Shown here: positions 1 to 64,000 of the stretch, piece by piece
How positions within the stretch are numbered: the first letter of the stretch is position 1
Layout of the letters: each line of letters opens with the position of its first letter
Assembly: GCA_902800905.1 (NCBI GenBank)
Contig: CADCGC010000001.1
Coordinates: forward strand, 117,336-181,335
Reading direction: 5' to 3'
DNA length: 64,000 nucleotides
Origin: an uncultured Erysipelotrichaceae bacterium
Lineage (GTDB): Bacteria > Bacillota_I > Bacilli_A > RFN20 > CAG-826
Position numbers and translations under genes: made by a program
Notes under the pieces: model-generated
Seen by the model: only the letters and a program-made list of their open reading frames with translations
The model's database searches: none
What the model was told of the DNA's origin: nothing

Positions 1-2
1 CA

Positions 3-1655
3 AGTTATGAGGATGAATGGGACTCCATTCTTGAATCTCACGACTGTGAAACCGAAGAAGATTTAAAAGAATACTTCATGTATGAGCTCGAAAAAGAGGC
101 AATCAACGAGTGGTACTACAAGAAGAACCAAGACAACGTTGAAGCGGGACAATTATCCTTAATGGATCAATATCTTGGTATCGACAAGGATTGGAAAACT
201 GTTGCAAGACCATTAGATACTCAAAATAACGATACCCATGAATATGAATCAGTATTCCCATATCATATTCTTCACGTTTTAGTGAAATTAGGTGCAGATG
301 CGACAGATTATTCTAGAGCAACCATCACCAGTGCTGAAGCTGAGAAATTATGGAATGTTGTTCGTAAATTAATGGATAGCAGTTATACATTTGAAGAAGT
401 TGCCTTTAAAGAAAGTGAAGACTCCTCCAACACCGCTTATGGTGATGTCGGCATGATGTCCACACAAACAAGCTTCTACAATGAGTTTAAATTAGGTATC
501 TATGCTTATGATGCTTTATTAAGTGGTGTCAATGTCGAAAACAACGACAGCAAAGCAATTTACTCAGCGTTCGGTATTGATAGCGATGACACAGTTGTCA
601 CCAAAGTCAAATTAAACGCTGATGGAACAGCAGAAGAAACTAAAGAAACAGTTAAAACTTTAGCAGTTAAAGAAATGACCACTGATGTCCAAAACGCTGT
701 TACAGGTTATGGCGAAAACGAAGGCTATGCTGCTCTTCCAACCATTCCTTACGATGTCTTTAAACGCATTGGCGAATTAAAAGACGAAGATAAGATTGGA
801 ACATTTGAACCAGAAGCAGGTGCGGTTGCATACCCACGTAATATCTTATTCAACCAATTCTTGAACTTCCGTTCACCATTTGTCATTACAAATCAAGATA
901 TCACAATTGCTGATAATGCTGACAAAGTTACAGTTGCTGCTCACGACTTTGAAGACAACACAGCAGGTAACTTCTACTTACCAGAAAACAACTTTGTTGA
1001 AGATGCAGTTCCAGCATTAGCGGGTAAATCAGTTTTAACTGATGGTAATGGCAATGTCATTATCGGCGTCAGAAGTACCGCTGGTATTCACTTCATGGTT
1101 ATGAGAAAATCAGTTTTCTATAACACCAATAAAGCGGTCGTTAGAGGAACAGGAACAAAGGCTGATGTCACATTACAAGACTATTACACAACCGCCAATC
1201 CAAGCGATGCTAACTATCCAGCAGAAACATATGTCAACATGACAAAATCCGATGATTCTTCCTACTATACAAATAGAATTAATACTATTAAGAATAAACT
1301 CAAAGGACAAGATTCAAGCGATGTCTTTGATGCAGCATATGATTACCGTATCTATCAAATGCTCTACACACGCTTAGAAAATGAAATCAAATTCTTTGAT
1401 GAAACAGATACAACAGCCAGTGTTGTTGAAGCCAATATTGATCAAAAGATTAAGCTTCTTAGAGAAGCTAAATATCTCAGCAATGTTGATTCCATCAATG
1501 ATGCTTGGGCTGAATACTTAGCTCAATTAAGACACCAAAATAAGATTCGTTCTTATAAAGGTATGTTATCAACCGGATGTGTCTTTAAATGGAGCCGTGG
1601 AAACGACAACGATAGAAAAGAATTTGAGAAGGGTGGTGCTTGCTATGTCAAATAA
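3..1655 (+). CDS. PrsA/parvulin-like foldase, 5'-truncated by the window edge
   Basis: Frame is open from position 3. Parvulin-like motifs HILHVLVK, FEEVAFKESEDSS..YGDVG and VRSTAGIHFMV, with a large insertion between them. Confidence 0.5.
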   Translation, partial: SYEDEWDSILESHDCETEEDLKEYFMYELEKEAINEWYYKKNQDNVEAGQLSLMDQYLGIDKDWKTVARPLDTQNNDTHEYESVFPYHILHVLVKLGADATDYSRATITSAEAEKLWNVVRKLMDSSYTFEEVAFKESEDSSNTAYGDVGMMSTQTSFYNEFKLGIYAYDALLSGVNVENNDSKAIYSAFGIDSDDTVVTKVKLNADGTAEETKETVKTLAVKEMTTDVQNAVTGYGENEGYAALPTIPYDVFKRIGELKDEDKIGTFEPEAGAVAYPRNILFNQFLNFRSPFVITNQDITIADNADKVTVAAHDFEDNTAGNFYLPENNFVEDAVPALAGKSVLTDGNGNVIIGVRSTAGIHFMVMRKSVFYNTNKAVVRGTGTKADVTLQDYYTTANPSDANYPAETYVNMTKSDDSSYYTNRINTIKNKLKGQDSSDVFDAAYDYRIYQMLYTRLENEIKFFDETDTTASVVEANIDQKIKLLREAKYLSNVDSINDAWAEYLAQLRHQNKIRSYKGMLSTGCVFKWSRGNDNDRKEFEKGGACYVK

Positions 1656-3588
1656 GAAATTTCCTAAATTAGCGGTTTTATCACTCCTTGGAATTCTTGC
1701 CTTAACAGGCTGTAGTTCATCCGATGATGAAATCTACGCAAAACCAAGTACATATGATGATTCAATCATCACAATTACTGAAGATGGCAAAGAACACGGC
1801 AAAGATGATATTCATAACGATGTTCTCAACATCATCTATGATTCCATGCATGACGGTTCCACACCATCCAAGGTCTTAAGCAAAGTCTTATTCAAATACG
1901 CTGAAAGTGTCTTTGGTTCATATAACCGCGTCACCGCTAAGGATGATACAGTTATCACCATCGAAGATGCTTGTAATGATGACGCCAAAATGGTCGAATT
2001 CATCAAGAACCACAAAGTTTACTGGTTATATGATGAAGAAGGTAAACACGTCAAAGAAAACGGTGAAGAAGTCGATGAAGCAAACTTTGTCCCATGCGAT
2101 ACAGAAAAAGAAAACGTTAGATCTTCCTTAGCGGAAATCGAATTACACATTGCTGAATCTATGTACGCAAAAGCTACAGGCGGTAGCTACACAAAGAAAC
2201 ACTTCTTCAGTGAATTTGACTTTATTGAAGCTTTATATAAAGAAGGTAAAAAGGTCAACTACGCTGCTGCTAAAGCTGCAAACTTAAAATCAGTTCTTAT
2301 CGATTATCAATTCGAAAAGAAAGATGTCTTTGATGCCACAAAAGGTATTCTCCATAGAGCATACTATCAAGATGGCGCTAACTTCACATACATCGAAGAT
2401 GAAGTCATCAACGACGTCTACAACGATTTGTTAGTGGAACAATACTTATTAGATGAAGACATCGCTGCTGTTAGAAACAGTAGAGCAAGAAGAATCAACG
2501 TTATCAAGATTGAAAAATATTCTTCATTCACAAATAACGCTGACGCATTAATTAAAGATTTAGTTAACGCTATCTACTCTTACAAACCAGTAGACAACGC
2601 TCACCTTAATTACAGAACAAGTGAAATCGAAGCCTACTACAAAGACTTATTCGATACATACGCTATCGTTAATAAAGGTTTATATAACGAAATCAGCACA
2701 AACGCTGTAGCAAGTGCAATCGTTGCTAGACTTCAAGCCAAAGCATCAGATATCTATGAAGTTAAAACATATGATAGAGGAACAGCGGCAACTGATGATG
2801 ATATCGTCTATTACAACAACACAAAATATGGCGATTTAATCAAAGACTTCGAAAAATTCGAAAAAGCTGCAACATTTGAAGAACTCGATATGTCCTTATA
2901 TAACAAGTTCACATCAAGTGGAACAGTCACTCCAGAGGAAGGTTTAGATCAAGCCACAATCGACATCGACCAAACCAAGACAATCTATAAAGATTGGTAC
3001 ATTCAATCTTCACAACCAAGCTTAGACAGCAATGGTAAGATCAACGAAAGATTATTTACAATCTCCGTTGCTAATAGCAAGATTGAACTTCCAGAAGATG
3101 GTGAAGGCGATGAAGAAGCAAAAGCCGCTAACTTGAAAAAGTTAGAAGAAAATCTCGACAGATTTGAAAAGATTCCAGGTAATGGAAACGATTGGACATG
3201 GGAATTAAGAGACGCTCCAAGCGCTGAAGAAAATAAATTCCTCTGCTCCATCAACGGTGCTTACTTCTTAAAATTCGAAGGTCAATATTCTCAAGACAAC
3301 TACCTCAACGACATCGTTTACGATGATGGCAGTGCCTATTACATCGTCAACGTCTTAGAAGCTGTCAAAGATAACAAGCTTAAAGCAAGCGGTAACAATA
3401 GTTACGGCAAACTCAGAGGTGTTCAATTCCTCAACAGTGTTATCGATGAAATTTCTAAGAAAGTCGCTGAAACTGGTAGCTATGCTTCCTTAAGCAAGGA
3501 ATACTGGCTCAAGAAGATGGACATCAAATATCACGATCAAAAAGTCTACGATTACTTCAAAGACAATTATCCAGATTTATTTGATTAA
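1645..3588 (+). CDS. Lipoprotein, possibly a diverged PrsA-like protein
   Basis: ATG at 1645 gives MSNKKFPKLAVLSLLGILALTGC (lipobox LTGC). C-terminus WLKKMDIKYHD resembles the PrsA C-terminus. Confidence 0.6.
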   Translation: MSNKKFPKLAVLSLLGILALTGCSSSDDEIYAKPSTYDDSIITITEDGKEHGKDDIHNDVLNIIYDSMHDGSTPSKVLSKVLFKYAESVFGSYNRVTAKDDTVITIEDACNDDAKMVEFIKNHKVYWLYDEEGKHVKENGEEVDEANFVPCDTEKENVRSSLAEIELHIAESMYAKATGGSYTKKHFFSEFDFIEALYKEGKKVNYAAAKAANLKSVLIDYQFEKKDVFDATKGILHRAYYQDGANFTYIEDEVINDVYNDLLVEQYLLDEDIAAVRNSRARRINVIKIEKYSSFTNNADALIKDLVNAIYSYKPVDNAHLNYRTSEIEAYYKDLFDTYAIVNKGLYNEISTNAVASAIVARLQAKASDIYEVKTYDRGTAATDDDIVYYNNTKYGDLIKDFEKFEKAATFEELDMSLYNKFTSSGTVTPEEGLDQATIDIDQTKTIYKDWYIQSSQPSLDSNGKINERLFTISVANSKIELPEDGEGDEEAKAANLKKLEENLDRFEKIPGNGNDWTWELRDAPSAEENKFLCSINGAYFLKFEGQYSQDNYLNDIVYDDGSAYYIVNVLEAVKDNKLKASGNNSYGKLRGVQFLNSVIDEISKKVAETGSYASLSKEYWLKKMDIKYHDQKVYDYFKDNYPDLFD

Positions 3589-3600
3589 TCTTAAGCAAAT

Positions 3601-3632
3601 AACCAGGTAGAGAAATCTATCTGGTTTTTCTT
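3601..3632 (+). terminator. Intrinsic terminator
   Basis: aaccaggtaga-gaaa-tctatctggtt followed by a T-rich tract. Confidence 0.75.
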
Positions 3633-3697
3633 TGCCTTTATTGAATATTCAATAAGATATTTCTATAATTATATTAATTAAGGAGATATATCAAATT

Positions 3698-4111
3698 ATG
3701 GAAAAAGATATTTTCTGCAGAATTATTGATGGGGAAATCCCATGTCATAAATTATATGAAGATGATGATGTTTTAGCGTTCCTAGACATCTCTCAAGTCA
3801 CCAAAGGACACGCTTTAGTGGTTTCTAAAAAACATTACGATAACTTCTTAAGCATTCCTCAAGAAGAGATGCATAAAGTCATGGACGTCGCTCAAAAGAT
3901 TGGACAAGTTGATATCAAATTCTTAGGCGCTAGAGGAGTCAATATTCTCACTAACTGTTATGAAGCAGCTGGTCAAACCGTCATGCATTTCCATGTCCAT
4001 GTCATCCCTAGATACGAAGGAAAAGAAGGCTTCATCTTAGAGATGAAAGGTAACGAAGAAAAACTCAATCTTCCTGCAATTGCAGAAAAAGTTAAAATCA
4101 ATCTTAAATAA
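3698..4111 (+). CDS. hit: HIT family hydrolase (HinT)
   Basis: DIFCRII start, AFLDISQVTKGHALVV, histidine triad HFHVHVIPR. Confidence 0.95.
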   Translation: MEKDIFCRIIDGEIPCHKLYEDDDVLAFLDISQVTKGHALVVSKKHYDNFLSIPQEEMHKVMDVAQKIGQVDIKFLGARGVNILTNCYEAAGQTVMHFHVHVIPRYEGKEGFILEMKGNEEKLNLPAIAEKVKINLK

Positions 4112-5232
4112 TGGGTGTACTAAATAAAATATTTAAAAAAGAAAATATAGATAAAGTTGAACAAACCACCATCAAAGCCGATGAAGTTGTTTCTTTTGTC
4201 GAGAAAAAAATCGCTCCTGAATTAAAAGAATTAGAAGAAATTACTGATAGTAACATCATTAAGGGAATTAATGAATTCATTCCAAAAGCTTCAAGTTTTG
4301 TTAAAAAGGCAAGTGTCGCTACTAAAAACGGTACTCAAATAATAGAGATGATTATCTCCTCATCAAAAATCAATGACACTCTTACAAAAAACGGAGGAGA
4401 AATAATTCCTATAACCGCTAACGAATTAGCCTCAGGAGGACTTTCTAAAGCAACATTAGGTTCCTCTATTGGAATCGCAGGAGTGTCAGTGCTTGTTTTA
4501 GTAATCAACATATATCAAACAAGACAAGTTTCAAAAAAGATGAATTCAGTTTCTCTTCAACTTGAAGAAGTAAAAGAATTCCAATCTATCGAATATCATA
4601 ATCGAATCAAATCTCTAATTATTGATGTTCTTAATATATTAGAAAACAAAGATGTTCTTTTTAAAAAGAAAGATATCAGAAAAAGAGAATTAGATAATCT
4701 TGATGCTTATGAGCATGAATGTGAAAGGTTATTAGGCCAAGCAAATGACATGATTGTTTCCTTAACGAAAAAGAATCATAAGACGTTTGAGAAGTATCAA
4801 ACTAGTTATAATTCGATTAAAGAATGGCTCATTTATCAACAAATCCTATCAATAACATTAACTCAAATTGCGGAATTAAAGTACGCACTTAATTTAGGTG
4901 CAGTCAGTAAAGAATACTGCACAAGCAAATTAAACAAGTATCTTAATGAATCTAAAGAAAGTATCGATTCACTAAGAGAGTGGCATGAACATAACATCAA
5001 AGCGTTTGAAATCGATTTTGAAAATAAAAAATATCTTAAGACTACTCCAATATTTAGTTTTCTAAAGAAACTTCCAAATATTGATGATACAAAGATAATC
5101 TATGCTCCACTAAAAGATGAAGATGCTATAACAATCAAAAATCAATTAGAGTACAAAACTAACCCAATTGATAATAACGAAGAAGATATCTCCATCATCA
5201 TTAAAGACGGTAAGTATTATTTTAAAAAATAA
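4111..5232 (+). CDS. Hypothetical protein with one hydrophobic segment and a helical C-terminus
   Basis: 373-aa ORF coupled to hit by a TAATG overlap. Hydrophobic stretch IGIAGVSVLVLVINI. Confidence 0.6.
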   Translation: MGVLNKIFKKENIDKVEQTTIKADEVVSFVEKKIAPELKELEEITDSNIIKGINEFIPKASSFVKKASVATKNGTQIIEMIISSSKINDTLTKNGGEIIPITANELASGGLSKATLGSSIGIAGVSVLVLVINIYQTRQVSKKMNSVSLQLEEVKEFQSIEYHNRIKSLIIDVLNILENKDVLFKKKDIRKRELDNLDAYEHECERLLGQANDMIVSLTKKNHKTFEKYQTSYNSIKEWLIYQQILSITLTQIAELKYALNLGAVSKEYCTSKLNKYLNESKESIDSLREWHEHNIKAFEIDFENKKYLKTTPIFSFLKKLPNIDDTKIIYAPLKDEDAITIKNQLEYKTNPIDNNEEDISIIIKDGKYYFKK

Positions 5233-5260
5233 CGGATCTCATTTGAGACCCGTTTTCTTT
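5231..5260. terminator. Probable bidirectional terminator
   Basis: aacggatctc-attt-gagacccgtt hairpin between convergent genes. Confidence 0.6.
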
Positions 5261-6191
5261 ACTTTTTAGCTTTATAGAACATTCTATTATCAAGCGAGAA
5301 TATCTTTTGAGTGAATTCTCCTGGAGCGACATCTTCGTATGCTTTCTCAAGTAACACCATTCTGCTATCAAGGTTATCAATCATTGAGATTAATAAAGCT
5401 TCTTTAGTTAGAGGAAGAACTGGAGAACCAAATTCATGTTGTCCGTGATGTGATAAGACAATATGTTCTAATAGAAGAGGAACTTCACTTGTGATATTAA
5501 GTTCTTTAGCCGCTATTCTAAGTTCACCACACATAATTGAAATGTGTCCTAAGAGTTTTCCTTCTGTGGAGTAATGATAAATCGCAGGCCCTTCTAACTC
5601 AATCATCTTACCAAAGTCATGGATTAAAGCGCCTGTAACCGCTAAATCGCGATTGATATCATTGTATACTTTACTAAAATAATCTACATGTTCTGCTAGA
5701 TACACACTATGCATAAGCAATCCACTTGCAAATTCGTGATGGACACTGACCGCTGCGGGAGATAGATATATTTGATCACCAAACTTCTTAATGAAATAAT
5801 CTAAGATTTTCTTGCAGTCGACATCTTGAATAGAATCAACAAGTTTATTGAAACGTTCAATGAGGATATCTTTATCGATTGGAGAAGCTTTGATGAATCT
5901 CGTAACATCGACTTCATCAGAAGATAAACGGTTCGCTCTTAAGATTTTTCCTTGGAGGCTGTCATTATATTTAATGACTTCCACCATTGTCTCAATGACA
6001 TTACCAGAAACAAAGATATCTTTATCTTCGTCTTCTACTTCCCATTTCTTGCTACTTAAAACCCCGCTAGAATCCCTTAATTCGACATTGAGGTATAAAG
6101 AGCCACTTTTATTCGTTCCTTGCGTTACAGAGCCAACTAGAGCCTGAATAATGTAACGATCACCTTCACATAGTTCTTTGATTAATTTCAT
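5259..6191 (-). CDS. yhaM: 3'-5' exoribonuclease YhaM (OB fold + HD domain)
   Basis: YLNVELRDSSG OB fold, PAAVSVHHEFASGLLMHS, LIHDFGK, LLGHI, SHHG. Confidence 0.9.
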   Translation of the reverse strand: MKLIKELCEGDRYIIQALVGSVTQGTNKSGSLYLNVELRDSSGVLSSKKWEVEDEDKDIFVSGNVIETMVEVIKYNDSLQGKILRANRLSSDEVDVTRFIKASPIDKDILIERFNKLVDSIQDVDCKKILDYFIKKFGDQIYLSPAAVSVHHEFASGLLMHSVYLAEHVDYFSKVYNDINRDLAVTGALIHDFGKMIELEGPAIYHYSTEGKLLGHISIMCGELRIAAKELNITSEVPLLLEHIVLSHHGQHEFGSPVLPLTKEALLISMIDNLDSRMVLLEKAYEDVAPGEFTQKIFSLDNRMFYKAKK

Positions 6192-6961
6192 AAGTTGTCC
6201 TTTTCTATTATTTTAATAATATCATTCATTCTGTATCCTTTTTGTAACAAAGATTGAATGACTTTTTGTTTTAATTCTTTTTTTGCATATTTTTTGCTTA
6301 ATCTCATCTTAGTTTTAAGATAAGCGTCTTTGAGTTTCTTTAACTCTTCTTTTTCGTCTTTCTCTTCTAACATCGAGTCAACGACGAACTTAGCGATATC
6401 GCTATCAAAGCCGCTCGAGATATAAGCGTTATAGATATGTTGTTTCTTTTGAGCAAAGTTATATTTGGAATATTTCTTTTCAAGTCTTTTAAAAATAGCC
6501 TTCGCTTTCTTCTTTTCAGTTGAGACAGGGAATGAGATTTTATTTAGTCTCTCTTCAAAGATTCCTTTAGAAGATAATTTAGAAATAATCTTATTCTTTC
6601 CATAATTCAAAGAATTATAGTATTCGATATGTTCTAAGATAAAAGCGTTATCATCAATCAAATCATATTCCTTCATCCTTTTGATGATTGTGTCCACAGC
6701 CTTCTTATCTCCACCTTTGTTATAGAGTTTTTCTCTCATTTTGTATTCGGAGTAGATAGCTTTAGAACGTAACGCTAAAGCGTATTTCATTAAAGAAGCA
6801 ATTTGATTGTATTCTTTGATACTTTGATATTCCTTTTTAGTTAACTCTTTTCCTTCGTATAGATAAAAGTTTGGATAGACATCTTTGTCTAATTCCAACT
6901 TTTCATCATCAATATAAATATTGACTTTATTCTTGAGGATTTTGATTTTCGTGATTTTCAT
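6188..6961 (-). CDS. recX: RecX regulatory protein
   Basis: SEYKMREKL, LIDDNAF, YGKNKIISKL..KGI and LLQKGY RecX repeats. Confidence 0.85.
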   Translation of the reverse strand: MKITKIKILKNKVNIYIDDEKLELDKDVYPNFYLYEGKELTKKEYQSIKEYNQIASLMKYALALRSKAIYSEYKMREKLYNKGGDKKAVDTIIKRMKEYDLIDDNAFILEHIEYYNSLNYGKNKIISKLSSKGIFEERLNKISFPVSTEKKKAKAIFKRLEKKYSKYNFAQKKQHIYNAYISSGFDSDIAKFVVDSMLEEKDEKEELKKLKDAYLKTKMRLSKKYAKKELKQKVIQSLLQKGYRMNDIIKIIEKDNL

Positions 6962-8057
6962 GTTGTTTTCTTGGTCGATAAATAAGGGCTACTAAGCAAG
7001 CAATAATAAGTGGGAAGATGAACATCAAACTTCTCCAAAGTAGAAGCGCCGCTCTAGCAATTTGCTCAGTGTCATAAAATTGTGGTCCAGTTGTTGGATA
7101 GAATAAACGTAAGAAGAATAATTCAGAAACAACTGAACTACCTGGAATAGGGATAATACAAGTCACCATTTGATGGAAATTGGATAATAAAACTGAATCC
7201 CAGAAGTTCGCATTAGCGGATGTATTTCCTAAAGAAAGTCCACAGAAATATGGAACTGAATATGAGATAGTAATATATGCAAAAAAGGCGACAAAACATA
7301 TCAAGAAAGTCGGTATATGCTTAAAGATAGTCTTTAAATTGCCTCTAAAATTAATTACCGCTGCGTCTAATTTCAATTGGCTTTGTTCTAAGCCTTTTAA
7401 GATTCTGATTTTCACTAACAACTTAATAATTGGGCCCCTAATAAAACGGAAGAAACCATTCCAATAAGAGATAAGAAGAATAAATCCAATTGATAAGGTG
7501 TTAAACGCAAAACCAATCGCCACTAGTAACCATAATGGTACTTGAGCAGCGTTATCGTTATTAAACGAAATAGAAATATAGCCAATCTCATTAATGAGAT
7601 CATGTTTCACAATAATAGTGATAACACCGTAAGCGATTAAGACAATTTGATAAATGATGGAATACATCGCTAAAACGCTTAAAGCGTTAGAGATACTAAC
7701 TCTTTGTTTGTTATAGGTATATGTCTCCATGATGTGACTACCGATACCCGCTGGAGTGACCATACGATATAATGAGCCAATCTGGTCAATCATAATAGCG
7801 CGATGGAAATAATAATCTTTTTCAAATAAACGAGTTAATGTGAAGATAGAAATCGATCTTAAAACAATGCAAACGATAACGATAGCTAATATGGCAAATA
7901 TAAACCATATATTAGCGGTACTCAAAACATCAAAAATATCATTAATCTTATTCCCAATAGTGAGATAGAACGCTAAAGCGGTCAAACCTAAAACGATAAT
8001 GAGATAGATAACATATCTAATAACTTGTTTAATAATTTCGTTATTCTTTATAGACAT
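6927..8057 (-). CDS. Lysylphosphatidylglycerol synthase TM (flippase-like) family membrane protein
   Basis: Multiple TM segments, VTPAGIGS, IPIPGSSVVSELFF, ALLLWR. Confidence 0.75.
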   Translation of the reverse strand: MSIKNNEIIKQVIRYVIYLIIVLGLTALAFYLTIGNKINDIFDVLSTANIWFIFAILAIVIVCIVLRSISIFTLTRLFEKDYYFHRAIMIDQIGSLYRMVTPAGIGSHIMETYTYNKQRVSISNALSVLAMYSIIYQIVLIAYGVITIIVKHDLINEIGYISISFNNDNAAQVPLWLLVAIGFAFNTLSIGFILLISYWNGFFRFIRGPIIKLLVKIRILKGLEQSQLKLDAAVINFRGNLKTIFKHIPTFLICFVAFFAYITISYSVPYFCGLSLGNTSANANFWDSVLLSNFHQMVTCIIPIPGSSVVSELFFLRLFYPTTGPQFYDTEQIARAALLLWRSLMFIFPLIIACLVALIYRPRKQHENHENQNPQE

Positions 8058-8163
8058 CGCAAGACATTATAACATAGTCAAAGATTTTTTTATGAGATTT
8101 TCCATAAAAAAAATCAAAAATGGGTTTCTTGCTTAAATATGTAAAACATTATTTAATTATTAT

Positions 8164-9168
8164 ATGGGTAAAGATGACTTTGAGTTCATTAAACTAAGCG
8201 ACGCTAATCTTGATGAAGTAATAAAATACAATGGACGCTTCTTTTATCGAGCAGAAGGAAACATTTACTGTGAAGATTACATTCTAAGAATAACTTTGAT
8301 GTACGACAAAAACATTGATGAATGGCTCGAATGTACTAAAGAGATCCCTTGGGAAATTAAAGAAGAATATGATTTCAAAAAGGCTGTAAGAGATTTTGAA
8401 GATAATCCACCATGGCCGCATTTTGATGAAGTTCTTGCTCATAGAGCAAAAGAAAATGAAAAAGTCATGAAAGAAGAAATCAAAAAAACTCCAAAAAGAG
8501 TTATTGGGTGGGTCGATGACTCCGCTATATTCAACTTGCACGCTGATGAATCAGATGAAGGTTTTTACGCTGTTGTAAACGATATCATCAGGCATGGATA
8601 TGAATGTACAGGCATGGAATTTGATAACCAATGGATTTATGCCCTATTAAATACCCATGAATATGTTACGTTATCAGTTAGAGGATGGGGAGCCGCTATG
8701 GCGGCAGCTCATGGAGAATATGGCCAAATGGATTACGCCCACTATGCTTTTGGTTTCTCTGATGAAGTATTCGACAGCGAACCAACATTCCCAGAAGTTG
8801 GAATGTATGAAGAAGTTTCAATAAAAAATTCGGTACATGTAAGTGATTCATTAATTGAATCAATGGATGAAATAGACTATAAGTCACTAGAAAGCAAAGG
8901 AATTGAAAGCGTCTATGTTTTAGTGACAGATCCCTATGTTGATAAAGTCTATTACGATAGATTTGGTTCAGTTAAGCTCATATCAAACAAGCACAAAGAA
9001 ATATCTTGTATGGTCGATGATATAGAGTATTTTGATAACACTGAACAATTTGATAAATATATGTCAGACTTTGATGAAAGTAACATAATAATAATTCGTG
9101 AAGAAAACACGATTAAAGAAATGCTTAAGAATGGTCCAATATACTTAATAAGAGTAATGGTCTATTAA
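8164..9168 (+). CDS. Hypothetical acidic protein
   Basis: 334-aa ORF with no family recognised. Confidence 0.6.
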   Translation: MGKDDFEFIKLSDANLDEVIKYNGRFFYRAEGNIYCEDYILRITLMYDKNIDEWLECTKEIPWEIKEEYDFKKAVRDFEDNPPWPHFDEVLAHRAKENEKVMKEEIKKTPKRVIGWVDDSAIFNLHADESDEGFYAVVNDIIRHGYECTGMEFDNQWIYALLNTHEYVTLSVRGWGAAMAAAHGEYGQMDYAHYAFGFSDEVFDSEPTFPEVGMYEEVSIKNSVHVSDSLIESMDEIDYKSLESKGIESVYVLVTDPYVDKVYYDRFGSVKLISNKHKEISCMVDDIEYFDNTEQFDKYMSDFDESNIIIIREENTIKEMLKNGPIYLIRVMVY

Positions 9169-9209
9169 AAAAGAAGGCAAATTTCATATAAGAAACGCCT
9201 TCTTTTTTT
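9168..9209. terminator. Bidirectional terminator
   Basis: aaaaagaaggc...gccttcttttt between convergent genes. Confidence 0.75.
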
Positions 9210-9217
9210 ATTTTGAG

Positions 9218-10378
9218 TTATTTCATTACTCTAACTCGAATTACTCCAGGAAGATTCATAACTTCTTGTTTTGCACAGCCCTTATGTTCTTCCTTATGAG
9301 AGAATTCAATTAATGTAGCGGAGTATTCGCCTTTAGTTGCGGTAACACTCTTAGAGACATTAACAACATTCATCACTCTCTTAATAACTTCATTACCATC
9401 GAGTTCTTTTTTATGGAGAACAAGAATTCTCTTGTCAACTCTCTTACCTAAATCAATGTTTGGATAGTTAACAGAATTGACAATATTACCATTATTAACA
9501 AAGTTAAGGATTTCTGAGGCCGCCATCGCAGCGCAGTTATCTTCAGCTTCTTCAGTAGAGGCACCTAAATGACTAATCGCCACTACTCCATCCATATTTG
9601 CAGTCTTGTAGTTAGGGAAGTCAGTAACATATCTTCTGACTTTTCCACTTTCAAGAGCTTCTTTCATATCATCATCATTAACAAGGGCGTCTCTAGCTGC
9701 ATTAATAACGATAACGCCAGTCTTTGCTTTGGCTAAGAAGTCTTTATTAACCATACCTTTTGTTGCATCTAATAATGGGACGTGAATTGTAATATAGTCG
9801 GCTTCTTGTAGCATTTCATCCATTGAAACGACTTTTGTATCTTTAAGAAGTTCCTTATTTCTTTCAATTGTGGCTTGAGATGGTTCGACGCCTAACACTC
9901 TCATACCAAGTTTACTGGCAGAGTCCGCTACTAAGGCACCAATCGCTCCTAAACCAATAACACCTAAGGTTTTTCCTAAGATCTCAGTTCCAGCGTAAGC
10001 ACCTTTAGCCTTTTCCATGGATTTATTGATGAGTTCATCTTCTTTATTAGCTCTAACCCATTCCATGGAGCCTCTAATGTCTCTAGCGGCGAGTAACATC
10101 ATGGCGATTGTTAATTCCTTAACCGCATTCGCATTTGCGCCAGGTGTATTAAAAACCACAACACCAGTAGAAGCATATTTGTCGAGTGGAATGTTATTAA
10201 CACCAGCACCCGCTCTAGCGACACATAAAACATTTTCCGCTAAATCCATTTCGTGCATTGCAGCACTTCTGACCATTATCGCATCAGCGTTATCAATTGA
10301 TTCGGTTGAAATCTCAACATCACTTGGAAATACTTTTAATCCAACCGGAGAGATTTTGTTTAAACAATATACTTTCAT
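9218..10378 (-). CDS. serA: D-3-phosphoglycerate dehydrogenase
   Basis: RAGAGVNNI, NTPGANANAVKEL, GVIGLGAIG, HLGASTEEAE. Confidence 0.93.
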   Translation of the reverse strand: MKVYCLNKISPVGLKVFPSDVEISTESIDNADAIMVRSAAMHEMDLAENVLCVARAGAGVNNIPLDKYASTGVVVFNTPGANANAVKELTIAMMLLAARDIRGSMEWVRANKEDELINKSMEKAKGAYAGTEILGKTLGVIGLGAIGALVADSASKLGMRVLGVEPSQATIERNKELLKDTKVVSMDEMLQEADYITIHVPLLDATKGMVNKDFLAKAKTGVIVINAARDALVNDDDMKEALESGKVRRYVTDFPNYKTANMDGVVAISHLGASTEEAEDNCAAMAASEILNFVNNGNIVNSVNYPNIDLGKRVDKRILVLHKKELDGNEVIKRVMNVVNVSKSVTATKGEYSATLIEFSHKEEHKGCAKQEVMNLPGVIRVRVMK

Positions 10379-11467
10379 TTATTTATGGGCCTCTTCAAAT
10401 TCTTTCATGTATTTCACGAGTGCTTCAACACCTTCAATTGGCATTGCGTTATAAATAGACGCTCTTAAGCCACCAACAGAACGGTGTCCTTTTAAGTTAG
10501 TGAAGCGATATTTTTTAGCACCTTCTAAGAACTCAGCGTCAAGTTCATCGCTTGGTGTTCTAAAGGTGACGTTCATTAATGAACGTGAATCTTTATCAAC
10601 ATATGGTTTAAAGAACTTACTTTGATCTAAATAATCATATAAGATCTTGGCTTTCTTTTCGTTAATTTCTTTTCTCTTTTCGAGTCCACCAGTCTTAAGT
10701 AACCACTTGAAGACTAAGCCACAAACATAGATGGCAAATGTTGGTGGGGTGTTATACATCGAACCATTTTCAGCGTGCACTCTAAAGTCTAAATAAACTG
10801 GAAGAGGAACTCTTGGCGCTCTCGCTAACAAGTCTTCTCTAATAATGTAGATAGTAACACCAGCAGGACCAACATTCTTTTGTGCTCCAGCGTAGATAAT
10901 GCCAAACTTAGAAACGTCAATTGGCTCGCTTAAGAAACAAGATGACATATCACACACGAGTGGGATATCTCCGGTATCTGGATATTCTTTATATTTAGAG
11001 CCATAAATTGTGTTGTTATCGCAAATATAGACATAGTCTGCATCTTCTCTAAATTTCAAACCTTTTAGGTTTGGAATATGTTTAAATCCATCTTCTTCAC
11101 TAGTCGCTACAACGTTAACATCAGCGAATAACTTGGTGTCTTTAATGACTTTCTTTGTCCAAACACCAGTGTTAATGATATCAACCTTTCCGTTAGTGGC
11201 GAAATTCATTGGAATCATTGAGAATCCTAATGTCGCTCCACCTTGGAGGAATAGCACTTTGTAGTTATCTGGAATTCCAATAAGTTTTCTTAAATCAGCT
11301 TCTGCGGTGTCGATGATATTTTGATAGACCTTCGATCTATGGCTCATCTCCATCACTGACATTCCAGAACCATCTTTGTCGAGCATTTCTTCCGCAACTT
11401 GTTCTAGTACTTCCTCTGGTAGCATCGCTGGACCAGCAGAGAAGTTATAAATTCTATTTCCTTTCAT
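10379..11467 (-). CDS. serC: Phosphoserine aminotransferase
   Basis: YNFSAGPAMLP, EMSHRS, GAQKNVGPAG, GHRSVGGLRASIYNA. Start placed at the ATG following the RBS. Confidence 0.96.
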   Translation of the reverse strand: MKGNRIYNFSAGPAMLPEEVLEQVAEEMLDKDGSGMSVMEMSHRSKVYQNIIDTAEADLRKLIGIPDNYKVLFLQGGATLGFSMIPMNFATNGKVDIINTGVWTKKVIKDTKLFADVNVVATSEEDGFKHIPNLKGLKFREDADYVYICDNNTIYGSKYKEYPDTGDIPLVCDMSSCFLSEPIDVSKFGIIYAGAQKNVGPAGVTIYIIREDLLARAPRVPLPVYLDFRVHAENGSMYNTPPTFAIYVCGLVFKWLLKTGGLEKRKEINEKKAKILYDYLDQSKFFKPYVDKDSRSLMNVTFRTPSDELDAEFLEGAKKYRFTNLKGHRSVGGLRASIYNAMPIEGVEALVKYMKEFEEAHK

Positions 11468-11497
11468 TATTAATCTTTCTCCTTTCATGAATAATAA

Positions 11498-12712
11498 TTA
11501 GGCAATCTTTTTAGCTTCTAAGTAATATCGCTTTTCAGAGGCATGTCCCATAGAAAAACTCTTTCTTGGTAATACCTTATCTAAAGCGACAAATTCAAAG
11601 ATGTCACTTTTACCTAAAGCAGGCATTAAAATAGCAAGAGACCCGCTATTTTTGTTAGCGACATCAATTAAAGATGATTCATCATGAATGAAATCAACTT
11701 TGCTTTCTTTATGATTTTGTAGATATTCATCAATATATTTTTGAATGATTTGATAAGTCTCGGCAGCGTTCCCCGGAACCTTAAATTCAACTTTACCTAA
11801 TTCTTTAGAATAAGCATAAGTTGTCTTTGCCCCATTCGAGCACAATCCTTTAAGTCCCGCTAGTAATTCTTTATCTGCGTTAAAGATAATTCTATGAATT
11901 GGTTCAAAGATAATTCCTTCATCATAGATGTTATTAGCCTCCACTAAAGCGAAACGAGCAGGATGAGTTTTTCTTTCTTCTTCACTTAGTGTTTGTTTAA
12001 CATTTTCCCAGTGTGCTTTCGCGGTTGCTAAAGAATGGTTACCATCTCCAACAATAAACATCAAACCATTGTTGTTCTTTTTATATAAAGAATCAAATAG
12101 TCTAATAACATTTTGAGTATCTTTAATGAGATAGCCTCTAATATGTCCACCATTTTGATTTAAATCAAAATCATATAGACATTCTAATTTGTCTCTATCT
12201 TTGTAGATAGGTTCCACGATTGTTTTATCTTTGTCATCAAATAGTAAAAGCGTGTGAGGTAATTCAATTGGAGCGTCTTTTCTAATCTTAAGACGAGGAG
12301 GAATTCTTTCCACAATTGTTGCTTCACTCGCTTTAATGGAACAAGGAACACCTCTAAGATAAGAATATTCTTCTAAATCGATAGAGATGATTAACCCTAA
12401 TCTTCTCACTCCATAAGAAGTCACTCTTTCCACCAATACGAAAGATTCCCCTTTATCAAGGAGATCTCCGTTAGAGAGATATCTATTAATATTTATATTA
12501 ATATTATTGATGTATTCTTCTTGGTTTGTGCTTTCTAAATACGCTTCTGGGTAAATCATATGGAAGGTTGATACTGAATTACCAATGTCTTCCTTTAATT
12601 CATCCCAATATTCTTTTTGACTAGTGAATTGATCACAAGCAACGACCGCATATTTAGTCATATCAACGCCTTCTTTTGGAAGGTAGATATGAGGAGCATG
12701 AACAACACTCAT
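11498..12712 (-). CDS. DUF1015 family protein
   Basis: ACDQFTSQ, VGDGNHSLATAK, FEPIHR, LPRKSFSMG. Typical serC/serA neighbour. Confidence 0.85.
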   Translation of the reverse strand: MSVVHAPHIYLPKEGVDMTKYAVVACDQFTSQKEYWDELKEDIGNSVSTFHMIYPEAYLESTNQEEYINNINININRYLSNGDLLDKGESFVLVERVTSYGVRRLGLIISIDLEEYSYLRGVPCSIKASEATIVERIPPRLKIRKDAPIELPHTLLLFDDKDKTIVEPIYKDRDKLECLYDFDLNQNGGHIRGYLIKDTQNVIRLFDSLYKKNNNGLMFIVGDGNHSLATAKAHWENVKQTLSEEERKTHPARFALVEANNIYDEGIIFEPIHRIIFNADKELLAGLKGLCSNGAKTTYAYSKELGKVEFKVPGNAAETYQIIQKYIDEYLQNHKESKVDFIHDESSLIDVANKNSGSLAILMPALGKSDIFEFVALDKVLPRKSFSMGHASEKRYYLEAKKIA

Positions 12713-14058
12713 TAGCACACACCTTGAGCAAGCATTGCGTCGTATACTTTGAGGAAACCAGCGATATTTGCGCCTAAAGCAAGATTACGTGGTTGCCCGA
12801 ATTTAACTGCTGTTTCATGACATTGTTTAAAGATATTCTTCATAATACCCTTAAGCTTTTCGTCAACTTCTTCAAACGTCCAAGATAAGTGCATCGCGTT
12901 TTGACTCATTTCTAAGCCAGATACTGCCACTCCACCAGCGTTACTAGCTTTTCCTGGTGAGAATAAAACTTCATTCTCATTGAAGTATCTAATAGCCTCT
13001 AAGTCACATGGCATATTCGCACCTTCAGCGACCATATAACAGCCATTTTGTTTGAGTTCTTTCGCGTTTTCTAGATTAATTTCGCCTTGAGTTGCACATG
13101 GCATTGCGATATCACAAGGAACTTTCCATAAGTCTCTAGAAACATCACTATGTTTAACGCCTGGATGTTTAGCGACATAGTCTTTAGTGAATTCACCTTT
13201 TGCTTTTGCAAGTTCAACGATTTCATCAACATCTAAGCCATTTGGGTCAGCGACATAACCATTAATGTCACTCATTCCAACAATTGTTGCTCCTAGTTCA
13301 GCGGCTTTACGTAACGCCATTGAACCAACTTTACCACTACCAGAGATAATAACTTTCTTACCTTTGAAGTCAGTGTTGAAATATGTCTTTAACATTTCTT
13401 CAGCGAAATAGCATAAGCCATATCCTGTAGCCTCTGGTCTACCTAAAGAACCACCATAAGAGAAGTTCTTACCAGTAAAGACTCCACTCCACTCATCAAC
13501 GATTCTCTTATATTGACCAAACATATAGCCAATTTCTCTAGCTCCAAATCCTAAGTCTCCAGCAGGAACGTCAGTGTTTGGTCCGATATGACGATAGAAT
13601 TCAGTCATAAATGACTGACAGAATCTCATCACTTCTCCATCACTCTTTCCACGAGGATTGAAATCGGAGCCACCTTTGCCTCCACCCATTGGGAGTCCGG
13701 TTAAGCTATTTTTAAATGTTTGTTCAAATCCTAAGAATTTAAGAATTGATAAGTTAACTGATTTATCAAATCTCATTCCACCTTTATATGGTCCAATCGC
13801 AGAGTTAAATTGGACTCTATATCCAGTATTAACTTGAATCTTTCCGTTATCATCCACCCAAGGAACTCTAAACTCTATGATTCTTTCTGGGACAACTAAT
13901 CTTTCTAAGATTGAGTACTGTTCAATCTTTGGATCTTTTTCCACTAAGAAATCCATAGAATCAAAGAATTCTTCCACTGCTTGAATGAATTCAGTTTCGT
14001 TAGAATATCTTCTTCTAACATCTTCTAACAAGTTGTTTAAATATTGACTTTTGTACAT
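12712..14058 (-). CDS. gdhA: NADP-specific glutamate dehydrogenase
   Basis: GPYKGGMRF, LPMGGGKGGSDF, DVPAGD, RPEATGYG, EGANMP. AAGGAG RBS upstream of 14058. Confidence 0.96.
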   Translation of the reverse strand: MYKSQYLNNLLEDVRRRYSNETEFIQAVEEFFDSMDFLVEKDPKIEQYSILERLVVPERIIEFRVPWVDDNGKIQVNTGYRVQFNSAIGPYKGGMRFDKSVNLSILKFLGFEQTFKNSLTGLPMGGGKGGSDFNPRGKSDGEVMRFCQSFMTEFYRHIGPNTDVPAGDLGFGAREIGYMFGQYKRIVDEWSGVFTGKNFSYGGSLGRPEATGYGLCYFAEEMLKTYFNTDFKGKKVIISGSGKVGSMALRKAAELGATIVGMSDINGYVADPNGLDVDEIVELAKAKGEFTKDYVAKHPGVKHSDVSRDLWKVPCDIAMPCATQGEINLENAKELKQNGCYMVAEGANMPCDLEAIRYFNENEVLFSPGKASNAGGVAVSGLEMSQNAMHLSWTFEEVDEKLKGIMKNIFKQCHETAVKFGQPRNLALGANIAGFLKVYDAMLAQGVC

Positions 14059-14202
14059 GTCATTAAGTCTCCTTAAATAAAAATATCCCCTATAAGTAAA
14101 AAACACGAATAGAGGAAATATAGTAAGTCATATCTTGCTTTAATAGATTAACATATCTAATCTATTGATTTCAACAAATGAGAAAAAAGCGGGCTAATAT
14201 TA

Positions 14203-14433
14203 TCATAGGTATGGCTTGTTTTGATTATTCCTAGGAATCTCAACCGGACCTAATTCGCAATTAAACATTATTAAAACACGATTGACATTTTTAACATTAA
14301 GAGTGGCCTTGCCTTGTTCAAGCGCTCTCAAAAAGGCCAAACCAACTCCAGCTAAAACAGCAAACTGTTTTTGAGTTAGCCCATGTTTTTTTCTTTGTTC
14401 TTTTACAAATTCTGCAATTTTATTACTTTTCAT
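14203..14433 (-). CDS. XRE/HipB-like HTH regulator with no adjacent HipA
   Basis: FVKEQRKKHGLTQ..AGVGLAFLRALEQGKATL resembles HipB/y4mF-type antitoxins. Confidence 0.75.
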   Translation of the reverse strand: MKSNKIAEFVKEQRKKHGLTQKQFAVLAGVGLAFLRALEQGKATLNVKNVNRVLIMFNCELGPVEIPRNNQNKPYL

Positions 14434-14463
14434 ATTTTTGTGAGATTAAAAATTGATAAGAAA

Positions 14464-14527
14464 ATTATATCCTGCAGCATATAATCGATATATGTTGTAG
14501 GTCAATTTATATCGTATAGCGTATAAT
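14464..14527. promoter_or_regulatory. Two palindromic operator-like sites overlapping the HTH gene promoter
   Basis: attatatcctgcagcatataat and tttatatcgtatagcgtataat flank a minus-strand TTGACC. Confidence 0.5.
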
Positions 14528-14791
14528 TTGTTTGTTATTTTTTACGTGTTTGTAAATCCTTTAATACCTCAATAAATATCTTTAGTTTTTCCATATTAGC
14601 AGCGTAGCTCACTGTGAACTTACTCGGCAATTGAATAACCGAGGATTCCCGTTCGATATCCTAAAAGAATATAGAAACTCTTTCGACATCATCGAATTTG
14701 CAATCTATTGTTCACCATACGAAATAGAGAATTATGATGTTTTTAAAGAAATAATTTGCTAAATTATTATAGTTAAAAGGATAAATTTGTT

Positions 14792-16606
14792 ATGCAAGCA
14801 TTAATGTTAGCAGCGGGTCTAGGAAAAAGACTAGCGAAATACACAAAAAACAACACCAAGTGTATGGTGGAAGTCGCTGGAGAAAAATTAATTGATCGAG
14901 CGATTAAATCAATCAAGAAAGCAGGAATCAAACGTTTTGTTCTTGTTACTGGATATAAAGGAAAGGAATTACAAGAATATATTCTTTCTCACCATAAGGG
15001 TGAACTTGATTTTGTGTTTATTGATAACGATGTCTATAGCACCACTAACAATATCTATTCTTTTTATCTCGCTAAAGATGAACTCGTGAAAGACGACACA
15101 ATCCTACTCGAAAGCGATATCATCTTTGATGAAGACTTAATCAAAGAAGTTAAAGAAAGCGAAGAAAGTAACACAGTTGTCGTTGCTAAATATGAAAGCT
15201 GGATGGATGGCACGGTTGTGACATTAACTGAAGATAACCACATCCATAAATTTGTTGAAAAACAAAATATGAAGATTGGTCGCTTAGATCAATATTACAA
15301 GACCGTTAACGTTTATAAGTTCTCAAAAGAATTCCTCGCTAACGTATATCTTCCATTCTTAAAGACATATATGGATATTCAAGGTTTCAATGCTTACTAT
15401 GAAACCTCATTAAAATATATTTGTCAGTTACCAAATATTTCTATGAAAGCATTCTTAATGGATGAAAGACCATGGTATGAAATTGATGACGCTCAAGATT
15501 TAAATATCGCAAATATCTTATTCTCTAAAGGAGAAGAAAAATATAATCTTCTTACCTCCACCTATGGAGGATTCTGGAGATATCCTGGATATATTGATTT
15601 CTGCTACTTAGTGAATCCATATTTCCCAAAACAAAATATGATTGAGAAAATGCAAAACGAATTCCCAATTCTTTTAAGACAATATCCTTCAGGATTAAAA
15701 ACTCAAAACATGAATGCTTCTAGAACCTTTAATGTTAACGAAGAATATCTTCTTGTTGGTAATGGAGCGGCAGAGCTCATTAACGCTTTAGGGAGAGTGT
15801 TTAAAGGAAAGAAAGTGGCAGTCAACTTACCAACATTCAATGAATATGTTAGATGTTTCAAAGAATGTCAAATAAGTGAAATTGATAATTCTTATAATGA
15901 TTATGCATTAAGTAAATGCGATATAAGAAATGCCTTAAATAACAATGATGCGGTAATTATCGTCAATCCTGAAAACCCATCAGGATATATGTTTGATAAA
16001 GATGAAATCATTGAGTTATGTGACTACGCGAAAGAAGTAGATAAAGTTCTTGTTATCGATGAGTCATTTGAAGACTTTGCTAAAAAAGAAAGAAGATATA
16101 CTTTACTTGATGATTCATTCTTAGAAAAATATCCAAACGTCATTGTCGTTAAATCAATCTCTAAATCATTTGGAGTTCCAGGACTCCGTTTAGGTGTGCT
16201 TGCCAGTAGTGATAAATCACTCTTAAAAGATCTCAAAGAAGAGATGCAAGTGTGGAATATCAACTCCTTTGGAGAATATTACCTTCAAGTCTATAATCTC
16301 TACTCCAAAGACTATCTAGCAAGCTGTGACTTAATTGCTGAGCAAAGAGAATATATGATTTCTGAACTTAGAAAGATCAAAGGCATCAAAGTCTACGACT
16401 CTGAAGCTAACTATGTTATGGTGGATCTTGGTAACACTAATTCAAAAGAATTATGTATCAATCTCTTAGACAACAAAAAAATCATCATCAAGGATTTGTC
16501 CACTAAGAACAAGTTTAATGGAAGAAACTTCATTAGGCTTGCAGTCAGAGATCAAAATGATAATGATTTGCTACTAAACGAATTAAGAAAATATTTAATT
16601 AAATAA
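14792..16606 (+). CDS. Fusion of a LicC-like nucleotidyltransferase and a HisC/CobD-like PLP enzyme
   Basis: LAAGLGKRL and WYEIDDAQDL, then GNGAAELI, NPENPSG, DESF, KSISKSFGVPGLRLG. Confidence 0.85.
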   Translation: MQALMLAAGLGKRLAKYTKNNTKCMVEVAGEKLIDRAIKSIKKAGIKRFVLVTGYKGKELQEYILSHHKGELDFVFIDNDVYSTTNNIYSFYLAKDELVKDDTILLESDIIFDEDLIKEVKESEESNTVVVAKYESWMDGTVVTLTEDNHIHKFVEKQNMKIGRLDQYYKTVNVYKFSKEFLANVYLPFLKTYMDIQGFNAYYETSLKYICQLPNISMKAFLMDERPWYEIDDAQDLNIANILFSKGEEKYNLLTSTYGGFWRYPGYIDFCYLVNPYFPKQNMIEKMQNEFPILLRQYPSGLKTQNMNASRTFNVNEEYLLVGNGAAELINALGRVFKGKKVAVNLPTFNEYVRCFKECQISEIDNSYNDYALSKCDIRNALNNNDAVIIVNPENPSGYMFDKDEIIELCDYAKEVDKVLVIDESFEDFAKKERRYTLLDDSFLEKYPNVIVVKSISKSFGVPGLRLGVLASSDKSLLKDLKEEMQVWNINSFGEYYLQVYNLYSKDYLASCDLIAEQREYMISELRKIKGIKVYDSEANYVMVDLGNTNSKELCINLLDNKKIIIKDLSTKNKFNGRNFIRLAVRDQNDNDLLLNELRKYLIK

Positions 16607-17080
16607 AATAGAATAAGATTCCACTAAGTCACTTAACTTCATCTTCGCATTAGCTGGAGAAGAAGATGGTAGATAAAAAGTAGGAATATTAACAAGTTGT
16701 TTCAAATATTTTTCAAATAAAGAAGAGGCCTTACCACCGGTGACGCCGATTCTTTTTATATTTGGGTATCTTGTTAATATAGAAACAATATCAATAGGAG
16801 TAACGTTCTTAATTGAAGAATCACTACTATTATTAATCTCACATCTTTCAATCACATCATATAAAGCGATGTGGTGTCGTCTTAAGAATTCTTTTCTTTC
16901 GCTCGTGGTCTTAGGCTCATCTTCTAAAAATATCTTACTTAATGTAAGAAAGAATCTATTTTGTTTATGAGCATAATAAAATCCTTCTTCTCGACTTTTG
17001 ATGCTTGGAAAAGAACCAAGGATAAGTATAGAAGAATCTTCATCAATAAATATTGGTAAAGAAGAATGATCCACTAGCAT
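16595..17080 (-). CDS. UDG-superfamily DNA glycosylase (hypoxanthine/deoxyinosine type)
   Basis: LILGSFPSIKSREEGFYYAH.QNRF, LPSSSPANA. Confidence 0.85.
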   Translation of the reverse strand: MLVDHSSLPIFIDEDSSILILGSFPSIKSREEGFYYAHKQNRFFLTLSKIFLEDEPKTTSERKEFLRRHHIALYDVIERCEINNSSDSSIKNVTPIDIVSILTRYPNIKRIGVTGGKASSLFEKYLKQLVNIPTFYLPSSSPANAKMKLSDLVESYSILFN

Positions 17081-17820
17081 GATTTCTTTTTGTTTAAGAC
17101 TTTAACAACAGTACCAGCTAAGAATAAGACAAAGCTTAAAGAAATAAAGATAAGAACAAAGACATTAATCTCTTCTTCCCATCTCATAATAATTAAAGTG
17201 ACATCAAAGAAGATTGCAGCGAATATTGCCCAAGAGATAAATAAGTCATCTCTTTCATTAAATAAAAGAAGCAAGAGATATGTAAATACACCTACTAATA
17301 TAAAAGAGGCAACTCCTTCAATAATATGGAAATAAACATGAGCCTCAATCAAAGATTGATACATCACTGGTATCGCCATCGAAAAAGAGACAAGATAGCT
17401 AAAAGATAACCACTTTAGTAAAGCATTGCCTTTATTCATAATCACTTTAAGAAGAATGCCCACTATTAAGATTCCATAGGAAATAAACTGCACTACCGAG
17501 ATTGTGTAATGAGTGTGAACCATCCCAGAAAGTAGAAGTATCCCACTAGCGAAGCATAAGTAATTGAAATTGATATTCTCATTAAAAATGAATAACGCTT
17601 TTAATGAGTCTCGACATTTTAATAATAGGAACACTAACCAACCGACGATAGATAGGAACACCAAAGTATAGACATATCCATCAAAAGCGTTCCCATAGAT
17701 ATTGATTCCATTAGCAAAAGAAAGAGAAACACTAACAACTCTTTCAACAAGCAAAATGATGAAATATAAATAGAAAGATAAATTAATTAAATATGTAAGA
17801 ACTCGATTATTTTTACTCAT
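17074..17820 (-). CDS. Hypothetical multi-pass membrane protein
   Basis: About 8 hydrophobic helices. Confidence 0.7.
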   Translation of the reverse strand: MSKNNRVLTYLINLSFYLYFIILLVERVVSVSLSFANGINIYGNAFDGYVYTLVFLSIVGWLVFLLLKCRDSLKALFIFNENINFNYLCFASGILLLSGMVHTHYTISVVQFISYGILIVGILLKVIMNKGNALLKWLSFSYLVSFSMAIPVMYQSLIEAHVYFHIIEGVASFILVGVFTYLLLLLFNERDDLFISWAIFAAIFFDVTLIIMRWEEEINVFVLIFISLSFVLFLAGTVVKVLNKKKSC

Positions 17821-18563
17821 CTGTGTTTTCTCCTTTCAATCCATTTAATGATTTCTTTAACAAACGGATATTCATTGTCTTTATCCTTATGAGCGCTCCC
17901 CTCACAGTGACCTCCATGTAGTAATACTTGGTCTAATACTAAGTTGTTATTAAATGATAAAACACTCTTAATAAGAAGTTGATTTTGCTCATATCGATTA
18001 GGTAAATCATTGTCATAAAGAATGAATAAAGATGAAGCGATATTAACATGCTCATCAACGTAATATAAAGGGGCTAATTCATCAATACGTTGTAATAATG
18101 GATTTAATCCCTTTTCAATTCTCATGATATTGAAATGAGATGTTGGTTGTCCACTTTCAAATATCCAGCCTTTGATTCTTGAAGCATCAACACCTTCATT
18201 AATGAAATATTCTTTGTTAAAACAAAGCATCATTGCTAAATAAGCACCCGCACTAGTGCCACTAATATAGATGTCTTGTTCTTTAAATTCATTTAAGACA
18301 TATTTAATAGCTTTCGCTCCTTCAATTAGATATGAAGGAAATTTAGTGTTTGGATATAAAGAATAATTAACATTAACAAATGTATATTCTTTACTAGCAA
18401 ACGATTCTGATATCTCCACTAGGTGAGGATCATATTTATCTCCACACTCAAAACCACCGCCATGGAAATAGACAATTACTGCCTTTTCTTTTTCAGCGTA
18501 ATAGATGTCTAGTTTGTCTAATGGAGAAATATTTGAATAAACAATATCTTTTTTGGTTTTCAT
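17817..18563 (-). CDS. Alpha/beta hydrolase (HSL-like esterase)
   Basis: HGGGF oxyanion motif and GTSAG nucleophile elbow. Confidence 0.85.
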   Translation of the reverse strand: MKTKKDIVYSNISPLDKLDIYYAEKEKAVIVYFHGGGFECGDKYDPHLVEISESFASKEYTFVNVNYSLYPNTKFPSYLIEGAKAIKYVLNEFKEQDIYISGTSAGAYLAMMLCFNKEYFINEGVDASRIKGWIFESGQPTSHFNIMRIEKGLNPLLQRIDELAPLYYVDEHVNIASSLFILYDNDLPNRYEQNQLLIKSVLSFNNNLVLDQVLLHGGHCEGSAHKDKDNEYPFVKEIIKWIERRKHR

Positions 18564-18583
18564 CAGTTAATACCTATATTTAA

Positions 18584-19432
18584 TTAATTCAAATAATTAG
18601 AGGTAATTGAAACAAAGAAATCTTTGTTCCAAAGTGATAATTTGTTTTCATTTTTAATAAAAGACGAACAATCTTTTTTTGCCTCTTCAAAATCAACAGA
18701 ATCAAGTCTATTAATTAAATCGGCTTTAAGATTATCAATGTTGTAATCACAATCGCTTTTTAAAAACCCTGTTTGAATTAATGAGTTTTTCAAAAGGTCC
18801 ATATTTGGTTTTGTCCCCCTATTTAAATAGAAGACATAATCATAATAGTCTCTACCTTTTGTCCAGTTTCTGCATAATAACGCATGTAACTTTCCGGCAA
18901 GTAAAGATGATTCATCATAAATAAGGACTCGATAAGGAGATGGAAACAATCCATATTTATATTCAAACGTCGCTCCTGAAGGAGGATTGGTATCAATTTC
19001 AATTTTTACTTTGATCGAAGATATATGTCCTAGTCTTTTTGATAATTCTTCGTTAAGGCCAATATTTATTAAATTTGTAATTGTATCTCCTTTAACAAAC
19101 GCACTCTGAACTGCTCCAATCGATTTTTTGCTTTGAACAGAGACAGCTAATCCAAAAGCGTTCATATTCTTTTCAATAGCAGGTAAATAATCATCCAAGG
19201 AAAAATTCTTATCTTTCTTGATAAGAGAGAAGTCTAAATCTTCGCTAGCGCGATCTAAATCATAAAAAATTCTTAATGCGGTTCCACCCAAAAAAGCTAC
19301 TTTTGTAAAAAAATCGGTTTTACTTAGTGAAAATAGCGTGAGCTCTTGAATCACTTCTCTAATCGCATTTATATATTCTTTGTTGGTGGTTGCTTTATAT
19401 TGATTAATTCTATTTAACAAAATGTTTTCCAT
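18584..19432 (-). CDS. AbiEii-family nucleotidyltransferase toxin (copy 1)
   Basis: AFLGGTALRIFY, RASEDLDF, KIEIDTNPP, KLHALLCR, KGRDYYD. Confidence 0.9.
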   Translation of the reverse strand: MENILLNRINQYKATTNKEYINAIREVIQELTLFSLSKTDFFTKVAFLGGTALRIFYDLDRASEDLDFSLIKKDKNFSLDDYLPAIEKNMNAFGLAVSVQSKKSIGAVQSAFVKGDTITNLINIGLNEELSKRLGHISSIKVKIEIDTNPPSGATFEYKYGLFPSPYRVLIYDESSLLAGKLHALLCRNWTKGRDYYDYVFYLNRGTKPNMDLLKNSLIQTGFLKSDCDYNIDNLKADLINRLDSVDFEEAKKDCSSFIKNENKLSLWNKDFFVSITSNYLN

Positions 19433-20015
19433 TTTTAATGTCCTCCAATAGTGCAATAAAGTATTTGTGATTAACTGTTTTATATTTTTTTGATAGCTCG
19501 ATTAGTTTGTCAAAATCTAACGAAAGAAATTCATCAATATCAATTCTTAAAGAATCAAATAAAAGACTTTGTATTTTCTTTTTACTATGAATAGGAGAAA
19601 GAATATATAAATAATCGCAAATGGCTTTTTCTTTCGTTGCAATTAAATAAGAATAGCCCGATTCTTGAATCCATTTGGTTTCTAAATAGAAAACAGAAGA
19701 TGGAACATCGCGATATGAATATCTCCCAAATTGATTCGTGTATTTTGTAATATGTTTTTGACCAGTTGTTGCGTTTGTAAACTCAACAGCAAATTCAGGA
19801 ATTAAACCATAAATTGATAAAGCATATTCAAAAGATAAATATGATGGAGATTTAATATATTGAGACAAAAGATATCCAGGGACATCTTTTTCTGTTTCAT
19901 ATAAACCTTTTTTAATTAAAAAATAATTACCTTTTTCTATTTCTCTTTTAATTTTCATTTTAGGGACTTTATAGTCACCATATTTATTCATTAATTCTTG
20001 AGTAGAAATTACCAT
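19410..20015 (-). CDS. AbiEi-family antitoxin (copy 1)
   Basis: KKGLYE, PSYLSFEYALSIYGLIPE, IATKEKAICD. Confidence 0.88.
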   Translation of the reverse strand: MVISTQELMNKYGDYKVPKMKIKREIEKGNYFLIKKGLYETEKDVPGYLLSQYIKSPSYLSFEYALSIYGLIPEFAVEFTNATTGQKHITKYTNQFGRYSYRDVPSSVFYLETKWIQESGYSYLIATKEKAICDYLYILSPIHSKKKIQSLLFDSLRIDIDEFLSLDFDKLIELSKKYKTVNHKYFIALLEDIKNGKHFVK

Positions 20016-20077
20016 ATTTGCTCACCTAAGTATAAAATTACTATACTTTCATGAGTAAAACAATATATTTTTGATTA

Positions 20078-20401
20078 TTATTGTCTTTTGTGTAACCTTT
20101 TTAGCGCAAATTTCGCTGTTTCTAAATCAATGTCGCCACGTTTATATAGCCTAAATATTTTCTTAGCTTCTTCACTTGGAGGAACTCCATCAACTGTCGC
20201 AATCGCTGTTGCAAAGGCTAAGTCTTCATCTTCTTTTGAAGGAATAGATAATTCAAAAGGAAAGCCATTATGATTAACTGTTGCTGTTAAAAACAGCGTA
20301 ATAGCCTGACTAGTTGTTAAACCTAGTCTAGAAAAAATATAATCAGCTTGCTCTTTAATGTCTTGTGTCACTCTTGTGTGAACTGTTTCTGTTTTTGCCA
20401 T
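20078..20401 (-). CDS. RelB/DinJ-family antitoxin with a VbhA-like C-terminal domain
   Basis: MAKTETVHTRV..IFSRLGLTTSQAITLFL..GFPFEL (RelB/DinJ), then TAIATVDGVPPSEEA..YKRGDID. Confidence 0.75.
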   Translation of the reverse strand: MAKTETVHTRVTQDIKEQADYIFSRLGLTTSQAITLFLTATVNHNGFPFELSIPSKEDEDLAFATAIATVDGVPPSEEAKKIFRLYKRGDIDLETAKFALKRLHKRQ

Positions 20402-20463
20402 ATTTCTCACCCAGTAATATTGTATCACGATTGCGACACAAAGGCATTTTATATTTGATAAAT

Positions 20464-20505
20464 TTTCTATGAATTCAAATTCAATGAAAATAAATTCATT
20501 AAAAA
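20464..20505. repeat. 42-bp direct repeat, copy 1, overlapping the ATPase stop codon
   Basis: tttctatgaattcaaattcaatgaaaataaattcattaaaaa, identical to 21905-21946. Confidence 0.9.
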
Positions 20506-21869
20506 TCAAAACTATATAAATCGTTTGGATCTATACAAGATTCGTCTTTCTTTTCATAACCAGAAATAGAGAGGAAATGAACACTATTGACGTCTAGTTC
20601 AGTAATGCGTTTCACTTGTTCTTTTTCTTTAAACATCTCTATTTTGGTAAGTAAATGATCAGGTTTATAATATTTCACTTCAACAATATCATAGGTGTTA
20701 TTGCTTAATTTCAAAGCAACATCAAACTCTCCGTTTTTCCTATTAACTTTATCGTTATAGTGATATCTTCCAATATTGATGATGTCGTTTCTTTTCCCAC
20801 TTAATGATAATAAAGAATAATATTGCCTAACTTGTTCCTCAAATCTAAATGAAATGAATTTGTTAATCGTATTAGCAATATAGTTATCATAAATAGTGTC
20901 TTTATTAATAACTTCTAAAAGTGAAATATTAGAGTACACAAATGTGTAGAAAAATCTAATCGCATTATCTTTTAATTCATAGGTTGATAATTTTGGGTTA
21001 TCCAATTTATTTATAGGGTTAGTCTTATCAAGGAGCCCCATTTCAATAAGGGTTTTGAGTCTTTTGAACATATTCCCGTTCTTTTGAACTCCAAGTCCAG
21101 TTTCAATCTCCGTAAGAGTGTTCTTGCCATTTTTCAAAAAAGAACATAGTTCTTTAATTGATAACGCTGGAGAGAGATCAGTAAACAATATTTTGTTCGC
21201 GTAATTAAAGACATCGTTATCAATTGTTAAAAAGGTATTCATGATATTCTCTTTTAACGATAAAGATGGGTCAATCTCCTTTAACACAAATGGAGAACCG
21301 CCAAAAATAGAATAAAACGCTACTTTGTTATATAAGTCCTTATTTGGATAAAAATATGAAGCTTCAACATAATTAAGCTCTTCGAGCAATAAAGAATGAT
21401 GAATCCTGCCATATAAAGGATTTCCTTCATTTAATAAAGAAGACATAATTCTAATTTGTGATCCACATAAAATAAGATGGATATTAGTTAAATAGTTATC
21501 ACAGACATTTTGAAAATCAGAATCGATGATTTTTGAATCAGTATAGGTAGATAAATAACAATATTCATCAATAACAATATATAAAGGCTTGTTAAGTAAG
21601 TTTAAGATATAAAAAATTTGGCTAAAACTTGTTGCATTAATTCTTTCTTTGATCACTCCAAAATAAATTAGAGCGTTTTCAAATTGGAGAAGATTAAATT
21701 CAAGACTATTTTCATAACATTGAAAATATAAGAACGAATGATTCTTTAGCGATTCTTTAATCAAAGCAGTCTTTCCCACTCTTCTTTTACCATATAGTAA
21801 AAAAGCACCTGAAGGACCATCAACATATTTTTTAAGAACTTCTAATTCTTTTTTTCTTCCAACAAACAT
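20499..21869 (-). CDS. Archaeal-type AAA ATPase with wHTH and PD-(D/E)XK-like C-terminus
   Basis: FVGRKKEL, YGKRRVGKT, IVIDE, PLYGR, GEFDVA..IVEVKY. Confidence 0.85.
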   Translation of the reverse strand: MFVGRKKELEVLKKYVDGPSGAFLLYGKRRVGKTALIKESLKNHSFLYFQCYENSLEFNLLQFENALIYFGVIKERINATSFSQIFYILNLLNKPLYIVIDEYCYLSTYTDSKIIDSDFQNVCDNYLTNIHLILCGSQIRIMSSLLNEGNPLYGRIHHSLLLEELNYVEASYFYPNKDLYNKVAFYSIFGGSPFVLKEIDPSLSLKENIMNTFLTIDNDVFNYANKILFTDLSPALSIKELCSFLKNGKNTLTEIETGLGVQKNGNMFKRLKTLIEMGLLDKTNPINKLDNPKLSTYELKDNAIRFFYTFVYSNISLLEVINKDTIYDNYIANTINKFISFRFEEQVRQYYSLLSLSGKRNDIINIGRYHYNDKVNRKNGEFDVALKLSNNTYDIVEVKYYKPDHLLTKIEMFKEKEQVKRITELDVNSVHFLSISGYEKKDESCIDPNDLYSFDF

Positions 21870-21904
21870 ACATAACATCTCCAATCTTTCAATATCATTA
21901 TAAA

Positions 21905-21946
21905 TTTCTATGAATTCAAATTCAATGAAAATAAATTCATTAAAAA
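21905..21946. repeat. 42-bp direct repeat, copy 2, containing the ATPase promoter -35
   Basis: Identical to 20464-20505. The minus strand reads TTGAAT-17-TATAAT. Confidence 0.9.
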
Positions 21947-21965
21947 ATAAATGATTAATTCAAAT

Positions 21966-21992
21966 AAAAAGAGGCTCAATAATGAAACCTCT
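21966..21992 (-). terminator. Probable terminator downstream of the MNT gene
   Basis: Minus strand agaggtttcattattgagcctct followed by ttttt. Confidence 0.6.
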
Positions 21993-22079
21993 ATTGTTCG
22001 TCACCTAAGATATAATCACAATAATTCAAAAGCTGGTTTATATCATTGAGTGTAGTATTCCACACTCTATGTTCCGCGC

Positions 22080-22535
22080 TTAATGTATTTTGATCTTGTC
22101 TTCTTCCAATTGTTCTTTAAAATAATCATCCATCTTAGATCCTATGAAAACAATATCAACTTCTTTTCCTAGCGCTTCAATTAATTCGTCTTCTAAGAAA
22201 CCTTGATCAATAAATGTTTTTATATTTCCAGCTTCACAATAAATATCAACATCACTATCTCTATTAGCGTCTCCTCTCGCGTAGCTACCAAACAAATACA
22301 CTTCGTTAATATTATGTTTTTTTAATATTGGAAGGATTCTATCTTTGATTTGTTTAATTGTGAGAACACCTGGATTGATATCACTTTCAATTAAAGAATG
22401 AATATAAGCGTTCATACTAGGAACAGACATCAATTTGTCGATAATCTCAACATCATCTTTTCTCACTCTAAAAGGAAACATCTTGTAGGTGTTTTTATTG
22501 TAATTGCCAATATATTCTTTTTGATTGAATGACAT
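22080..22535 (-). CDS. RHH-like domain fused to a minimal nucleotidyltransferase (MNT), no HEPN partner
   Basis: YLFGSYARGDANRDSDVDI. N-terminus YNKNTYKMFPFRVRKDD..SMNAYI is RHH-like. Confidence 0.8.
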   Translation of the reverse strand: MSFNQKEYIGNYNKNTYKMFPFRVRKDDVEIIDKLMSVPSMNAYIHSLIESDINPGVLTIKQIKDRILPILKKHNINEVYLFGSYARGDANRDSDVDIYCEAGNIKTFIDQGFLEDELIEALGKEVDIVFIGSKMDDYFKEQLEEDKIKIH

Positions 22536-22619
22536 ATAGAAATATCCTTTTCGTACATATGATATCATATGTTAATTAGAATATCAAAACATATCTCTAT
22601 GATATTCAATATATCGAAT

Positions 22620-24215
22620 TTATTTGTTAAGTAATTCTAATAGCTCTTCCGCTGCTAATTTTGGATTATCTTTTCCATTTGGTAAAGCTAAGCCAGTAAA
22701 TAATTCACCAACACCAATGTGGTGATTATATAAATTAGAGAAATATAAATCTAACAATACATCAGTCTTGTCTTTAAGCTGTAATGGTCCAAATGGATTA
22801 GCGAAATAAGTCGCCACCATTCCTTCTTCACTTGTTGTGCCTAACGCGATACGTCTACCTTCTTTAAAGATATCTAAAGCTTTAGATGAATCACTAATAA
22901 AGACAATCTTCTTATCATGTTCTTTATAGTTATTCGCATAGAAGACATAATCAACTTTATATTTCTTAATCACATCGTGATATGGAGTGATAGGTAACAC
23001 TAGTCTCGCGTTCTTTCCATTTGGATTAAGGAAGATCGCTCGATCAAAGACTTTATAGACATAGTCATGGGCTAAATCATCAGTTCTAACAAACGCACCT
23101 ATTTCTGTTCCATAGGTAACTACTTGTCCATCTTCAATTTCAAATGTTCCCATATCATCATAGATTGTTAGTATGTCTAATATCTCTCCATTAGATATTT
23201 CTCTAAGAGCCTCTAGGGTTTCGGATTTACCCGCTCCTGAATCTCCAATTAAAACAATATTTTTTCTTTTTCCGTTTTTTAGTAAAATTGACACTCCCGC
23301 TCCATGGATTGGTAATCTACTAGAATTAATCATTCTAATATTATGTGTAGTTAATATGATTTTTTTCATATAACCAAAATAATCAATCTTATCTGACTCT
23401 ACTAAAGAGGCAATATAAATATCATTATCTTTATCGTAATAAATGCCGTCTAATGTATTAGAACCAAATAATATAATCGCATCTGGTTTATTAATCTTAT
23501 ATTCATCATCTAATTGGAATAAATTAGATAATGACACTCCTAAAGATATATATCTTCTTTTGAAATATACAAATATTCTACTAGTGCCCACTAGTAACGG
23601 AATCATCATCCAATCACTATCAGAAAACTTTAATCCTTCAATTGGATTAGTGGTAATAATAGGAAATACACCTGTTCTTTTATTGGAAATGGAGTAAGAC
23701 ACAAAAGGAGTTCTAAAAGCAATCTTAGAAATAACTTTCGAAGGTTTTAAAGTATCATAAGGAACCTTCTTAGTTTTATCCAATAACATAAAAGCATCTG
23801 CAAAAGCAGGTAATTGTCGATATACAGAAAACTTCTTTCCTGTTAATCGATAACATAAATCACGATATGTCTTAAGTAATGTTTCATTAAAAGAATCAAA
23901 TTGAGTTAAGAAATTATCTTCATTAATGAAATATGATTTATTGATATCAGAAAGAATATATCTTTTACTACTTCTCCAATAGTCATATATCTTTTCTAAT
24001 GTGTCATATAACATGGAAGGATTTTTAATATGTTTAGTGTTATTACCTAATACTTCATAAAATCCTTTAGCTAAATCATCTCCATATATCATTTCTTTAA
24101 CTTTAATAGATGGATTATCTAATAGAAAATCATTAACAACACTCTCAAAAATATCATTATTCAAATAATTGAAATTCTTTTTAGTTATATCAATAAAATA
24201 GACTCGATCTTTCAT
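22620..24215 (-). CDS. PEP carboxykinase-like P-loop protein
   Basis: FGYMKK, LPIHGA, GDSGAGKSE, DDMG, GTEIGAFVR, ANPFGP. Confidence 0.65.
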   Translation of the reverse strand: MKDRVYFIDITKKNFNYLNNDIFESVVNDFLLDNPSIKVKEMIYGDDLAKGFYEVLGNNTKHIKNPSMLYDTLEKIYDYWRSSKRYILSDINKSYFINEDNFLTQFDSFNETLLKTYRDLCYRLTGKKFSVYRQLPAFADAFMLLDKTKKVPYDTLKPSKVISKIAFRTPFVSYSISNKRTGVFPIITTNPIEGLKFSDSDWMMIPLLVGTSRIFVYFKRRYISLGVSLSNLFQLDDEYKINKPDAIILFGSNTLDGIYYDKDNDIYIASLVESDKIDYFGYMKKIILTTHNIRMINSSRLPIHGAGVSILLKNGKRKNIVLIGDSGAGKSETLEALREISNGEILDILTIYDDMGTFEIEDGQVVTYGTEIGAFVRTDDLAHDYVYKVFDRAIFLNPNGKNARLVLPITPYHDVIKKYKVDYVFYANNYKEHDKKIVFISDSSKALDIFKEGRRIALGTTSEEGMVATYFANPFGPLQLKDKTDVLLDLYFSNLYNHHIGVGELFTGLALPNGKDNPKLAAEELLELLNK

Positions 24216-25375
24216 TTGCTTAATTCCTTAATAACATCACATAATATATTAATCGCTTCTTTTAATTTTTCTATATCTAAATAAGAAGGGGCAATTCTAA
24301 TATTAGAATTAGTTGGATCATTATGATATGGATATGTCGCTCCCGCATCAGTAAGAATAACTCCTCTACTCTTACAAAGTTCCACCACTTCTTTAGCGAT
24401 ACCTTTAACATTTAAAGATATAAAATATCCTCCTAAAGGTTTAGTCCAAGTAGCGAGTCCTTTTAATTCTTTATCAAATATTGATTCCACTAATTCAAAT
24501 TTTGGTCTAAGAATATCCGCATGTTTTTTCATATGGAGCTTAACTCCATTAATATCTTTAAAATATTTAACATGTCTTAACTGATTAATCTTATCATGAG
24601 ATATAGTCTGATATTTCATTTGATTTAAAATATCTAAGATATTATTAGAAGAGGCCGCTAAAGCGGCTACTCCCGCTCCTGGGAAAGTAATCTTACTAGT
24701 AGAAGTAAAGATATATACTAAATCACTATTATTTACTTTACTTGCTTCAGTAAATATATTTAATAATTCATCTTTTGATTCATTATATAAATCATGAATG
24801 ATATAAGCGTTATCCCAATATATTCTAAAATCTTTAGCTTTAGGTTTTAGTCTAGCAAATCTTCTTACTACTTCGTCACTATATGTAACTCCGGTAGGAT
24901 TAGAATATTTAGGAACACACCAAATGCCTTTAACATATTCATCTTTAATATATTCTTCAATTAAATCCATATCTGGACCATCATCGTTAAGAGGAATATT
25001 AATCATTTCAATATTAAAATATTCAGTTATAGCAAAATGTCTATCATATCCTGGAACAGGACATAACCATTTGATCTTAGGCAGTTTACACCAAGGAGTA
25101 CATCCATTCACTCCATGAGAATAACTCTTAGATATCAAATCATACATGATATTTAATGATGAATTACCATATATAATGACATTATCTTTAGATACACCTA
25201 AAATATCTCCAAATAATGATTTACATTCTTCAATACCGGATAATATTCCATAATTACGATAATCAATATCGTTATTAATCAAATCATCACTATTGAGTAC
25301 ATTTAAAATATCATTAGATAAATCTAATTGATCTTTATTTGGTTTTCCTCTTGCTAGATTAATTACTTTAGTCAT
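24212..25375 (-). CDS. Aspartate aminotransferase-like PLP enzyme
   Basis: LARGKP, RNYG, CPVPGYDRHF, VPKYSNPTG, WDNAY, STSKITFPGAG. Confidence 0.85.
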   Translation of the reverse strand: MTKVINLARGKPNKDQLDLSNDILNVLNSDDLINNDIDYRNYGILSGIEECKSLFGDILGVSKDNVIIYGNSSLNIMYDLISKSYSHGVNGCTPWCKLPKIKWLCPVPGYDRHFAITEYFNIEMINIPLNDDGPDMDLIEEYIKDEYVKGIWCVPKYSNPTGVTYSDEVVRRFARLKPKAKDFRIYWDNAYIIHDLYNESKDELLNIFTEASKVNNSDLVYIFTSTSKITFPGAGVAALAASSNNILDILNQMKYQTISHDKINQLRHVKYFKDINGVKLHMKKHADILRPKFELVESIFDKELKGLATWTKPLGGYFISLNVKGIAKEVVELCKSRGVILTDAGATYPYHNDPTNSNIRIAPSYLDIEKLKEAINILCDVIKELSK

Positions 25376-25466
25376 TTGTAGTATTGTAATACTAATTCCA
25401 ATTATTTACACTCTTAAGATTCTTTTCACATCATCTATAAACATCAAAGATATAATGAAAGATGGA

Positions 25467-26213
25467 TTATAGTTCAATTATTCCTAAATCCACAAAAGAC
25501 AAGAAAACCAACGAAAGAGTGATATATGCTCCACTTTGTTTATAGTAATTGTCTTGAGATGAGAGAATACAGCAATTCATTTCTTCCATATCATCAAGCA
25601 CGCTATTATCAAAACGTTGTTCTTGTAGAATTCTCAAAATGGTTTTTATCATTGATTCGGCGCCAGTTAGCAATTCTTTTTCTTTTATGTCACAAACATC
25701 ATATTTTTTCGCGTAACATTTCATTGAATCACTAGTCGCACAATTTACATCATCTCCAAAACACTCACAAAGTAATGACTGAACACATGGGTAACTTACT
25801 AAAAGCAAACCGTTAATTTCTAGATTGTTATCTAAGGAATTCTTAAATGTTTTAAATAGTGATTTAAATTTTTTATAAGAGTTGCTTCCTATATCTCTAT
25901 CGAATATCAAATATCTAGCGCACTCATCTTTTTCTAATCCATAGCCTTTTAACTTTGAATATATGTATTCTACATAACCAACAGAATCCTCAATTTTGCT
26001 TATTGCAGAATATTTCATAGGAACTATAAACGCTTTTGAATATTTATCGTTTGGGTTAAATAAGTATGTGACATTATCATTTCTTTTATCGTAAGTTACA
26101 ACTGAATAATGCAGAACATCACTAAATATATGTCGTAAAATGAGCACTTCGTCGACATCGCCTTCTACCAAATATAAAACCTTTCCAATTCTTTTATTTG
26201 GTTTTAGCTTCAT
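25467..26213 (-). CDS. RloB-like TOPRIM-fold protein (pair 1)
   Basis: YLVEGDVDE, LIFDRD, VSYPCVQ. Overlaps the upstream ATPase. Confidence 0.6.
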   Translation of the reverse strand: MKLKPNKRIGKVLYLVEGDVDEVLILRHIFSDVLHYSVVTYDKRNDNVTYLFNPNDKYSKAFIVPMKYSAISKIEDSVGYVEYIYSKLKGYGLEKDECARYLIFDRDIGSNSYKKFKSLFKTFKNSLDNNLEINGLLLVSYPCVQSLLCECFGDDVNCATSDSMKCYAKKYDVCDIKEKELLTGAESMIKTILRILQEQRFDNSVLDDMEEMNCCILSSQDNYYKQSGAYITLSLVFLSFVDLGIIEL

Positions 26214-27354
26214 ATAAAGGAATGCCCCCAAATGCACCACTTAGATACATTTTTTCCATATTTTGTGATTCCCTCATTCCGTGCGAAGAAAACTTTGTGA
26301 TAACTGAACTGTTGTTTTCGAAATCAACAGCATAGACTTGATCTGGTCTAATAATGCTGGTCTTTAAGATATTTGTTGAATGCGAGACAAAAAACATCTG
26401 ACCATCACTACATTTTTCAAAGAAGTAACGCACCAACAATTCCTCCAAATCATTATGAAAACCGCTAGAAAACTCATCAATTGCTAGCATTCCACCGCCA
26501 TTAACTACTGTTAAATACGATGGAAGGAAAGATAATAATATTTGATTGCCAACTGATTCCATATAAAACGGAATTGGAGCCAAATCTTTTCTTTGAAAAA
26601 AGATTCTATACTCCGCAGGTATTAGCTGGACAGTTGGAAAAGCACCAGCATTATATTTTCTTGATTGATAAGAAATAGTGAAAGGGAAATCAAAGTATTG
26701 CAAAAAATCATTGATATCTTTTTCACCATGGAGTTCTAAATATTGTTCTAAAAACAACTCTTGGCCTTTCTTTTGGTCAAAAGAAACGAATTTAAATACA
26801 TCTCTAATTGGATTAAAGAAGATTGATTTTTTTAGGTAATCAAACCACTTATTTAGCACAGGTCTCCCGGTGAATTTAGTGTTAAAATAAATATTTCTTA
26901 AGAATAAGGTGTTTCTGTCTACTTCATCATAATCTGTGTTTTCAGTTATAAACGATTTTGCCGATCCAATTTGTCTGTCTAATAGCAAGTCATCATCTTG
27001 ATATAATTTTTCATCGGTAATGCCTTTTACTCTATCAAACCCAAAAGAATAGACAACCTTGTGGCCATCAATCCTAAAACCATATTCAAACCACATCTTT
27101 TTTTCTTCGTTGAATCTAGTGAAACAATCAGGGGATACCGAATAAGGTTTAAAAAGAAGATCTAAGAGAATTGTTATGGCGTTTAAAGCATTAGTTTTCC
27201 CAGACGCGTTTGATCCATAAAAAGCACAACCCTTTAATACACCTTCTTTTGAAATGTTTGTTTCGTTTAGATACTCAATTTTAGATGGCCTGAGGTCAAC
27301 AAAAGTCTCATTAGTAAATGATTTAAAATTTTTAAATTTAACTGTTTCCAACAT
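26194..27354 (-). CDS. ABC-type ATPase, AAA_21/RloA-like (pair 1)
   Basis: KNFKSF, GSNASGKT, ESVG, AIDEFSSGFH, VSHS, RPDQ, YLSGAFGGIP. Confidence 0.85.
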   Translation of the reverse strand: MLETVKFKNFKSFTNETFVDLRPSKIEYLNETNISKEGVLKGCAFYGSNASGKTNALNAITILLDLLFKPYSVSPDCFTRFNEEKKMWFEYGFRIDGHKVVYSFGFDRVKGITDEKLYQDDDLLLDRQIGSAKSFITENTDYDEVDRNTLFLRNIYFNTKFTGRPVLNKWFDYLKKSIFFNPIRDVFKFVSFDQKKGQELFLEQYLELHGEKDINDFLQYFDFPFTISYQSRKYNAGAFPTVQLIPAEYRIFFQRKDLAPIPFYMESVGNQILLSFLPSYLTVVNGGGMLAIDEFSSGFHNDLEELLVRYFFEKCSDGQMFFVSHSTNILKTSIIRPDQVYAVDFENNSSVITKFSSHGMRESQNMEKMYLSGAFGGIPLYEAKTK

Positions 27355-27355
27355 A

Positions 27356-27432
27356 TTTTTTACACTTTCTGACTACATTGTAGTATTTTTTTTACATATC
27401 GTCAACTTTCTAATGTAATTTTTTTACACTTT
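27356..27432 (-). promoter_or_regulatory. Sigma-A promoter flanked by two 13-bp direct repeats
   Basis: Minus-strand TTGACG-17-TACAAT. ttttttacacttt at 27356 and 27420. Confidence 0.55.
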
Positions 27433-27523
27433 TGCTTGATAATTCATGCATTCTTATATATCTTAAATATGGTAAACCAAGTGGCGAATCCACTATAAAA
27501 TTCAAACAAAAGGAGAGGCGCAA

Positions 27524-27928
27524 ATGACAATTAATAAGGACTTAGCGATGAAGCTATGGAACGACATCTATGGGGATAAGCGATTTGTTCAAGATTGTTT
27601 TGGAACCTGGATGTGCAGAGATGCATATAGCAACGAAGTTGTTTCTATGAAGGATCACCTAGGCGGACCAAACTATTATGATTATAGTTGGAACGTTGAT
27701 CATATTAGGCCTAAATCAAGTTTTGTGAATGAACAAGAAGCCGATTCATACAACAACTTCGAATTGATTCACCGACAAAACAATCTTCAAAAAAGCGATG
27801 ATTATCCTCATTTCCAAGTAAATCACAAACAATATCGAGTCGTTAAAAATTTAAACGGTGGATATGGGATTGTAGATTCAAACGGAATAAGAGTTGATTG
27901 GAAAAAAGACGGAAGATACTATCGCTAA
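27524..27928 (+). CDS. HNH-like endonuclease
   Basis: WNVDHIRPKS..NFELIHRQNNLQKSDDYP, with an AGGAG RBS. Confidence 0.75.
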   Translation: MTINKDLAMKLWNDIYGDKRFVQDCFGTWMCRDAYSNEVVSMKDHLGGPNYYDYSWNVDHIRPKSSFVNEQEADSYNNFELIHRQNNLQKSDDYPHFQVNHKQYRVVKNLNGGYGIVDSNGIRVDWKKDGRYYR

Positions 27929-27930
27929 AT

Positions 27931-27985
27931 AAAAAGCATCCAAATAAAATCATCTGTCAGCGAGATTATAGGAGGATGCTTTTTT
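27931..27985. terminator. Terminator-like stem with a long structured loop
   Basis: aaaaagcatcc...ggatgcttttt. Confidence 0.55.
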
Positions 27986-28290
27986 AATTCTATCCAAAAC
28001 AAGTGGTAATGTAAATAATGATTAAATACGTATTCAAACTTAAAAGAATCGCGCAAAAGAGTGTATATAACAGAAAAGCTTTGTAGGAAAACATCGGTTG
28101 AAAATACTAGTTTTCTGCGATGTTATTCTGTTAAATACAAATATAAAAGATTATAACGCTATTATTAATTTGCAAATATATATAAGGTGATTATCCGACT
28201 ATAAAATCACACCACTGAATGGCGAGATTAACAAATAATCATTAAATCATGAACAAAAGTTTGCAAAACACAAAAATGTCCGTGATTGAT

Positions 28291-30954
28291 TTATTTTTTA
28301 GCTTCTTTAATTATAGTTTCGCAAATAGATTTGTCATTTATTCTCATTATAGAGTCATTATATGCAATTGTTTTAAAGGGATTAATACCTCCATACCACA
28401 ATATTTTTTGATCTATTATAACCGCATTTATTTCAAGATTTGTCTTTAACAAGCCAGAAATATTTTTATGCTCAATTGTTTTATTGCTATGGGTAAATAT
28501 CTTTACATTGCCACATGTGTTCAACAATTCATTTATCACTTCATCGTTATAATCGTTAATGATAAAAACAACTTCTTTTTTTGAATCTATTAAGTCCTCA
28601 AATAATTTTGCTTTATAGTCATAAGTTGAATATATTTTTCTTTCAAAAATAACTTCATCGCCGCTGATAACGTATCCAAGTTTTTTATATGCTCTTAATC
28701 GATTGTGATACATACTTTCAAACATCTTTACATTGATATCAACATAATCATGTACTTCTACATCGTTTTTATCTTCATTTTCACGGTGCAAGCGTCCTAC
28801 ATATTGTTCTAATGTTCCATTCCATCTAAATGGTGAAACAATAAATAGTGTATCTAATTTCTTTTCATCAAAACCTTCACCAATATATTTTCCAGTAGAA
28901 ATAATAACAAACCCCTTTTTAGCTTTTTTAATATTCTCGAAAAATGTTTTCTTTTCACTGTTTGATAATTGCCCACTAATTACAAAAACATCATTAATAT
29001 TGTTAAGCTTATTTTTTAATATACTTATATGCTCAATCCTATCTGTTAGAACGATAATATTTCTTTTTGCTTTGTATGCATTTTTTATGTCATTAACAAT
29101 TCTTTCATTTCTTTCTTCATCAAACAACAAACATGAAAGCATATTAGAATATGATGTTGTTTTTTCCAAGGATGTATATGTAAAAGATGTAAATTCAGGC
29201 TTTAGGATTTTATCAAAATTGCTATCTTCGTCTTTATATTGATATCTGATATCGCCAATAGTTTTATAAATAATCTTTTCGTTTTTATCACTTCTTTTTG
29301 GAGTTGCAGTAAAACCATATAAATATTTGCTGTAGCACTTTCTGACAATCTGTTCATACGTCGAAGCAGCAATATGATGAACTTCATCAAAAATAATGAC
29401 ACCATATTGCTTTAATATTTCTCCACTTTCTTCACTTAATAGCGAGTCAATACAAGCGATATCAATCATATTTGTTAACTTCTTTTTATTACCACTATAT
29501 TGACCAAATTTATCTTTTTCTTTTTTAAACTCGTATCCAACATCTAAAAAAGTATTTAATCTATCTTTCCATTGTTTCAATAATGTTAAATTTGGAACAA
29601 TAATAAGCGTGTTTAACTTTAATTCAGCTATAAGTGCAATAGCGGTAACTGTTTTACCATATGATGGTCGAGCAACAAATAAACCATTATCATATTTTAA
29701 TAATTTATCAAGACCGTCTTTTTGATAATCCTTAAGTTTGCCATTAAAGGAAACCATTATCATATCTCCCAAAGTTTGCTTATCTTTAATAACTATCTCA
29801 ACGCTAAAAAAGTTAAGCACCTTAACCAAGTCTTCAAAACATCCTCTTGGAAGATAAATGAAAGATTCATCTTCGTGATAAAGTTTTTGAATTCTTGGAA
29901 TTGTATAGACTGATATGCGATTCTTTTGCGCCTCATAATATTTAGGGTTAGGTAAACTCGCTAACCTATAAATAAATTTAACACTCCTATCATTTAATGC
30001 TGCTTTAGGAACAAGTATTTCGTTTTGTTTTATTAATATGATTTGTTTAGCAAAATCATCTCTATTGAGTTTAATATTTTTAAGAACGTTTTTGTTTAAC
30101 AAAGGGAAAAAGTCAGCTTCTTTATATTCACTCAACAAAGCATCTACTTCTTCCTCAAAAACCTTCTTTGTGCTCGCTAAAACGTTAATTTGATTTTTCA
30201 TATCATATGGAATAAAGTTTTCATCGACAAAAACTGTCTTTCCCTCGATTGCTTTCCTCCCTTGAAGCGGTAAAACAATTAGGCTGCCATATCCTCTTAT
30301 AGGCACGTAATCTTGTGATGGAAACATTCTATCAAGAGAAGAAAAATTAATTCCTTTTGATGAATCCATAGCCTCATAAATAAGATAAGTTCCTAGCCTT
30401 CTAACTTTAGAAGCTTTTATTGGCTTGTCAAAAAATAGCCAAACATGAGCGCCGCATCCTGATGAAGATATTTCTATTAGATTGTCTAGATGATGGTTAT
30501 TGCAAACATTAGAAAATGCTTTGGCACTTTCTTTATAATCTTCGTCATCAAAATCTACCGCTAGTAGTCGACAGTAGTCTCCTTTTAACAGTGGATATAT
30601 TCCGAATGTATCATTACCAATTAAATGACGTTTTATTTCCTTTTCTGTTATACCGATATATTGTTTGTTAACGCATTCACTACATGTATTCGGACAATAA
30701 CCTGTTAAATTGTTTCTACCCAGACAAGCTGGAGAAAAGCCTCTTTTACCTTCTTTTGAATAATATTCATACGCAAAGATATCGTCTCTACCAGCAAAGT
30801 AAGATATGTATGTTTTTATTTTTTCATTGTCTGAAAAACCAAATTGTTTTATTTCCTTTGGTTTTTCAAATGAGATATTGTGCATTCGTAAAAGATTTTT
30901 AAGATATTCATTCTCTTCTTCAAGCTTTGCAATTATTTCATCTTTGTCATTCAT
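28291..30954 (-). CDS. AEP primase-like domain fused to an SF2 DEAD/H helicase (TOTE-conflict type)
   Basis: GIYPLL..LAVDFDD, SSGCGAHVW, DRMFPSQD, then SYGKT, DEVHH, TATP, QYVGRLHR. Degenerate PLD-like tail. Confidence 0.8.
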   Translation of the reverse strand: MNDKDEIIAKLEEENEYLKNLLRMHNISFEKPKEIKQFGFSDNEKIKTYISYFAGRDDIFAYEYYSKEGKRGFSPACLGRNNLTGYCPNTCSECVNKQYIGITEKEIKRHLIGNDTFGIYPLLKGDYCRLLAVDFDDEDYKESAKAFSNVCNNHHLDNLIEISSSGCGAHVWLFFDKPIKASKVRRLGTYLIYEAMDSSKGINFSSLDRMFPSQDYVPIRGYGSLIVLPLQGRKAIEGKTVFVDENFIPYDMKNQINVLASTKKVFEEEVDALLSEYKEADFFPLLNKNVLKNIKLNRDDFAKQIILIKQNEILVPKAALNDRSVKFIYRLASLPNPKYYEAQKNRISVYTIPRIQKLYHEDESFIYLPRGCFEDLVKVLNFFSVEIVIKDKQTLGDMIMVSFNGKLKDYQKDGLDKLLKYDNGLFVARPSYGKTVTAIALIAELKLNTLIIVPNLTLLKQWKDRLNTFLDVGYEFKKEKDKFGQYSGNKKKLTNMIDIACIDSLLSEESGEILKQYGVIIFDEVHHIAASTYEQIVRKCYSKYLYGFTATPKRSDKNEKIIYKTIGDIRYQYKDEDSNFDKILKPEFTSFTYTSLEKTTSYSNMLSCLLFDEERNERIVNDIKNAYKAKRNIIVLTDRIEHISILKNKLNNINDVFVISGQLSNSEKKTFFENIKKAKKGFVIISTGKYIGEGFDEKKLDTLFIVSPFRWNGTLEQYVGRLHRENEDKNDVEVHDYVDINVKMFESMYHNRLRAYKKLGYVISGDEVIFERKIYSTYDYKAKLFEDLIDSKKEVVFIINDYNDEVINELLNTCGNVKIFTHSNKTIEHKNISGLLKTNLEINAVIIDQKILWYGGINPFKTIAYNDSIMRINDKSICETIIKEAKK

Positions 30955-30963
30955 TTTTTAAAA

Positions 30964-31151
30964 TGCACCAAAATTTACACCAAAATACACCAACTATTTT
31001 AGATGGTATTTTTTGTTAACTTCAATAACTTGATTATCAATGATAAGTTTTGTTAATTGATGTGATACAGAATTAACCACCCTTGCATAGCCTAAATAGC
31101 GACATAGTTCAGTTTTTTTCTTGCACCAAAATTTACACCAAAATGCACCAA
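30964..31151. repeat. Two 30-bp direct repeats, each made of three TRCACCAA units
   Basis: 30964-30993 tgcaccaaaatttacaccaaaatacaccaa versus 31122-31151, 29/30 identical. Confidence 0.9.
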
Positions 31152-31370
31152 GAATTCGAAACGGTGCTTTTGCCACAACTTTTTTATCATAAGCGCCAGT
31201 TAAGGACACTATTTTTGATATTTTCTTAATTTTGGCGTCGTTAACCGCCATTTATCTCTTCTTTTTGAATATTGTGTCATCGAGACTTTGACCAATATTA
31301 TTTTTAATTCCGAGAATATTTATTGTTTCACGGAATCTCACTATAACTTTCATTCCATATTGATATCAAC

Positions 31371-32243
31371 TTAATTTACTGAAGATAGTTCATTAAGTGT
31401 TGAAATAAAAAGTTCTTTTTTCCAAAATTTTAAACTTTCCTTGTCAATAATGAAGTTGGAAACATCCGCTTTGGCGGATTCATAATCAATAGATTCAAAT
31501 TTTGCTCTAAGCAATTCTTTGACTTTATCCAATGTTAAGGTTTCATCATAATCTATAATTCCACCAGTATTTTTCAACTTGCTTTCAAGATATTTGAGAT
31601 TGAATTTGCTTCCCTTGCCAATATAGAAAAGATAATCATAATAATCTCTTCCTTTGACATGGTTTTTATAACTTCTACACAAAATAGCGTGTATCTTTCC
31701 TGAAAACAAAGTTGCTTCATCAAATATTCTAACCTCATATGGAGCGGGTAACATTTTGTATTTATATTCAGTGACTCCACCAATAGGATTATCAGTATCT
31801 ACTTCAAACTTAATTTTTATCTTTTGATTAGACACTACTCTTTTTGCATCTTCGCTTTTCGGGAAGAAAGACATCATAAGCATTAATGTGTTTCCTTTTA
31901 GGAACGCGCTTTGGACATCATTATTTTCATCTTTCTTTTTAGGCTCAATAATCATATCTATGCCATATGATTCAAATTCTTTTTTAAGAACAGAAAAGTA
32001 ATCCTCTATCTTAAAATTAGAATCTTTTTCTAATAAAGCAAAATCAAGATCCTCGCTAAAGCGATTTAAGCCATGGAATATTCTTAAACACGTTCCACCA
32101 TAAAAAGCTGCTTTTTTAAAGAAACCACCACGCGATAAACCCGCTAAAGCAATTTCTTGAATTATTTCTTTAATTGCATTTTCTCTTTCCTCGTTATTTT
32201 GAGGATTATACTTTGCAAGCATTGTTTCGATAACACTATTCAT
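31371..32243 (-). CDS. AbiEii-family nucleotidyltransferase toxin (copy 2)
   Basis: AFYGGTCLRIFHGLNRFSEDLDF, KFEVDTDNP, KGRDYYD. Confidence 0.9.
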   Translation of the reverse strand: MNSVIETMLAKYNPQNNEERENAIKEIIQEIALAGLSRGGFFKKAAFYGGTCLRIFHGLNRFSEDLDFALLEKDSNFKIEDYFSVLKKEFESYGIDMIIEPKKKDENNDVQSAFLKGNTLMLMMSFFPKSEDAKRVVSNQKIKIKFEVDTDNPIGGVTEYKYKMLPAPYEVRIFDEATLFSGKIHAILCRSYKNHVKGRDYYDYLFYIGKGSKFNLKYLESKLKNTGGIIDYDETLTLDKVKELLRAKFESIDYESAKADVSNFIIDKESLKFWKKELFISTLNELSSVN

Positions 32244-32829
32244 GGCTATATTCCTTTCTAATTAGTTTAATTAACATATCTAAATTCGTTTTCTTATATA
32301 AAGATGCTAGTCTCATCATCAACATAAAATCACATGTTGAGAATTCTTTTTCATCAATTCTTTTGTCTACGAATAGTAATTCCTTAAGAGATTTAACACT
32401 ATTAACTACTCTCCACTTGCTTAAAGAATCACAAATTGCCTTCTCCTTAGTAGCAATCTTTACAGCGTATTCACCTTTTTCTAAATAAGTTAATCCTTCT
32501 GAAAAAGCTAAAGATGGAACATCGCTATATTCAAATCTTCCAAACTTATTTATAAATGTCTTATTCTTTCTAATATTTAATGACGCTGAAGTAATTGAAA
32601 AAACTTTCTCTGGTATTAATCCATAATAAGATAAAGCCCAATCAAAACTAAGATATGATGGAGATAATATAGAGGAGGCTAAAAAACATGGTTCAACTCC
32701 ACCATCAGTTTCATAAATTCCCCTAGTAAGTCTAAAAAGTATACCGCTATCTGTATCTCTTTTAATCTTGTCTAGTGGATTAGAATAATCACTATATCTA
32801 TTTCTAAGCATTGATGCTGTAATTATCAT
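32236..32829 (-). CDS. AbiEi-family antitoxin (copy 2)
   Basis: RGIYET, PSYLSFDWALSYYGLIPE, IATKEKAICD. GGAGG RBS before 32829. Confidence 0.88.
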   Translation of the reverse strand: MIITASMLRNRYSDYSNPLDKIKRDTDSGILFRLTRGIYETDGGVEPCFLASSILSPSYLSFDWALSYYGLIPEKVFSITSASLNIRKNKTFINKFGRFEYSDVPSLAFSEGLTYLEKGEYAVKIATKEKAICDSLSKWRVVNSVKSLKELLFVDKRIDEKEFSTCDFMLMMRLASLYKKTNLDMLIKLIRKEYSHE

Positions 32830-33369
32830 ATTTGCTCCTCCAAATACAATTATATTGGATTTAATGGAGATATCAAGTGTATTTTTATAGATAAACAATC
32901 AAAATATTGTTGCGATAAAGTTCGATTTTGCTTTTAGACAAATTATCAACACTCACAGTCGAGAATTTATCATTTCTTAAAAATTCCTTTACTGCTCATT
33001 TATATGCAAACTGTTTATACTCACTAAACACTTTTGTGATATTTAATAAAACTGTTTAGTAGAAAAGTGTCGTTAAATCTAAGTTATGGCGTAACTTTTA
33101 CATTTTTTCAAATTATTACGCTTTAACGCCCATTTTTCGTGATTGACATGAACAATCTAAAAACATAACAAAACTGCAAATTATGCATTTTTGTAACCCC
33201 TACACATTCAAAATTAGTAACTCCTACAATTAAAAAACTGCTTGAATAACTTTTTATCTTGATGGATTTATAGACACATAAGGAACAGGCACCACTATGC
33301 ATAATAAAGACAAGGTTATCTTAGATAAGAAATCTCCATACGACTATAACATCTGTCTTTATATCTTAG

Positions 33370-33405
33370 AAGCGGTTACCAGTGAACATTGTTCCGGGAT
33401 AAGCG
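33370..33405. repeat. 36-bp dispersed repeat, copy 1
   Basis: aagcggttaccagtgaacattgttccgggataagcg, 32/36 identical to 41589-41624. Confidence 0.85.
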
Positions 33406-33419
33406 ACATTTAAATATCG

Positions 33420-34064
33420 CTAATTCTCGGGATTGCTGTTATCATCAATTGTCCCGCCGATTTTATTTAAGTCTTCCAATATTTGTTTAACGCTTTCTTT
33501 GTTTCGCGAACAAACGATAAATTCAAATACATCGTCATCTATTTCAATCGCTGATTTACAAATATTAACCAATTCATTTCTTTCTTCTTCATTCATCTTT
33601 GTTATTAAACTTGTATATTGTTCTTCGGCTTTTTTCTCTTTTTCAATTGTTTTACTAATTCCTATTTTTAATCCATACAAAACCATAAAAACCAAAAAAC
33701 AAAAATCAACAACAAAAATAGGGATTGATTTTCTAATGACGTCTTCGTCAAAGTTACTAATTAAATCATATTGAATACAATTACTTAAAAAGGTCGAAAC
33801 AATAAAAGAAACTCCAATAAATATGTATCTGTGTTTCTTAAAGAAAACAACTTTAGATAAAAGAATATCAAACAACATGTAAACAAGAAAAGAAGTAGCG
33901 AACGATCCTGCCCACGCATTGATATTTGTTATTCCATTAATATCAAATGTTTTAGTTGTTATGTTATTTACAAATATTAAAAACGCTGCAACAAGAGGAA
34001 ACACAATTAAATCTGTGTTTACTGATGCAGCTGCTTTATATAAAGAAAGGTCTTTGTTAATCAT
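33420..34064 (-). CDS. Hypothetical 4-TM membrane protein
   Basis: Four hydrophobic helices and a charged C-terminal tail. GGAGGTG RBS before 34064. Confidence 0.65.
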   Translation of the reverse strand: MINKDLSLYKAAASVNTDLIVFPLVAAFLIFVNNITTKTFDINGITNINAWAGSFATSFLVYMLFDILLSKVVFFKKHRYIFIGVSFIVSTFLSNCIQYDLISNFDEDVIRKSIPIFVVDFCFLVFMVLYGLKIGISKTIEKEKKAEEQYTSLITKMNEEERNELVNICKSAIEIDDDVFEFIVCSRNKESVKQILEDLNKIGGTIDDNSNPEN

Positions 34065-34153
34065 ATAAGTCACCTCCACAATTAAAAAACAGCTTCGCAA
34101 AAAAGAATCAGTGATAATAAATCGCAACACTCAAAATAGTGTGCTTAGATGCA

Positions 34154-34945
34154 TCATTTATTTGATAAGCGACTTTCAAAAAACGAAATAACTTCACCAG
34201 CATTATCAATATCTTTTGTTAAACCATTTATATAAGCGATAGAAACATATATAACAGTTGTGAAATATCGATAAATAACATATGACTCATCTTTGTTTTC
34301 ACAATTTACTCTCTCGTTAAACTTGTTAATCCATTCAACAACCAACCTTGGATGTTCCATTATGTTGTTTTCTTTAAAATCTTCGCAGTTTTTTCTTATA
34401 AAATAAATGGCGCTTTTTTCAAAATTATTAACAATATAATCAATTGTATTTGTCTTCAAAGACGAATAATAATTATTGAGGTCAACTTTATATTCGTTTA
34501 TTCTATGATATTTTTCTTCTTTTCTATCTAAATCATAATCGCCAAGAACCTCGATACAAGGCGAACTTAATAAGAGCATCCCACTAGATTCATCATTAAA
34601 CTTCGCAAACATTTCACTAACATCGTCACAATCGTTGTGATCGACATCGTAAATCAAAAATATTCCTTTAAAGTAGGCATATTCGTAATGAAACGCTCTT
34701 TCAACCGAATAGCAGTTATCGTTGTAGTATTTCAGAAAATCATGAATTCTATTTCTTGGCCCTTGAATAATTACAATATTATTTGTATCAAGGGAATACT
34801 CAAGTTTGGACAACTGTCCAACATTCTCGAGATCGAGTTTTTCTCCACAAACAATTGCGTTGAACCCATATCTTTCTAAAACACGGCTAAAAAGAGTCTT
34901 TTCATCTATTTCTCCTTCAACAATAAAAAGGAAGTTTTTAGCCAT
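34154..34945 (-). CDS. RloB-like TOPRIM-fold protein (pair 2)
   Basis: LFIVEGEIDE, LIYDVD, LSSPCIE. Confidence 0.65.
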   Translation of the reverse strand: MAKNFLFIVEGEIDEKTLFSRVLERYGFNAIVCGEKLDLENVGQLSKLEYSLDTNNIVIIQGPRNRIHDFLKYYNDNCYSVERAFHYEYAYFKGIFLIYDVDHNDCDDVSEMFAKFNDESSGMLLLSSPCIEVLGDYDLDRKEEKYHRINEYKVDLNNYYSSLKTNTIDYIVNNFEKSAIYFIRKNCEDFKENNIMEHPRLVVEWINKFNERVNCENKDESYVIYRYFTTVIYVSIAYINGLTKDIDNAGEVISFFESRLSNK

Positions 34946-36089
34946 TATCTATTGCCTCATCAAAAACAGAAGATAAATACATTTTTTCAATGTTATTAAC
35001 TTCTCTTATATTTGGATAAATCTTAGACAACCTGTAATATTTCGAATAGCCGTTTGACCATTTTGAAAAATAAATTTGATCAGGTCTAAGCATTTGAAGA
35101 ATGAATGTATTATGAGATGAAAAAACCAACTGCACATTCTTCTTTTTCAAAACGCTTAAGAACGATTTTATTGCTGATGGATGAAGAGCTTGCTCTAATT
35201 CATCAACAAAAAGCACACTATGATCTGGCATCGATACCAGAATTGAAAGTAAAGCGCTTTGGTTTTTCATACCTGACGACATCATTGAAAGAGGCAATTT
35301 TCCTTTAAAGCCTTTTCCTTCAAGTATTAAAGAATATTGCTCAGTCGGAATATTTAAAGAATCAGAATTATTGTTTCTAACAATACTATAGATAGGGAAT
35401 TCATCATATCCTTTCAAAATATCCTTAACTTTTTCAGAATGATTAACAAGCAAATCAAAATAATTGTAGTTTTTATATATTTTTGAAGTAACAAAGCCCC
35501 TATTTGAATTAATTAGTGGAAGATTAACGAAAACAAACGAGCAAATATAAGAATAAACTTGTTGGATTATTTTATCTTCAATTTTTATCGATGCAAGTAT
35601 TCTTAAAGCCGGGACGAGTTTTGATACGTTATCATAAACATAGTTTTCTTTAATATAATTATAGGCGTTTGTGGTTCTATTAAAATATACCTCTCCGTCT
35701 TTCTTTAAATATTCTTTATCGATTCTCATAAAAGGAGCGGCTGTAGTAGAAATGTAATAATCGTAATCTGAGCCATCCAAATCAAAGAACAATTCAATAG
35801 AACCAATAAGTAAGTTCTTGTCTTTTTTCTCTTTTTGGTACTTTTCAAAATCAAAATTATTAACAACAAACGGAAACAATGTTTCTGCTGGCTCAACCAT
35901 AAGGTTGATCAAAGTGTGAATACCATTAAAAAATGATGATTTTCCACTACCATTGTGTCCATAAAAGGCAATCGGATTTACAATGTCACCTTTGACATTA
36001 TCATCCAAGAACTTGTAACTTCCCTTTTTAAAATCAATTTCACACGTTTCAATTGAACTGATGTTTGTCATAACAATCTTCTTAAGCAT
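34938..36089 (-). CDS. ABC-type ATPase, AAA_21/RloA-like (pair 2)
   Basis: GHNGSGKSS, MSSG, FVDELEQALHP, SSHN, RPDQ, IEKMYLS. Confidence 0.85.
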   Translation of the reverse strand: MLKKIVMTNISSIETCEIDFKKGSYKFLDDNVKGDIVNPIAFYGHNGSGKSSFFNGIHTLINLMVEPAETLFPFVVNNFDFEKYQKEKKDKNLLIGSIELFFDLDGSDYDYYISTTAAPFMRIDKEYLKKDGEVYFNRTTNAYNYIKENYVYDNVSKLVPALRILASIKIEDKIIQQVYSYICSFVFVNLPLINSNRGFVTSKIYKNYNYFDLLVNHSEKVKDILKGYDEFPIYSIVRNNNSDSLNIPTEQYSLILEGKGFKGKLPLSMMSSGMKNQSALLSILVSMPDHSVLFVDELEQALHPSAIKSFLSVLKKKNVQLVFSSHNTFILQMLRPDQIYFSKWSNGYSKYYRLSKIYPNIREVNNIEKMYLSSVFDEAIDNG

Positions 36090-36101
36090 ATTTTTATCCC
36101 C

Positions 36102-36178
36102 AACTGTATATTTTCTACAGTAATACTTTATTACAAAAAAGAGGGATAATCAACAACAAACTGTATATTTTCTACAGT
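36102..36178 (-). promoter_or_regulatory. Promoter flanked by two identical palindromic operator-like sites
   Basis: aactgtatattttctacagt at 36102 and 36159 (ACTGTA-N7-TACAGT). Minus-strand TTGATT-17-TAAAGT lies between them. Confidence 0.7.
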
Positions 36179-36248
36179 TTTTAAAAATCTGCTGTTTGCG
36201 AATTATCCCTTTAAAATATAATTATTAAAGTGTGACGAATATAAACTT

Positions 36249-38531
36249 TTATTCGTTGTCTTTGAACCTCTCATTAATCCATTTAATTAAATCATTATCA
36301 TTCATAAAACAACAATTTGAATTTCCTTGAGTAAGTATCGGAATGTATCTATTTAAGAATGGATAAATTGTAAATTTATTGAGTTGCTTTCCAATATAAT
36401 AGAATCTAACATCTGTCTTGGCCTTTCTAATACCAAGAGTTATTTTTTCACCAAACAAATCGAGTTCTTGGTAAATCCTACTTGCCTCACCATTGCTTGT
36501 TTTTCTTTTTATTAAACCAGAAGAATCTTTTTCAACAAACTCATTAAACACAAATACAAGGGTTTTACTTCTAGAAATAACATGCCAAGTTTCATTAAAT
36601 TTAAGATCTTTATCTTCGTCATTATATGAATAATTGTATAGAAAAACATTAATGCCTTGTTTTTTTAAAATATCACAAACGCGTTTTGCATCGGAATATG
36701 TGCCATCTTCTCTATTTGTTCCAAAATACGAAATAAAGACATCATAATCAAATTCTAATTGTTGAATTTCTTCATCTTCTTCTTTTGCGGGCTCATTTTT
36801 TATTGCATCAATTTTTTCACTTAATAATTCGCCAAGTTTTTCATCCTCGCAACAAATATATAGATTCATTGTTGACCTTGTCATTATTGTGTATAAATGA
36901 TTTATTAGAAAAGTATTATCAGAATAACCAGAAATACATATTTGATTATCGTCATCCAAGTGAATCATTTTTGGTAAGTATAAGTAAACAGATTCTATTT
37001 CGCGAGAAATAACGGAATATGCAGTTAAGAAATAATTATTTTGAACATCACTATCAAATAAAAGGAAAGGGTTGTCCTTATTTTTAATATTTTTGAACAA
37101 ATGATTGCCTATAGTAATCCCATCATGCAATTCGTCTGCGATGACTGGTATGACAAGATGCCTCTTACGCTGCATATCATTTAAATAAGAATCTATGAAT
37201 TTAGTCTCATCTTTCTGTATTGAAATGGAAAACTGGTTAATTGGGTGTGGTGATGAGTTATCAAAGCCTAATAAAAAACGGACATTCTTAATTATTTCCG
37301 GAGGGACACCTAGAGGTGTTGAGAAATAATATTCTCGATAATCTTTGTCACCGATTGATGCTTTAATTGCGTCAAATCCTTGATCGTATCTCGGATTTAA
37401 TCTTTGAGAATTATCGCCAAAGAATAGTGTTTGAGCGTGGTTTTTACAATTAATTATATCGTTAATTTCATCCAGCTCAGAAAGGACTCCATATTGTATT
37501 CCTCTTTCTTCAACAAGAGCAAGTCTTTGTGCTTCATCTACAATCAAATGAGATAAATCCAATTTATAATGTTTGCTTATCGATCCAGAAACCCAACAGC
37601 CATTGCTTTTGTGTTTCAAATCGTGATGAAATATCCTATCAGATGGGAATTTAGCATTTAAAACTCCAAAAGCATCTTTTAGCGATAAATAGAAATTGTA
37701 ATTCATTAATAGCAAATTGTAATCTGGGAAGTCATGAAGGAATCTCATGGCAAGTATTGTTTTGCCTGTGCGAGCAGCACCTTGACACAAAATGTACTTA
37801 ATGCCACTATCAATGTCGTTTTTAATGTCTACATATGCTTCCTCGTTTTCTGGAAAGAAATCAATTCTTCCATAGAATGCTTTTACACAATCAATTGAAT
37901 CCTTATTTTCGTTTTCGATTAGACTCAATTCCCCAGCAACATCTTCAACAAATATATTAGATTTGCTTTTGCCAAAAAGTGGTTTTTTATTTGCTTTTGC
38001 AAATCTATATTTGGAATTCCAATAATGAATATGAAAATCTTTGAAACTAATTTCAGAATCATCATCACATATAATCAAAACAAAATATATAAACGATCTA
38101 ACAAACCAAGAAGATTTTGCTTTTTTAAAATAGCTAAAAACATGATGGTTAACAGTATCTAAATTAGCAATATTAATTTTGCTACTAGGAAATCCGTTTG
38201 TGCTATCCCAACGAATGTTTTCATCGTTAGGCGTAAAACGATAGTTCTCTTTATTAGAGTCACTTAAATATTCATAAGCGTCTTGTTTATTTATAAAATA
38301 AAAAATGCAAGTTCTCCAATTTCGCTCGATATATTTATTTCCAAGATGGCTTTTCTTTTCTTGAGAATTTCTAACAATTGCAATATCAAAAGGATTATTA
38401 ATCAGAACGTTGTCTTGTCCAATGCATGGTTTTTGATCAGTACAAACGATATTTTTAAAAAAATAATCAATATATTGGTCCTTCCTTTTGCAGTAAGACC
38501 TTTTTATCAATTCCTTATAATTCATTTCCAT
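36249..38531 (-). CDS. Unknown N-terminal domain + DUF2075/Schlafen-like SF1 helicase + C-terminal TIR domain
   Basis: QGAARTGKT, LIVDEAQRL, GDNSQ, YTIMTR, then YDVFISY..GINVF..ISRSKTLVFVF..IYQEL. Confidence 0.7.
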   Translation of the reverse strand: MEMNYKELIKRSYCKRKDQYIDYFFKNIVCTDQKPCIGQDNVLINNPFDIAIVRNSQEKKSHLGNKYIERNWRTCIFYFINKQDAYEYLSDSNKENYRFTPNDENIRWDSTNGFPSSKINIANLDTVNHHVFSYFKKAKSSWFVRSFIYFVLIICDDDSEISFKDFHIHYWNSKYRFAKANKKPLFGKSKSNIFVEDVAGELSLIENENKDSIDCVKAFYGRIDFFPENEEAYVDIKNDIDSGIKYILCQGAARTGKTILAMRFLHDFPDYNLLLMNYNFYLSLKDAFGVLNAKFPSDRIFHHDLKHKSNGCWVSGSISKHYKLDLSHLIVDEAQRLALVEERGIQYGVLSELDEINDIINCKNHAQTLFFGDNSQRLNPRYDQGFDAIKASIGDKDYREYYFSTPLGVPPEIIKNVRFLLGFDNSSPHPINQFSISIQKDETKFIDSYLNDMQRKRHLVIPVIADELHDGITIGNHLFKNIKNKDNPFLLFDSDVQNNYFLTAYSVISREIESVYLYLPKMIHLDDDNQICISGYSDNTFLINHLYTIMTRSTMNLYICCEDEKLGELLSEKIDAIKNEPAKEEDEEIQQLEFDYDVFISYFGTNREDGTYSDAKRVCDILKKQGINVFLYNYSYNDEDKDLKFNETWHVISRSKTLVFVFNEFVEKDSSGLIKRKTSNGEASRIYQELDLFGEKITLGIRKAKTDVRFYYIGKQLNKFTIYPFLNRYIPILTQGNSNCCFMNDNDLIKWINERFKDNE

Positions 38532-38979
38532 GCCTTTATTTTAATCTTATAGATGTCTAATTAAAACAACATTCTCTAGAGAATAATTTTGAAAAAAGAG
38601 TTAAAGAATTATTTGAAATCACTATTCGTTTACTCTTTTTTTATCCTCGTATGTATCTAGTAAGAAATTTATGTATGCTGACACACAATCCACCGCTAAA
38701 AGCCAATATCTTCTTTGGAGATTAGTGAAAGCTCTTTATTTTCTTTGACCATCGCCATGCTTATTCCTCGGCGAGTTCAAAAAGACTTGCTTACTGGTCC
38801 CTTATTAGCAGCGTAGTCAGCAATATTTAATTAAGAATTTTATCAATAATAAGAATAAGGCGGTTAAAACGTTTTATTGTGTTTTAATTTAGCGAAGTTT
38901 TTATTCGCCTTCATCGTTTAATATCGTTAATGTCTTTTTTTAATGTGGCATGCTCTATTAAAAGATTATAAAGTTAGCA

Positions 38980-40956
38980 TTATTCAATGCCAAGTTTTTT
39001 AAAAAATACTCTATTTCTCAACTCAGAATCACTTATCATTTTATCAAAAGATATCAATTCAATATAGGCGTTATAGTTTTTTGAGAATAAAAACGCCCCC
39101 TTTTCATTATCAAAATAGGTAAAACCTAGCATTTTGATAACATTCTTAAGAGTTGGGGTTATGTCACAAACAGCATAAAGAAAATATTGAGTGTTATTGC
39201 CGACTCTTATTGGCCTTCCTTTTTTATCTAAAGCATCTCCTTTTTGGATTTTTTCAAGATACTTAATCAATTGTGTGTATGGATTATCTTCTATTGTGTA
39301 ATCATCTCGTTGGGGACGTTTAATTTCAAATATCGAAATTGTGTTATAAAAAGTTGATTCATCATCATCGCAAATAACAACCGGACTATCACAAACAAGA
39401 ATATCCGGCCTATTATTATCCGGATCGTTGCCTAATGCTATATCAGAAGCAACATAAATCGAATATGATAGCTTTTCGTCAATTAACCATAGGTTATGGC
39501 TCTCATAATTGCACGATTCGTTTGTGGATTTCATCGGAAATACCAAATTATGGATAACTTTTTCAAGCTCATATTTTCCATTTTCTCTTTTTCTAAGCGC
39601 TCTCTTAAAGATATCAAGAATAATTTTTCTTTTAGCAATATAATTTGTTAGAGCCGATTTATTCATTTCCGAAACTTTGTTGATTGTTTCAACAAGCTCT
39701 TGCTCAAAAGAATCATCTAAACCATCAGCATCGATTTTTTCAAGCACAGTATCACAATCTTTTTTTACTTCTTTTTCTAAATCTCTTTTAATTCTAAACA
39801 AAGAATCGTCAAGCTCTTCATCGCTAAGTCCAGGTTTCAATTTACTAATTTCTTCTTTTCTTCTATCGAGCAAATATCTATATTCAGGAGCCTGTTTAGT
39901 TGTATATTCTGCAACTCTTTGCATTTTTTCTACACTTGCTTTCTCTAAATATTTAGATAAAAACACCTTAGTCTTAGATACAGCTTCTCTTGTTATTCTG
40001 TTTATGGAAATCTCATATTCACTATCTTCATCAATTGAAAAAGATTGCCTATTATAATCGACATTTAGGTCTAAATAATCACCTGTCAAAATTCCAAGAT
40101 ACCAAAAACCTTCTTTAGCAAAAATTGTTTCATCTAAGTCAGTTATATTTTCATCAATTTTTTTGCTCTTAGCCAATCTATCGTTTGCACAATAATAAAG
40201 TTTATTTTGTCCGAACTCTTGGTTTTTAATTTTCATGTGGGTGATGTTGAAAAAATAATTATCTATAACAAAAGAGTCCTTTTTAGAATCACCATAATAA
40301 TCATTTCTAAACATTTCATTTATACAAATGCTATTTTCGCTGTCAATTAGATAAATCTTTGGACAACTATCAGACAGCAAACACACTATAAAGTGCTCAA
40401 TTGTTTTTGTGGCTATTGTAAAGATATTTGTTGGAACGTAATTTTTAAACTTCTCATTTATACCAATCATTTTAATGGTAGTAATTAATTCTTGCTCCTC
40501 AATATCAGTTACAGAATCTTCTATGTTATCTGAATTTTTGCCAAAAACAAAAGATCTCCTTAAATATTTGTCATTATCTTTATAAACGCTGTCAATTTCG
40601 ACCAAATTAAAAACTTTAAGCCAAGAAAACCTACCGTTACCTTTCCCACCATATTTTTCTTTTAGACGAGAATCGGACGTCATAAATGAATTCATATTTT
40701 CGTCAGTAAAACCTATCCCGTTATCCTTGATGATAAACTGGTCGATTGAACTATTATTATAATCTTCAAATAAATTATTTTCTCTCAACAATTCAATCTC
40801 AATCCTTCCATCAAACATAGATCCAGTTTCTTTTCTTTGATTAATTGAAAAAATTGAATTCGCAATCGCTTCAAATAAAGGCATAAGTGAATCGTTTTTC
40901 GTTAATCGATAATTATTTACTTTGCCTTTTATATTCATTGAATAATCTCTTCTCAT
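38980..40956 (-). CDS. GHKL (MORC-like) ATPase with C-terminal PD-(D/E)XK nuclease
   Basis: EAIANS, DNGIGF, GGKGNGRF, HNLWLIDE, RPDI..IFEIKRP. Exact start uncertain (40938, 40956 or 40977). Confidence 0.8.
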   Translation of the reverse strand: MRRDYSMNIKGKVNNYRLTKNDSLMPLFEAIANSIFSINQRKETGSMFDGRIEIELLRENNLFEDYNNSSIDQFIIKDNGIGFTDENMNSFMTSDSRLKEKYGGKGNGRFSWLKVFNLVEIDSVYKDNDKYLRRSFVFGKNSDNIEDSVTDIEEQELITTIKMIGINEKFKNYVPTNIFTIATKTIEHFIVCLLSDSCPKIYLIDSENSICINEMFRNDYYGDSKKDSFVIDNYFFNITHMKIKNQEFGQNKLYYCANDRLAKSKKIDENITDLDETIFAKEGFWYLGILTGDYLDLNVDYNRQSFSIDEDSEYEISINRITREAVSKTKVFLSKYLEKASVEKMQRVAEYTTKQAPEYRYLLDRRKEEISKLKPGLSDEELDDSLFRIKRDLEKEVKKDCDTVLEKIDADGLDDSFEQELVETINKVSEMNKSALTNYIAKRKIILDIFKRALRKRENGKYELEKVIHNLVFPMKSTNESCNYESHNLWLIDEKLSYSIYVASDIALGNDPDNNRPDILVCDSPVVICDDDESTFYNTISIFEIKRPQRDDYTIEDNPYTQLIKYLEKIQKGDALDKKGRPIRVGNNTQYFLYAVCDITPTLKNVIKMLGFTYFDNEKGAFLFSKNYNAYIELISFDKMISDSELRNRVFFKKLGIE

Positions 40957-41175
40957 TTTTAAACCTCGCCCCACCATTAGATTAATATCTCATCGAAATG
41001 CATATACGTTGTCATAGTTTGATGTGTGATACTTTTTCTTTATTAAATTAAAACACGCAGTTAACAAATAAGAGTTAACTATCTTTTGTGCATTGTATAG
41101 ATCCATATTATCTATTATGGAATATCCACGATATTAATTTTATATCATAAAATATGTTTTAGTTGATAATAATAT

Positions 41176-41380
41176 TTAAAAGTGCCAAAAGAGCTTCCGC
41201 CACTAGTTTTGGATTATCTTAAGCTAAACCAGTAAATAGTTCACCAACACCAATGTGATGGTTATATAAATTAGAGAAATATAAATCTAATAATTCATCA
41301 GCCTTGTCTTTAAGCTGTAAAGGTCCAAATGGATTAGAAAAATATATTTCCACCATTCCTTCTTCACTTGTTGCTCCTAA
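41176..41380 (-). pseudogene. Degraded copy of the 3' end of the PEPCK-like gene
   Basis: Translates LGATSEEGMVEIYFSNPFGPLQLKDKADELLDLYFSNLYNHHIGVGELFTGLA*DNPKLVAEALL, matching the end of 22620..24215. A 12-bp deletion creates the stop. Confidence 0.9.
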
Positions 41381-41588
41381 AACGAGACATTATCTAACCA
41401 GCGTTGTTATTACCACTATAAGGACTAAATTCATCGCTTATTCTAGATAAATGACCACTGCATTCAATAAACCACTATCGTTAAATACCTACATTTTCGA
41501 CCAATGAAAAACTATATTCACTAATTGATAATTACATTAAACAAATAAGTAAAGCAAAAATAAGAATCACTCCACTTCTTTCTTTATA

Positions 41589-41624
41589 AAGCGGTTACCA
41601 GGGAACATAGTTCTGGGGTAAGCG
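41589..41624. repeat. 36-bp dispersed repeat, copy 2
   Basis: aagcggttaccagggaacatagttctggggtaagcg. Confidence 0.85.
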
Positions 41625-41716
41625 TGGTCTAGCGACATTAACTATATTGCATAATGAAAAAGAGACTAGTAATAACCCTATGCCTCCTTCTAGTGTTAAA
41701 TTTGAGAAGAAATAGA

Positions 41717-42742
41717 TTATTTCTTGCAGTAAAAACTATAATACCATTCAGCAAAATGTCTAAGACCGTCTCTTAAACTTGTTGATGGTTTATACCCAAA
41801 ATCTTTTTCTAAATCAATTGTATCAGCATAGGTAATAGGAACATCGCCTTTTTGCATTGGTACGAGTTTTTTATGAGATTCAAAATCGTAATCTTTTGGA
41901 AGAACACCCGCTCTAATGAGTTCTTCCGATAATATTTGAACAAAGTCTAATAAATTCTCTGGATTGTTATTGCCGATGTTATAAATCTTATATGGAGGAA
42001 TTGGCAATCCATCTTCTCCATCTTTCTTTTCAGGAACTTTATTCATTACTCTGATAATTCCATCCACTATATCATCTACATAAGTAAAATCTCTTTTACA
42101 ATTACCATAGTTAAATATTTCAATAGTTTCACCTTTAATTAATTTGTTAGTAAATGAGAAATACGCCATATCAGGTCTTCCCATTGGGCCATAAACCGTA
42201 AAGAAACGTAATCCTGTAGTTGGGATGTTATAAAGTTTACTATAAGCATGCGCTAAAAGTTCGTTACTCTTCTTTGTTGCGGCATATAAGCTAACTGGAT
42301 TATCCACTTTATCATCAGTGCTAAAAGGAACTTTAGTGTTTCCACCATAAACAGAAGATGATGAAGCATACACCAAATGTTTAACTGGATGATATCTACA
42401 CGCTTCTAAAATATTATAGAATCCAATAATATTTGAATTGATATAGACATCTGGGTGGTCAATAGAATACCTGACACCAGCTTGGGCTGCTAAATTCACC
42501 ACTACATCAAATTTGTTCTCATTAAATAATTTATCAATGAATGGTTTGTCTGAAATATCACCTTTGATAAATTTGAATTTTTTAAAATTAGAAAGCATTT
42601 TTAATCTTTCTTCTTTTAAAGAAACATCATAATAATCATTAATGTTGTCTAAACCAATAATTTGATTGTTAGTTGTTTCTAATAGTTTTTTGCATAAGAA
42701 TGCGCCTATAAAACCGGCAGCACCTGTAACTAAAATTTTCAT
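41717..42742 (-). CDS. UDP-glucuronate 4-epimerase-like NAD-dependent epimerase
   Basis: TGAAGFIG, LAAQAGVRYS, SLYAATKK, RFFTVYGPMGRPDMAY. Confidence 0.88.
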   Translation of the reverse strand: MKILVTGAAGFIGAFLCKKLLETTNNQIIGLDNINDYYDVSLKEERLKMLSNFKKFKFIKGDISDKPFIDKLFNENKFDVVVNLAAQAGVRYSIDHPDVYINSNIIGFYNILEACRYHPVKHLVYASSSSVYGGNTKVPFSTDDKVDNPVSLYAATKKSNELLAHAYSKLYNIPTTGLRFFTVYGPMGRPDMAYFSFTNKLIKGETIEIFNYGNCKRDFTYVDDIVDGIIRVMNKVPEKKDGEDGLPIPPYKIYNIGNNNPENLLDFVQILSEELIRAGVLPKDYDFESHKKLVPMQKGDVPITYADTIDLEKDFGYKPSTSLRDGLRHFAEWYYSFYCKK

Positions 42743-42744
42743 TA

Positions 42745-43953
42745 TTAATCTCTTCTTAATAAATCCCTTGTATAAACTTTATTCTTGACATCATCTAATG
42801 ATGCATCATATCTATTAGCGATAATCACATCAGACATCTTCTTAAATTCATTAAAGTCTCTAATTACTTTACAATTAAAGAATTCTTCATCTTTAAGAGT
42901 TGGTTCATATATAACTATCTTTACAGCCTTTGCTTGTAATCTTTTCATAACACCTTGAATAGATGATTGTCTGAAGTTATCACTACCGGATTTCATAGTA
43001 AGTCTAAATATACCAACAGTAACATCATCATGACCATCATTTCTATATCCTGCTAGTTTTAGGACTTGATCACAAATAAACTGTTTTCTTGTTCTATTTG
43101 ATTCCACTATCGCGGAAATAAGATTTTCTGGTACATCCTCAAAATTTGCTCTTAACTCTTTAGTATCTTTTGGCAAACAATATCCACCATAACCAAAAGA
43201 TGGATTGTTATAGAAATCGCCAATACGTGGATCGCCACATACACCTTTAATGATATCTAATGTATCTAATCCTTTTGTTTGAGCAAAAGTATCTAATTCA
43301 TTGAAATATGCAACTCTAAGAGCAAGGTAAGTATTAGCGAATAATTTAACAGCTTCTGCTTCAGTGCATCCTAAGATATGCACGTCGATATTTTCTTTAA
43401 TCGCACCTTGTTGTAATAATTCAGCAAATTCTTTTGCTTTAGATAAGTAAGGTTCTTTTTTCTCTGGAACACCCACCACAATACGCGATGGATATAAATT
43501 GTCAAATAAGGCTTTTCCTTCTCTTAAGAATTCAGGAGAAAAAAGAATCTTGTCATATTTATGTTTTTCTCTTGCTTGTTTAGTAAAACCAACGCCCACT
43601 GTTGATTTAACAATAATCCAGGCATTAGGATTAACTCTCTTAACTTGTTCAATAACTGATTCAACGCTAGAAGTATCAAACTTGTTAGTAACACTATCAT
43701 AGTTGGTTGGAGTAGCAATAATAACTATATCTGAATCTTTATATGCAGAATCTCCATCTAATGTCGCTACTAAATCTAATTTTTTATTCACCAAATATTC
43801 TTCAATTTCTTTATCTACAATTGGAGATTTTTTATTGTTAATTAAATCAACCTTAGACGCTACTACGTCTACGGCATATACTTTGTTATTTTGCGATAAA
43901 ATTATCGCATTTGATAATCCAACATATCCTGTGCCTGCTACCGAAATAATCAT
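42745..43953 (-). CDS. ugd: UDP-glucose 6-dehydrogenase
   Basis: [39 protein letters not shown]. Confidence 0.95.
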
Positions 43954-43989
43954 AAATTAATACCTCCACAAAAAATAATCAAATCTACT

Positions 43990-46947
43990 TTAATCAAAAT
44001 ATATATTTGAGTCATATACCGAAACATTAGTGCCTTTAAATGTGTTGTTAATCCTTTGAATTAGTTCTTTTTTATCAACATTCTTTTTAAGAATAACTTG
44101 TAAAAAGCCTCCTCCACCAGCACCAACAACCATTCTTCCACAAATCAAATCATCAATAGAATCAAATATCTGTTCAATTAAAATATTCGAGCTTCCTTTA
44201 TCAATCATCTTTGATAAAGTCCAATGATTATCTAACAATTTGCCAAACAATGATATATCACCCAATACTAATGCATCTTTCATTTGAATAGCAATATTTT
44301 GAATTCTTTCCAAAGCATAAAGAGTATCTTCGTTATTTGTCAAATAATTAGAAATGACGCTTCTTAAAAGATTTCTTGCCAACCTTCTTTGACCAGTAGA
44401 TATCAAAACAAGTCTATTGTTAAATTCATCAATCGTTTTTTTAGAAAGGGTTATTTTTTCAACAATAAGTTTTTGGACAAGTCCAGGTTTAGATGTAATT
44501 ACTTTAATTCCTGGATAAAGACCACCAATTTGGTCTTGCCATCCTCCGCCAGTGGACATTATTTGTTCGACACACAAAACAATTGATGAAATTTTGTCAT
44601 TGCTTGCTTCGATGCCAAAAAAATCAAAGACGGCCTTTACACAGCAAGCAGCGAGGATTGATGATGTTCCTAGCCCACTTCCTTTTGGAACATTTGACAC
44701 TTCCGATTTCAAAATAAAACCACCACCAACTCTCTTTAAAATTGCCGTAAGATTGCCACCTTTGATGGGAATGACACCCGTGGCAACTAAAACGGCTTTC
44801 GGCAGAGCAAATTCATCATATGGATTGCCGGTTGATTGCAGTGATTTAGTATCAGAAAATTCACAGTAAGATTTCATATCATCACTTTTGAAGATAATTT
44901 TTCTTTCACTGATTTTTTGAATAGAAACGGAAACAGGCATCTCGTTTTTTAATAAAATAGAAGCATTTAATACAGTCCCTCCATGTTCATTACAATAAGG
45001 AGGTGTGTCGGACCATCCACCACCAAAATTAATACGCAGTGGCATTTTGATTATGGTTTTCTCTTTGGAAATTCTTAATTCATCATTGTATGAGATGGTG
45101 CTTTTATAGGCATTAATAATGTTTTGATTGATAATTCTATAAGCTTGTCCAATATAATCAACATTATCATCAAGTAATTCATTTAAAAAATGATAAATTT
45201 TAGCTTGATCAATAAATGAAATAGTTTCACTTTTTTCCTTCAACCACTCTTTTTGGTTTTTGGATAAATGCTTCTTGGTTTGAATTTTTTTGATTTCTAT
45301 TGCTGAGCTCTTATTTTTAACAAGAGAATATAGGTTTTCCATCTTGATTATGTCGATTAACTTGTTGTTCCACTGGAAAATTGACTCACTATTTGATTTA
45401 TTAAAACTACTGTTAAGAGATTCTCTTTTTTTAGAAATCCAAACATCAATATGGCCCTGTGAAATGAAAATATCGTAAAGATTAAGTGATTGATTTAATG
45501 CTTCATCAATAGTGTCACAAACAGGATAAATATTCGCATTCCACAAAGACAAATCGTCATTAAAAACATTATCTGAATTAATATTTAATTCTTTCATTTT
45601 GTTAACAATGTCAATACCAAATAATTTATTCTCTTTTGGGTTGTCGTTAATTCCAAAAATTCTGACTACAAACTTATTGTTGTCTAGTTTTAAACCATGC
45701 ACAACAACATCGCTTGGAATCTTAACATTTTTAAGTTCTAAAAAAGATACAATGGAATTATTCCCAATGTTGACATTCTTATGAACATAAGATGATTCAA
45801 TATAAACATTCTTGCCAGATATTGTTGAATCTTCAACAACACTCAAATAAGAAGAAGAATTGTTTAAAAGGTTAGAGGAACATATGTTTTTATTCCAACC
45901 AAAGTATGAGTAATTATCTAGTTCAATTGTGTGTAATTCAAGCACTTCTTTGCTTGTTCCAAAATGAACAAATTTTGCTTGAGTAAACGATTCAAGTATT
46001 ATTCGATATTTTCTTAACACATTCCAAACCTTTGTCCTTGCATTAAGTAACTCGCTATTAATTGTTCCTTCTGGTTTTTCTTTATAAAATTGTTCTAATG
46101 TTGATTTTTCAGCTAACGGATATAAGAAGTCGCCATAAAAAGATAGGCGAACTTTTTTATTTACTAATTCACTATATTTATTTTTATCATCGACCAAAGA
46201 ATACAGGTCATTAAGAATGCATGAGGAAAAGAATACAGCGCCTGTATCTATATTAATTCTTCCATTAGTATCGGAAGCATTTTGTTTTAAAAACTCATAT
46301 GGTTGCTTATGCAAAAATGATGCAATCGGAGAATCTTCTTTACCAACAAAAACACCATGGCTTTCCCCTGTTTCTGGAGTTTCTTTAAAAGAAATTGCAG
46401 CAGCGTTTTGCTTTGGCTGGTAAAAATCAAGATTGTTAAATACCAGCAAAACATCTCCAGATAAAATAAGTGATCCTGATTTGATTTTTGTTGGAATATA
46501 ACTTACCGACATCAACAATTCATCAAATAAAGTTGATGGCTCTCCATCCATTAAAACGTGTGGCACGGGAGCAAACAATTTTCCAATAGCACTATATTGA
46601 GGTATTCTTTTAGAATCACCACCACTATGGATAATTAGAATTCTTCTTTTATTAAAGTCACAGTTATACTTTTCTTTAAGGTCCTTTATTACAGATAAGG
46701 TGGCGCCGCCAGAGCCCACTCTTTCATCTAAATAATCAGGGACGACAATAAATTGCGTTTGTGATGGAAGGCGATTCCTCCTGCGTTCTATTTCTTTAAG
46801 GTATCTATTTGCCTGAGTTTTGTTTGATGCAGTTATACAAACAAAATCCCAACTTAAGGCGTTTTTATTTTTAATACATTGGTTATAATAGTCTACACAA
46901 TCTAAATAATAAGTATTAAGAAATGATGAAAACTTTTCCATAAACAT
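43990..46947 (-). CDS. fkp: Bifunctional L-fucokinase / fucose-1-phosphate guanylyltransferase
   Basis: GSGGAT and HSGGDSKR pyrophosphorylase motifs, then GHMP kinase motifs GGGWSDTPP, PKGSGLGTSS, GGGWQDQ, GAGGGGF. Confidence 0.88.
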   Translation of the reverse strand: MFMEKFSSFLNTYYLDCVDYYNQCIKNKNALSWDFVCITASNKTQANRYLKEIERRRNRLPSQTQFIVVPDYLDERVGSGGATLSVIKDLKEKYNCDFNKRRILIIHSGGDSKRIPQYSAIGKLFAPVPHVLMDGEPSTLFDELLMSVSYIPTKIKSGSLILSGDVLLVFNNLDFYQPKQNAAAISFKETPETGESHGVFVGKEDSPIASFLHKQPYEFLKQNASDTNGRINIDTGAVFFSSCILNDLYSLVDDKNKYSELVNKKVRLSFYGDFLYPLAEKSTLEQFYKEKPEGTINSELLNARTKVWNVLRKYRIILESFTQAKFVHFGTSKEVLELHTIELDNYSYFGWNKNICSSNLLNNSSSYLSVVEDSTISGKNVYIESSYVHKNVNIGNNSIVSFLELKNVKIPSDVVVHGLKLDNNKFVVRIFGINDNPKENKLFGIDIVNKMKELNINSDNVFNDDLSLWNANIYPVCDTIDEALNQSLNLYDIFISQGHIDVWISKKRESLNSSFNKSNSESIFQWNNKLIDIIKMENLYSLVKNKSSAIEIKKIQTKKHLSKNQKEWLKEKSETISFIDQAKIYHFLNELLDDNVDYIGQAYRIINQNIINAYKSTISYNDELRISKEKTIIKMPLRINFGGGWSDTPPYCNEHGGTVLNASILLKNEMPVSVSIQKISERKIIFKSDDMKSYCEFSDTKSLQSTGNPYDEFALPKAVLVATGVIPIKGGNLTAILKRVGGGFILKSEVSNVPKGSGLGTSSILAACCVKAVFDFFGIEASNDKISSIVLCVEQIMSTGGGWQDQIGGLYPGIKVITSKPGLVQKLIVEKITLSKKTIDEFNNRLVLISTGQRRLARNLLRSVISNYLTNNEDTLYALERIQNIAIQMKDALVLGDISLFGKLLDNHWTLSKMIDKGSSNILIEQIFDSIDDLICGRMVVGAGGGGFLQVILKKNVDKKELIQRINNTFKGTNVSVYDSNIYFD

Positions 46948-48263
46948 TATTTCTCCAATTTATATTTTATTTTATCATAAATAGAAATATCTTTTCCTAA
47001 TTGTATTTCAATTAGTTTTAATTGAGTGTTTGCAATGATAGTATGCTTAACTCCTGCTTCTATTTCTATAACATCGCCAGGAAAAACCTTCCTTTCAATG
47101 GAATCCAAAACAGCAACCCCTTCTCCAGAAACAATTATCCATTTTTCATCTCTTTTTAAATGAGAGTGGTAATTCATAGAATGCCCTGGGTTAAGAACAA
47201 CTTTTAACGTTAATGATTCATCTTCTATATTAACTATCTGATAACTGCCCCACGACCTTTCTGCAAACATTATTCTCTGATCAATACTATCTACATATGG
47301 TTTAATTTGAGACGAACATTCTTTACTGGTCACCAAAATACCTTCTGGCGAAGAAGCAACAATAACATCTTTCAACCCTATGGCCAAAACAGGGATTGAT
47401 AATTCATTAATAACACGGGTATCCTCACACGAATCACTAATTAATCCATTTCCTATAATTTCCTCATTGATAACATCAACAAGAGAAGACCAAGTTCCTA
47501 TATCCTTCCATTTACCAGTATATTTTAAAACAATTGGACTTTTCTCTTTTTCAACAAACGCATAATCAAAACTAATTTTATTCACTTCATTAAAAATAGA
47601 AAAAAGGTGTTTATAATTGCTGAAGCCTATTTCTCTTTTGGCTTTATTTAAAAAATAGCCAATTTTAAAAGCAAAAACTCCGCCATTCCAAAGAGCACCT
47701 TTTCCGATTAATTTTGATGCATAATCAAGCGATGGTTTTTCTTTAAATTCAACAACTTCACTGATTGTTTCTTTTGTTTTAGGAACAATGTAACCGTATT
47801 TTTCGCTAGGATACGCAGGCACTAACCCCATCAACGCGAGATTGCTTTTATTTTCGTTTATCAATTTACATAGTTTTAAACAGTCGCAAAAATAATCATC
47901 ATCAACAAATGAATCGATTGGACATACTATCACTGGTTCCTCTAAGCCAATCCCACAAGCATCAACCAAAAAAGAACACGCTAATGCAATTGCTGGAAAT
48001 GTGTCTCTTTTATAAGGCTCTATCGAAACTTTTACACCATCTCCAAGTTGATTGTTAATAATAGCTAATTGACTTTTCGATGTTGCTATAACAATATTAG
48101 CTTTTTCGTCAGCTTGTTTGATTTGGCGATAAACTCTTTGAACCATTGATTCATAGGTACCATCATTTTTCCGCAAAAACTTTATGAACTGTTTTGATCT
48201 AATATCGTTAGATAAAGGCCATAGTCTCTTTCCGGATCCTCCAGACAAAAGTATGATGTTCAT
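46947..48263 (-). CDS. manC: Mannose-1-phosphate guanylyltransferase with C-terminal cupin domain
   Basis: LSGGSGKRLWPLS, FKEKP, ISFDYA, WKDIGTW, ERSWGSY. Confidence 0.9.
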   Translation of the reverse strand: MNIILLSGGSGKRLWPLSNDIRSKQFIKFLRKNDGTYESMVQRVYRQIKQADEKANIVIATSKSQLAIINNQLGDGVKVSIEPYKRDTFPAIALACSFLVDACGIGLEEPVIVCPIDSFVDDDYFCDCLKLCKLINENKSNLALMGLVPAYPSEKYGYIVPKTKETISEVVEFKEKPSLDYASKLIGKGALWNGGVFAFKIGYFLNKAKREIGFSNYKHLFSIFNEVNKISFDYAFVEKEKSPIVLKYTGKWKDIGTWSSLVDVINEEIIGNGLISDSCEDTRVINELSIPVLAIGLKDVIVASSPEGILVTSKECSSQIKPYVDSIDQRIMFAERSWGSYQIVNIEDESLTLKVVLNPGHSMNYHSHLKRDEKWIIVSGEGVAVLDSIERKVFPGDVIEIEAGVKHTIIANTQLKLIEIQLGKDISIYDKIKYKLEK

Positions 48264-49201
48264 CTATTGGCCCTCATTGGGTTAGTTAAAAAGTCTTGAT
48301 AGGCCTTTATAATTCCATCTCGCAAGGTGGTTTTATGTGTCCAACCCATTTTTTTAATTTTGGAAATATCAAGCAATTTCCTCGGTGTTCCGTTTGGCTT
48401 GCTATTATCCCAAACGATTTGCCCTTTATATTCAACTATCTCAGCAATCAAATTAGCTAAATCTTTTATGCTTATTTCTTCACCTGTTCCTGCATTTACG
48501 GTTTCGTTTCCTGAATAATTATTCATTAAAAAAACACACAAATTAGCCAAGTCATCAACATACATAAATTCTCTAAGTGGTGAGCCATCTCCCCAACACA
48601 AAACACTTGCTTGATTATTAATTTTAGCTTCGTGAAATTTCCTTATTAAAGATGGTAAAACATGTGAATGAGTAGGATGGTAATTGTCGTTTGGACCATA
48701 TAAATTAGTTGGCATGACAGAGATATAATCTGTCCCATATTGTCTATTTAGATATTCACAATATTTTAAACCACTTATCTTCGCTAAAGCATATGCTTCA
48801 TTGGTTTGTTCTAAACTACTTGTTAGAAGACAGTTTTCTTTCATTGGCTGAGGAGCAAGTTTTGGATAAATGCAAGACGATCCTAAAAACAAAAGTTTTT
48901 TACAATTGTTTTTCCAAGCGGCGTGAATAACATTCATTTCCATAATCATATTATCGTACATAAAATCAGCTGGATGGTCGTTGTTAGCAACAATACCACC
49001 AACTTTTGCAGCCGCAAGAAAAACGTAATCAGGAGCTTCAACAGCAAAAAAATCATCCACTAGTTGTTGATTTCTTAAATCTAATTCTTTAGATGTTCTT
49101 GTAACAATATTGTTATAGCCTTGTTGTCTTAATTCTCTAACAATGGCAGACCCGACCATACCTCTATGGCCAGCTACATATATTTTTGCTTCTTTTTCCA
49201 T
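48260..49201 (-). CDS. fcl: GDP-L-fucose synthase
   Basis: GHRGMVGSA, AAAKVGGI, LGSSCIYP, YALAKI, MPTNLYGP. Confidence 0.95.
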   Translation of the reverse strand: MEKEAKIYVAGHRGMVGSAIVRELRQQGYNNIVTRTSKELDLRNQQLVDDFFAVEAPDYVFLAAAKVGGIVANNDHPADFMYDNMIMEMNVIHAAWKNNCKKLLFLGSSCIYPKLAPQPMKENCLLTSSLEQTNEAYALAKISGLKYCEYLNRQYGTDYISVMPTNLYGPNDNYHPTHSHVLPSLIRKFHEAKINNQASVLCWGDGSPLREFMYVDDLANLCVFLMNNYSGNETVNAGTGEEISIKDLANLIAEIVEYKGQIVWDNSKPNGTPRKLLDISKIKKMGWTHKTTLRDGIIKAYQDFLTNPMRANR

Positions 49202-49203
49202 AT

Positions 49204-50238
49204 TTATTGATTTTTCTTTTCTAATTTTGCCAATTGCCTATCGTGTTTTGACATTATTTTAACTAACTCTAAATAAGATGTTTTATTTGGATTCCATCCC
49301 AAAACAGTTTTTGCTTTGGTTGGATCTCCTAATAAATTATCAACATCAGTTGGTCTAAACCATTTAGGATTGACTTTAACGACAATTTTACCAGTAGCAA
49401 CATCTATTCCTTTTTCATCGAGTCCATGGCCTTCCCATTTAATATTGATACCATTATATTCAAAAACTCTTTCTATAAAATCCCTAACTGTGTGTTGAAT
49501 ACCAGTAGCAATGACAAAATCATCGGGTTTATCTTGCTGAAGCATCAACCACATGCATTCCACATAGTCTTTAGCGTATCCCCAATCTCTTAATGAATCT
49601 AGGTTACCAATTTCTAAACAATCTTGAAGCCCTTCAGCAATGCGACCTGCAGCTAAAGTAATTTTTCGCGTAACAAACGTTTCCCCTCTTCTTTCTGATT
49701 CATGGTTAAAAAGGATTCCGTTAACACAAAACATATCATAAGCTTCGCGATATTCTTTAATAATCCAAAAAGCATATTGTTTGGCCACAGCATAAGGAGA
49801 ATATGGGTAAAACGGGGTAGTCTCTTTCTGAGGTATTTCCTGAATTTTTCCAAATAGTTCGGATGTCGAAGCTTGATATATTTTGGTTTTCTTTTCAAGA
49901 TTTAATATACGAACCGCCTCAAGAATACGCAAAACGCCAATGGCATCAACTTCCCCAGAATATTCCGGAACATCAAACGACACTTGAACGTGTGATTGAG
50001 CTGCAAGATTATATATTTCATCTGGTTGAACTTCTTTAATAATTCTTATCAATGAAGTGGAATCTGTTAAATCACCATCATGAAGATTTATTTTATCTAA
50101 GATGTGCTTAATTCTTCCTGTATTAGAAACAGATGACCTTCTAACTATGCCGTGAACAATGTATCCTTTTTCTAATAATAGTTCAGCCAAGTAAGATCCA
50201 TCTTGACCTGTAATGCCTGTAATTAATGCTTTCTTCAT
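49204..50238 (-). CDS. gmd: GDP-mannose 4,6-dehydratase
   Basis: [38 protein letters not shown]. Confidence 0.96.
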
Positions 50239-50371
50239 TTGCCATTCCTCTTATATTATTTTAAAATATCATAGATTTGATATTTAAAAAACACTTAATA
50301 ACTCCATATATCAAAAAAAACAAAAAAGCAATAAGTTGTTTTTACTAAATATATTAATAATTAATTTTGAA

Positions 50372-51277
50372 TCAATTTACAATAGAACCATCCCTATAAA
50401 ACCTTATCCATTCAGGCGGACAAATGTCTATTTCTTTTCCATCTAAAAACCACTCGTTCGGACAAATAATTATTTTGTTTGGATTACGATTAAGAAACGC
50501 GCCCCACCAGTGAAATGTGCTGTTAACTATTATTGCATGTTTGCAATTCGACATTACAAACAATTCCTCTAAATCATCTGTTTGTTTATCGTTTTCGCGA
50601 AAAACAACTTTATAATTTCCAAAATCTAAATTGCTCCTACACCATTCAATGTCATTTGAAAATATATAAAAAACAGGTGAGTCGCATCTTTTCGCAATAT
50701 AATTCATGGCATTCAAATAATAATTATTAGAAAAAACACCATAATGATTCATTGCTTTTGTGGTCTTAACATAATCTCCTCTTCTAATTCCGACAAAAAC
50801 AGAATTCTCGTTAGAAATCGAATCAATAAATTCCAAATTTTTCTTGCTTATTGGTAATTTTGGTTTTATTTCATTCAGCAAAATGTTTTCGACCGAAAAA
50901 ACGTGCCTCCAAGATTGCCAATAACCATCGAAATAACTTATCGATTTTTTGAACTCTTTAATTTCAATATATTTTCTGTTTTTCTCAAAAAAATATTTTC
51001 TATTCAAAAGGTTTTCAATTGCGATTCCAAATTTATATTTCAAAGAGGTCGGGTTAGAATTATGTGGAAACAAACATACTTTTTTAACATCATTTAAGTT
51101 CGCTTCTTTCAAAGAAATATTCAAATCTTTAAGCCTGGGCTTTTGCGTTTTGGAATTGCTCTTATAACAGTAGTTAAAATCAAGTTTAACATCATTTCCT
51201 TTTGAAGCAAGGCACATAGCAAACGAGTACTGGAAAAGTTGATTGCCAATTCCACCTTTAATTTTGACTATCTTCAT
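50372..51277 (-). CDS. Alpha-1,2-fucosyltransferase (GT11)
   Basis: GGIGNQLFQY, DGYWQS, IRRGDY, NSTFHWWGA. Confidence 0.9.
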   Translation of the reverse strand: MKIVKIKGGIGNQLFQYSFAMCLASKGNDVKLDFNYCYKSNSKTQKPRLKDLNISLKEANLNDVKKVCLFPHNSNPTSLKYKFGIAIENLLNRKYFFEKNRKYIEIKEFKKSISYFDGYWQSWRHVFSVENILLNEIKPKLPISKKNLEFIDSISNENSVFVGIRRGDYVKTTKAMNHYGVFSNNYYLNAMNYIAKRCDSPVFYIFSNDIEWCRSNLDFGNYKVVFRENDKQTDDLEELFVMSNCKHAIIVNSTFHWWGAFLNRNPNKIIICPNEWFLDGKEIDICPPEWIRFYRDGSIVN

Positions 51278-51295
51278 ATAAGCATTACCTCCTTG

Positions 51296-52381
51296 TTATT
51301 CATTACTAAAAATGCTTAAAAAGAGATTACGATTATACTCATACGTAAAACGTTTCCCGTTTTTTAAAGCGCCTGTTTTCAGTTGAGATAGTTTTTCTTT
51401 GTCGCTTATCAATAGTTTTATATCGTTTGTCAATTCTGGCACATCTCCAACTCTATAAATTATAGAGTCAACACCATCTTTGAGCAGTTCACTGGATTGA
51501 ACAAAGTTAGAAGAAATAATTGGCAAGCCAACCAATAATGCCTCAACAATTGTTCCAGGGACTCCTTCCGGATAATGTGTTGTAAAGCACATAAAATCAT
51601 ATTGGCTAAGCAATTCTAAAGAATTGTTTTGATCTACTTGCCCTAAATATTTGACATTATTCATTTTTTTGAGAAGAGAATTAAAAGAATCCATCTCTTT
51701 TTTTGTTAATTGATTCATACCGTATATATCTAAAAAAACATTTTTGTCATGAATAAAGCACATGGCATTAAGCAAATCAAAAATACCCTTTTTCTTCTCG
51801 ACTCTAGCAAAATAAACAATCTTTGTAGTTTTTTTGTGAGTAGTTGATATATGTTCACTACTATTTGAAACATCTTTAAAGTTGGTAAGTGTTATGCAGT
51901 TGTTTAACTCAAATAACTTTTCATAACATCGAGAAATAATATCTGTTTCAGGAAGAATAACATCTATTTTTTTAAGGTGTTTCTCCATTCTTTTATCCTT
52001 ATAGCCATCAAATTGATGAAGAACAAAAAAATCATAAGGCTTTTTTATCTTTTTTCTAATAATCACACCATTCCCAATTTGTGAATAAATAAATTTTTTC
52101 TTATTTTTCCTATTAAGGAAATTTATATACGGAATCAGCGTTCTAGATCCTTTTTGTGCTGCCATTAGCAAAATAAAATCACATTTTTTGATATTTCTTT
52201 TAATATCCATTAATATTGAAACTATATGTTTTTTCCACCCATCAAGATCGATAAGAGTTACATCAAATCCCTCTTTTTTTAAGATGTTAAAATATAATCT
52301 AGTTTTTCCTCTTTGACCATCAAAAATTGGCTTCCAGTGGCCGTTGTTCCCTATAAGCAACACTTTTTTTCCTTTGCCCAT
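51296..52381 (-). CDS. Glycosyltransferase, GT4/GT-B fold
   Basis: ARVEKKKG, EGVPGTIVEALLVGLPII. Confidence 0.85.
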   Translation of the reverse strand: MGKGKKVLLIGNNGHWKPIFDGQRGKTRLYFNILKKEGFDVTLIDLDGWKKHIVSILMDIKRNIKKCDFILLMAAQKGSRTLIPYINFLNRKNKKKFIYSQIGNGVIIRKKIKKPYDFFVLHQFDGYKDKRMEKHLKKIDVILPETDIISRCYEKLFELNNCITLTNFKDVSNSSEHISTTHKKTTKIVYFARVEKKKGIFDLLNAMCFIHDKNVFLDIYGMNQLTKKEMDSFNSLLKKMNNVKYLGQVDQNNSLELLSQYDFMCFTTHYPEGVPGTIVEALLVGLPIISSNFVQSSELLKDGVDSIIYRVGDVPELTNDIKLLISDKEKLSQLKTGALKNGKRFTYEYNRNLFLSIFSNE

Positions 52382-52386
52382 AACAG

Positions 52387-53145
52387 CTAATCCTTTTTTG
52401 AGCGATATTTAATTGACTTCACTATGTAAAAAAAAGCATTTCTTATGGAAAGAATGGACGAGAACAAAAAATTATAACCATAAAGTTTTTGAAACAAAAT
52501 CCTGTGGTATTTTAATAGTTTGATTTTGCTCCCAGATGAGATTCCATTGTTTTTCCTATAATAGGCCAAAGTTTCATTTAGTAAATAACAGTCAACTCTT
52601 TCTGACAATTTTAGCCAAAGTGCGTAATCATTTCTTTTATATATATCAAAAGGAATTTGCAAGTCTGGAAATACCTCTTTTTTGTACATTACTGTCAAGC
52701 AACCAACATAATCGATTCTCAAAAAATCTTTGTGTTTTATTCTTTTAGGAGCGGTGATGCAGTAGCCATTAAGCACACCGTTTTCATCAATTTCTTCATA
52801 ATTAGTGCACGAAAAAGAAATATGGTTTTCCTCCATAAATGAGATTTGCTTTTTTAATTTATCTTTTTCCCATAAATCATCACCATCAACAAAAGCAATG
52901 TATTCTCCTTTGGCATTTTTTAATGCAACATTTCTTGAAAAAGCAGCACCTTTGTTTACATCGTTCACAAAAATTCTTATTCTTTTATCATTAAATGATT
53001 TGACAATCTCAACGGTATTATCTGTTGAGCAATCATCAACGACCAAAACCTCAAAATCTTTATATGATTGTGACAAAATAGATTTTAATGTCTCAGCAAT
53101 AAACTTTGAGCTATTAAATGTTGGGGTTACGATTGAAATTTTCAT
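52387..53145 (-). CDS. Glycosyltransferase family 2
   Basis: ISIVTPTFN, VDDCSTD, AFVDGDDLW, RNDYALW. Confidence 0.9.
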   Translation of the reverse strand: MKISIVTPTFNSSKFIAETLKSILSQSYKDFEVLVVDDCSTDNTVEIVKSFNDKRIRIFVNDVNKGAAFSRNVALKNAKGEYIAFVDGDDLWEKDKLKKQISFMEENHISFSCTNYEEIDENGVLNGYCITAPKRIKHKDFLRIDYVGCLTVMYKKEVFPDLQIPFDIYKRNDYALWLKLSERVDCYLLNETLAYYRKNNGISSGSKIKLLKYHRILFQKLYGYNFLFSSILSIRNAFFYIVKSIKYRSKKD

Positions 53146-53148
53146 GAT

Positions 53149-54060
53149 TTAATCTCTTATTTTTTGAATGGCTTTTTTTAAAAAAGCTTTTCTTTTGTTT
53201 TTCCTTTTTGATTCGTAAAGTTTAAACTTTTCACAATAATAATTAAACTTTTCATTTTTAGTATACTTGTATAAAACAGAAAGTTGAGCAATGTGCAAGT
53301 GATGATAAAAAGGCGACGCTATTGTTTTGTCGTTTCTATACATGCTCCAATACCCATTATCCATTGCTTCAAGTCTTTTTGTCAAACTAAGTATTGTCTT
53401 ATCTAAAATAATTTTGTACTTTTTGTCTTTTGTAAAAATAACATAATCCATTAGCCCAAAAATAGCAAACATCCATCCATTATACACATATGGAAAACAT
53501 GTAAATTCATATAAAATTATGTCATCGCCAGTGTATTCAGTTGTACCGCCTTCGCTTAAGGGTAATAGCATAAAATCCAAAGCTTTTTTTGCGGCTTTTA
53601 AATAAGCTTCATTTTTTGTCAAAATATAACCTCTAATCAATAAAGAACACCCTTCGCCCTGCGCCATAGCAGAAAAAGGTGAGTCAGGATACGTGTGCGA
53701 AAAATTTAGCCAAGAGCCATCCTCATTTTGTGTAGAAAGAGCCCATTCTAATTGAGACATAAATTTCTTATTCATTAAGTCGCAATCGACTCTTTGCAAT
53801 AATAAATCATACGCGCCAAGTCCATATTGAAAAACCGCAATTGGAAAATAATACTCTTGGTTTTTTTCATCGATGCATTTTATAACTTCCCAACTTTCAT
53901 AATTGTTTTTATCTTTTGTCACCTTTTCGGTAAGGTTGTTATAATAACCAGCAACAGTTAAAAATGAGTAATTCTTCCCCTCATCCTGATTGACATGAAG
54001 GATACTCTTACCTGTAATCATCTTCCACCATTTTTTAATATTGCCAAATGTCAAAGCCAT
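53149..54060 (-). CDS. D-glucuronyl C5-epimerase family protein
   Basis: QYGLGAY, SAMAQGEG, YNGWMFAIFGL, YWSMY, ASPFYHHLHIAQL. Confidence 0.82.
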   Translation of the reverse strand: MALTFGNIKKWWKMITGKSILHVNQDEGKNYSFLTVAGYYNNLTEKVTKDKNNYESWEVIKCIDEKNQEYYFPIAVFQYGLGAYDLLLQRVDCDLMNKKFMSQLEWALSTQNEDGSWLNFSHTYPDSPFSAMAQGEGCSLLIRGYILTKNEAYLKAAKKALDFMLLPLSEGGTTEYTGDDIILYEFTCFPYVYNGWMFAIFGLMDYVIFTKDKKYKIILDKTILSLTKRLEAMDNGYWSMYRNDKTIASPFYHHLHIAQLSVLYKYTKNEKFNYYCEKFKLYESKRKNKRKAFLKKAIQKIRD

Positions 54061-54122
54061 AATGTAAGTATTATACTTAATGTTTTTATTTTAATAAATA
54101 TATTTTATTTGGAGAAAAGGCA

Positions 54123-55304
54123 TCAATTGTTTTCAATAAATTCTTTAATCTGCTTTGAAAAAACAGTTTTATCTAAGTAATCAACAGCGGTTTTGCGAGA
54201 ATTCTTTCTCATTTTTAAGTATTCATCATCACTTAAAGACATAGCACATTTTAAAGCATTTGAAAAATCAAGTGGAGAATCGCTTTTTGCAACAATTCCG
54301 TTATACATATCTTTCATGAACAAATCCATATCGCCAGTAATATTTGCAATTACAGGCGTCGACAGTGCCCAACTCTCAGAAACTTTTGTAGGAAAGCCGG
54401 CTTTAGATAGCCTTTTATTTTCGGGTTTTAATAGCAAAGAGTAATCACTATTAGAATATAGTTCTATTACTTTTTCGTGCTTGACCCTTCCTAAATAATG
54501 ACAATAATTATCACTTTTGATTAATTCGTCGTTTGTTAAACCAAGATCCCTCATTTGCTCTCTTGTAACACCTGCAAATGTTAATGAGAACTTGCAACGA
54601 TCTTTATCATCTAGAAGAAGCAATCCTTTAACTGCATTAATGATTGTGTCTCTGGAGCCAAACGGCGCACCGGCATAAATGATTCTTATCAAATCACTTT
54701 TTTTATAATTTGAATTAATCATTGTGTTCACATCAAAAAAGAAAGGAACAAAAATACTTTTTGTTTGTTGTTTTATAAATAAATCTCTCAAAAATGTTGT
54801 AATAGAAATAACAACACCACTCTTACTATATTTTTTTATTATTCGTCTAGCTGGTATGTAATTGCAAAAAACACCAATTAAATCTCTTTGCTGTGAGAAA
54901 TTTTGAAATTCAACAATGTCAAATACAATTTTAATGTCGTTCTTTTTGCTTAGCCTAATTATCTTTCTCATTAAAGAAGACGGTATTACTTGATAGACAA
55001 AGATATAATCAATTTGTTTTTTTAGCATAAGCATTTTTATTTTTTTCATAATTCTATGTGTAGGAAAAATAAAAGCAAAGATTTTTTCAAACACACTATT
55101 ATTTTTGCTTGTATTATATGTAGGATGAATATCATAACCATTTTTAACGGTATAGACTTCGTTAGTATTAGCAGGTGCTTGTCCGATGGCATCAAAACAA
55201 TAGCCCTGATCAATCAAGGCATCGATAATACTGCTTACACGTAAAGCACTAGCGTTTTGATTTGGTAGGCTTGCTCCAAAAGCTATATAAATACAATTTT
55301 TCAT
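54123..55304 (-). CDS. Glycosyltransferase, GT-B fold
   Basis: IIYAG, YLGRVKH, GFPTKVSESWALSTPVI. Confidence 0.82.
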   Translation of the reverse strand: MKNCIYIAFGASLPNQNASALRVSSIIDALIDQGYCFDAIGQAPANTNEVYTVKNGYDIHPTYNTSKNNSVFEKIFAFIFPTHRIMKKIKMLMLKKQIDYIFVYQVIPSSLMRKIIRLSKKNDIKIVFDIVEFQNFSQQRDLIGVFCNYIPARRIIKKYSKSGVVISITTFLRDLFIKQQTKSIFVPFFFDVNTMINSNYKKSDLIRIIYAGAPFGSRDTIINAVKGLLLLDDKDRCKFSLTFAGVTREQMRDLGLTNDELIKSDNYCHYLGRVKHEKVIELYSNSDYSLLLKPENKRLSKAGFPTKVSESWALSTPVIANITGDMDLFMKDMYNGIVAKSDSPLDFSNALKCAMSLSDDEYLKMRKNSRKTAVDYLDKTVFSKQIKEFIENN

Positions 55305-55316
55305 TTTTCTCTCCTA

Positions 55317-56753
55317 TTAAATTTCAATTTCACAATAATTGACATCTTTTTCCTTTTTTATAACCAAAATATGATAAAAATAGTAAAAAGTAATTATCAA
55401 AGATATAACAATAGCCACCCATCCAGAAACATTATTAATTATAAACAAAACAGTATTTTTGATAGAAAACTTCTTAATTAATATTAATAAACTAAGAGGC
55501 AATATTACCCAGCAAGAATATGTTAAAATACTAGCAACAACAGAGGAATGCAAAGCTTTCTTTTTAAAAATATGTTTTAAAAAGAACATTAGAATAGATA
55601 AAGCAATAAATAATATACCAACAAGAATATATAAAGGTGATCTCATCGAATTCAAAAGCACAATAATGGATGGATATAATGTTGTTTCGTTTGTAACATT
55701 GTTAATCGGCATATTATTAGGGACAGAAAAATCTGTCTTAATAAAAGTTTTTAAATACTGTAAATCATCGTACATATTCATATTCACTTTATATTCGTTT
55801 CCAACCGATAAGAACAATCTTGCTGGTTCAAAGCAAAAATTACTTAACGAGCACTTAAAATATATATACTCTCCTGTCGAACTCGAATATAAATTGTTTC
55901 TAAATAACGTGTCTTTTAATTCAGGATTATAATAACCGCCAACCTTAAACAAGTAACTTATTTCCCCAAAATCTGCCACAATATTCTCACCAATAGAATT
56001 CAAAGGATTACCACTTCCGATTAATGAAGCGAATGTGTCGGGTATAACTATTGGTATAGCGTTTACTTTTGTTGTTTTTCCTTCGTCTACAACTTCAATT
56101 TGAATTCGAGCTTCAAAGTTTTTATAGGAAGCTATTAATGTAGCAGTACCTGTGCTAAAAGCAGTAATCACTCCGGCTTCATCAACATTAAAAATGTTAA
56201 CATCAGTACTTGTCCAAGCAATTAAATTGTTCTCAATATACTCTTCACCATTTCTAACCCGAACCGAATCAACTTCGCCAACAGGTAGTATCATATGGTC
56301 GAATTCAAAATACAAGTTGTCTTTTGATTCAAAAAAAGCTTCTGAAAAAGTTGATGGATATGTCAATTTTAAAAGATTAGTAGAAAAAGATGGCCTCTCT
56401 TCTAAATATGATAGATCCGAAAATGAATAAGTATAATCAATGTTATCATAACTAATTTTTATAGGGTTTGTTTCAGACCAAAGACAGCCATAATTATAGT
56501 ATTTTTGTCCACCATTAAATGAGTTCACAAAATTACTATATTTTTCTATTTTATCCTTGGATAGATTCTCTCTAATGTTGTATTCAAAAATCAATGTATT
56601 AAACGGAGTATTTTTCTTCGAATAATTATCAGCGTTAGCAAAAGCTATTTTTTCGTAATTTGGTGACAAAAGGGAGATACCAATAATCATCAACAAAAAT
56701 TGAAAAAACAAAACAACTGATTGCAGAATTACAAATAAGGTTTTTTTGTTCAT
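55317..56753 (-). CDS. Membrane protein with an Ig-like (Big_2) domain and MacB/FtsX-like topology
   Basis: One N-terminal and three C-terminal TM segments. WTSTDVNIFNVDEAGVITAFSTGTATLIAS is Big_2-like. Confidence 0.6.
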   Translation of the reverse strand: MNKKTLFVILQSVVLFFQFLLMIIGISLLSPNYEKIAFANADNYSKKNTPFNTLIFEYNIRENLSKDKIEKYSNFVNSFNGGQKYYNYGCLWSETNPIKISYDNIDYTYSFSDLSYLEERPSFSTNLLKLTYPSTFSEAFFESKDNLYFEFDHMILPVGEVDSVRVRNGEEYIENNLIAWTSTDVNIFNVDEAGVITAFSTGTATLIASYKNFEARIQIEVVDEGKTTKVNAIPIVIPDTFASLIGSGNPLNSIGENIVADFGEISYLFKVGGYYNPELKDTLFRNNLYSSSTGEYIYFKCSLSNFCFEPARLFLSVGNEYKVNMNMYDDLQYLKTFIKTDFSVPNNMPINNVTNETTLYPSIIVLLNSMRSPLYILVGILFIALSILMFFLKHIFKKKALHSSVVASILTYSCWVILPLSLLILIKKFSIKNTVLFIINNVSGWVAIVISLIITFYYFYHILVIKKEKDVNYCEIEI

Positions 56754-59521
56754 GATAGGTTCCTTTGTGCTTTAAGCAATTTAATTTTTTTAAGGATGGC
56801 AAATGGAAGCAAAATTATCAATGGTAAGTAACAAATAGAGTCAATTATTAAAAAAATGCTCCAATTAAAACTTAAACTATTAATATAGTTCTTTATGATG
56901 ATGATAGAAACAATTTTTAAAACACCATCTATCATTGTTACTAGAGCCTGAATTTTAAGAATTTTAAGACTATTTGAAACAATAATAAATGCATCTGCAA
57001 CAAGATAAACAAATGAAAAACAAATGAAGCAAAGAACAATTGTTCTATCAACACTAATAGTATTTTCTCCTAGCCAAATATCGAATATAAATTGTAGCGC
57101 CAGCCCAGAAAGAACGCACATAACAAAAAGGGAAAAAGAAATTCCAACTGTAATAGCAGTAAATTTTTTGATATCTTCATATTTTCCTTTATTAACGCTA
57201 GAAGCAATCGCTGACCAAATTGGCTGCTGAACAACAGCTGCCATTAATCCTATAAAAAATGAGAAAATTCGATAATATTTTGAATAATCAGCCGCATCAG
57301 ATGGACCAAATACATTTGAAATAAACAAGGAATCTGTTTGTGAAATAAGCATAAATCCTATTTGTATAAGAAAAAACACAACACCAAACGACATAACAGA
57401 TTTACATGTTGAAATATTAAAACATTTGAGTCTAGGAGCATATATTCTGTTATTCTTTTTTGCAAAATAAACAAGAGACCCAATCAAAAAAGGCAAATTG
57501 GCACACAATAAATAAATAATAGAAGCTGCAATAAGTTTTGAAGAGGCGAAAGAATCTCTAAAGACAGAAAAGAATAGCAACAATAGTAAATTAGAAACAA
57601 GGGCGAACGATGCTCCTAAAATAGTCTTTTTTTCTGCATAATATATGAAAATGATGTTTTTTAAGACAAATTCCAAGCACAATCCAAACGCAAGAATTGT
57701 CATCGAGGTTTTTATTATATTTGGCTCAACAACCGATTGCGGAATACCCATAAAAGAATTTAAATCCAGGGTCATAATTAATATTTCAAATATAATAAAT
57801 ATAATAATGCTAGCAGCCAGTGACCCAAAATAAGTTGATGATATCAACTTTTTTTTCAATTCATCATCGTTATTGTCGATTGCATCTGCTAATTTGGCTC
57901 TTAATCCACTGCCAAACCCAAAATCAAGAAGCAAAGTCCAAGACAAAACACTAATAATAACAGACCATGTCCCATATAGTTCGTTTGTTTTAAAGAACGA
58001 AATATAAACAGGAATGATAAAAATTGCAACAAACATCGAAATTCCTTTAATGATTAAAAGGCCGAACATATTTTTATAGGCATGGCCTCGCTCTCCATTA
58101 TTCAAAAGGGCTTTATGTAATTTTTCAGTTGTTGAACAGGTTTTTTCAAAGCAACAATCACTGCCATATAACCCATCTTTAACTAGAAAAGACAAAAGCA
58201 ATATAACAACAGAGATCATCGCCATATTCTCCAAATTTAAAAGAATAAGCAAAATGATTGAAATCAACAAATTGGTTAAAAAATTATTATTTTTTAATAA
58301 AAACGGAGAAACAACAAATAGTAAAACAAACAGTAAACCAGGAATACCAAAGGCAGCTAAAAACAAGCCGTATGTAGAAGTTAAGGAGTAATCGGTGGTG
58401 CCATCAGGAAAAAGAGCAACATACTGATTTCTTGCCTCGTTGATTCCAAAGCCAAAAAGAGGAGACTTAGAAAAAACATTTATCAAGTAAGGGATAGATA
58501 AAAATCTTGTATTCTGTGTACTTTGTAAAAATTTACTGAATAATGTCGGAAATGCCTCTGCTAAATAAGGGAGGAGTGGGCCCATTATTAACAAAGCACC
58601 GCCAAATAAAACAAACAACAAAATAGCAACATATATTGTACGTTTATAAACATCCTTAACTCGAATTGAAATAATTAATGGAATGATTAAAATAGCAACA
58701 AAATATCCGCCTGTTGAAAAAGTTAAAACCAGAGAAATTAAATAAGCAGCATAATATATTGCCTTTCTTTTTATGTTAGTAAGCGATATTAACAAAAGCC
58801 CAATAACTATAATTGCAGCAAAAATACTCGGTTCCCAAAAAGGACCAGATAGTCTAAGTAGAGATGATTGACCTTTGTGATATGTAAGCCACTTATTAAC
58901 AAAGAAAGAAAGAAAATTGTAAGAATTTACAATCGCGCCACCATCAGTAATGGTAAATTGGCCAGCCCCTTCAGCGCCAATGCTAGAAGCGACAAGATAA
59001 ATTGGTAATGAGATAAGGCAAATAACGAGCAAAGCTTTAGAATATATTTTTGCAAAAGTTTCAAAAGAAATTGAAACAATAATAAAAAGCGAAGAAAAGC
59101 AAATAATCAAAAAACGAAAAGTACCATTTATATTATTATTCTTAAAAGCATTTATGCCACAGGAAATAAAAAATAATAAAAAACACAATAAAACCAAAAT
59201 GTTTTTGATAGTGGCTTTAGTTTTGAAAAATTCTTTAATGTTTTTAACTTTTGAACGAATGTCTGGCAAAGAAAAGAAAAAAAGTATTAAAGAGCAAAAA
59301 AACAAACCTAGATATAAAAAAGCGGTTATTTTATTTGAAAAGAAAAACTCGACACCCGAATACCCACTTGTTAATAATATGAACGAGGACATCAATATTG
59401 CGAAAAACTTTTTCACAGCATTTGATTTGGCACATTCATCATTCTTGAAACAAAAAAATTTCTGCCTTATTGCGTTTGCTTTGTTTCTTATAGTTCCAAC
59501 AATTTCCACTTTCACAAGCAA
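56750..59521 (-). CDS. Fused Wzy-like polymerase/ligase and Wzx-like flippase
   Basis: N-half RLSGPFWEPS, TFSTGG, SPLFGFG. C-half KNMFGLLIIKGISM..YGTWS..LDFGFGSGLR. Start uncertain. Confidence 0.72.
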   Translation of the reverse strand: MLVKVEIVGTIRNKANAIRQKFFCFKNDECAKSNAVKKFFAILMSSFILLTSGYSGVEFFFSNKITAFLYLGLFFCSLILFFFSLPDIRSKVKNIKEFFKTKATIKNILVLLCFLLFFISCGINAFKNNNINGTFRFLIICFSSLFIIVSISFETFAKIYSKALLVICLISLPIYLVASSIGAEGAGQFTITDGGAIVNSYNFLSFFVNKWLTYHKGQSSLLRLSGPFWEPSIFAAIIVIGLLLISLTNIKRKAIYYAAYLISLVLTFSTGGYFVAILIIPLIISIRVKDVYKRTIYVAILLFVLFGGALLIMGPLLPYLAEAFPTLFSKFLQSTQNTRFLSIPYLINVFSKSPLFGFGINEARNQYVALFPDGTTDYSLTSTYGLFLAAFGIPGLLFVLLFVVSPFLLKNNNFLTNLLISIILLILLNLENMAMISVVILLLSFLVKDGLYGSDCCFEKTCSTTEKLHKALLNNGERGHAYKNMFGLLIIKGISMFVAIFIIPVYISFFKTNELYGTWSVIISVLSWTLLLDFGFGSGLRAKLADAIDNNDDELKKKLISSTYFGSLAASIIIFIIFEILIMTLDLNSFMGIPQSVVEPNIIKTSMTILAFGLCLEFVLKNIIFIYYAEKKTILGASFALVSNLLLLLFFSVFRDSFASSKLIAASIIYLLCANLPFLIGSLVYFAKKNNRIYAPRLKCFNISTCKSVMSFGVVFFLIQIGFMLISQTDSLFISNVFGPSDAADYSKYYRIFSFFIGLMAAVVQQPIWSAIASSVNKGKYEDIKKFTAITVGISFSLFVMCVLSGLALQFIFDIWLGENTISVDRTIVLCFICFSFVYLVADAFIIVSNSLKILKIQALVTMIDGVLKIVSIIIIKNYINSLSFNWSIFLIIDSICYLPLIILLPFAILKKIKLLKAQRNLS

Positions 59522-59542
59522 ATTCCTCGGTAGATGAACTAA

Positions 59543-60166
59543 TTATCTTCCTTTTACGGCGCCAAAAATTTTCAAAATTGTATATCCAAATATTTTAGCA
59601 TCGAATCCAAACGAGACTCTTAGAGCATATTTATGATCCCATTCAGCTTTAAATTCAGGATCATGCTCCCTTTTCATCTTAATTTGAGCATATCCAGAAA
59701 TACCTGGTTTAACATCATATGCATTAGGAGTATATTTTTCTCTACACTCTCTTAAATATTCTTCATTATGGGCACTCCCTGGTCTAGGACCAATAAACGC
59801 CATTTGCCCAGCAAAAACATTAAGCAATTGAGGCGTCTCATCGATTGATGTTTTTCTTAGAAAATTACCAAAACCAGTTTCGAGAGATTTTTGTGTTTCT
59901 GCATCCATATCGCTTGGAGCAAGATTTGGATTGGCAGACATTTTCATAGATCTAAACTTAATCATCTTGAATATCTTTTCACCTTTGCCATATCTTTCTT
60001 GAACAAAAAATGGGTGCCCCTTAGTAACAATAGCATTCACAGGAATTACCCACCACCAAAGCAAAGCAAAACACACAATGATTCCAATGATAGAACCAAA
60101 TATGCCAATTAACCTTTTGAATGGTAGATATATTTTTTGTGATGTTTTGAATTGATACTCTGACAT
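59543..60166 (-). CDS. Priming sugar transferase (Bac_transf family)
   Basis: FKRLI, KFRSM, FLRKTSIDETPQLLNV, IGPRP, KPGISGYAQ. Confidence 0.92.
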   Translation of the reverse strand: MSEYQFKTSQKIYLPFKRLIGIFGSIIGIIVCFALLWWWVIPVNAIVTKGHPFFVQERYGKGEKIFKMIKFRSMKMSANPNLAPSDMDAETQKSLETGFGNFLRKTSIDETPQLLNVFAGQMAFIGPRPGSAHNEEYLRECREKYTPNAYDVKPGISGYAQIKMKREHDPEFKAEWDHKYALRVSFGFDAKIFGYTILKIFGAVKGR

Positions 60167-60669
60167 AAATATATATTTATTTTTCTCATCCTAATTGTCG
60201 CTATATTAAAACACTATATTAAAATATAGTCAAGTAATAATATGTTAGAAAGTATCAAACCAATCTCGTTTTTTTGTTTGTGATTTTGCTCTAACGGCAA
60301 AAATAATTAACTACCTACACATAATTGACAAAACTCACAAAAAAACTTTTTATCTAGAAACAACATAAAAATTCATAACTTTATCCTTATGACAAAAAGG
60401 ACACTCGTCATATTGATTAGCGTCATATATCTTTCCGCAATAAACACAAAATCGTTTTTTCAAATTCGTATACCGCTACTATTATTCTTAAGAAATTTTA
60501 TCAAAGAAAAAGGTGATATATTAATATATTTTTCAGAGGCATTCAAATGCTTTCAATTTCAAAAAATATAATCATAAATAATATTTGATCATAATTACTA
60601 TTCCCAAGCATTTGATCAGTGACCACACAACACTAGGGATTAACTTATAATTTCGATATTAAGTGTGAC

Positions 60670-61467
60670 CTAATCCTTAAACATGTATTCAATAGAAGCA
60701 TATGGATGAGTGATGTCCATAATCACTCTTTCCTTATGCTTTAAAACATAATGAATATTACTAGAAGGACATTCATGAATATATCTAATCATATCTCCTT
60801 TAATAGGCGCTTTTAATGGATGCCCACTATTAGGGGGAATATCAATAGAAAGAAGATATTTCCCTTTTTTAATAACGATATTTTCTTTACTTAATTTTAA
60901 TATTTTCGCTCCATTATATGTTCCAAAGCGATATTCCTTGTTTTTATATGTGATTAAGGTCGTTATCCCTTTAATCACAAATAATTTAAAAGGAATAGTC
61001 GCGATGGCAATAGTGATACTAGCCTCTTTATTAATCGCATTGATCCATAAATATTCTTTAGGGAAATTAACACCTCTATCTCCTTCAATATATCCACTAC
61101 CATTATTAAAAGAGATAACTTTGTTATTAAGTGTTATTTCTCCAGATAATGATTGATACATTGAATATATTTTATGTTTACATTCAATCGGTAAAAACCG
61201 ATAGTAAGACATAATATCTTTTTTAGGAATTAATAATTCTCCATAACCAATATATCCAGTTAAAGATATATCTTCCTGTTGGACATCAAATCTAATCCCT
61301 TTAAAGGAGATGTCCACACTAGATATATCTTTAATGAGATAACTCTTTTCATTAGTGATAACTTGAATCATATCTCCTTCATTACTCGTAGAAGATATAA
61401 CCGCTAGAGTGTAGCCGTCCACTGTTTGGTGTTTATAATAAATTCCAAAAAATCTTTTCTTTTTCAT
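60670..61467 (-). CDS. Tocopherol cyclase-like protein
   Basis: FFGIYYKHQ, IECKHKIYSM, GYIEGDRGVNFPKEYLW, LKAP..GDM.RYIHE. Confidence 0.65.
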   Translation of the reverse strand: MKKKRFFGIYYKHQTVDGYTLAVISSTSNEGDMIQVITNEKSYLIKDISSVDISFKGIRFDVQQEDISLTGYIGYGELLIPKKDIMSYYRFLPIECKHKIYSMYQSLSGEITLNNKVISFNNGSGYIEGDRGVNFPKEYLWINAINKEASITIAIATIPFKLFVIKGITTLITYKNKEYRFGTYNGAKILKLSKENIVIKKGKYLLSIDIPPNSGHPLKAPIKGDMIRYIHECPSSNIHYVLKHKERVIMDITHPYASIEYMFKD

Positions 61468-61543
61468 ATATATTGATATACACATTATATCGATTACATC
61501 TATATATATCAAAATAGATGCATATAGATTTTATTTACTTATA

Positions 61544-61612
61544 TTTTTGGTAGTAGCTTTGTCAATATGTGGTAGTACACTACTACAAAATCTATGTTTT
61601 TACTACCAAAAA
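61544..61612. promoter_or_regulatory. 12-bp inverted repeat with nested half-sites over a minus-strand TTGACA
   Basis: tttttggtagta ... tactaccaaaaa, with internal tggtagta and tactac. Confidence 0.5.
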
Positions 61613-61636
61613 AAGAAAATATAAAATAACACAAAC

Positions 61637-61729
61637 ATATATTGTAAGAGAACAAAAATCACTCCTGTCCAGCGGTCAGCTGGACAATATGGGAGTGATA
61701 TTCTGTTCCACTCTCTTACATCAATATAT
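61637..61729 (-). other. Long bulged stem-loop (terminator or small RNA)
   Basis: atcactcc/ggagtgat and tgtccagc/gctggaca stems, extended by taagag/ctctta and atatattg/caatatat. Confidence 0.55.
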
Positions 61730-61758
61730 ATAAATAATACAAATATATAGTAAGTTTT

Positions 61759-62103
61759 TTATTCTTTAATCAAAAAGTTGTTGAACAATTCTTTCAGCTC
61801 ATCTAAATCTTGAGTAGCGGTTTCATAAACAATTGTGTAATCTGTTTTGCCATACTCATGGACAATCCCGTTTCTGAAGCCAATTATTTCACCCCATGGT
61901 ATATAATTATGTTCTTCTTTAAAACTAGTAGATATATTTTTTATATTTTCTATCAATTGAACAAACCTAAACATAATGGCATCGATAAGTTCACCATCAC
62001 TTATAAATTCTTCATATGATTTATCTGATATGTAGTTTTTAATAGCGTCAATATTTTCAACTATTTTCAAAGCATAATATTTATCATTTTTAACATTATC
62101 CAT
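61759..62103 (-). CDS. HEPN (DUF86/HepT-like) RNase toxin
   Basis: IPWGEIIGFRNGIVHEY carries the RX4H motif. Confidence 0.88.
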   Translation of the reverse strand: MDNVKNDKYYALKIVENIDAIKNYISDKSYEEFISDGELIDAIMFRFVQLIENIKNISTSFKEEHNYIPWGEIIGFRNGIVHEYGKTDYTIVYETATQDLDELKELFNNFLIKE

Positions 62104-62575
62104 AAATCTTAATACCATCCTTCATTATTTCATTTATCAAATCTAAATTGTTATTTAAATTTGAAAACCTAATGAGATCAATATTCTTGTGTAGAACTTG
62201 TCTTATTGATTCACTTAACCCCGCAAATTTAAGTCCTGTCAAATTGGTAGCAATACATAAATCTACATCACTATTCTCTTTGGCGTAACCTTTTGCGTAG
62301 CTTCCAAATAAATAACAAAATTCAATTTGATCTTTGTATTCAGAATCAAATAAAGACGCTAAAAGAGTTTTTATTTGTTCAACACTTAATAATCCTTTTG
62401 TTTCGGTAATCTCACATTTCTCGATTAAAGTTTTAATCATCATGGTTCTTTTTAAATCATCACCATAATTATTATCTTTTTCGTATCTTATATAAGTTCT
62501 CACTGGTAAGCCCAATAACGCTGCTGCATCAATTTGAGATAATCTATATTCTTTCCTAATTTCAAATAAAGTCAT
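62096..62575 (-). CDS. HTH-fused MNT antitoxin
   Basis: XRE-type HTH LSQIDAAALLGLPVRTYIRYE, then LFGSYAKG..SDVDL. Confidence 0.88.
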   Translation of the reverse strand: MTLFEIRKEYRLSQIDAAALLGLPVRTYIRYEKDNNYGDDLKRTMMIKTLIEKCEITETKGLLSVEQIKTLLASLFDSEYKDQIEFCYLFGSYAKGYAKENSDVDLCIATNLTGLKFAGLSESIRQVLHKNIDLIRFSNLNNNLDLINEIMKDGIKIYG

Positions 62576-62596
62576 AACAATCACCAAATATATAAT

Positions 62597-62675
62597 ATAT
62601 GTACTGTCATATTTTTTCAATAAGTATATGCCAATTTGTCATATTAGTAAAATATTATTATGCCAATTTGTCATA
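62597..62675. promoter_or_regulatory. Operator-like repeats upstream of the TA operon
   Basis: tatgccaatttgtcata at 62627 and 62659, plus atatgtactgtcatat at 62597. Confidence 0.65.
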
Positions 62676-62750
62676 ATGTTGACTTCGTTTAAGTACGTCT
62701 TTTTATAAATAAAAAGCCCTGATTTTTTATCAGAGCATTTTCAAGCGTTT

Positions 62751-62835
62751 TGGTGCGACTAGCAGGAATCGAACCTGTACGAGTTGCCTCACTAGATTCT
62801 AAGTCTAGCGCGTCTGCCAGTTCCGCCATAGTCGC
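62751..62835 (-). tRNA. tRNA-Leu(TAG)
   Basis: GCGACTA acceptor stem, ctaga-CTTAGAA-tctag anticodon arm, long variable arm, encoded CCA. Confidence 0.93.
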
Positions 62836-62893
62836 ATATGGATATATTTTTAAAAATAAAGAGCTGATTTTGTTCAGCTCATATTTTTCAAGG

Positions 62894-62969
62894 TGGTGCC
62901 GTCTATCGGAATCGAACCAACAACCTACTGATTACAAATCAGTTGCTCTGCCAATTGAGCTAAGACGGC
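62894..62969 (-). tRNA. tRNA-Thr(TGT)
   Basis: actga-TTTGTAA-tcagt anticodon arm, encoded CCA. Confidence 0.93.
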
Positions 62970-62974
62970 ATTTT

Positions 62975-63049
62975 TGGTGGACACTACAGGGATCGAACCT
63001 GTGACCTCTTCCGTGTGAAGGAAGCGTTCTCCCGCTGAACTAAGTGTCC
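62975..63049 (-). tRNA. tRNA-Val(CAC)
   Basis: cttcc-TTCACAC-ggaag anticodon arm, GGACACT acceptor stem, encoded CCA. Confidence 0.9.
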
Positions 63050-63107
63050 CTATAGTGTTTCTTATTTAATTAAAGCCCTAATGTTAAGGGCTATATGACG
63101 CATTTTC

Positions 63108-63184
<77 letters not shown>

Positions 63185-63248
63185 GAATACGCGCTTAAAT
63201 AATATATAATAATAGGAAAAATATATCAATAAGAAAATTATAAAACAA

Positions 63249-63274
63249 AAAAGGAAGCCAGCATCGACTTCCTT
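63249..63274 (-). terminator. Terminator after rpsI
   Basis: aaggaag...cttcctt stem with a T-tract on the minus strand. Confidence 0.65.
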
Positions 63275-63319
63275 AAATTGTTTTGTCTTAATACTGATAT
63301 CAAAGATATCAAGCCAAGA

Positions 63320-63718
63320 TTAACGCTTAGAGAATTGTGGAGCTTTTCTCGCAGCTTTAAGACCGTATTTCTTTCTTTCCTTCTTACGAGAATCTCTAGT
63401 AATCATACCTGCTGTCTTTAAAGTTTTGCGATCGCATCCCGCTTCAAGTAAAGCGCGAGTAATGCCTAATCTGATAGCACCGGCTTGACCTGTGAATCCA
63501 CCACCCTTGACTTCTGCTCTGACATCATATTTGCTTTCAGTGCCAGTTAAGGTTAATGGTTGTTTGAGGTCCATGACAAGAGTCGCATATGGCATATATT
63601 CATTGACATCACGACCATTGACTGTAATTGTGCCTTTTCCTTCGGTGACATAAACACGTGCAATAGATGATTTTCTTCTACCAGTACCGTAATATTGGAG
63701 ATTTTCTTTCTTCGCCAT
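63320..63718 (-). CDS. rpsI: 30S ribosomal protein S9
   Basis: [38 protein letters not shown]. Confidence 0.98.
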
Positions 63719-63732
63719 TAGTTATATCCTCC

Positions 63733-64000
63733 TTAGAATTTGAGCTCTAAAACTTCTGGTTTTTGAGCTTCGTGCTTGTGGTCTGGACCAGCGTAGACAA
63801 AGAGTTTCTTTTCAATTTGTCTTCCTAAACGGCCTTTTGGCACCATACCGTGAACACTTCTCTCAATCATTTCACATGGGAATTCTTTGAGCATTGTGCC
63901 AGCAGTTCTTGTTCTTAAGCCGCCATCATAGCCAGACACGTTGTAATATTTTTTATTGTGGATTTTATCTCCAGATAAGCTCACTTTTTCAGCGTTGATA
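63733..64000 (-). CDS. rplM: 50S ribosomal protein L13, 5'-truncated by the window edge
   Basis: GMVPKGRLGR..KLFVYAGPDHKHEAQKP, directly upstream of rpsI. Confidence 0.95.
   Translation of the reverse strand, partial: INAEKVSLSGDKIHNKKYYNVSGYDGGLRTRTAGTMLKEFPCEMIERSVHGMVPKGRLGRQIEKKLFVYAGPDHKHEAQKPEVLELKF

Follow-up and report, generated by a model that had tools for sequence, protein, structure and literature searches.

A fused Schlafen-type helicase and divergent TIR domain as a probable, rare and unnamed single-gene anti-phage defence

The gene described here lies on the minus strand of the 64,000-nucleotide stretch of DNA that was analysed (the window), and its product, P0001, is probably a rare, unnamed one-gene anti-phage defence. 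As judged from sequence conservation, an N-terminal domain and a predicted ATPase-competent SF1 helicase of the Schlafen/DUF2075 type form one conserved module, and in the structural models a flexible acidic linker connects it with the TIR domain at the C-terminus, which retains a predicted catalytic glutamate. The reading that we favour, at somewhat better than even confidence, is a stand-alone single-gene abortive-infection defence at which the helicase would be the sensor gating a TIR NADase. The gene and its parts are:

36249..38531, minus strand: whole open reading frame of protein P0001, 760 amino acids plus stop, with full-length homologues
37875..38531, minus strand: N-terminal domain, residues 1-219, family-specific (alignment of 22 members)
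36792..37874, minus strand: SF1 helicase core, residues ~220-580, two RecA-like domains, Schlafen group 3 / DUF2075 type
37758..37781, minus strand: Walker A / motif I GAARTGKT, residues 251-258, with G251, A253, R254, G256, K257 and T258 invariant in 22/22
37524..37547, minus strand: Walker B / motif II LIVDEAQR, residues 329-336, with D332, E333, A334, Q335 and R336 invariant in 22/22
36750..36791, minus strand: acidic linker, residues 581-594, PAKEEDEEIQQLEF, pLDDT below 50 at residues 584-591
36252..36749, minus strand: TIR domain, residues 595-760, of a divergent subfamily missed by Pfam TIR models
36465..36467, minus strand: codon of Glu689 at the beginning of helix 685-698, predicted to be the catalytic glutamate, invariant in 44/44 and placed by the TIR_2 alignment

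The open frame runs without interruption for 760 codons, exactly over the span that the original prediction had given, while the plus-strand translation is filled with stops; every motif quoted in that prediction is present in P0001 at re-derived coordinates. A homologue search with P0001 returned 31 proteins at E <= 0.001, among which 23 are full-length (P0001 included) with identities of 36-100%, and the ORF is a genuine gene rather than a chance one. Walker A, Walker B, motif III, motif VI and the TIR glutamate are invariant in all 22 aligned members. A scan for promoters and terminators gave a site count not above that of shuffled sequence.

The central part had been called an SF1/Schlafen-like helicase, an assignment borne out by both profile and fold. 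PF09848 matches residues 247-394 with 37.9 bits against a gathering cut-off of 24, and is detected in each of the 22 family members (best E 9.5e-17), whereas over residues ~220-580 the predicted structure matches the folds of Rep, HelD, Dda, RecD2 and SLFN11. The helicase motifs I, II, III and VI do not vary across the family (22/22) and the motif VI arginine is intact; GDNSQ and YTIMTR occupy residues 372-376 and 547-552, respectively.

Upstream of the helicase, the protein had been said to start with an unrecognised region of about 200 amino acids. The lack of recognition holds, as the N-terminal domain has no Pfam match, nuclease and Slfn/AlbA_2 families included, but the length is rather ~220-240 amino acids. 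This region is modelled confidently in the full-length predicted structure, and its invariant residues in the alignment are mostly arginine or aromatic (R16, Y20, R73, Y149, W171, N172 and Y175); the alignment shows neither a conserved acidic/Lys nuclease triad nor an invariant D...(D/E)xK pattern there. Fold searches of the full-length model barely probed residues 1-216. A NERD identity was considered and rejected: ESM Atlas features gave a lead of 0.85 that rested on just 131-134 shared features, but hhalign against 23 NERD domains (30 loci minus 7 with an in-frame TGA) gave E 0.25.

The linker proposed to be acidic carries 8 D/E within the 21 residues 576-596, and its length differs between homologues in the alignment. 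Beyond it, starting with DYDVFISY at residues 595-602, the C-terminus was predicted to be a TIR domain, and both structural comparison and profile-profile alignment with controls support that it folds as one, homologous to TIR_2. Modelled alone, the domain reached a pLDDT of 94.2 and is predicted to adopt an alpha/beta fold of the flavodoxin type, which can be superposed on solved TIR structures with moderate TM-scores of 0.4-0.55. Foldseek matched this model to 20 entries at E <= 0.001, every one a TIR domain, as are most of the 50 rows listed, the NADases SARM1, RUN1 and AbTir among them. When aligned by hhalign with 29 canonical TIR_2 domains, the domain gave Prob 96.6% and E 6.2e-10, against E >= 0.14 for all controls (1 reversed and 20 shuffled templates). 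It is to be regarded as divergent because HMMER with the Pfam TIR models finds no match in P0001 at E <= 1 and TIR_2 (PF13676) matches only 4/22 members, weakly (best E 0.0081); TIR_2 gave no match at E <= 0.001 in 25 remoter relatives. The glutamate suggested earlier as plausibly catalytic lies within SRIYQEL (residues 684-690) and fared well: Glu689 is invariant in the 44 sequences of alignment A3, is aligned with the conserved glutamate of the TIR_2 profile, and, in the predicted structure, lies at the N-terminus of helix 685-698. A complex prediction with two copies of the TIR domain scored 0.00, which is no answer and speaks neither for nor against self-association.

A further indication of what the C-terminus may do comes from its replacement in relatives. 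The survey of homologue architectures showed that the TIR domain is exchanged for DarT in some of them: P0029 and P0030 have the N-terminal domain and helicase in common with P0001, yet end in DarT (PF14487, E 6.8e-7 and 9.4e-15, respectively) with no TIR, while P0001 itself has no DarT match in Pfam. Both DarT-type loci recovered (2/2; L072 and L073) have an overlapping ORF downstream, which matches the NADAR of G. lovleyi at E 3.2e-52. In PMC11543638, DarTG1 is a phage-protective toxin-antitoxin pair, whose DarT1 toxin has NADAR as its antitoxin. That relatives carry DarT at this position together with an antitoxin gene argues that the C-terminal slot holds a toxic NAD+-using effector. No NADAR-like gene was found among the window neighbours scanned.

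In the favoured abortive-infection reading, the TIR domain would be kept inactive in uninfected cells. Upon infection, the module of N-terminal domain and helicase would bind or translocate on phage nucleic acid, candidates being ssDNA and intermediates of replication or recombination. Through a change of conformation or self-assembly, this engagement may bring TIR domains together, which would then hydrolyse NAD+, and the resulting depletion would stop the infected cell and phage replication with it. That foreign nucleic acid is sensed by the helicase and switches on the TIR was already put forward in the original prediction, and we infer the same. It speaks against this reading that NAD+ depletion is not what every TIR domain does: some produce signalling molecules, and some have other substrates.

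The genomic surroundings are in line with defence, the original prediction having placed the gene among defence genes. The gene lies in a 15-kb defence island at ~25.4-41.0 kb of the window, containing an AAA_21 pair, HNH, a TOTE primase-helicase, AbiEi/AbiEii and AbiLi/AbiLii. Defence-type neighbours also occur at 3 of 4 named homologue loci: Abi_2 upstream and an AAA_21 ATPase downstream (L001), a RES-domain gene upstream and overlapping the homologue (L002), and a ThsB_TIR gene immediately upstream with PIN_8 downstream (L003). The suggestion of a single-gene system is also supported, with no conserved neighbour of TIR-type genes at 5 loci and again at 13 loci. The adjacent 665-aa gene is present in another genome (G358) that lacks the helicase-TIR gene, and PDB sequence searches with the 665-aa and 236-aa neighbours gave nothing meaningful.

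These surroundings could, however, be read otherwise, and it is conceivable though unlikely that the gene is not an immune one, but a helicase of repair, replication restart or a mobile element, whose TIR-like part is a protein-interaction or nucleotide-binding module and which neighbours a polysaccharide locus by chance. The window copy and L002 both border sugar-nucleotide and glycosyltransferase genes, and such variable loci gather unrelated cargo; the fourth named locus (L004) has no obvious defence neighbours, the N-terminal domain is specific to the family and outside Pfam, and TIR domains of animals serve as scaffolds, a role that could apply here as well. Yet the gene is accessory and patchily distributed, being found in 2/301 genomes of the class, in 0/27 other genomes of the family and 0/3 sampled genomes of the genus; a DNA search matched it in 1/10 other genomes of the genus. 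Such extreme patchiness disfavours a housekeeping role. The invariance of the predicted catalytic glutamate in all 44 relatives also speaks against the non-immune reading; with DarT in its place and NADAR beside it in relatives, the C-terminal slot is marked as one for toxins, and the defence-type neighbours at 3 of 4 named loci and in the window point the same way. As tblastn found no homologue in phage or plasmid records, mobility is shown by the patchy distribution only.

Perhaps the TIR domain is directed at nucleic acid instead, taking the functional place of DarT and acting on the strand unwound by the helicase through ADP-ribose transfer, cleavage or excision; we consider this improbable. 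The corresponding view of the whole protein, equally doubtful, is a helicase-driven chassis for effector delivery, where the SF1 motor would thread nucleic acid of the virus past an NAD+-using enzyme tethered to it, and the TIR, like DarT in the sister proteins, would ADP-ribosylate, otherwise modify or cleave the extruded strand. If this is true, it would be a nucleic-acid-directed, translocase-coupled activity new for bacterial TIR domains. No bacterial TIR is known to modify DNA. A latent NADase fits better than a DNA modifier because NADAR is linked to the DarT-type genes, whereas neither an antitoxin nor a reversal enzyme is linked to those of the TIR type; moreover, the TIRs that match best in structure cleave NAD+.

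The least probable reading is a Thoeris-like TIR that, once the helicase has sensed infection, would produce a messenger derived from ADPR, of the cyclic-ADPR type or another, to activate an effector encoded elsewhere in the genome, for which speak the signalling nucleotides that Thoeris TIRs of bacteria make, the homologue in L003 lying directly after a canonical ThsB_TIR gene and the 6 other canonical TIR_2 genes of the host genome, but against which stand the 13 loci lacking any conserved neighbour, the absence of a ThsA-type match (PADLOC/Pfam) in the 10 window neighbours scanned, and an alternative C-terminal module that is a direct toxin with its antitoxin rather than a signal generator. 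Similarity to the helicase of P0001 was found at 0/29 TIR_2 loci of the phylum sample.

The abortive-infection reading places P0001 close to several known systems without making it one of them. The architecture had been put forward as unnamed, and it did remain without a name: no family of the PADLOC v2.0.0 models matches P0001 at E <= 1, no NCBIfam family matches it, and no description of a helicase-TIR fusion was found in the literature searched, subscription journals and supplements being outside this search. PDB sequence searches gave 0 matches at E <= 1 with P0001 alone, 0 with the A3 profile, and only 3, at chance level (E >= 0.25), with the A2 profile. The literature found on DUF2075 since 2021 describes no TIR fusion, and DUF2075 and TIR were met together only in Millman et al. 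2022, on Nhi-like.

Nhi of S. epidermidis (SERP2475) is a single-protein DUF2075 nuclease-helicase defence (bioRxiv 10.1101/776245) and Nhi-like is a single-protein DUF2075 defence (10.1101/2022.05.11.491447). As far as the accessible portions of these two reports go, P0001 resembles both in being one polypeptide with a DUF2075/PF09848 SF1 core and an effector, located in defence islands with no partner gene. The effector of Nhi is, however, an N-terminal PD-(D/E)XK nuclease, while the predicted effector of P0001 is a C-terminal TIR and no nuclease signature was found; the predicted outcome is that NAD+ is depleted, not that phage DNA is degraded. In SLFN11, binding of ssDNA by the helicase domain activates an RNase effector, according to the part of PMC13056530 available. 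The human group III Schlafens (SLFN11, SLFN14) have as effector an N-terminal Slfn/AlbA_2 tRNase, for which P0001 gives no Pfam hit, carrying the C-terminal TIR instead.

TIR-SAVED, TIR-STING, TIR-APAZ (SPARTA) and SARM1 are likewise TIR NADase effectors fused to a sensor. P0001 differs from these in that its proposed sensor is neither a receptor for cyclic nucleotides nor a partner of Argonaute but an SF1 helicase, driven by ATP and joined to a novel N-terminal domain, and in that its TIR subfamily has diverged beyond what the Pfam TIR models recognise. Thoeris consists of two genes, a ThsB having no helicase and a ThsA effector, in contrast to a helicase fusion with no conserved partner. The likeness to DarTG1 lies in the family sisters (P0029, P0030, L072 and L073), in which DarT stands for TIR and is followed by a NADAR gene; both effectors are NAD+-consuming, in the case of the P0001 TIR by prediction. 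P0001 itself has neither a DarT domain nor an antitoxin gene, and canonical DarT1 is not described as helicase-fused in the part of PMC11543638 at hand.

If P0001 is protective against phage, the ATP-driven Schlafen-type helicase would be a new class of sensor among the inputs that trigger TIR NADases, and human SLFN11, with its nucleic-acid-sensing helicase and the killing effector fused to it, would have a bacterial counterpart that works by the same logic. The exchange of TIR for DarT (with NADAR) on one chassis is a clean natural comparative system, which could show how one sensor drives two NAD+-consuming effectors and why only one of them needs an antitoxin. The practical weight is modest for now because the family is small and so far limited to gut, rumen and marine genomes of the Bacilli/Mycoplasmatota type. 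Among sequencing runs, no RNA run was listed with the helicase-TIR gene, and the matches, which are partial and DNA only, come from animal-gut metagenomes.

Translation of both strands placed the helicase-TIR gene as an open reading frame of 760 codons at 36249..38531 on the minus strand; translated from the plus strand, the same positions give many stops. The original prediction thus had the right coordinates, with the gene itself lying on the minus strand, and every motif that it quoted was present when mapped back onto the DNA. The protein has a three-part architecture:

residues 1-219, minus strand: N-terminal domain, conserved and confidently modelled
residues ~220-580, minus strand: helicase, from PF09848 and fold matches
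residues 251-258, minus strand: GAARTGKT, motif mapped to DNA
residues 329-336, minus strand: LIVDEAQR, motif mapped to DNA
residues 372-376, minus strand: GDNSQ, motif mapped to DNA
residues 547-552, minus strand: YTIMTR, motif mapped to DNA
residues 576-596, minus strand: acidic linker with 8 D/E, mapped to DNA
residues 595-760, minus strand: TIR domain, from fold and profile comparison
residues 595-602, minus strand: DYDVFISY, motif mapped to DNA
residues 684-690, minus strand: SRIYQEL, motif mapped to DNA

Searching 5.8 billion proteins gave 31 matches with E <= 0.001, 23 of which (query included) were full-length, with 36-100% identity and lengths of 735-811 aa. In an alignment of 22 of these 23 members, from which P0008 was omitted as its score was nearly equal to that of P0007, the helicase motifs and a series of C-terminal residues are invariant. 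The ORF is a real gene. The only Pfam family above threshold was PF09848, the Schlafen group 3 helicase formerly named DUF2075 (37.9 bits vs a cut-off of 24), which matches 22/22 family members. The AlphaFold model of the full-length protein (pLDDT 85.8, pTM 0.81) had SLFN14, SLFN11, RecD2, Dda, RecD and nsp13 as top Foldseek matches (E 1e-8 to 1e-5), and the ATPase/helicase motif set is intact. The invariant residues of the N-terminal domain are mainly arginine and aromatic, and no invariant nuclease triad was seen there in the 22-member alignment. NERD, suggested by the ESM Atlas (score 0.85), was the sole lead for this domain, an identity that failed the profile-profile test (E 0.25).

Pfam TIR models gave no match to the window protein even at E <= 1, and TIR_2 weakly matches 4 of the 22 family members (best E 0.0081). 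A search with residues 582-760 against 1.84 billion representatives returned 28 matches. Of the 25 that were new, 22 (all except P0050, P0053 and P0054) were aligned with the query domain and 21 family members, and N663 and E689 are the sole positions invariant in all 44 rows. The domain model built on this alignment (pLDDT 94.2) retrieved TIR domains in 20/20 PDB matches at E <= 0.001, and most of the 50 matches listed by Foldseek were also TIR domains; RUN1 (E 7e-5) was followed by RPP1, RPS4, SARM1, PdTIR, AbTir and TIR-STING, with moderate TM-scores of 0.4-0.55. Against 29 canonical TIR_2 domains, taken from 150 same-phylum genomes and then translated, hhalign with the 44-row profile gave a probability of 96.6% (E 6.2e-10, score 60.8) and paired E689 with the conserved TIR_2 glutamate. 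The controls, 20 templates with shuffled columns and one that was reversed, stayed at E >= 0.14 and scores <= 13.5. This match, which no control reproduced, shows the C-terminus to be a genuine but divergent TIR retaining its predicted catalytic glutamate. Both the TIR-like C-terminus and the plausible catalytic residue originally proposed are hence supported, the one by fold and TIR_2 homology, the other by E689.

The gene lies within a same-strand series of defence-type genes, only the HNH gene being on the plus strand, in agreement with the defence setting first suggested:

25467-27354, minus strand: AAA_21 ATPase and 257-aa partner
27524-27928, plus strand: small HNH protein
28291-30954, minus strand: TOTE-type AEP primase fused to helicase
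31371-32898, minus strand: AbiEii and AbiEi
between the AbiE and AbiL genes, minus strand: 236-aa protein, weak CARF_2M match (E 2.6e-4)
34154-36089, minus strand: AbiLii-like and AbiLi
38980-40977, minus strand: 665-aa protein, directly upstream of the helicase-TIR gene

This island extends over 25467-41000 (~15 kb), bordered by an aspartate aminotransferase gene on one side and sugar-nucleotide and polysaccharide genes on the other. Among 10 other genus genomes, the TOTE and 665-aa genes each occur in one, not the same one, which points to a mosaic of independent units. The 665-aa protein had no match in PADLOC or PDB sequences and a single sub-threshold match, HATPase_c_3 (E 0.0069). Since its 81%-identical copy lies in a genus genome lacking the helicase-TIR gene, it is a separate unit rather than a partner, possibly another uncharacterised defence gene.

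Homologues were found at four named genome loci (two Bacilli MAGs, one Mycoplasmatota chromosome and one Bacillota MAG) and on eight metagenome contigs. The named loci have these neighbours:

L001: Abi_2 gene upstream, AAA_21 ATPase downstream
L002: RES-domain gene upstream (6917-8011), overlapping the helicase-TIR start by 11 nt; glycosyltransferases downstream
L003: canonical ThsB_TIR/TIR_2 gene immediately upstream (7372-7881, 169 aa); PIN_8 downstream
L004: ABC transporter, CAAX protease, WapI and P-type ATPase, none defence-like

RES domains form a family of NAD+-degrading toxins; with ThsB_TIR at L003, NAD+-linked neighbours thus recur, yet no partner is conserved. All-against-all BLAST of the ORFs of the window region and 12 loci left the helicase gene as the sole gene common to TIR-type loci, so that it is inherited as a single gene. 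A helicase without an immune role, for which the surroundings of L004 might speak and those of the window would not, is unlikely. The protein was found in 2/301 class genomes, 0/27 other family genomes and 0/3 sampled genus genomes, and DNA search detected the gene in 1/10 other genus genomes (74% identity); as these hits may overlap the named loci, the number of independent genomes is put at five or more. Searches of phage and plasmid records gave no homologue. The gene is rare and range-restricted, with a very patchy distribution.

Four remoter matches keep the N-domain and helicase and carry a different tail. This tail is DarT, an ADP-ribosyltransferase toxin, in P0029 (standing for a 99-member cluster; PF14487, E 6.8e-7) and in the 1270-aa P0030 (E 9.4e-15), and it has no Pfam match in P0028 and P0031. 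P0030 also bears a long extension N-terminal to its helicase. This extension contains leucine-rich repeats of the BspA type as well as a Listeria-Bacteroides repeat and may be an added recognition module. At the metagenome locus L072, a 752-aa protein aligns with P0029 from end to end, through the DarT portion, at 37% identity, and the start of a 226-aa ORF overlaps its stop; L073 has a 74%-identical ORF at the equivalent position. This ORF matches Geobacter lovleyi NADAR (PDB 8bat, E 3.2e-52), and the paired genes (L072:2-2937 and L073:2-2280) are a version of the DarT1-NADAR toxin-antitoxin pair in which the toxin is fused to a helicase, a version of which the available parts of the DarTG1 literature gave no description. 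DarTG1 is described as a toxin-antitoxin system protecting against phage, its antitoxin NADAR undoing the guanine ADP-ribosylation by DarT1 (PMC11543638). The DarT tail and NADAR gene of these relatives indicate that the C-terminal slot of the chassis is, by homology, the place of a toxic NAD+-consuming enzyme. A nucleic-acid-directed TIR, analogous to DarT, is distinctly unlikely. The exchange of TIR for DarT-NADAR on one helicase chassis offers a good entry point for experiments.

PADLOC v2.0.0 and NCBIfam scans gave no match, and the protein, whose architecture had not been recognised as a named system at first sight either, appears to lie outside every named system checked. Nhi is a nuclease-helicase, whereas our protein shows no sign of a nuclease domain; DarTG1 has a DarT domain and an antitoxin, and the window gene has neither. 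Thoeris has a ThsA partner, for which the 10 window neighbours scanned gave no match, and a Thoeris-like signal-generating TIR is the most improbable reading weighed here. The papers searched (main texts open without subscription) and the defence catalogues used (up to 2023) contained no description of the helicase-TIR fusion.

On a slight balance of probability, the helicase-TIR gene is a single-gene abortive-infection defence in which a helicase sensor gates a TIR NADase. The N-domain/helicase module would recognise phage nucleic-acid species, this would release or assemble the TIR, and the TIR would then hydrolyse NAD+, aborting infection. Self-association activates TIR NADases, and we propose this mechanism because of that property and of two precedents. 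Nhi and Nhi-like proteins are reported as single-protein DUF2075 defences (10.1101/776245; 10.1101/2022.05.11.491447), and the SLFN11 effector is described as activated by ssDNA bound at its helicase domain (PMC13056530). The protein would resemble, in its working, sensor-fused TIR effectors as well as Nhi and SLFN11-type helicase-effector fusions.

The same TIR subfamily is N-terminal in other multidomain proteins, with nSTAND1 NTPase, LRR, FGE-sulfatase, IF-2B-like and methyltransferase partners, a modularity typical of conflict systems. In P0042, P0043 and P0045 (~750 aa), a domain of the IF-2B family (PF01008) makes up the C-terminal half. Sugar-phosphate isomerases belong to this family, and the combination hints that a ribose-phosphate product of the TIR may be processed. 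The host genome (1.85 Mb) has six more canonical TIR_2 genes, on contigs C3, C12, C13, C14, C34 and C39, in open frames of 344-735 aa; since any such gene occurs in 17/150 scored genomes of the phylum sample, this genome is unusually TIR-rich.
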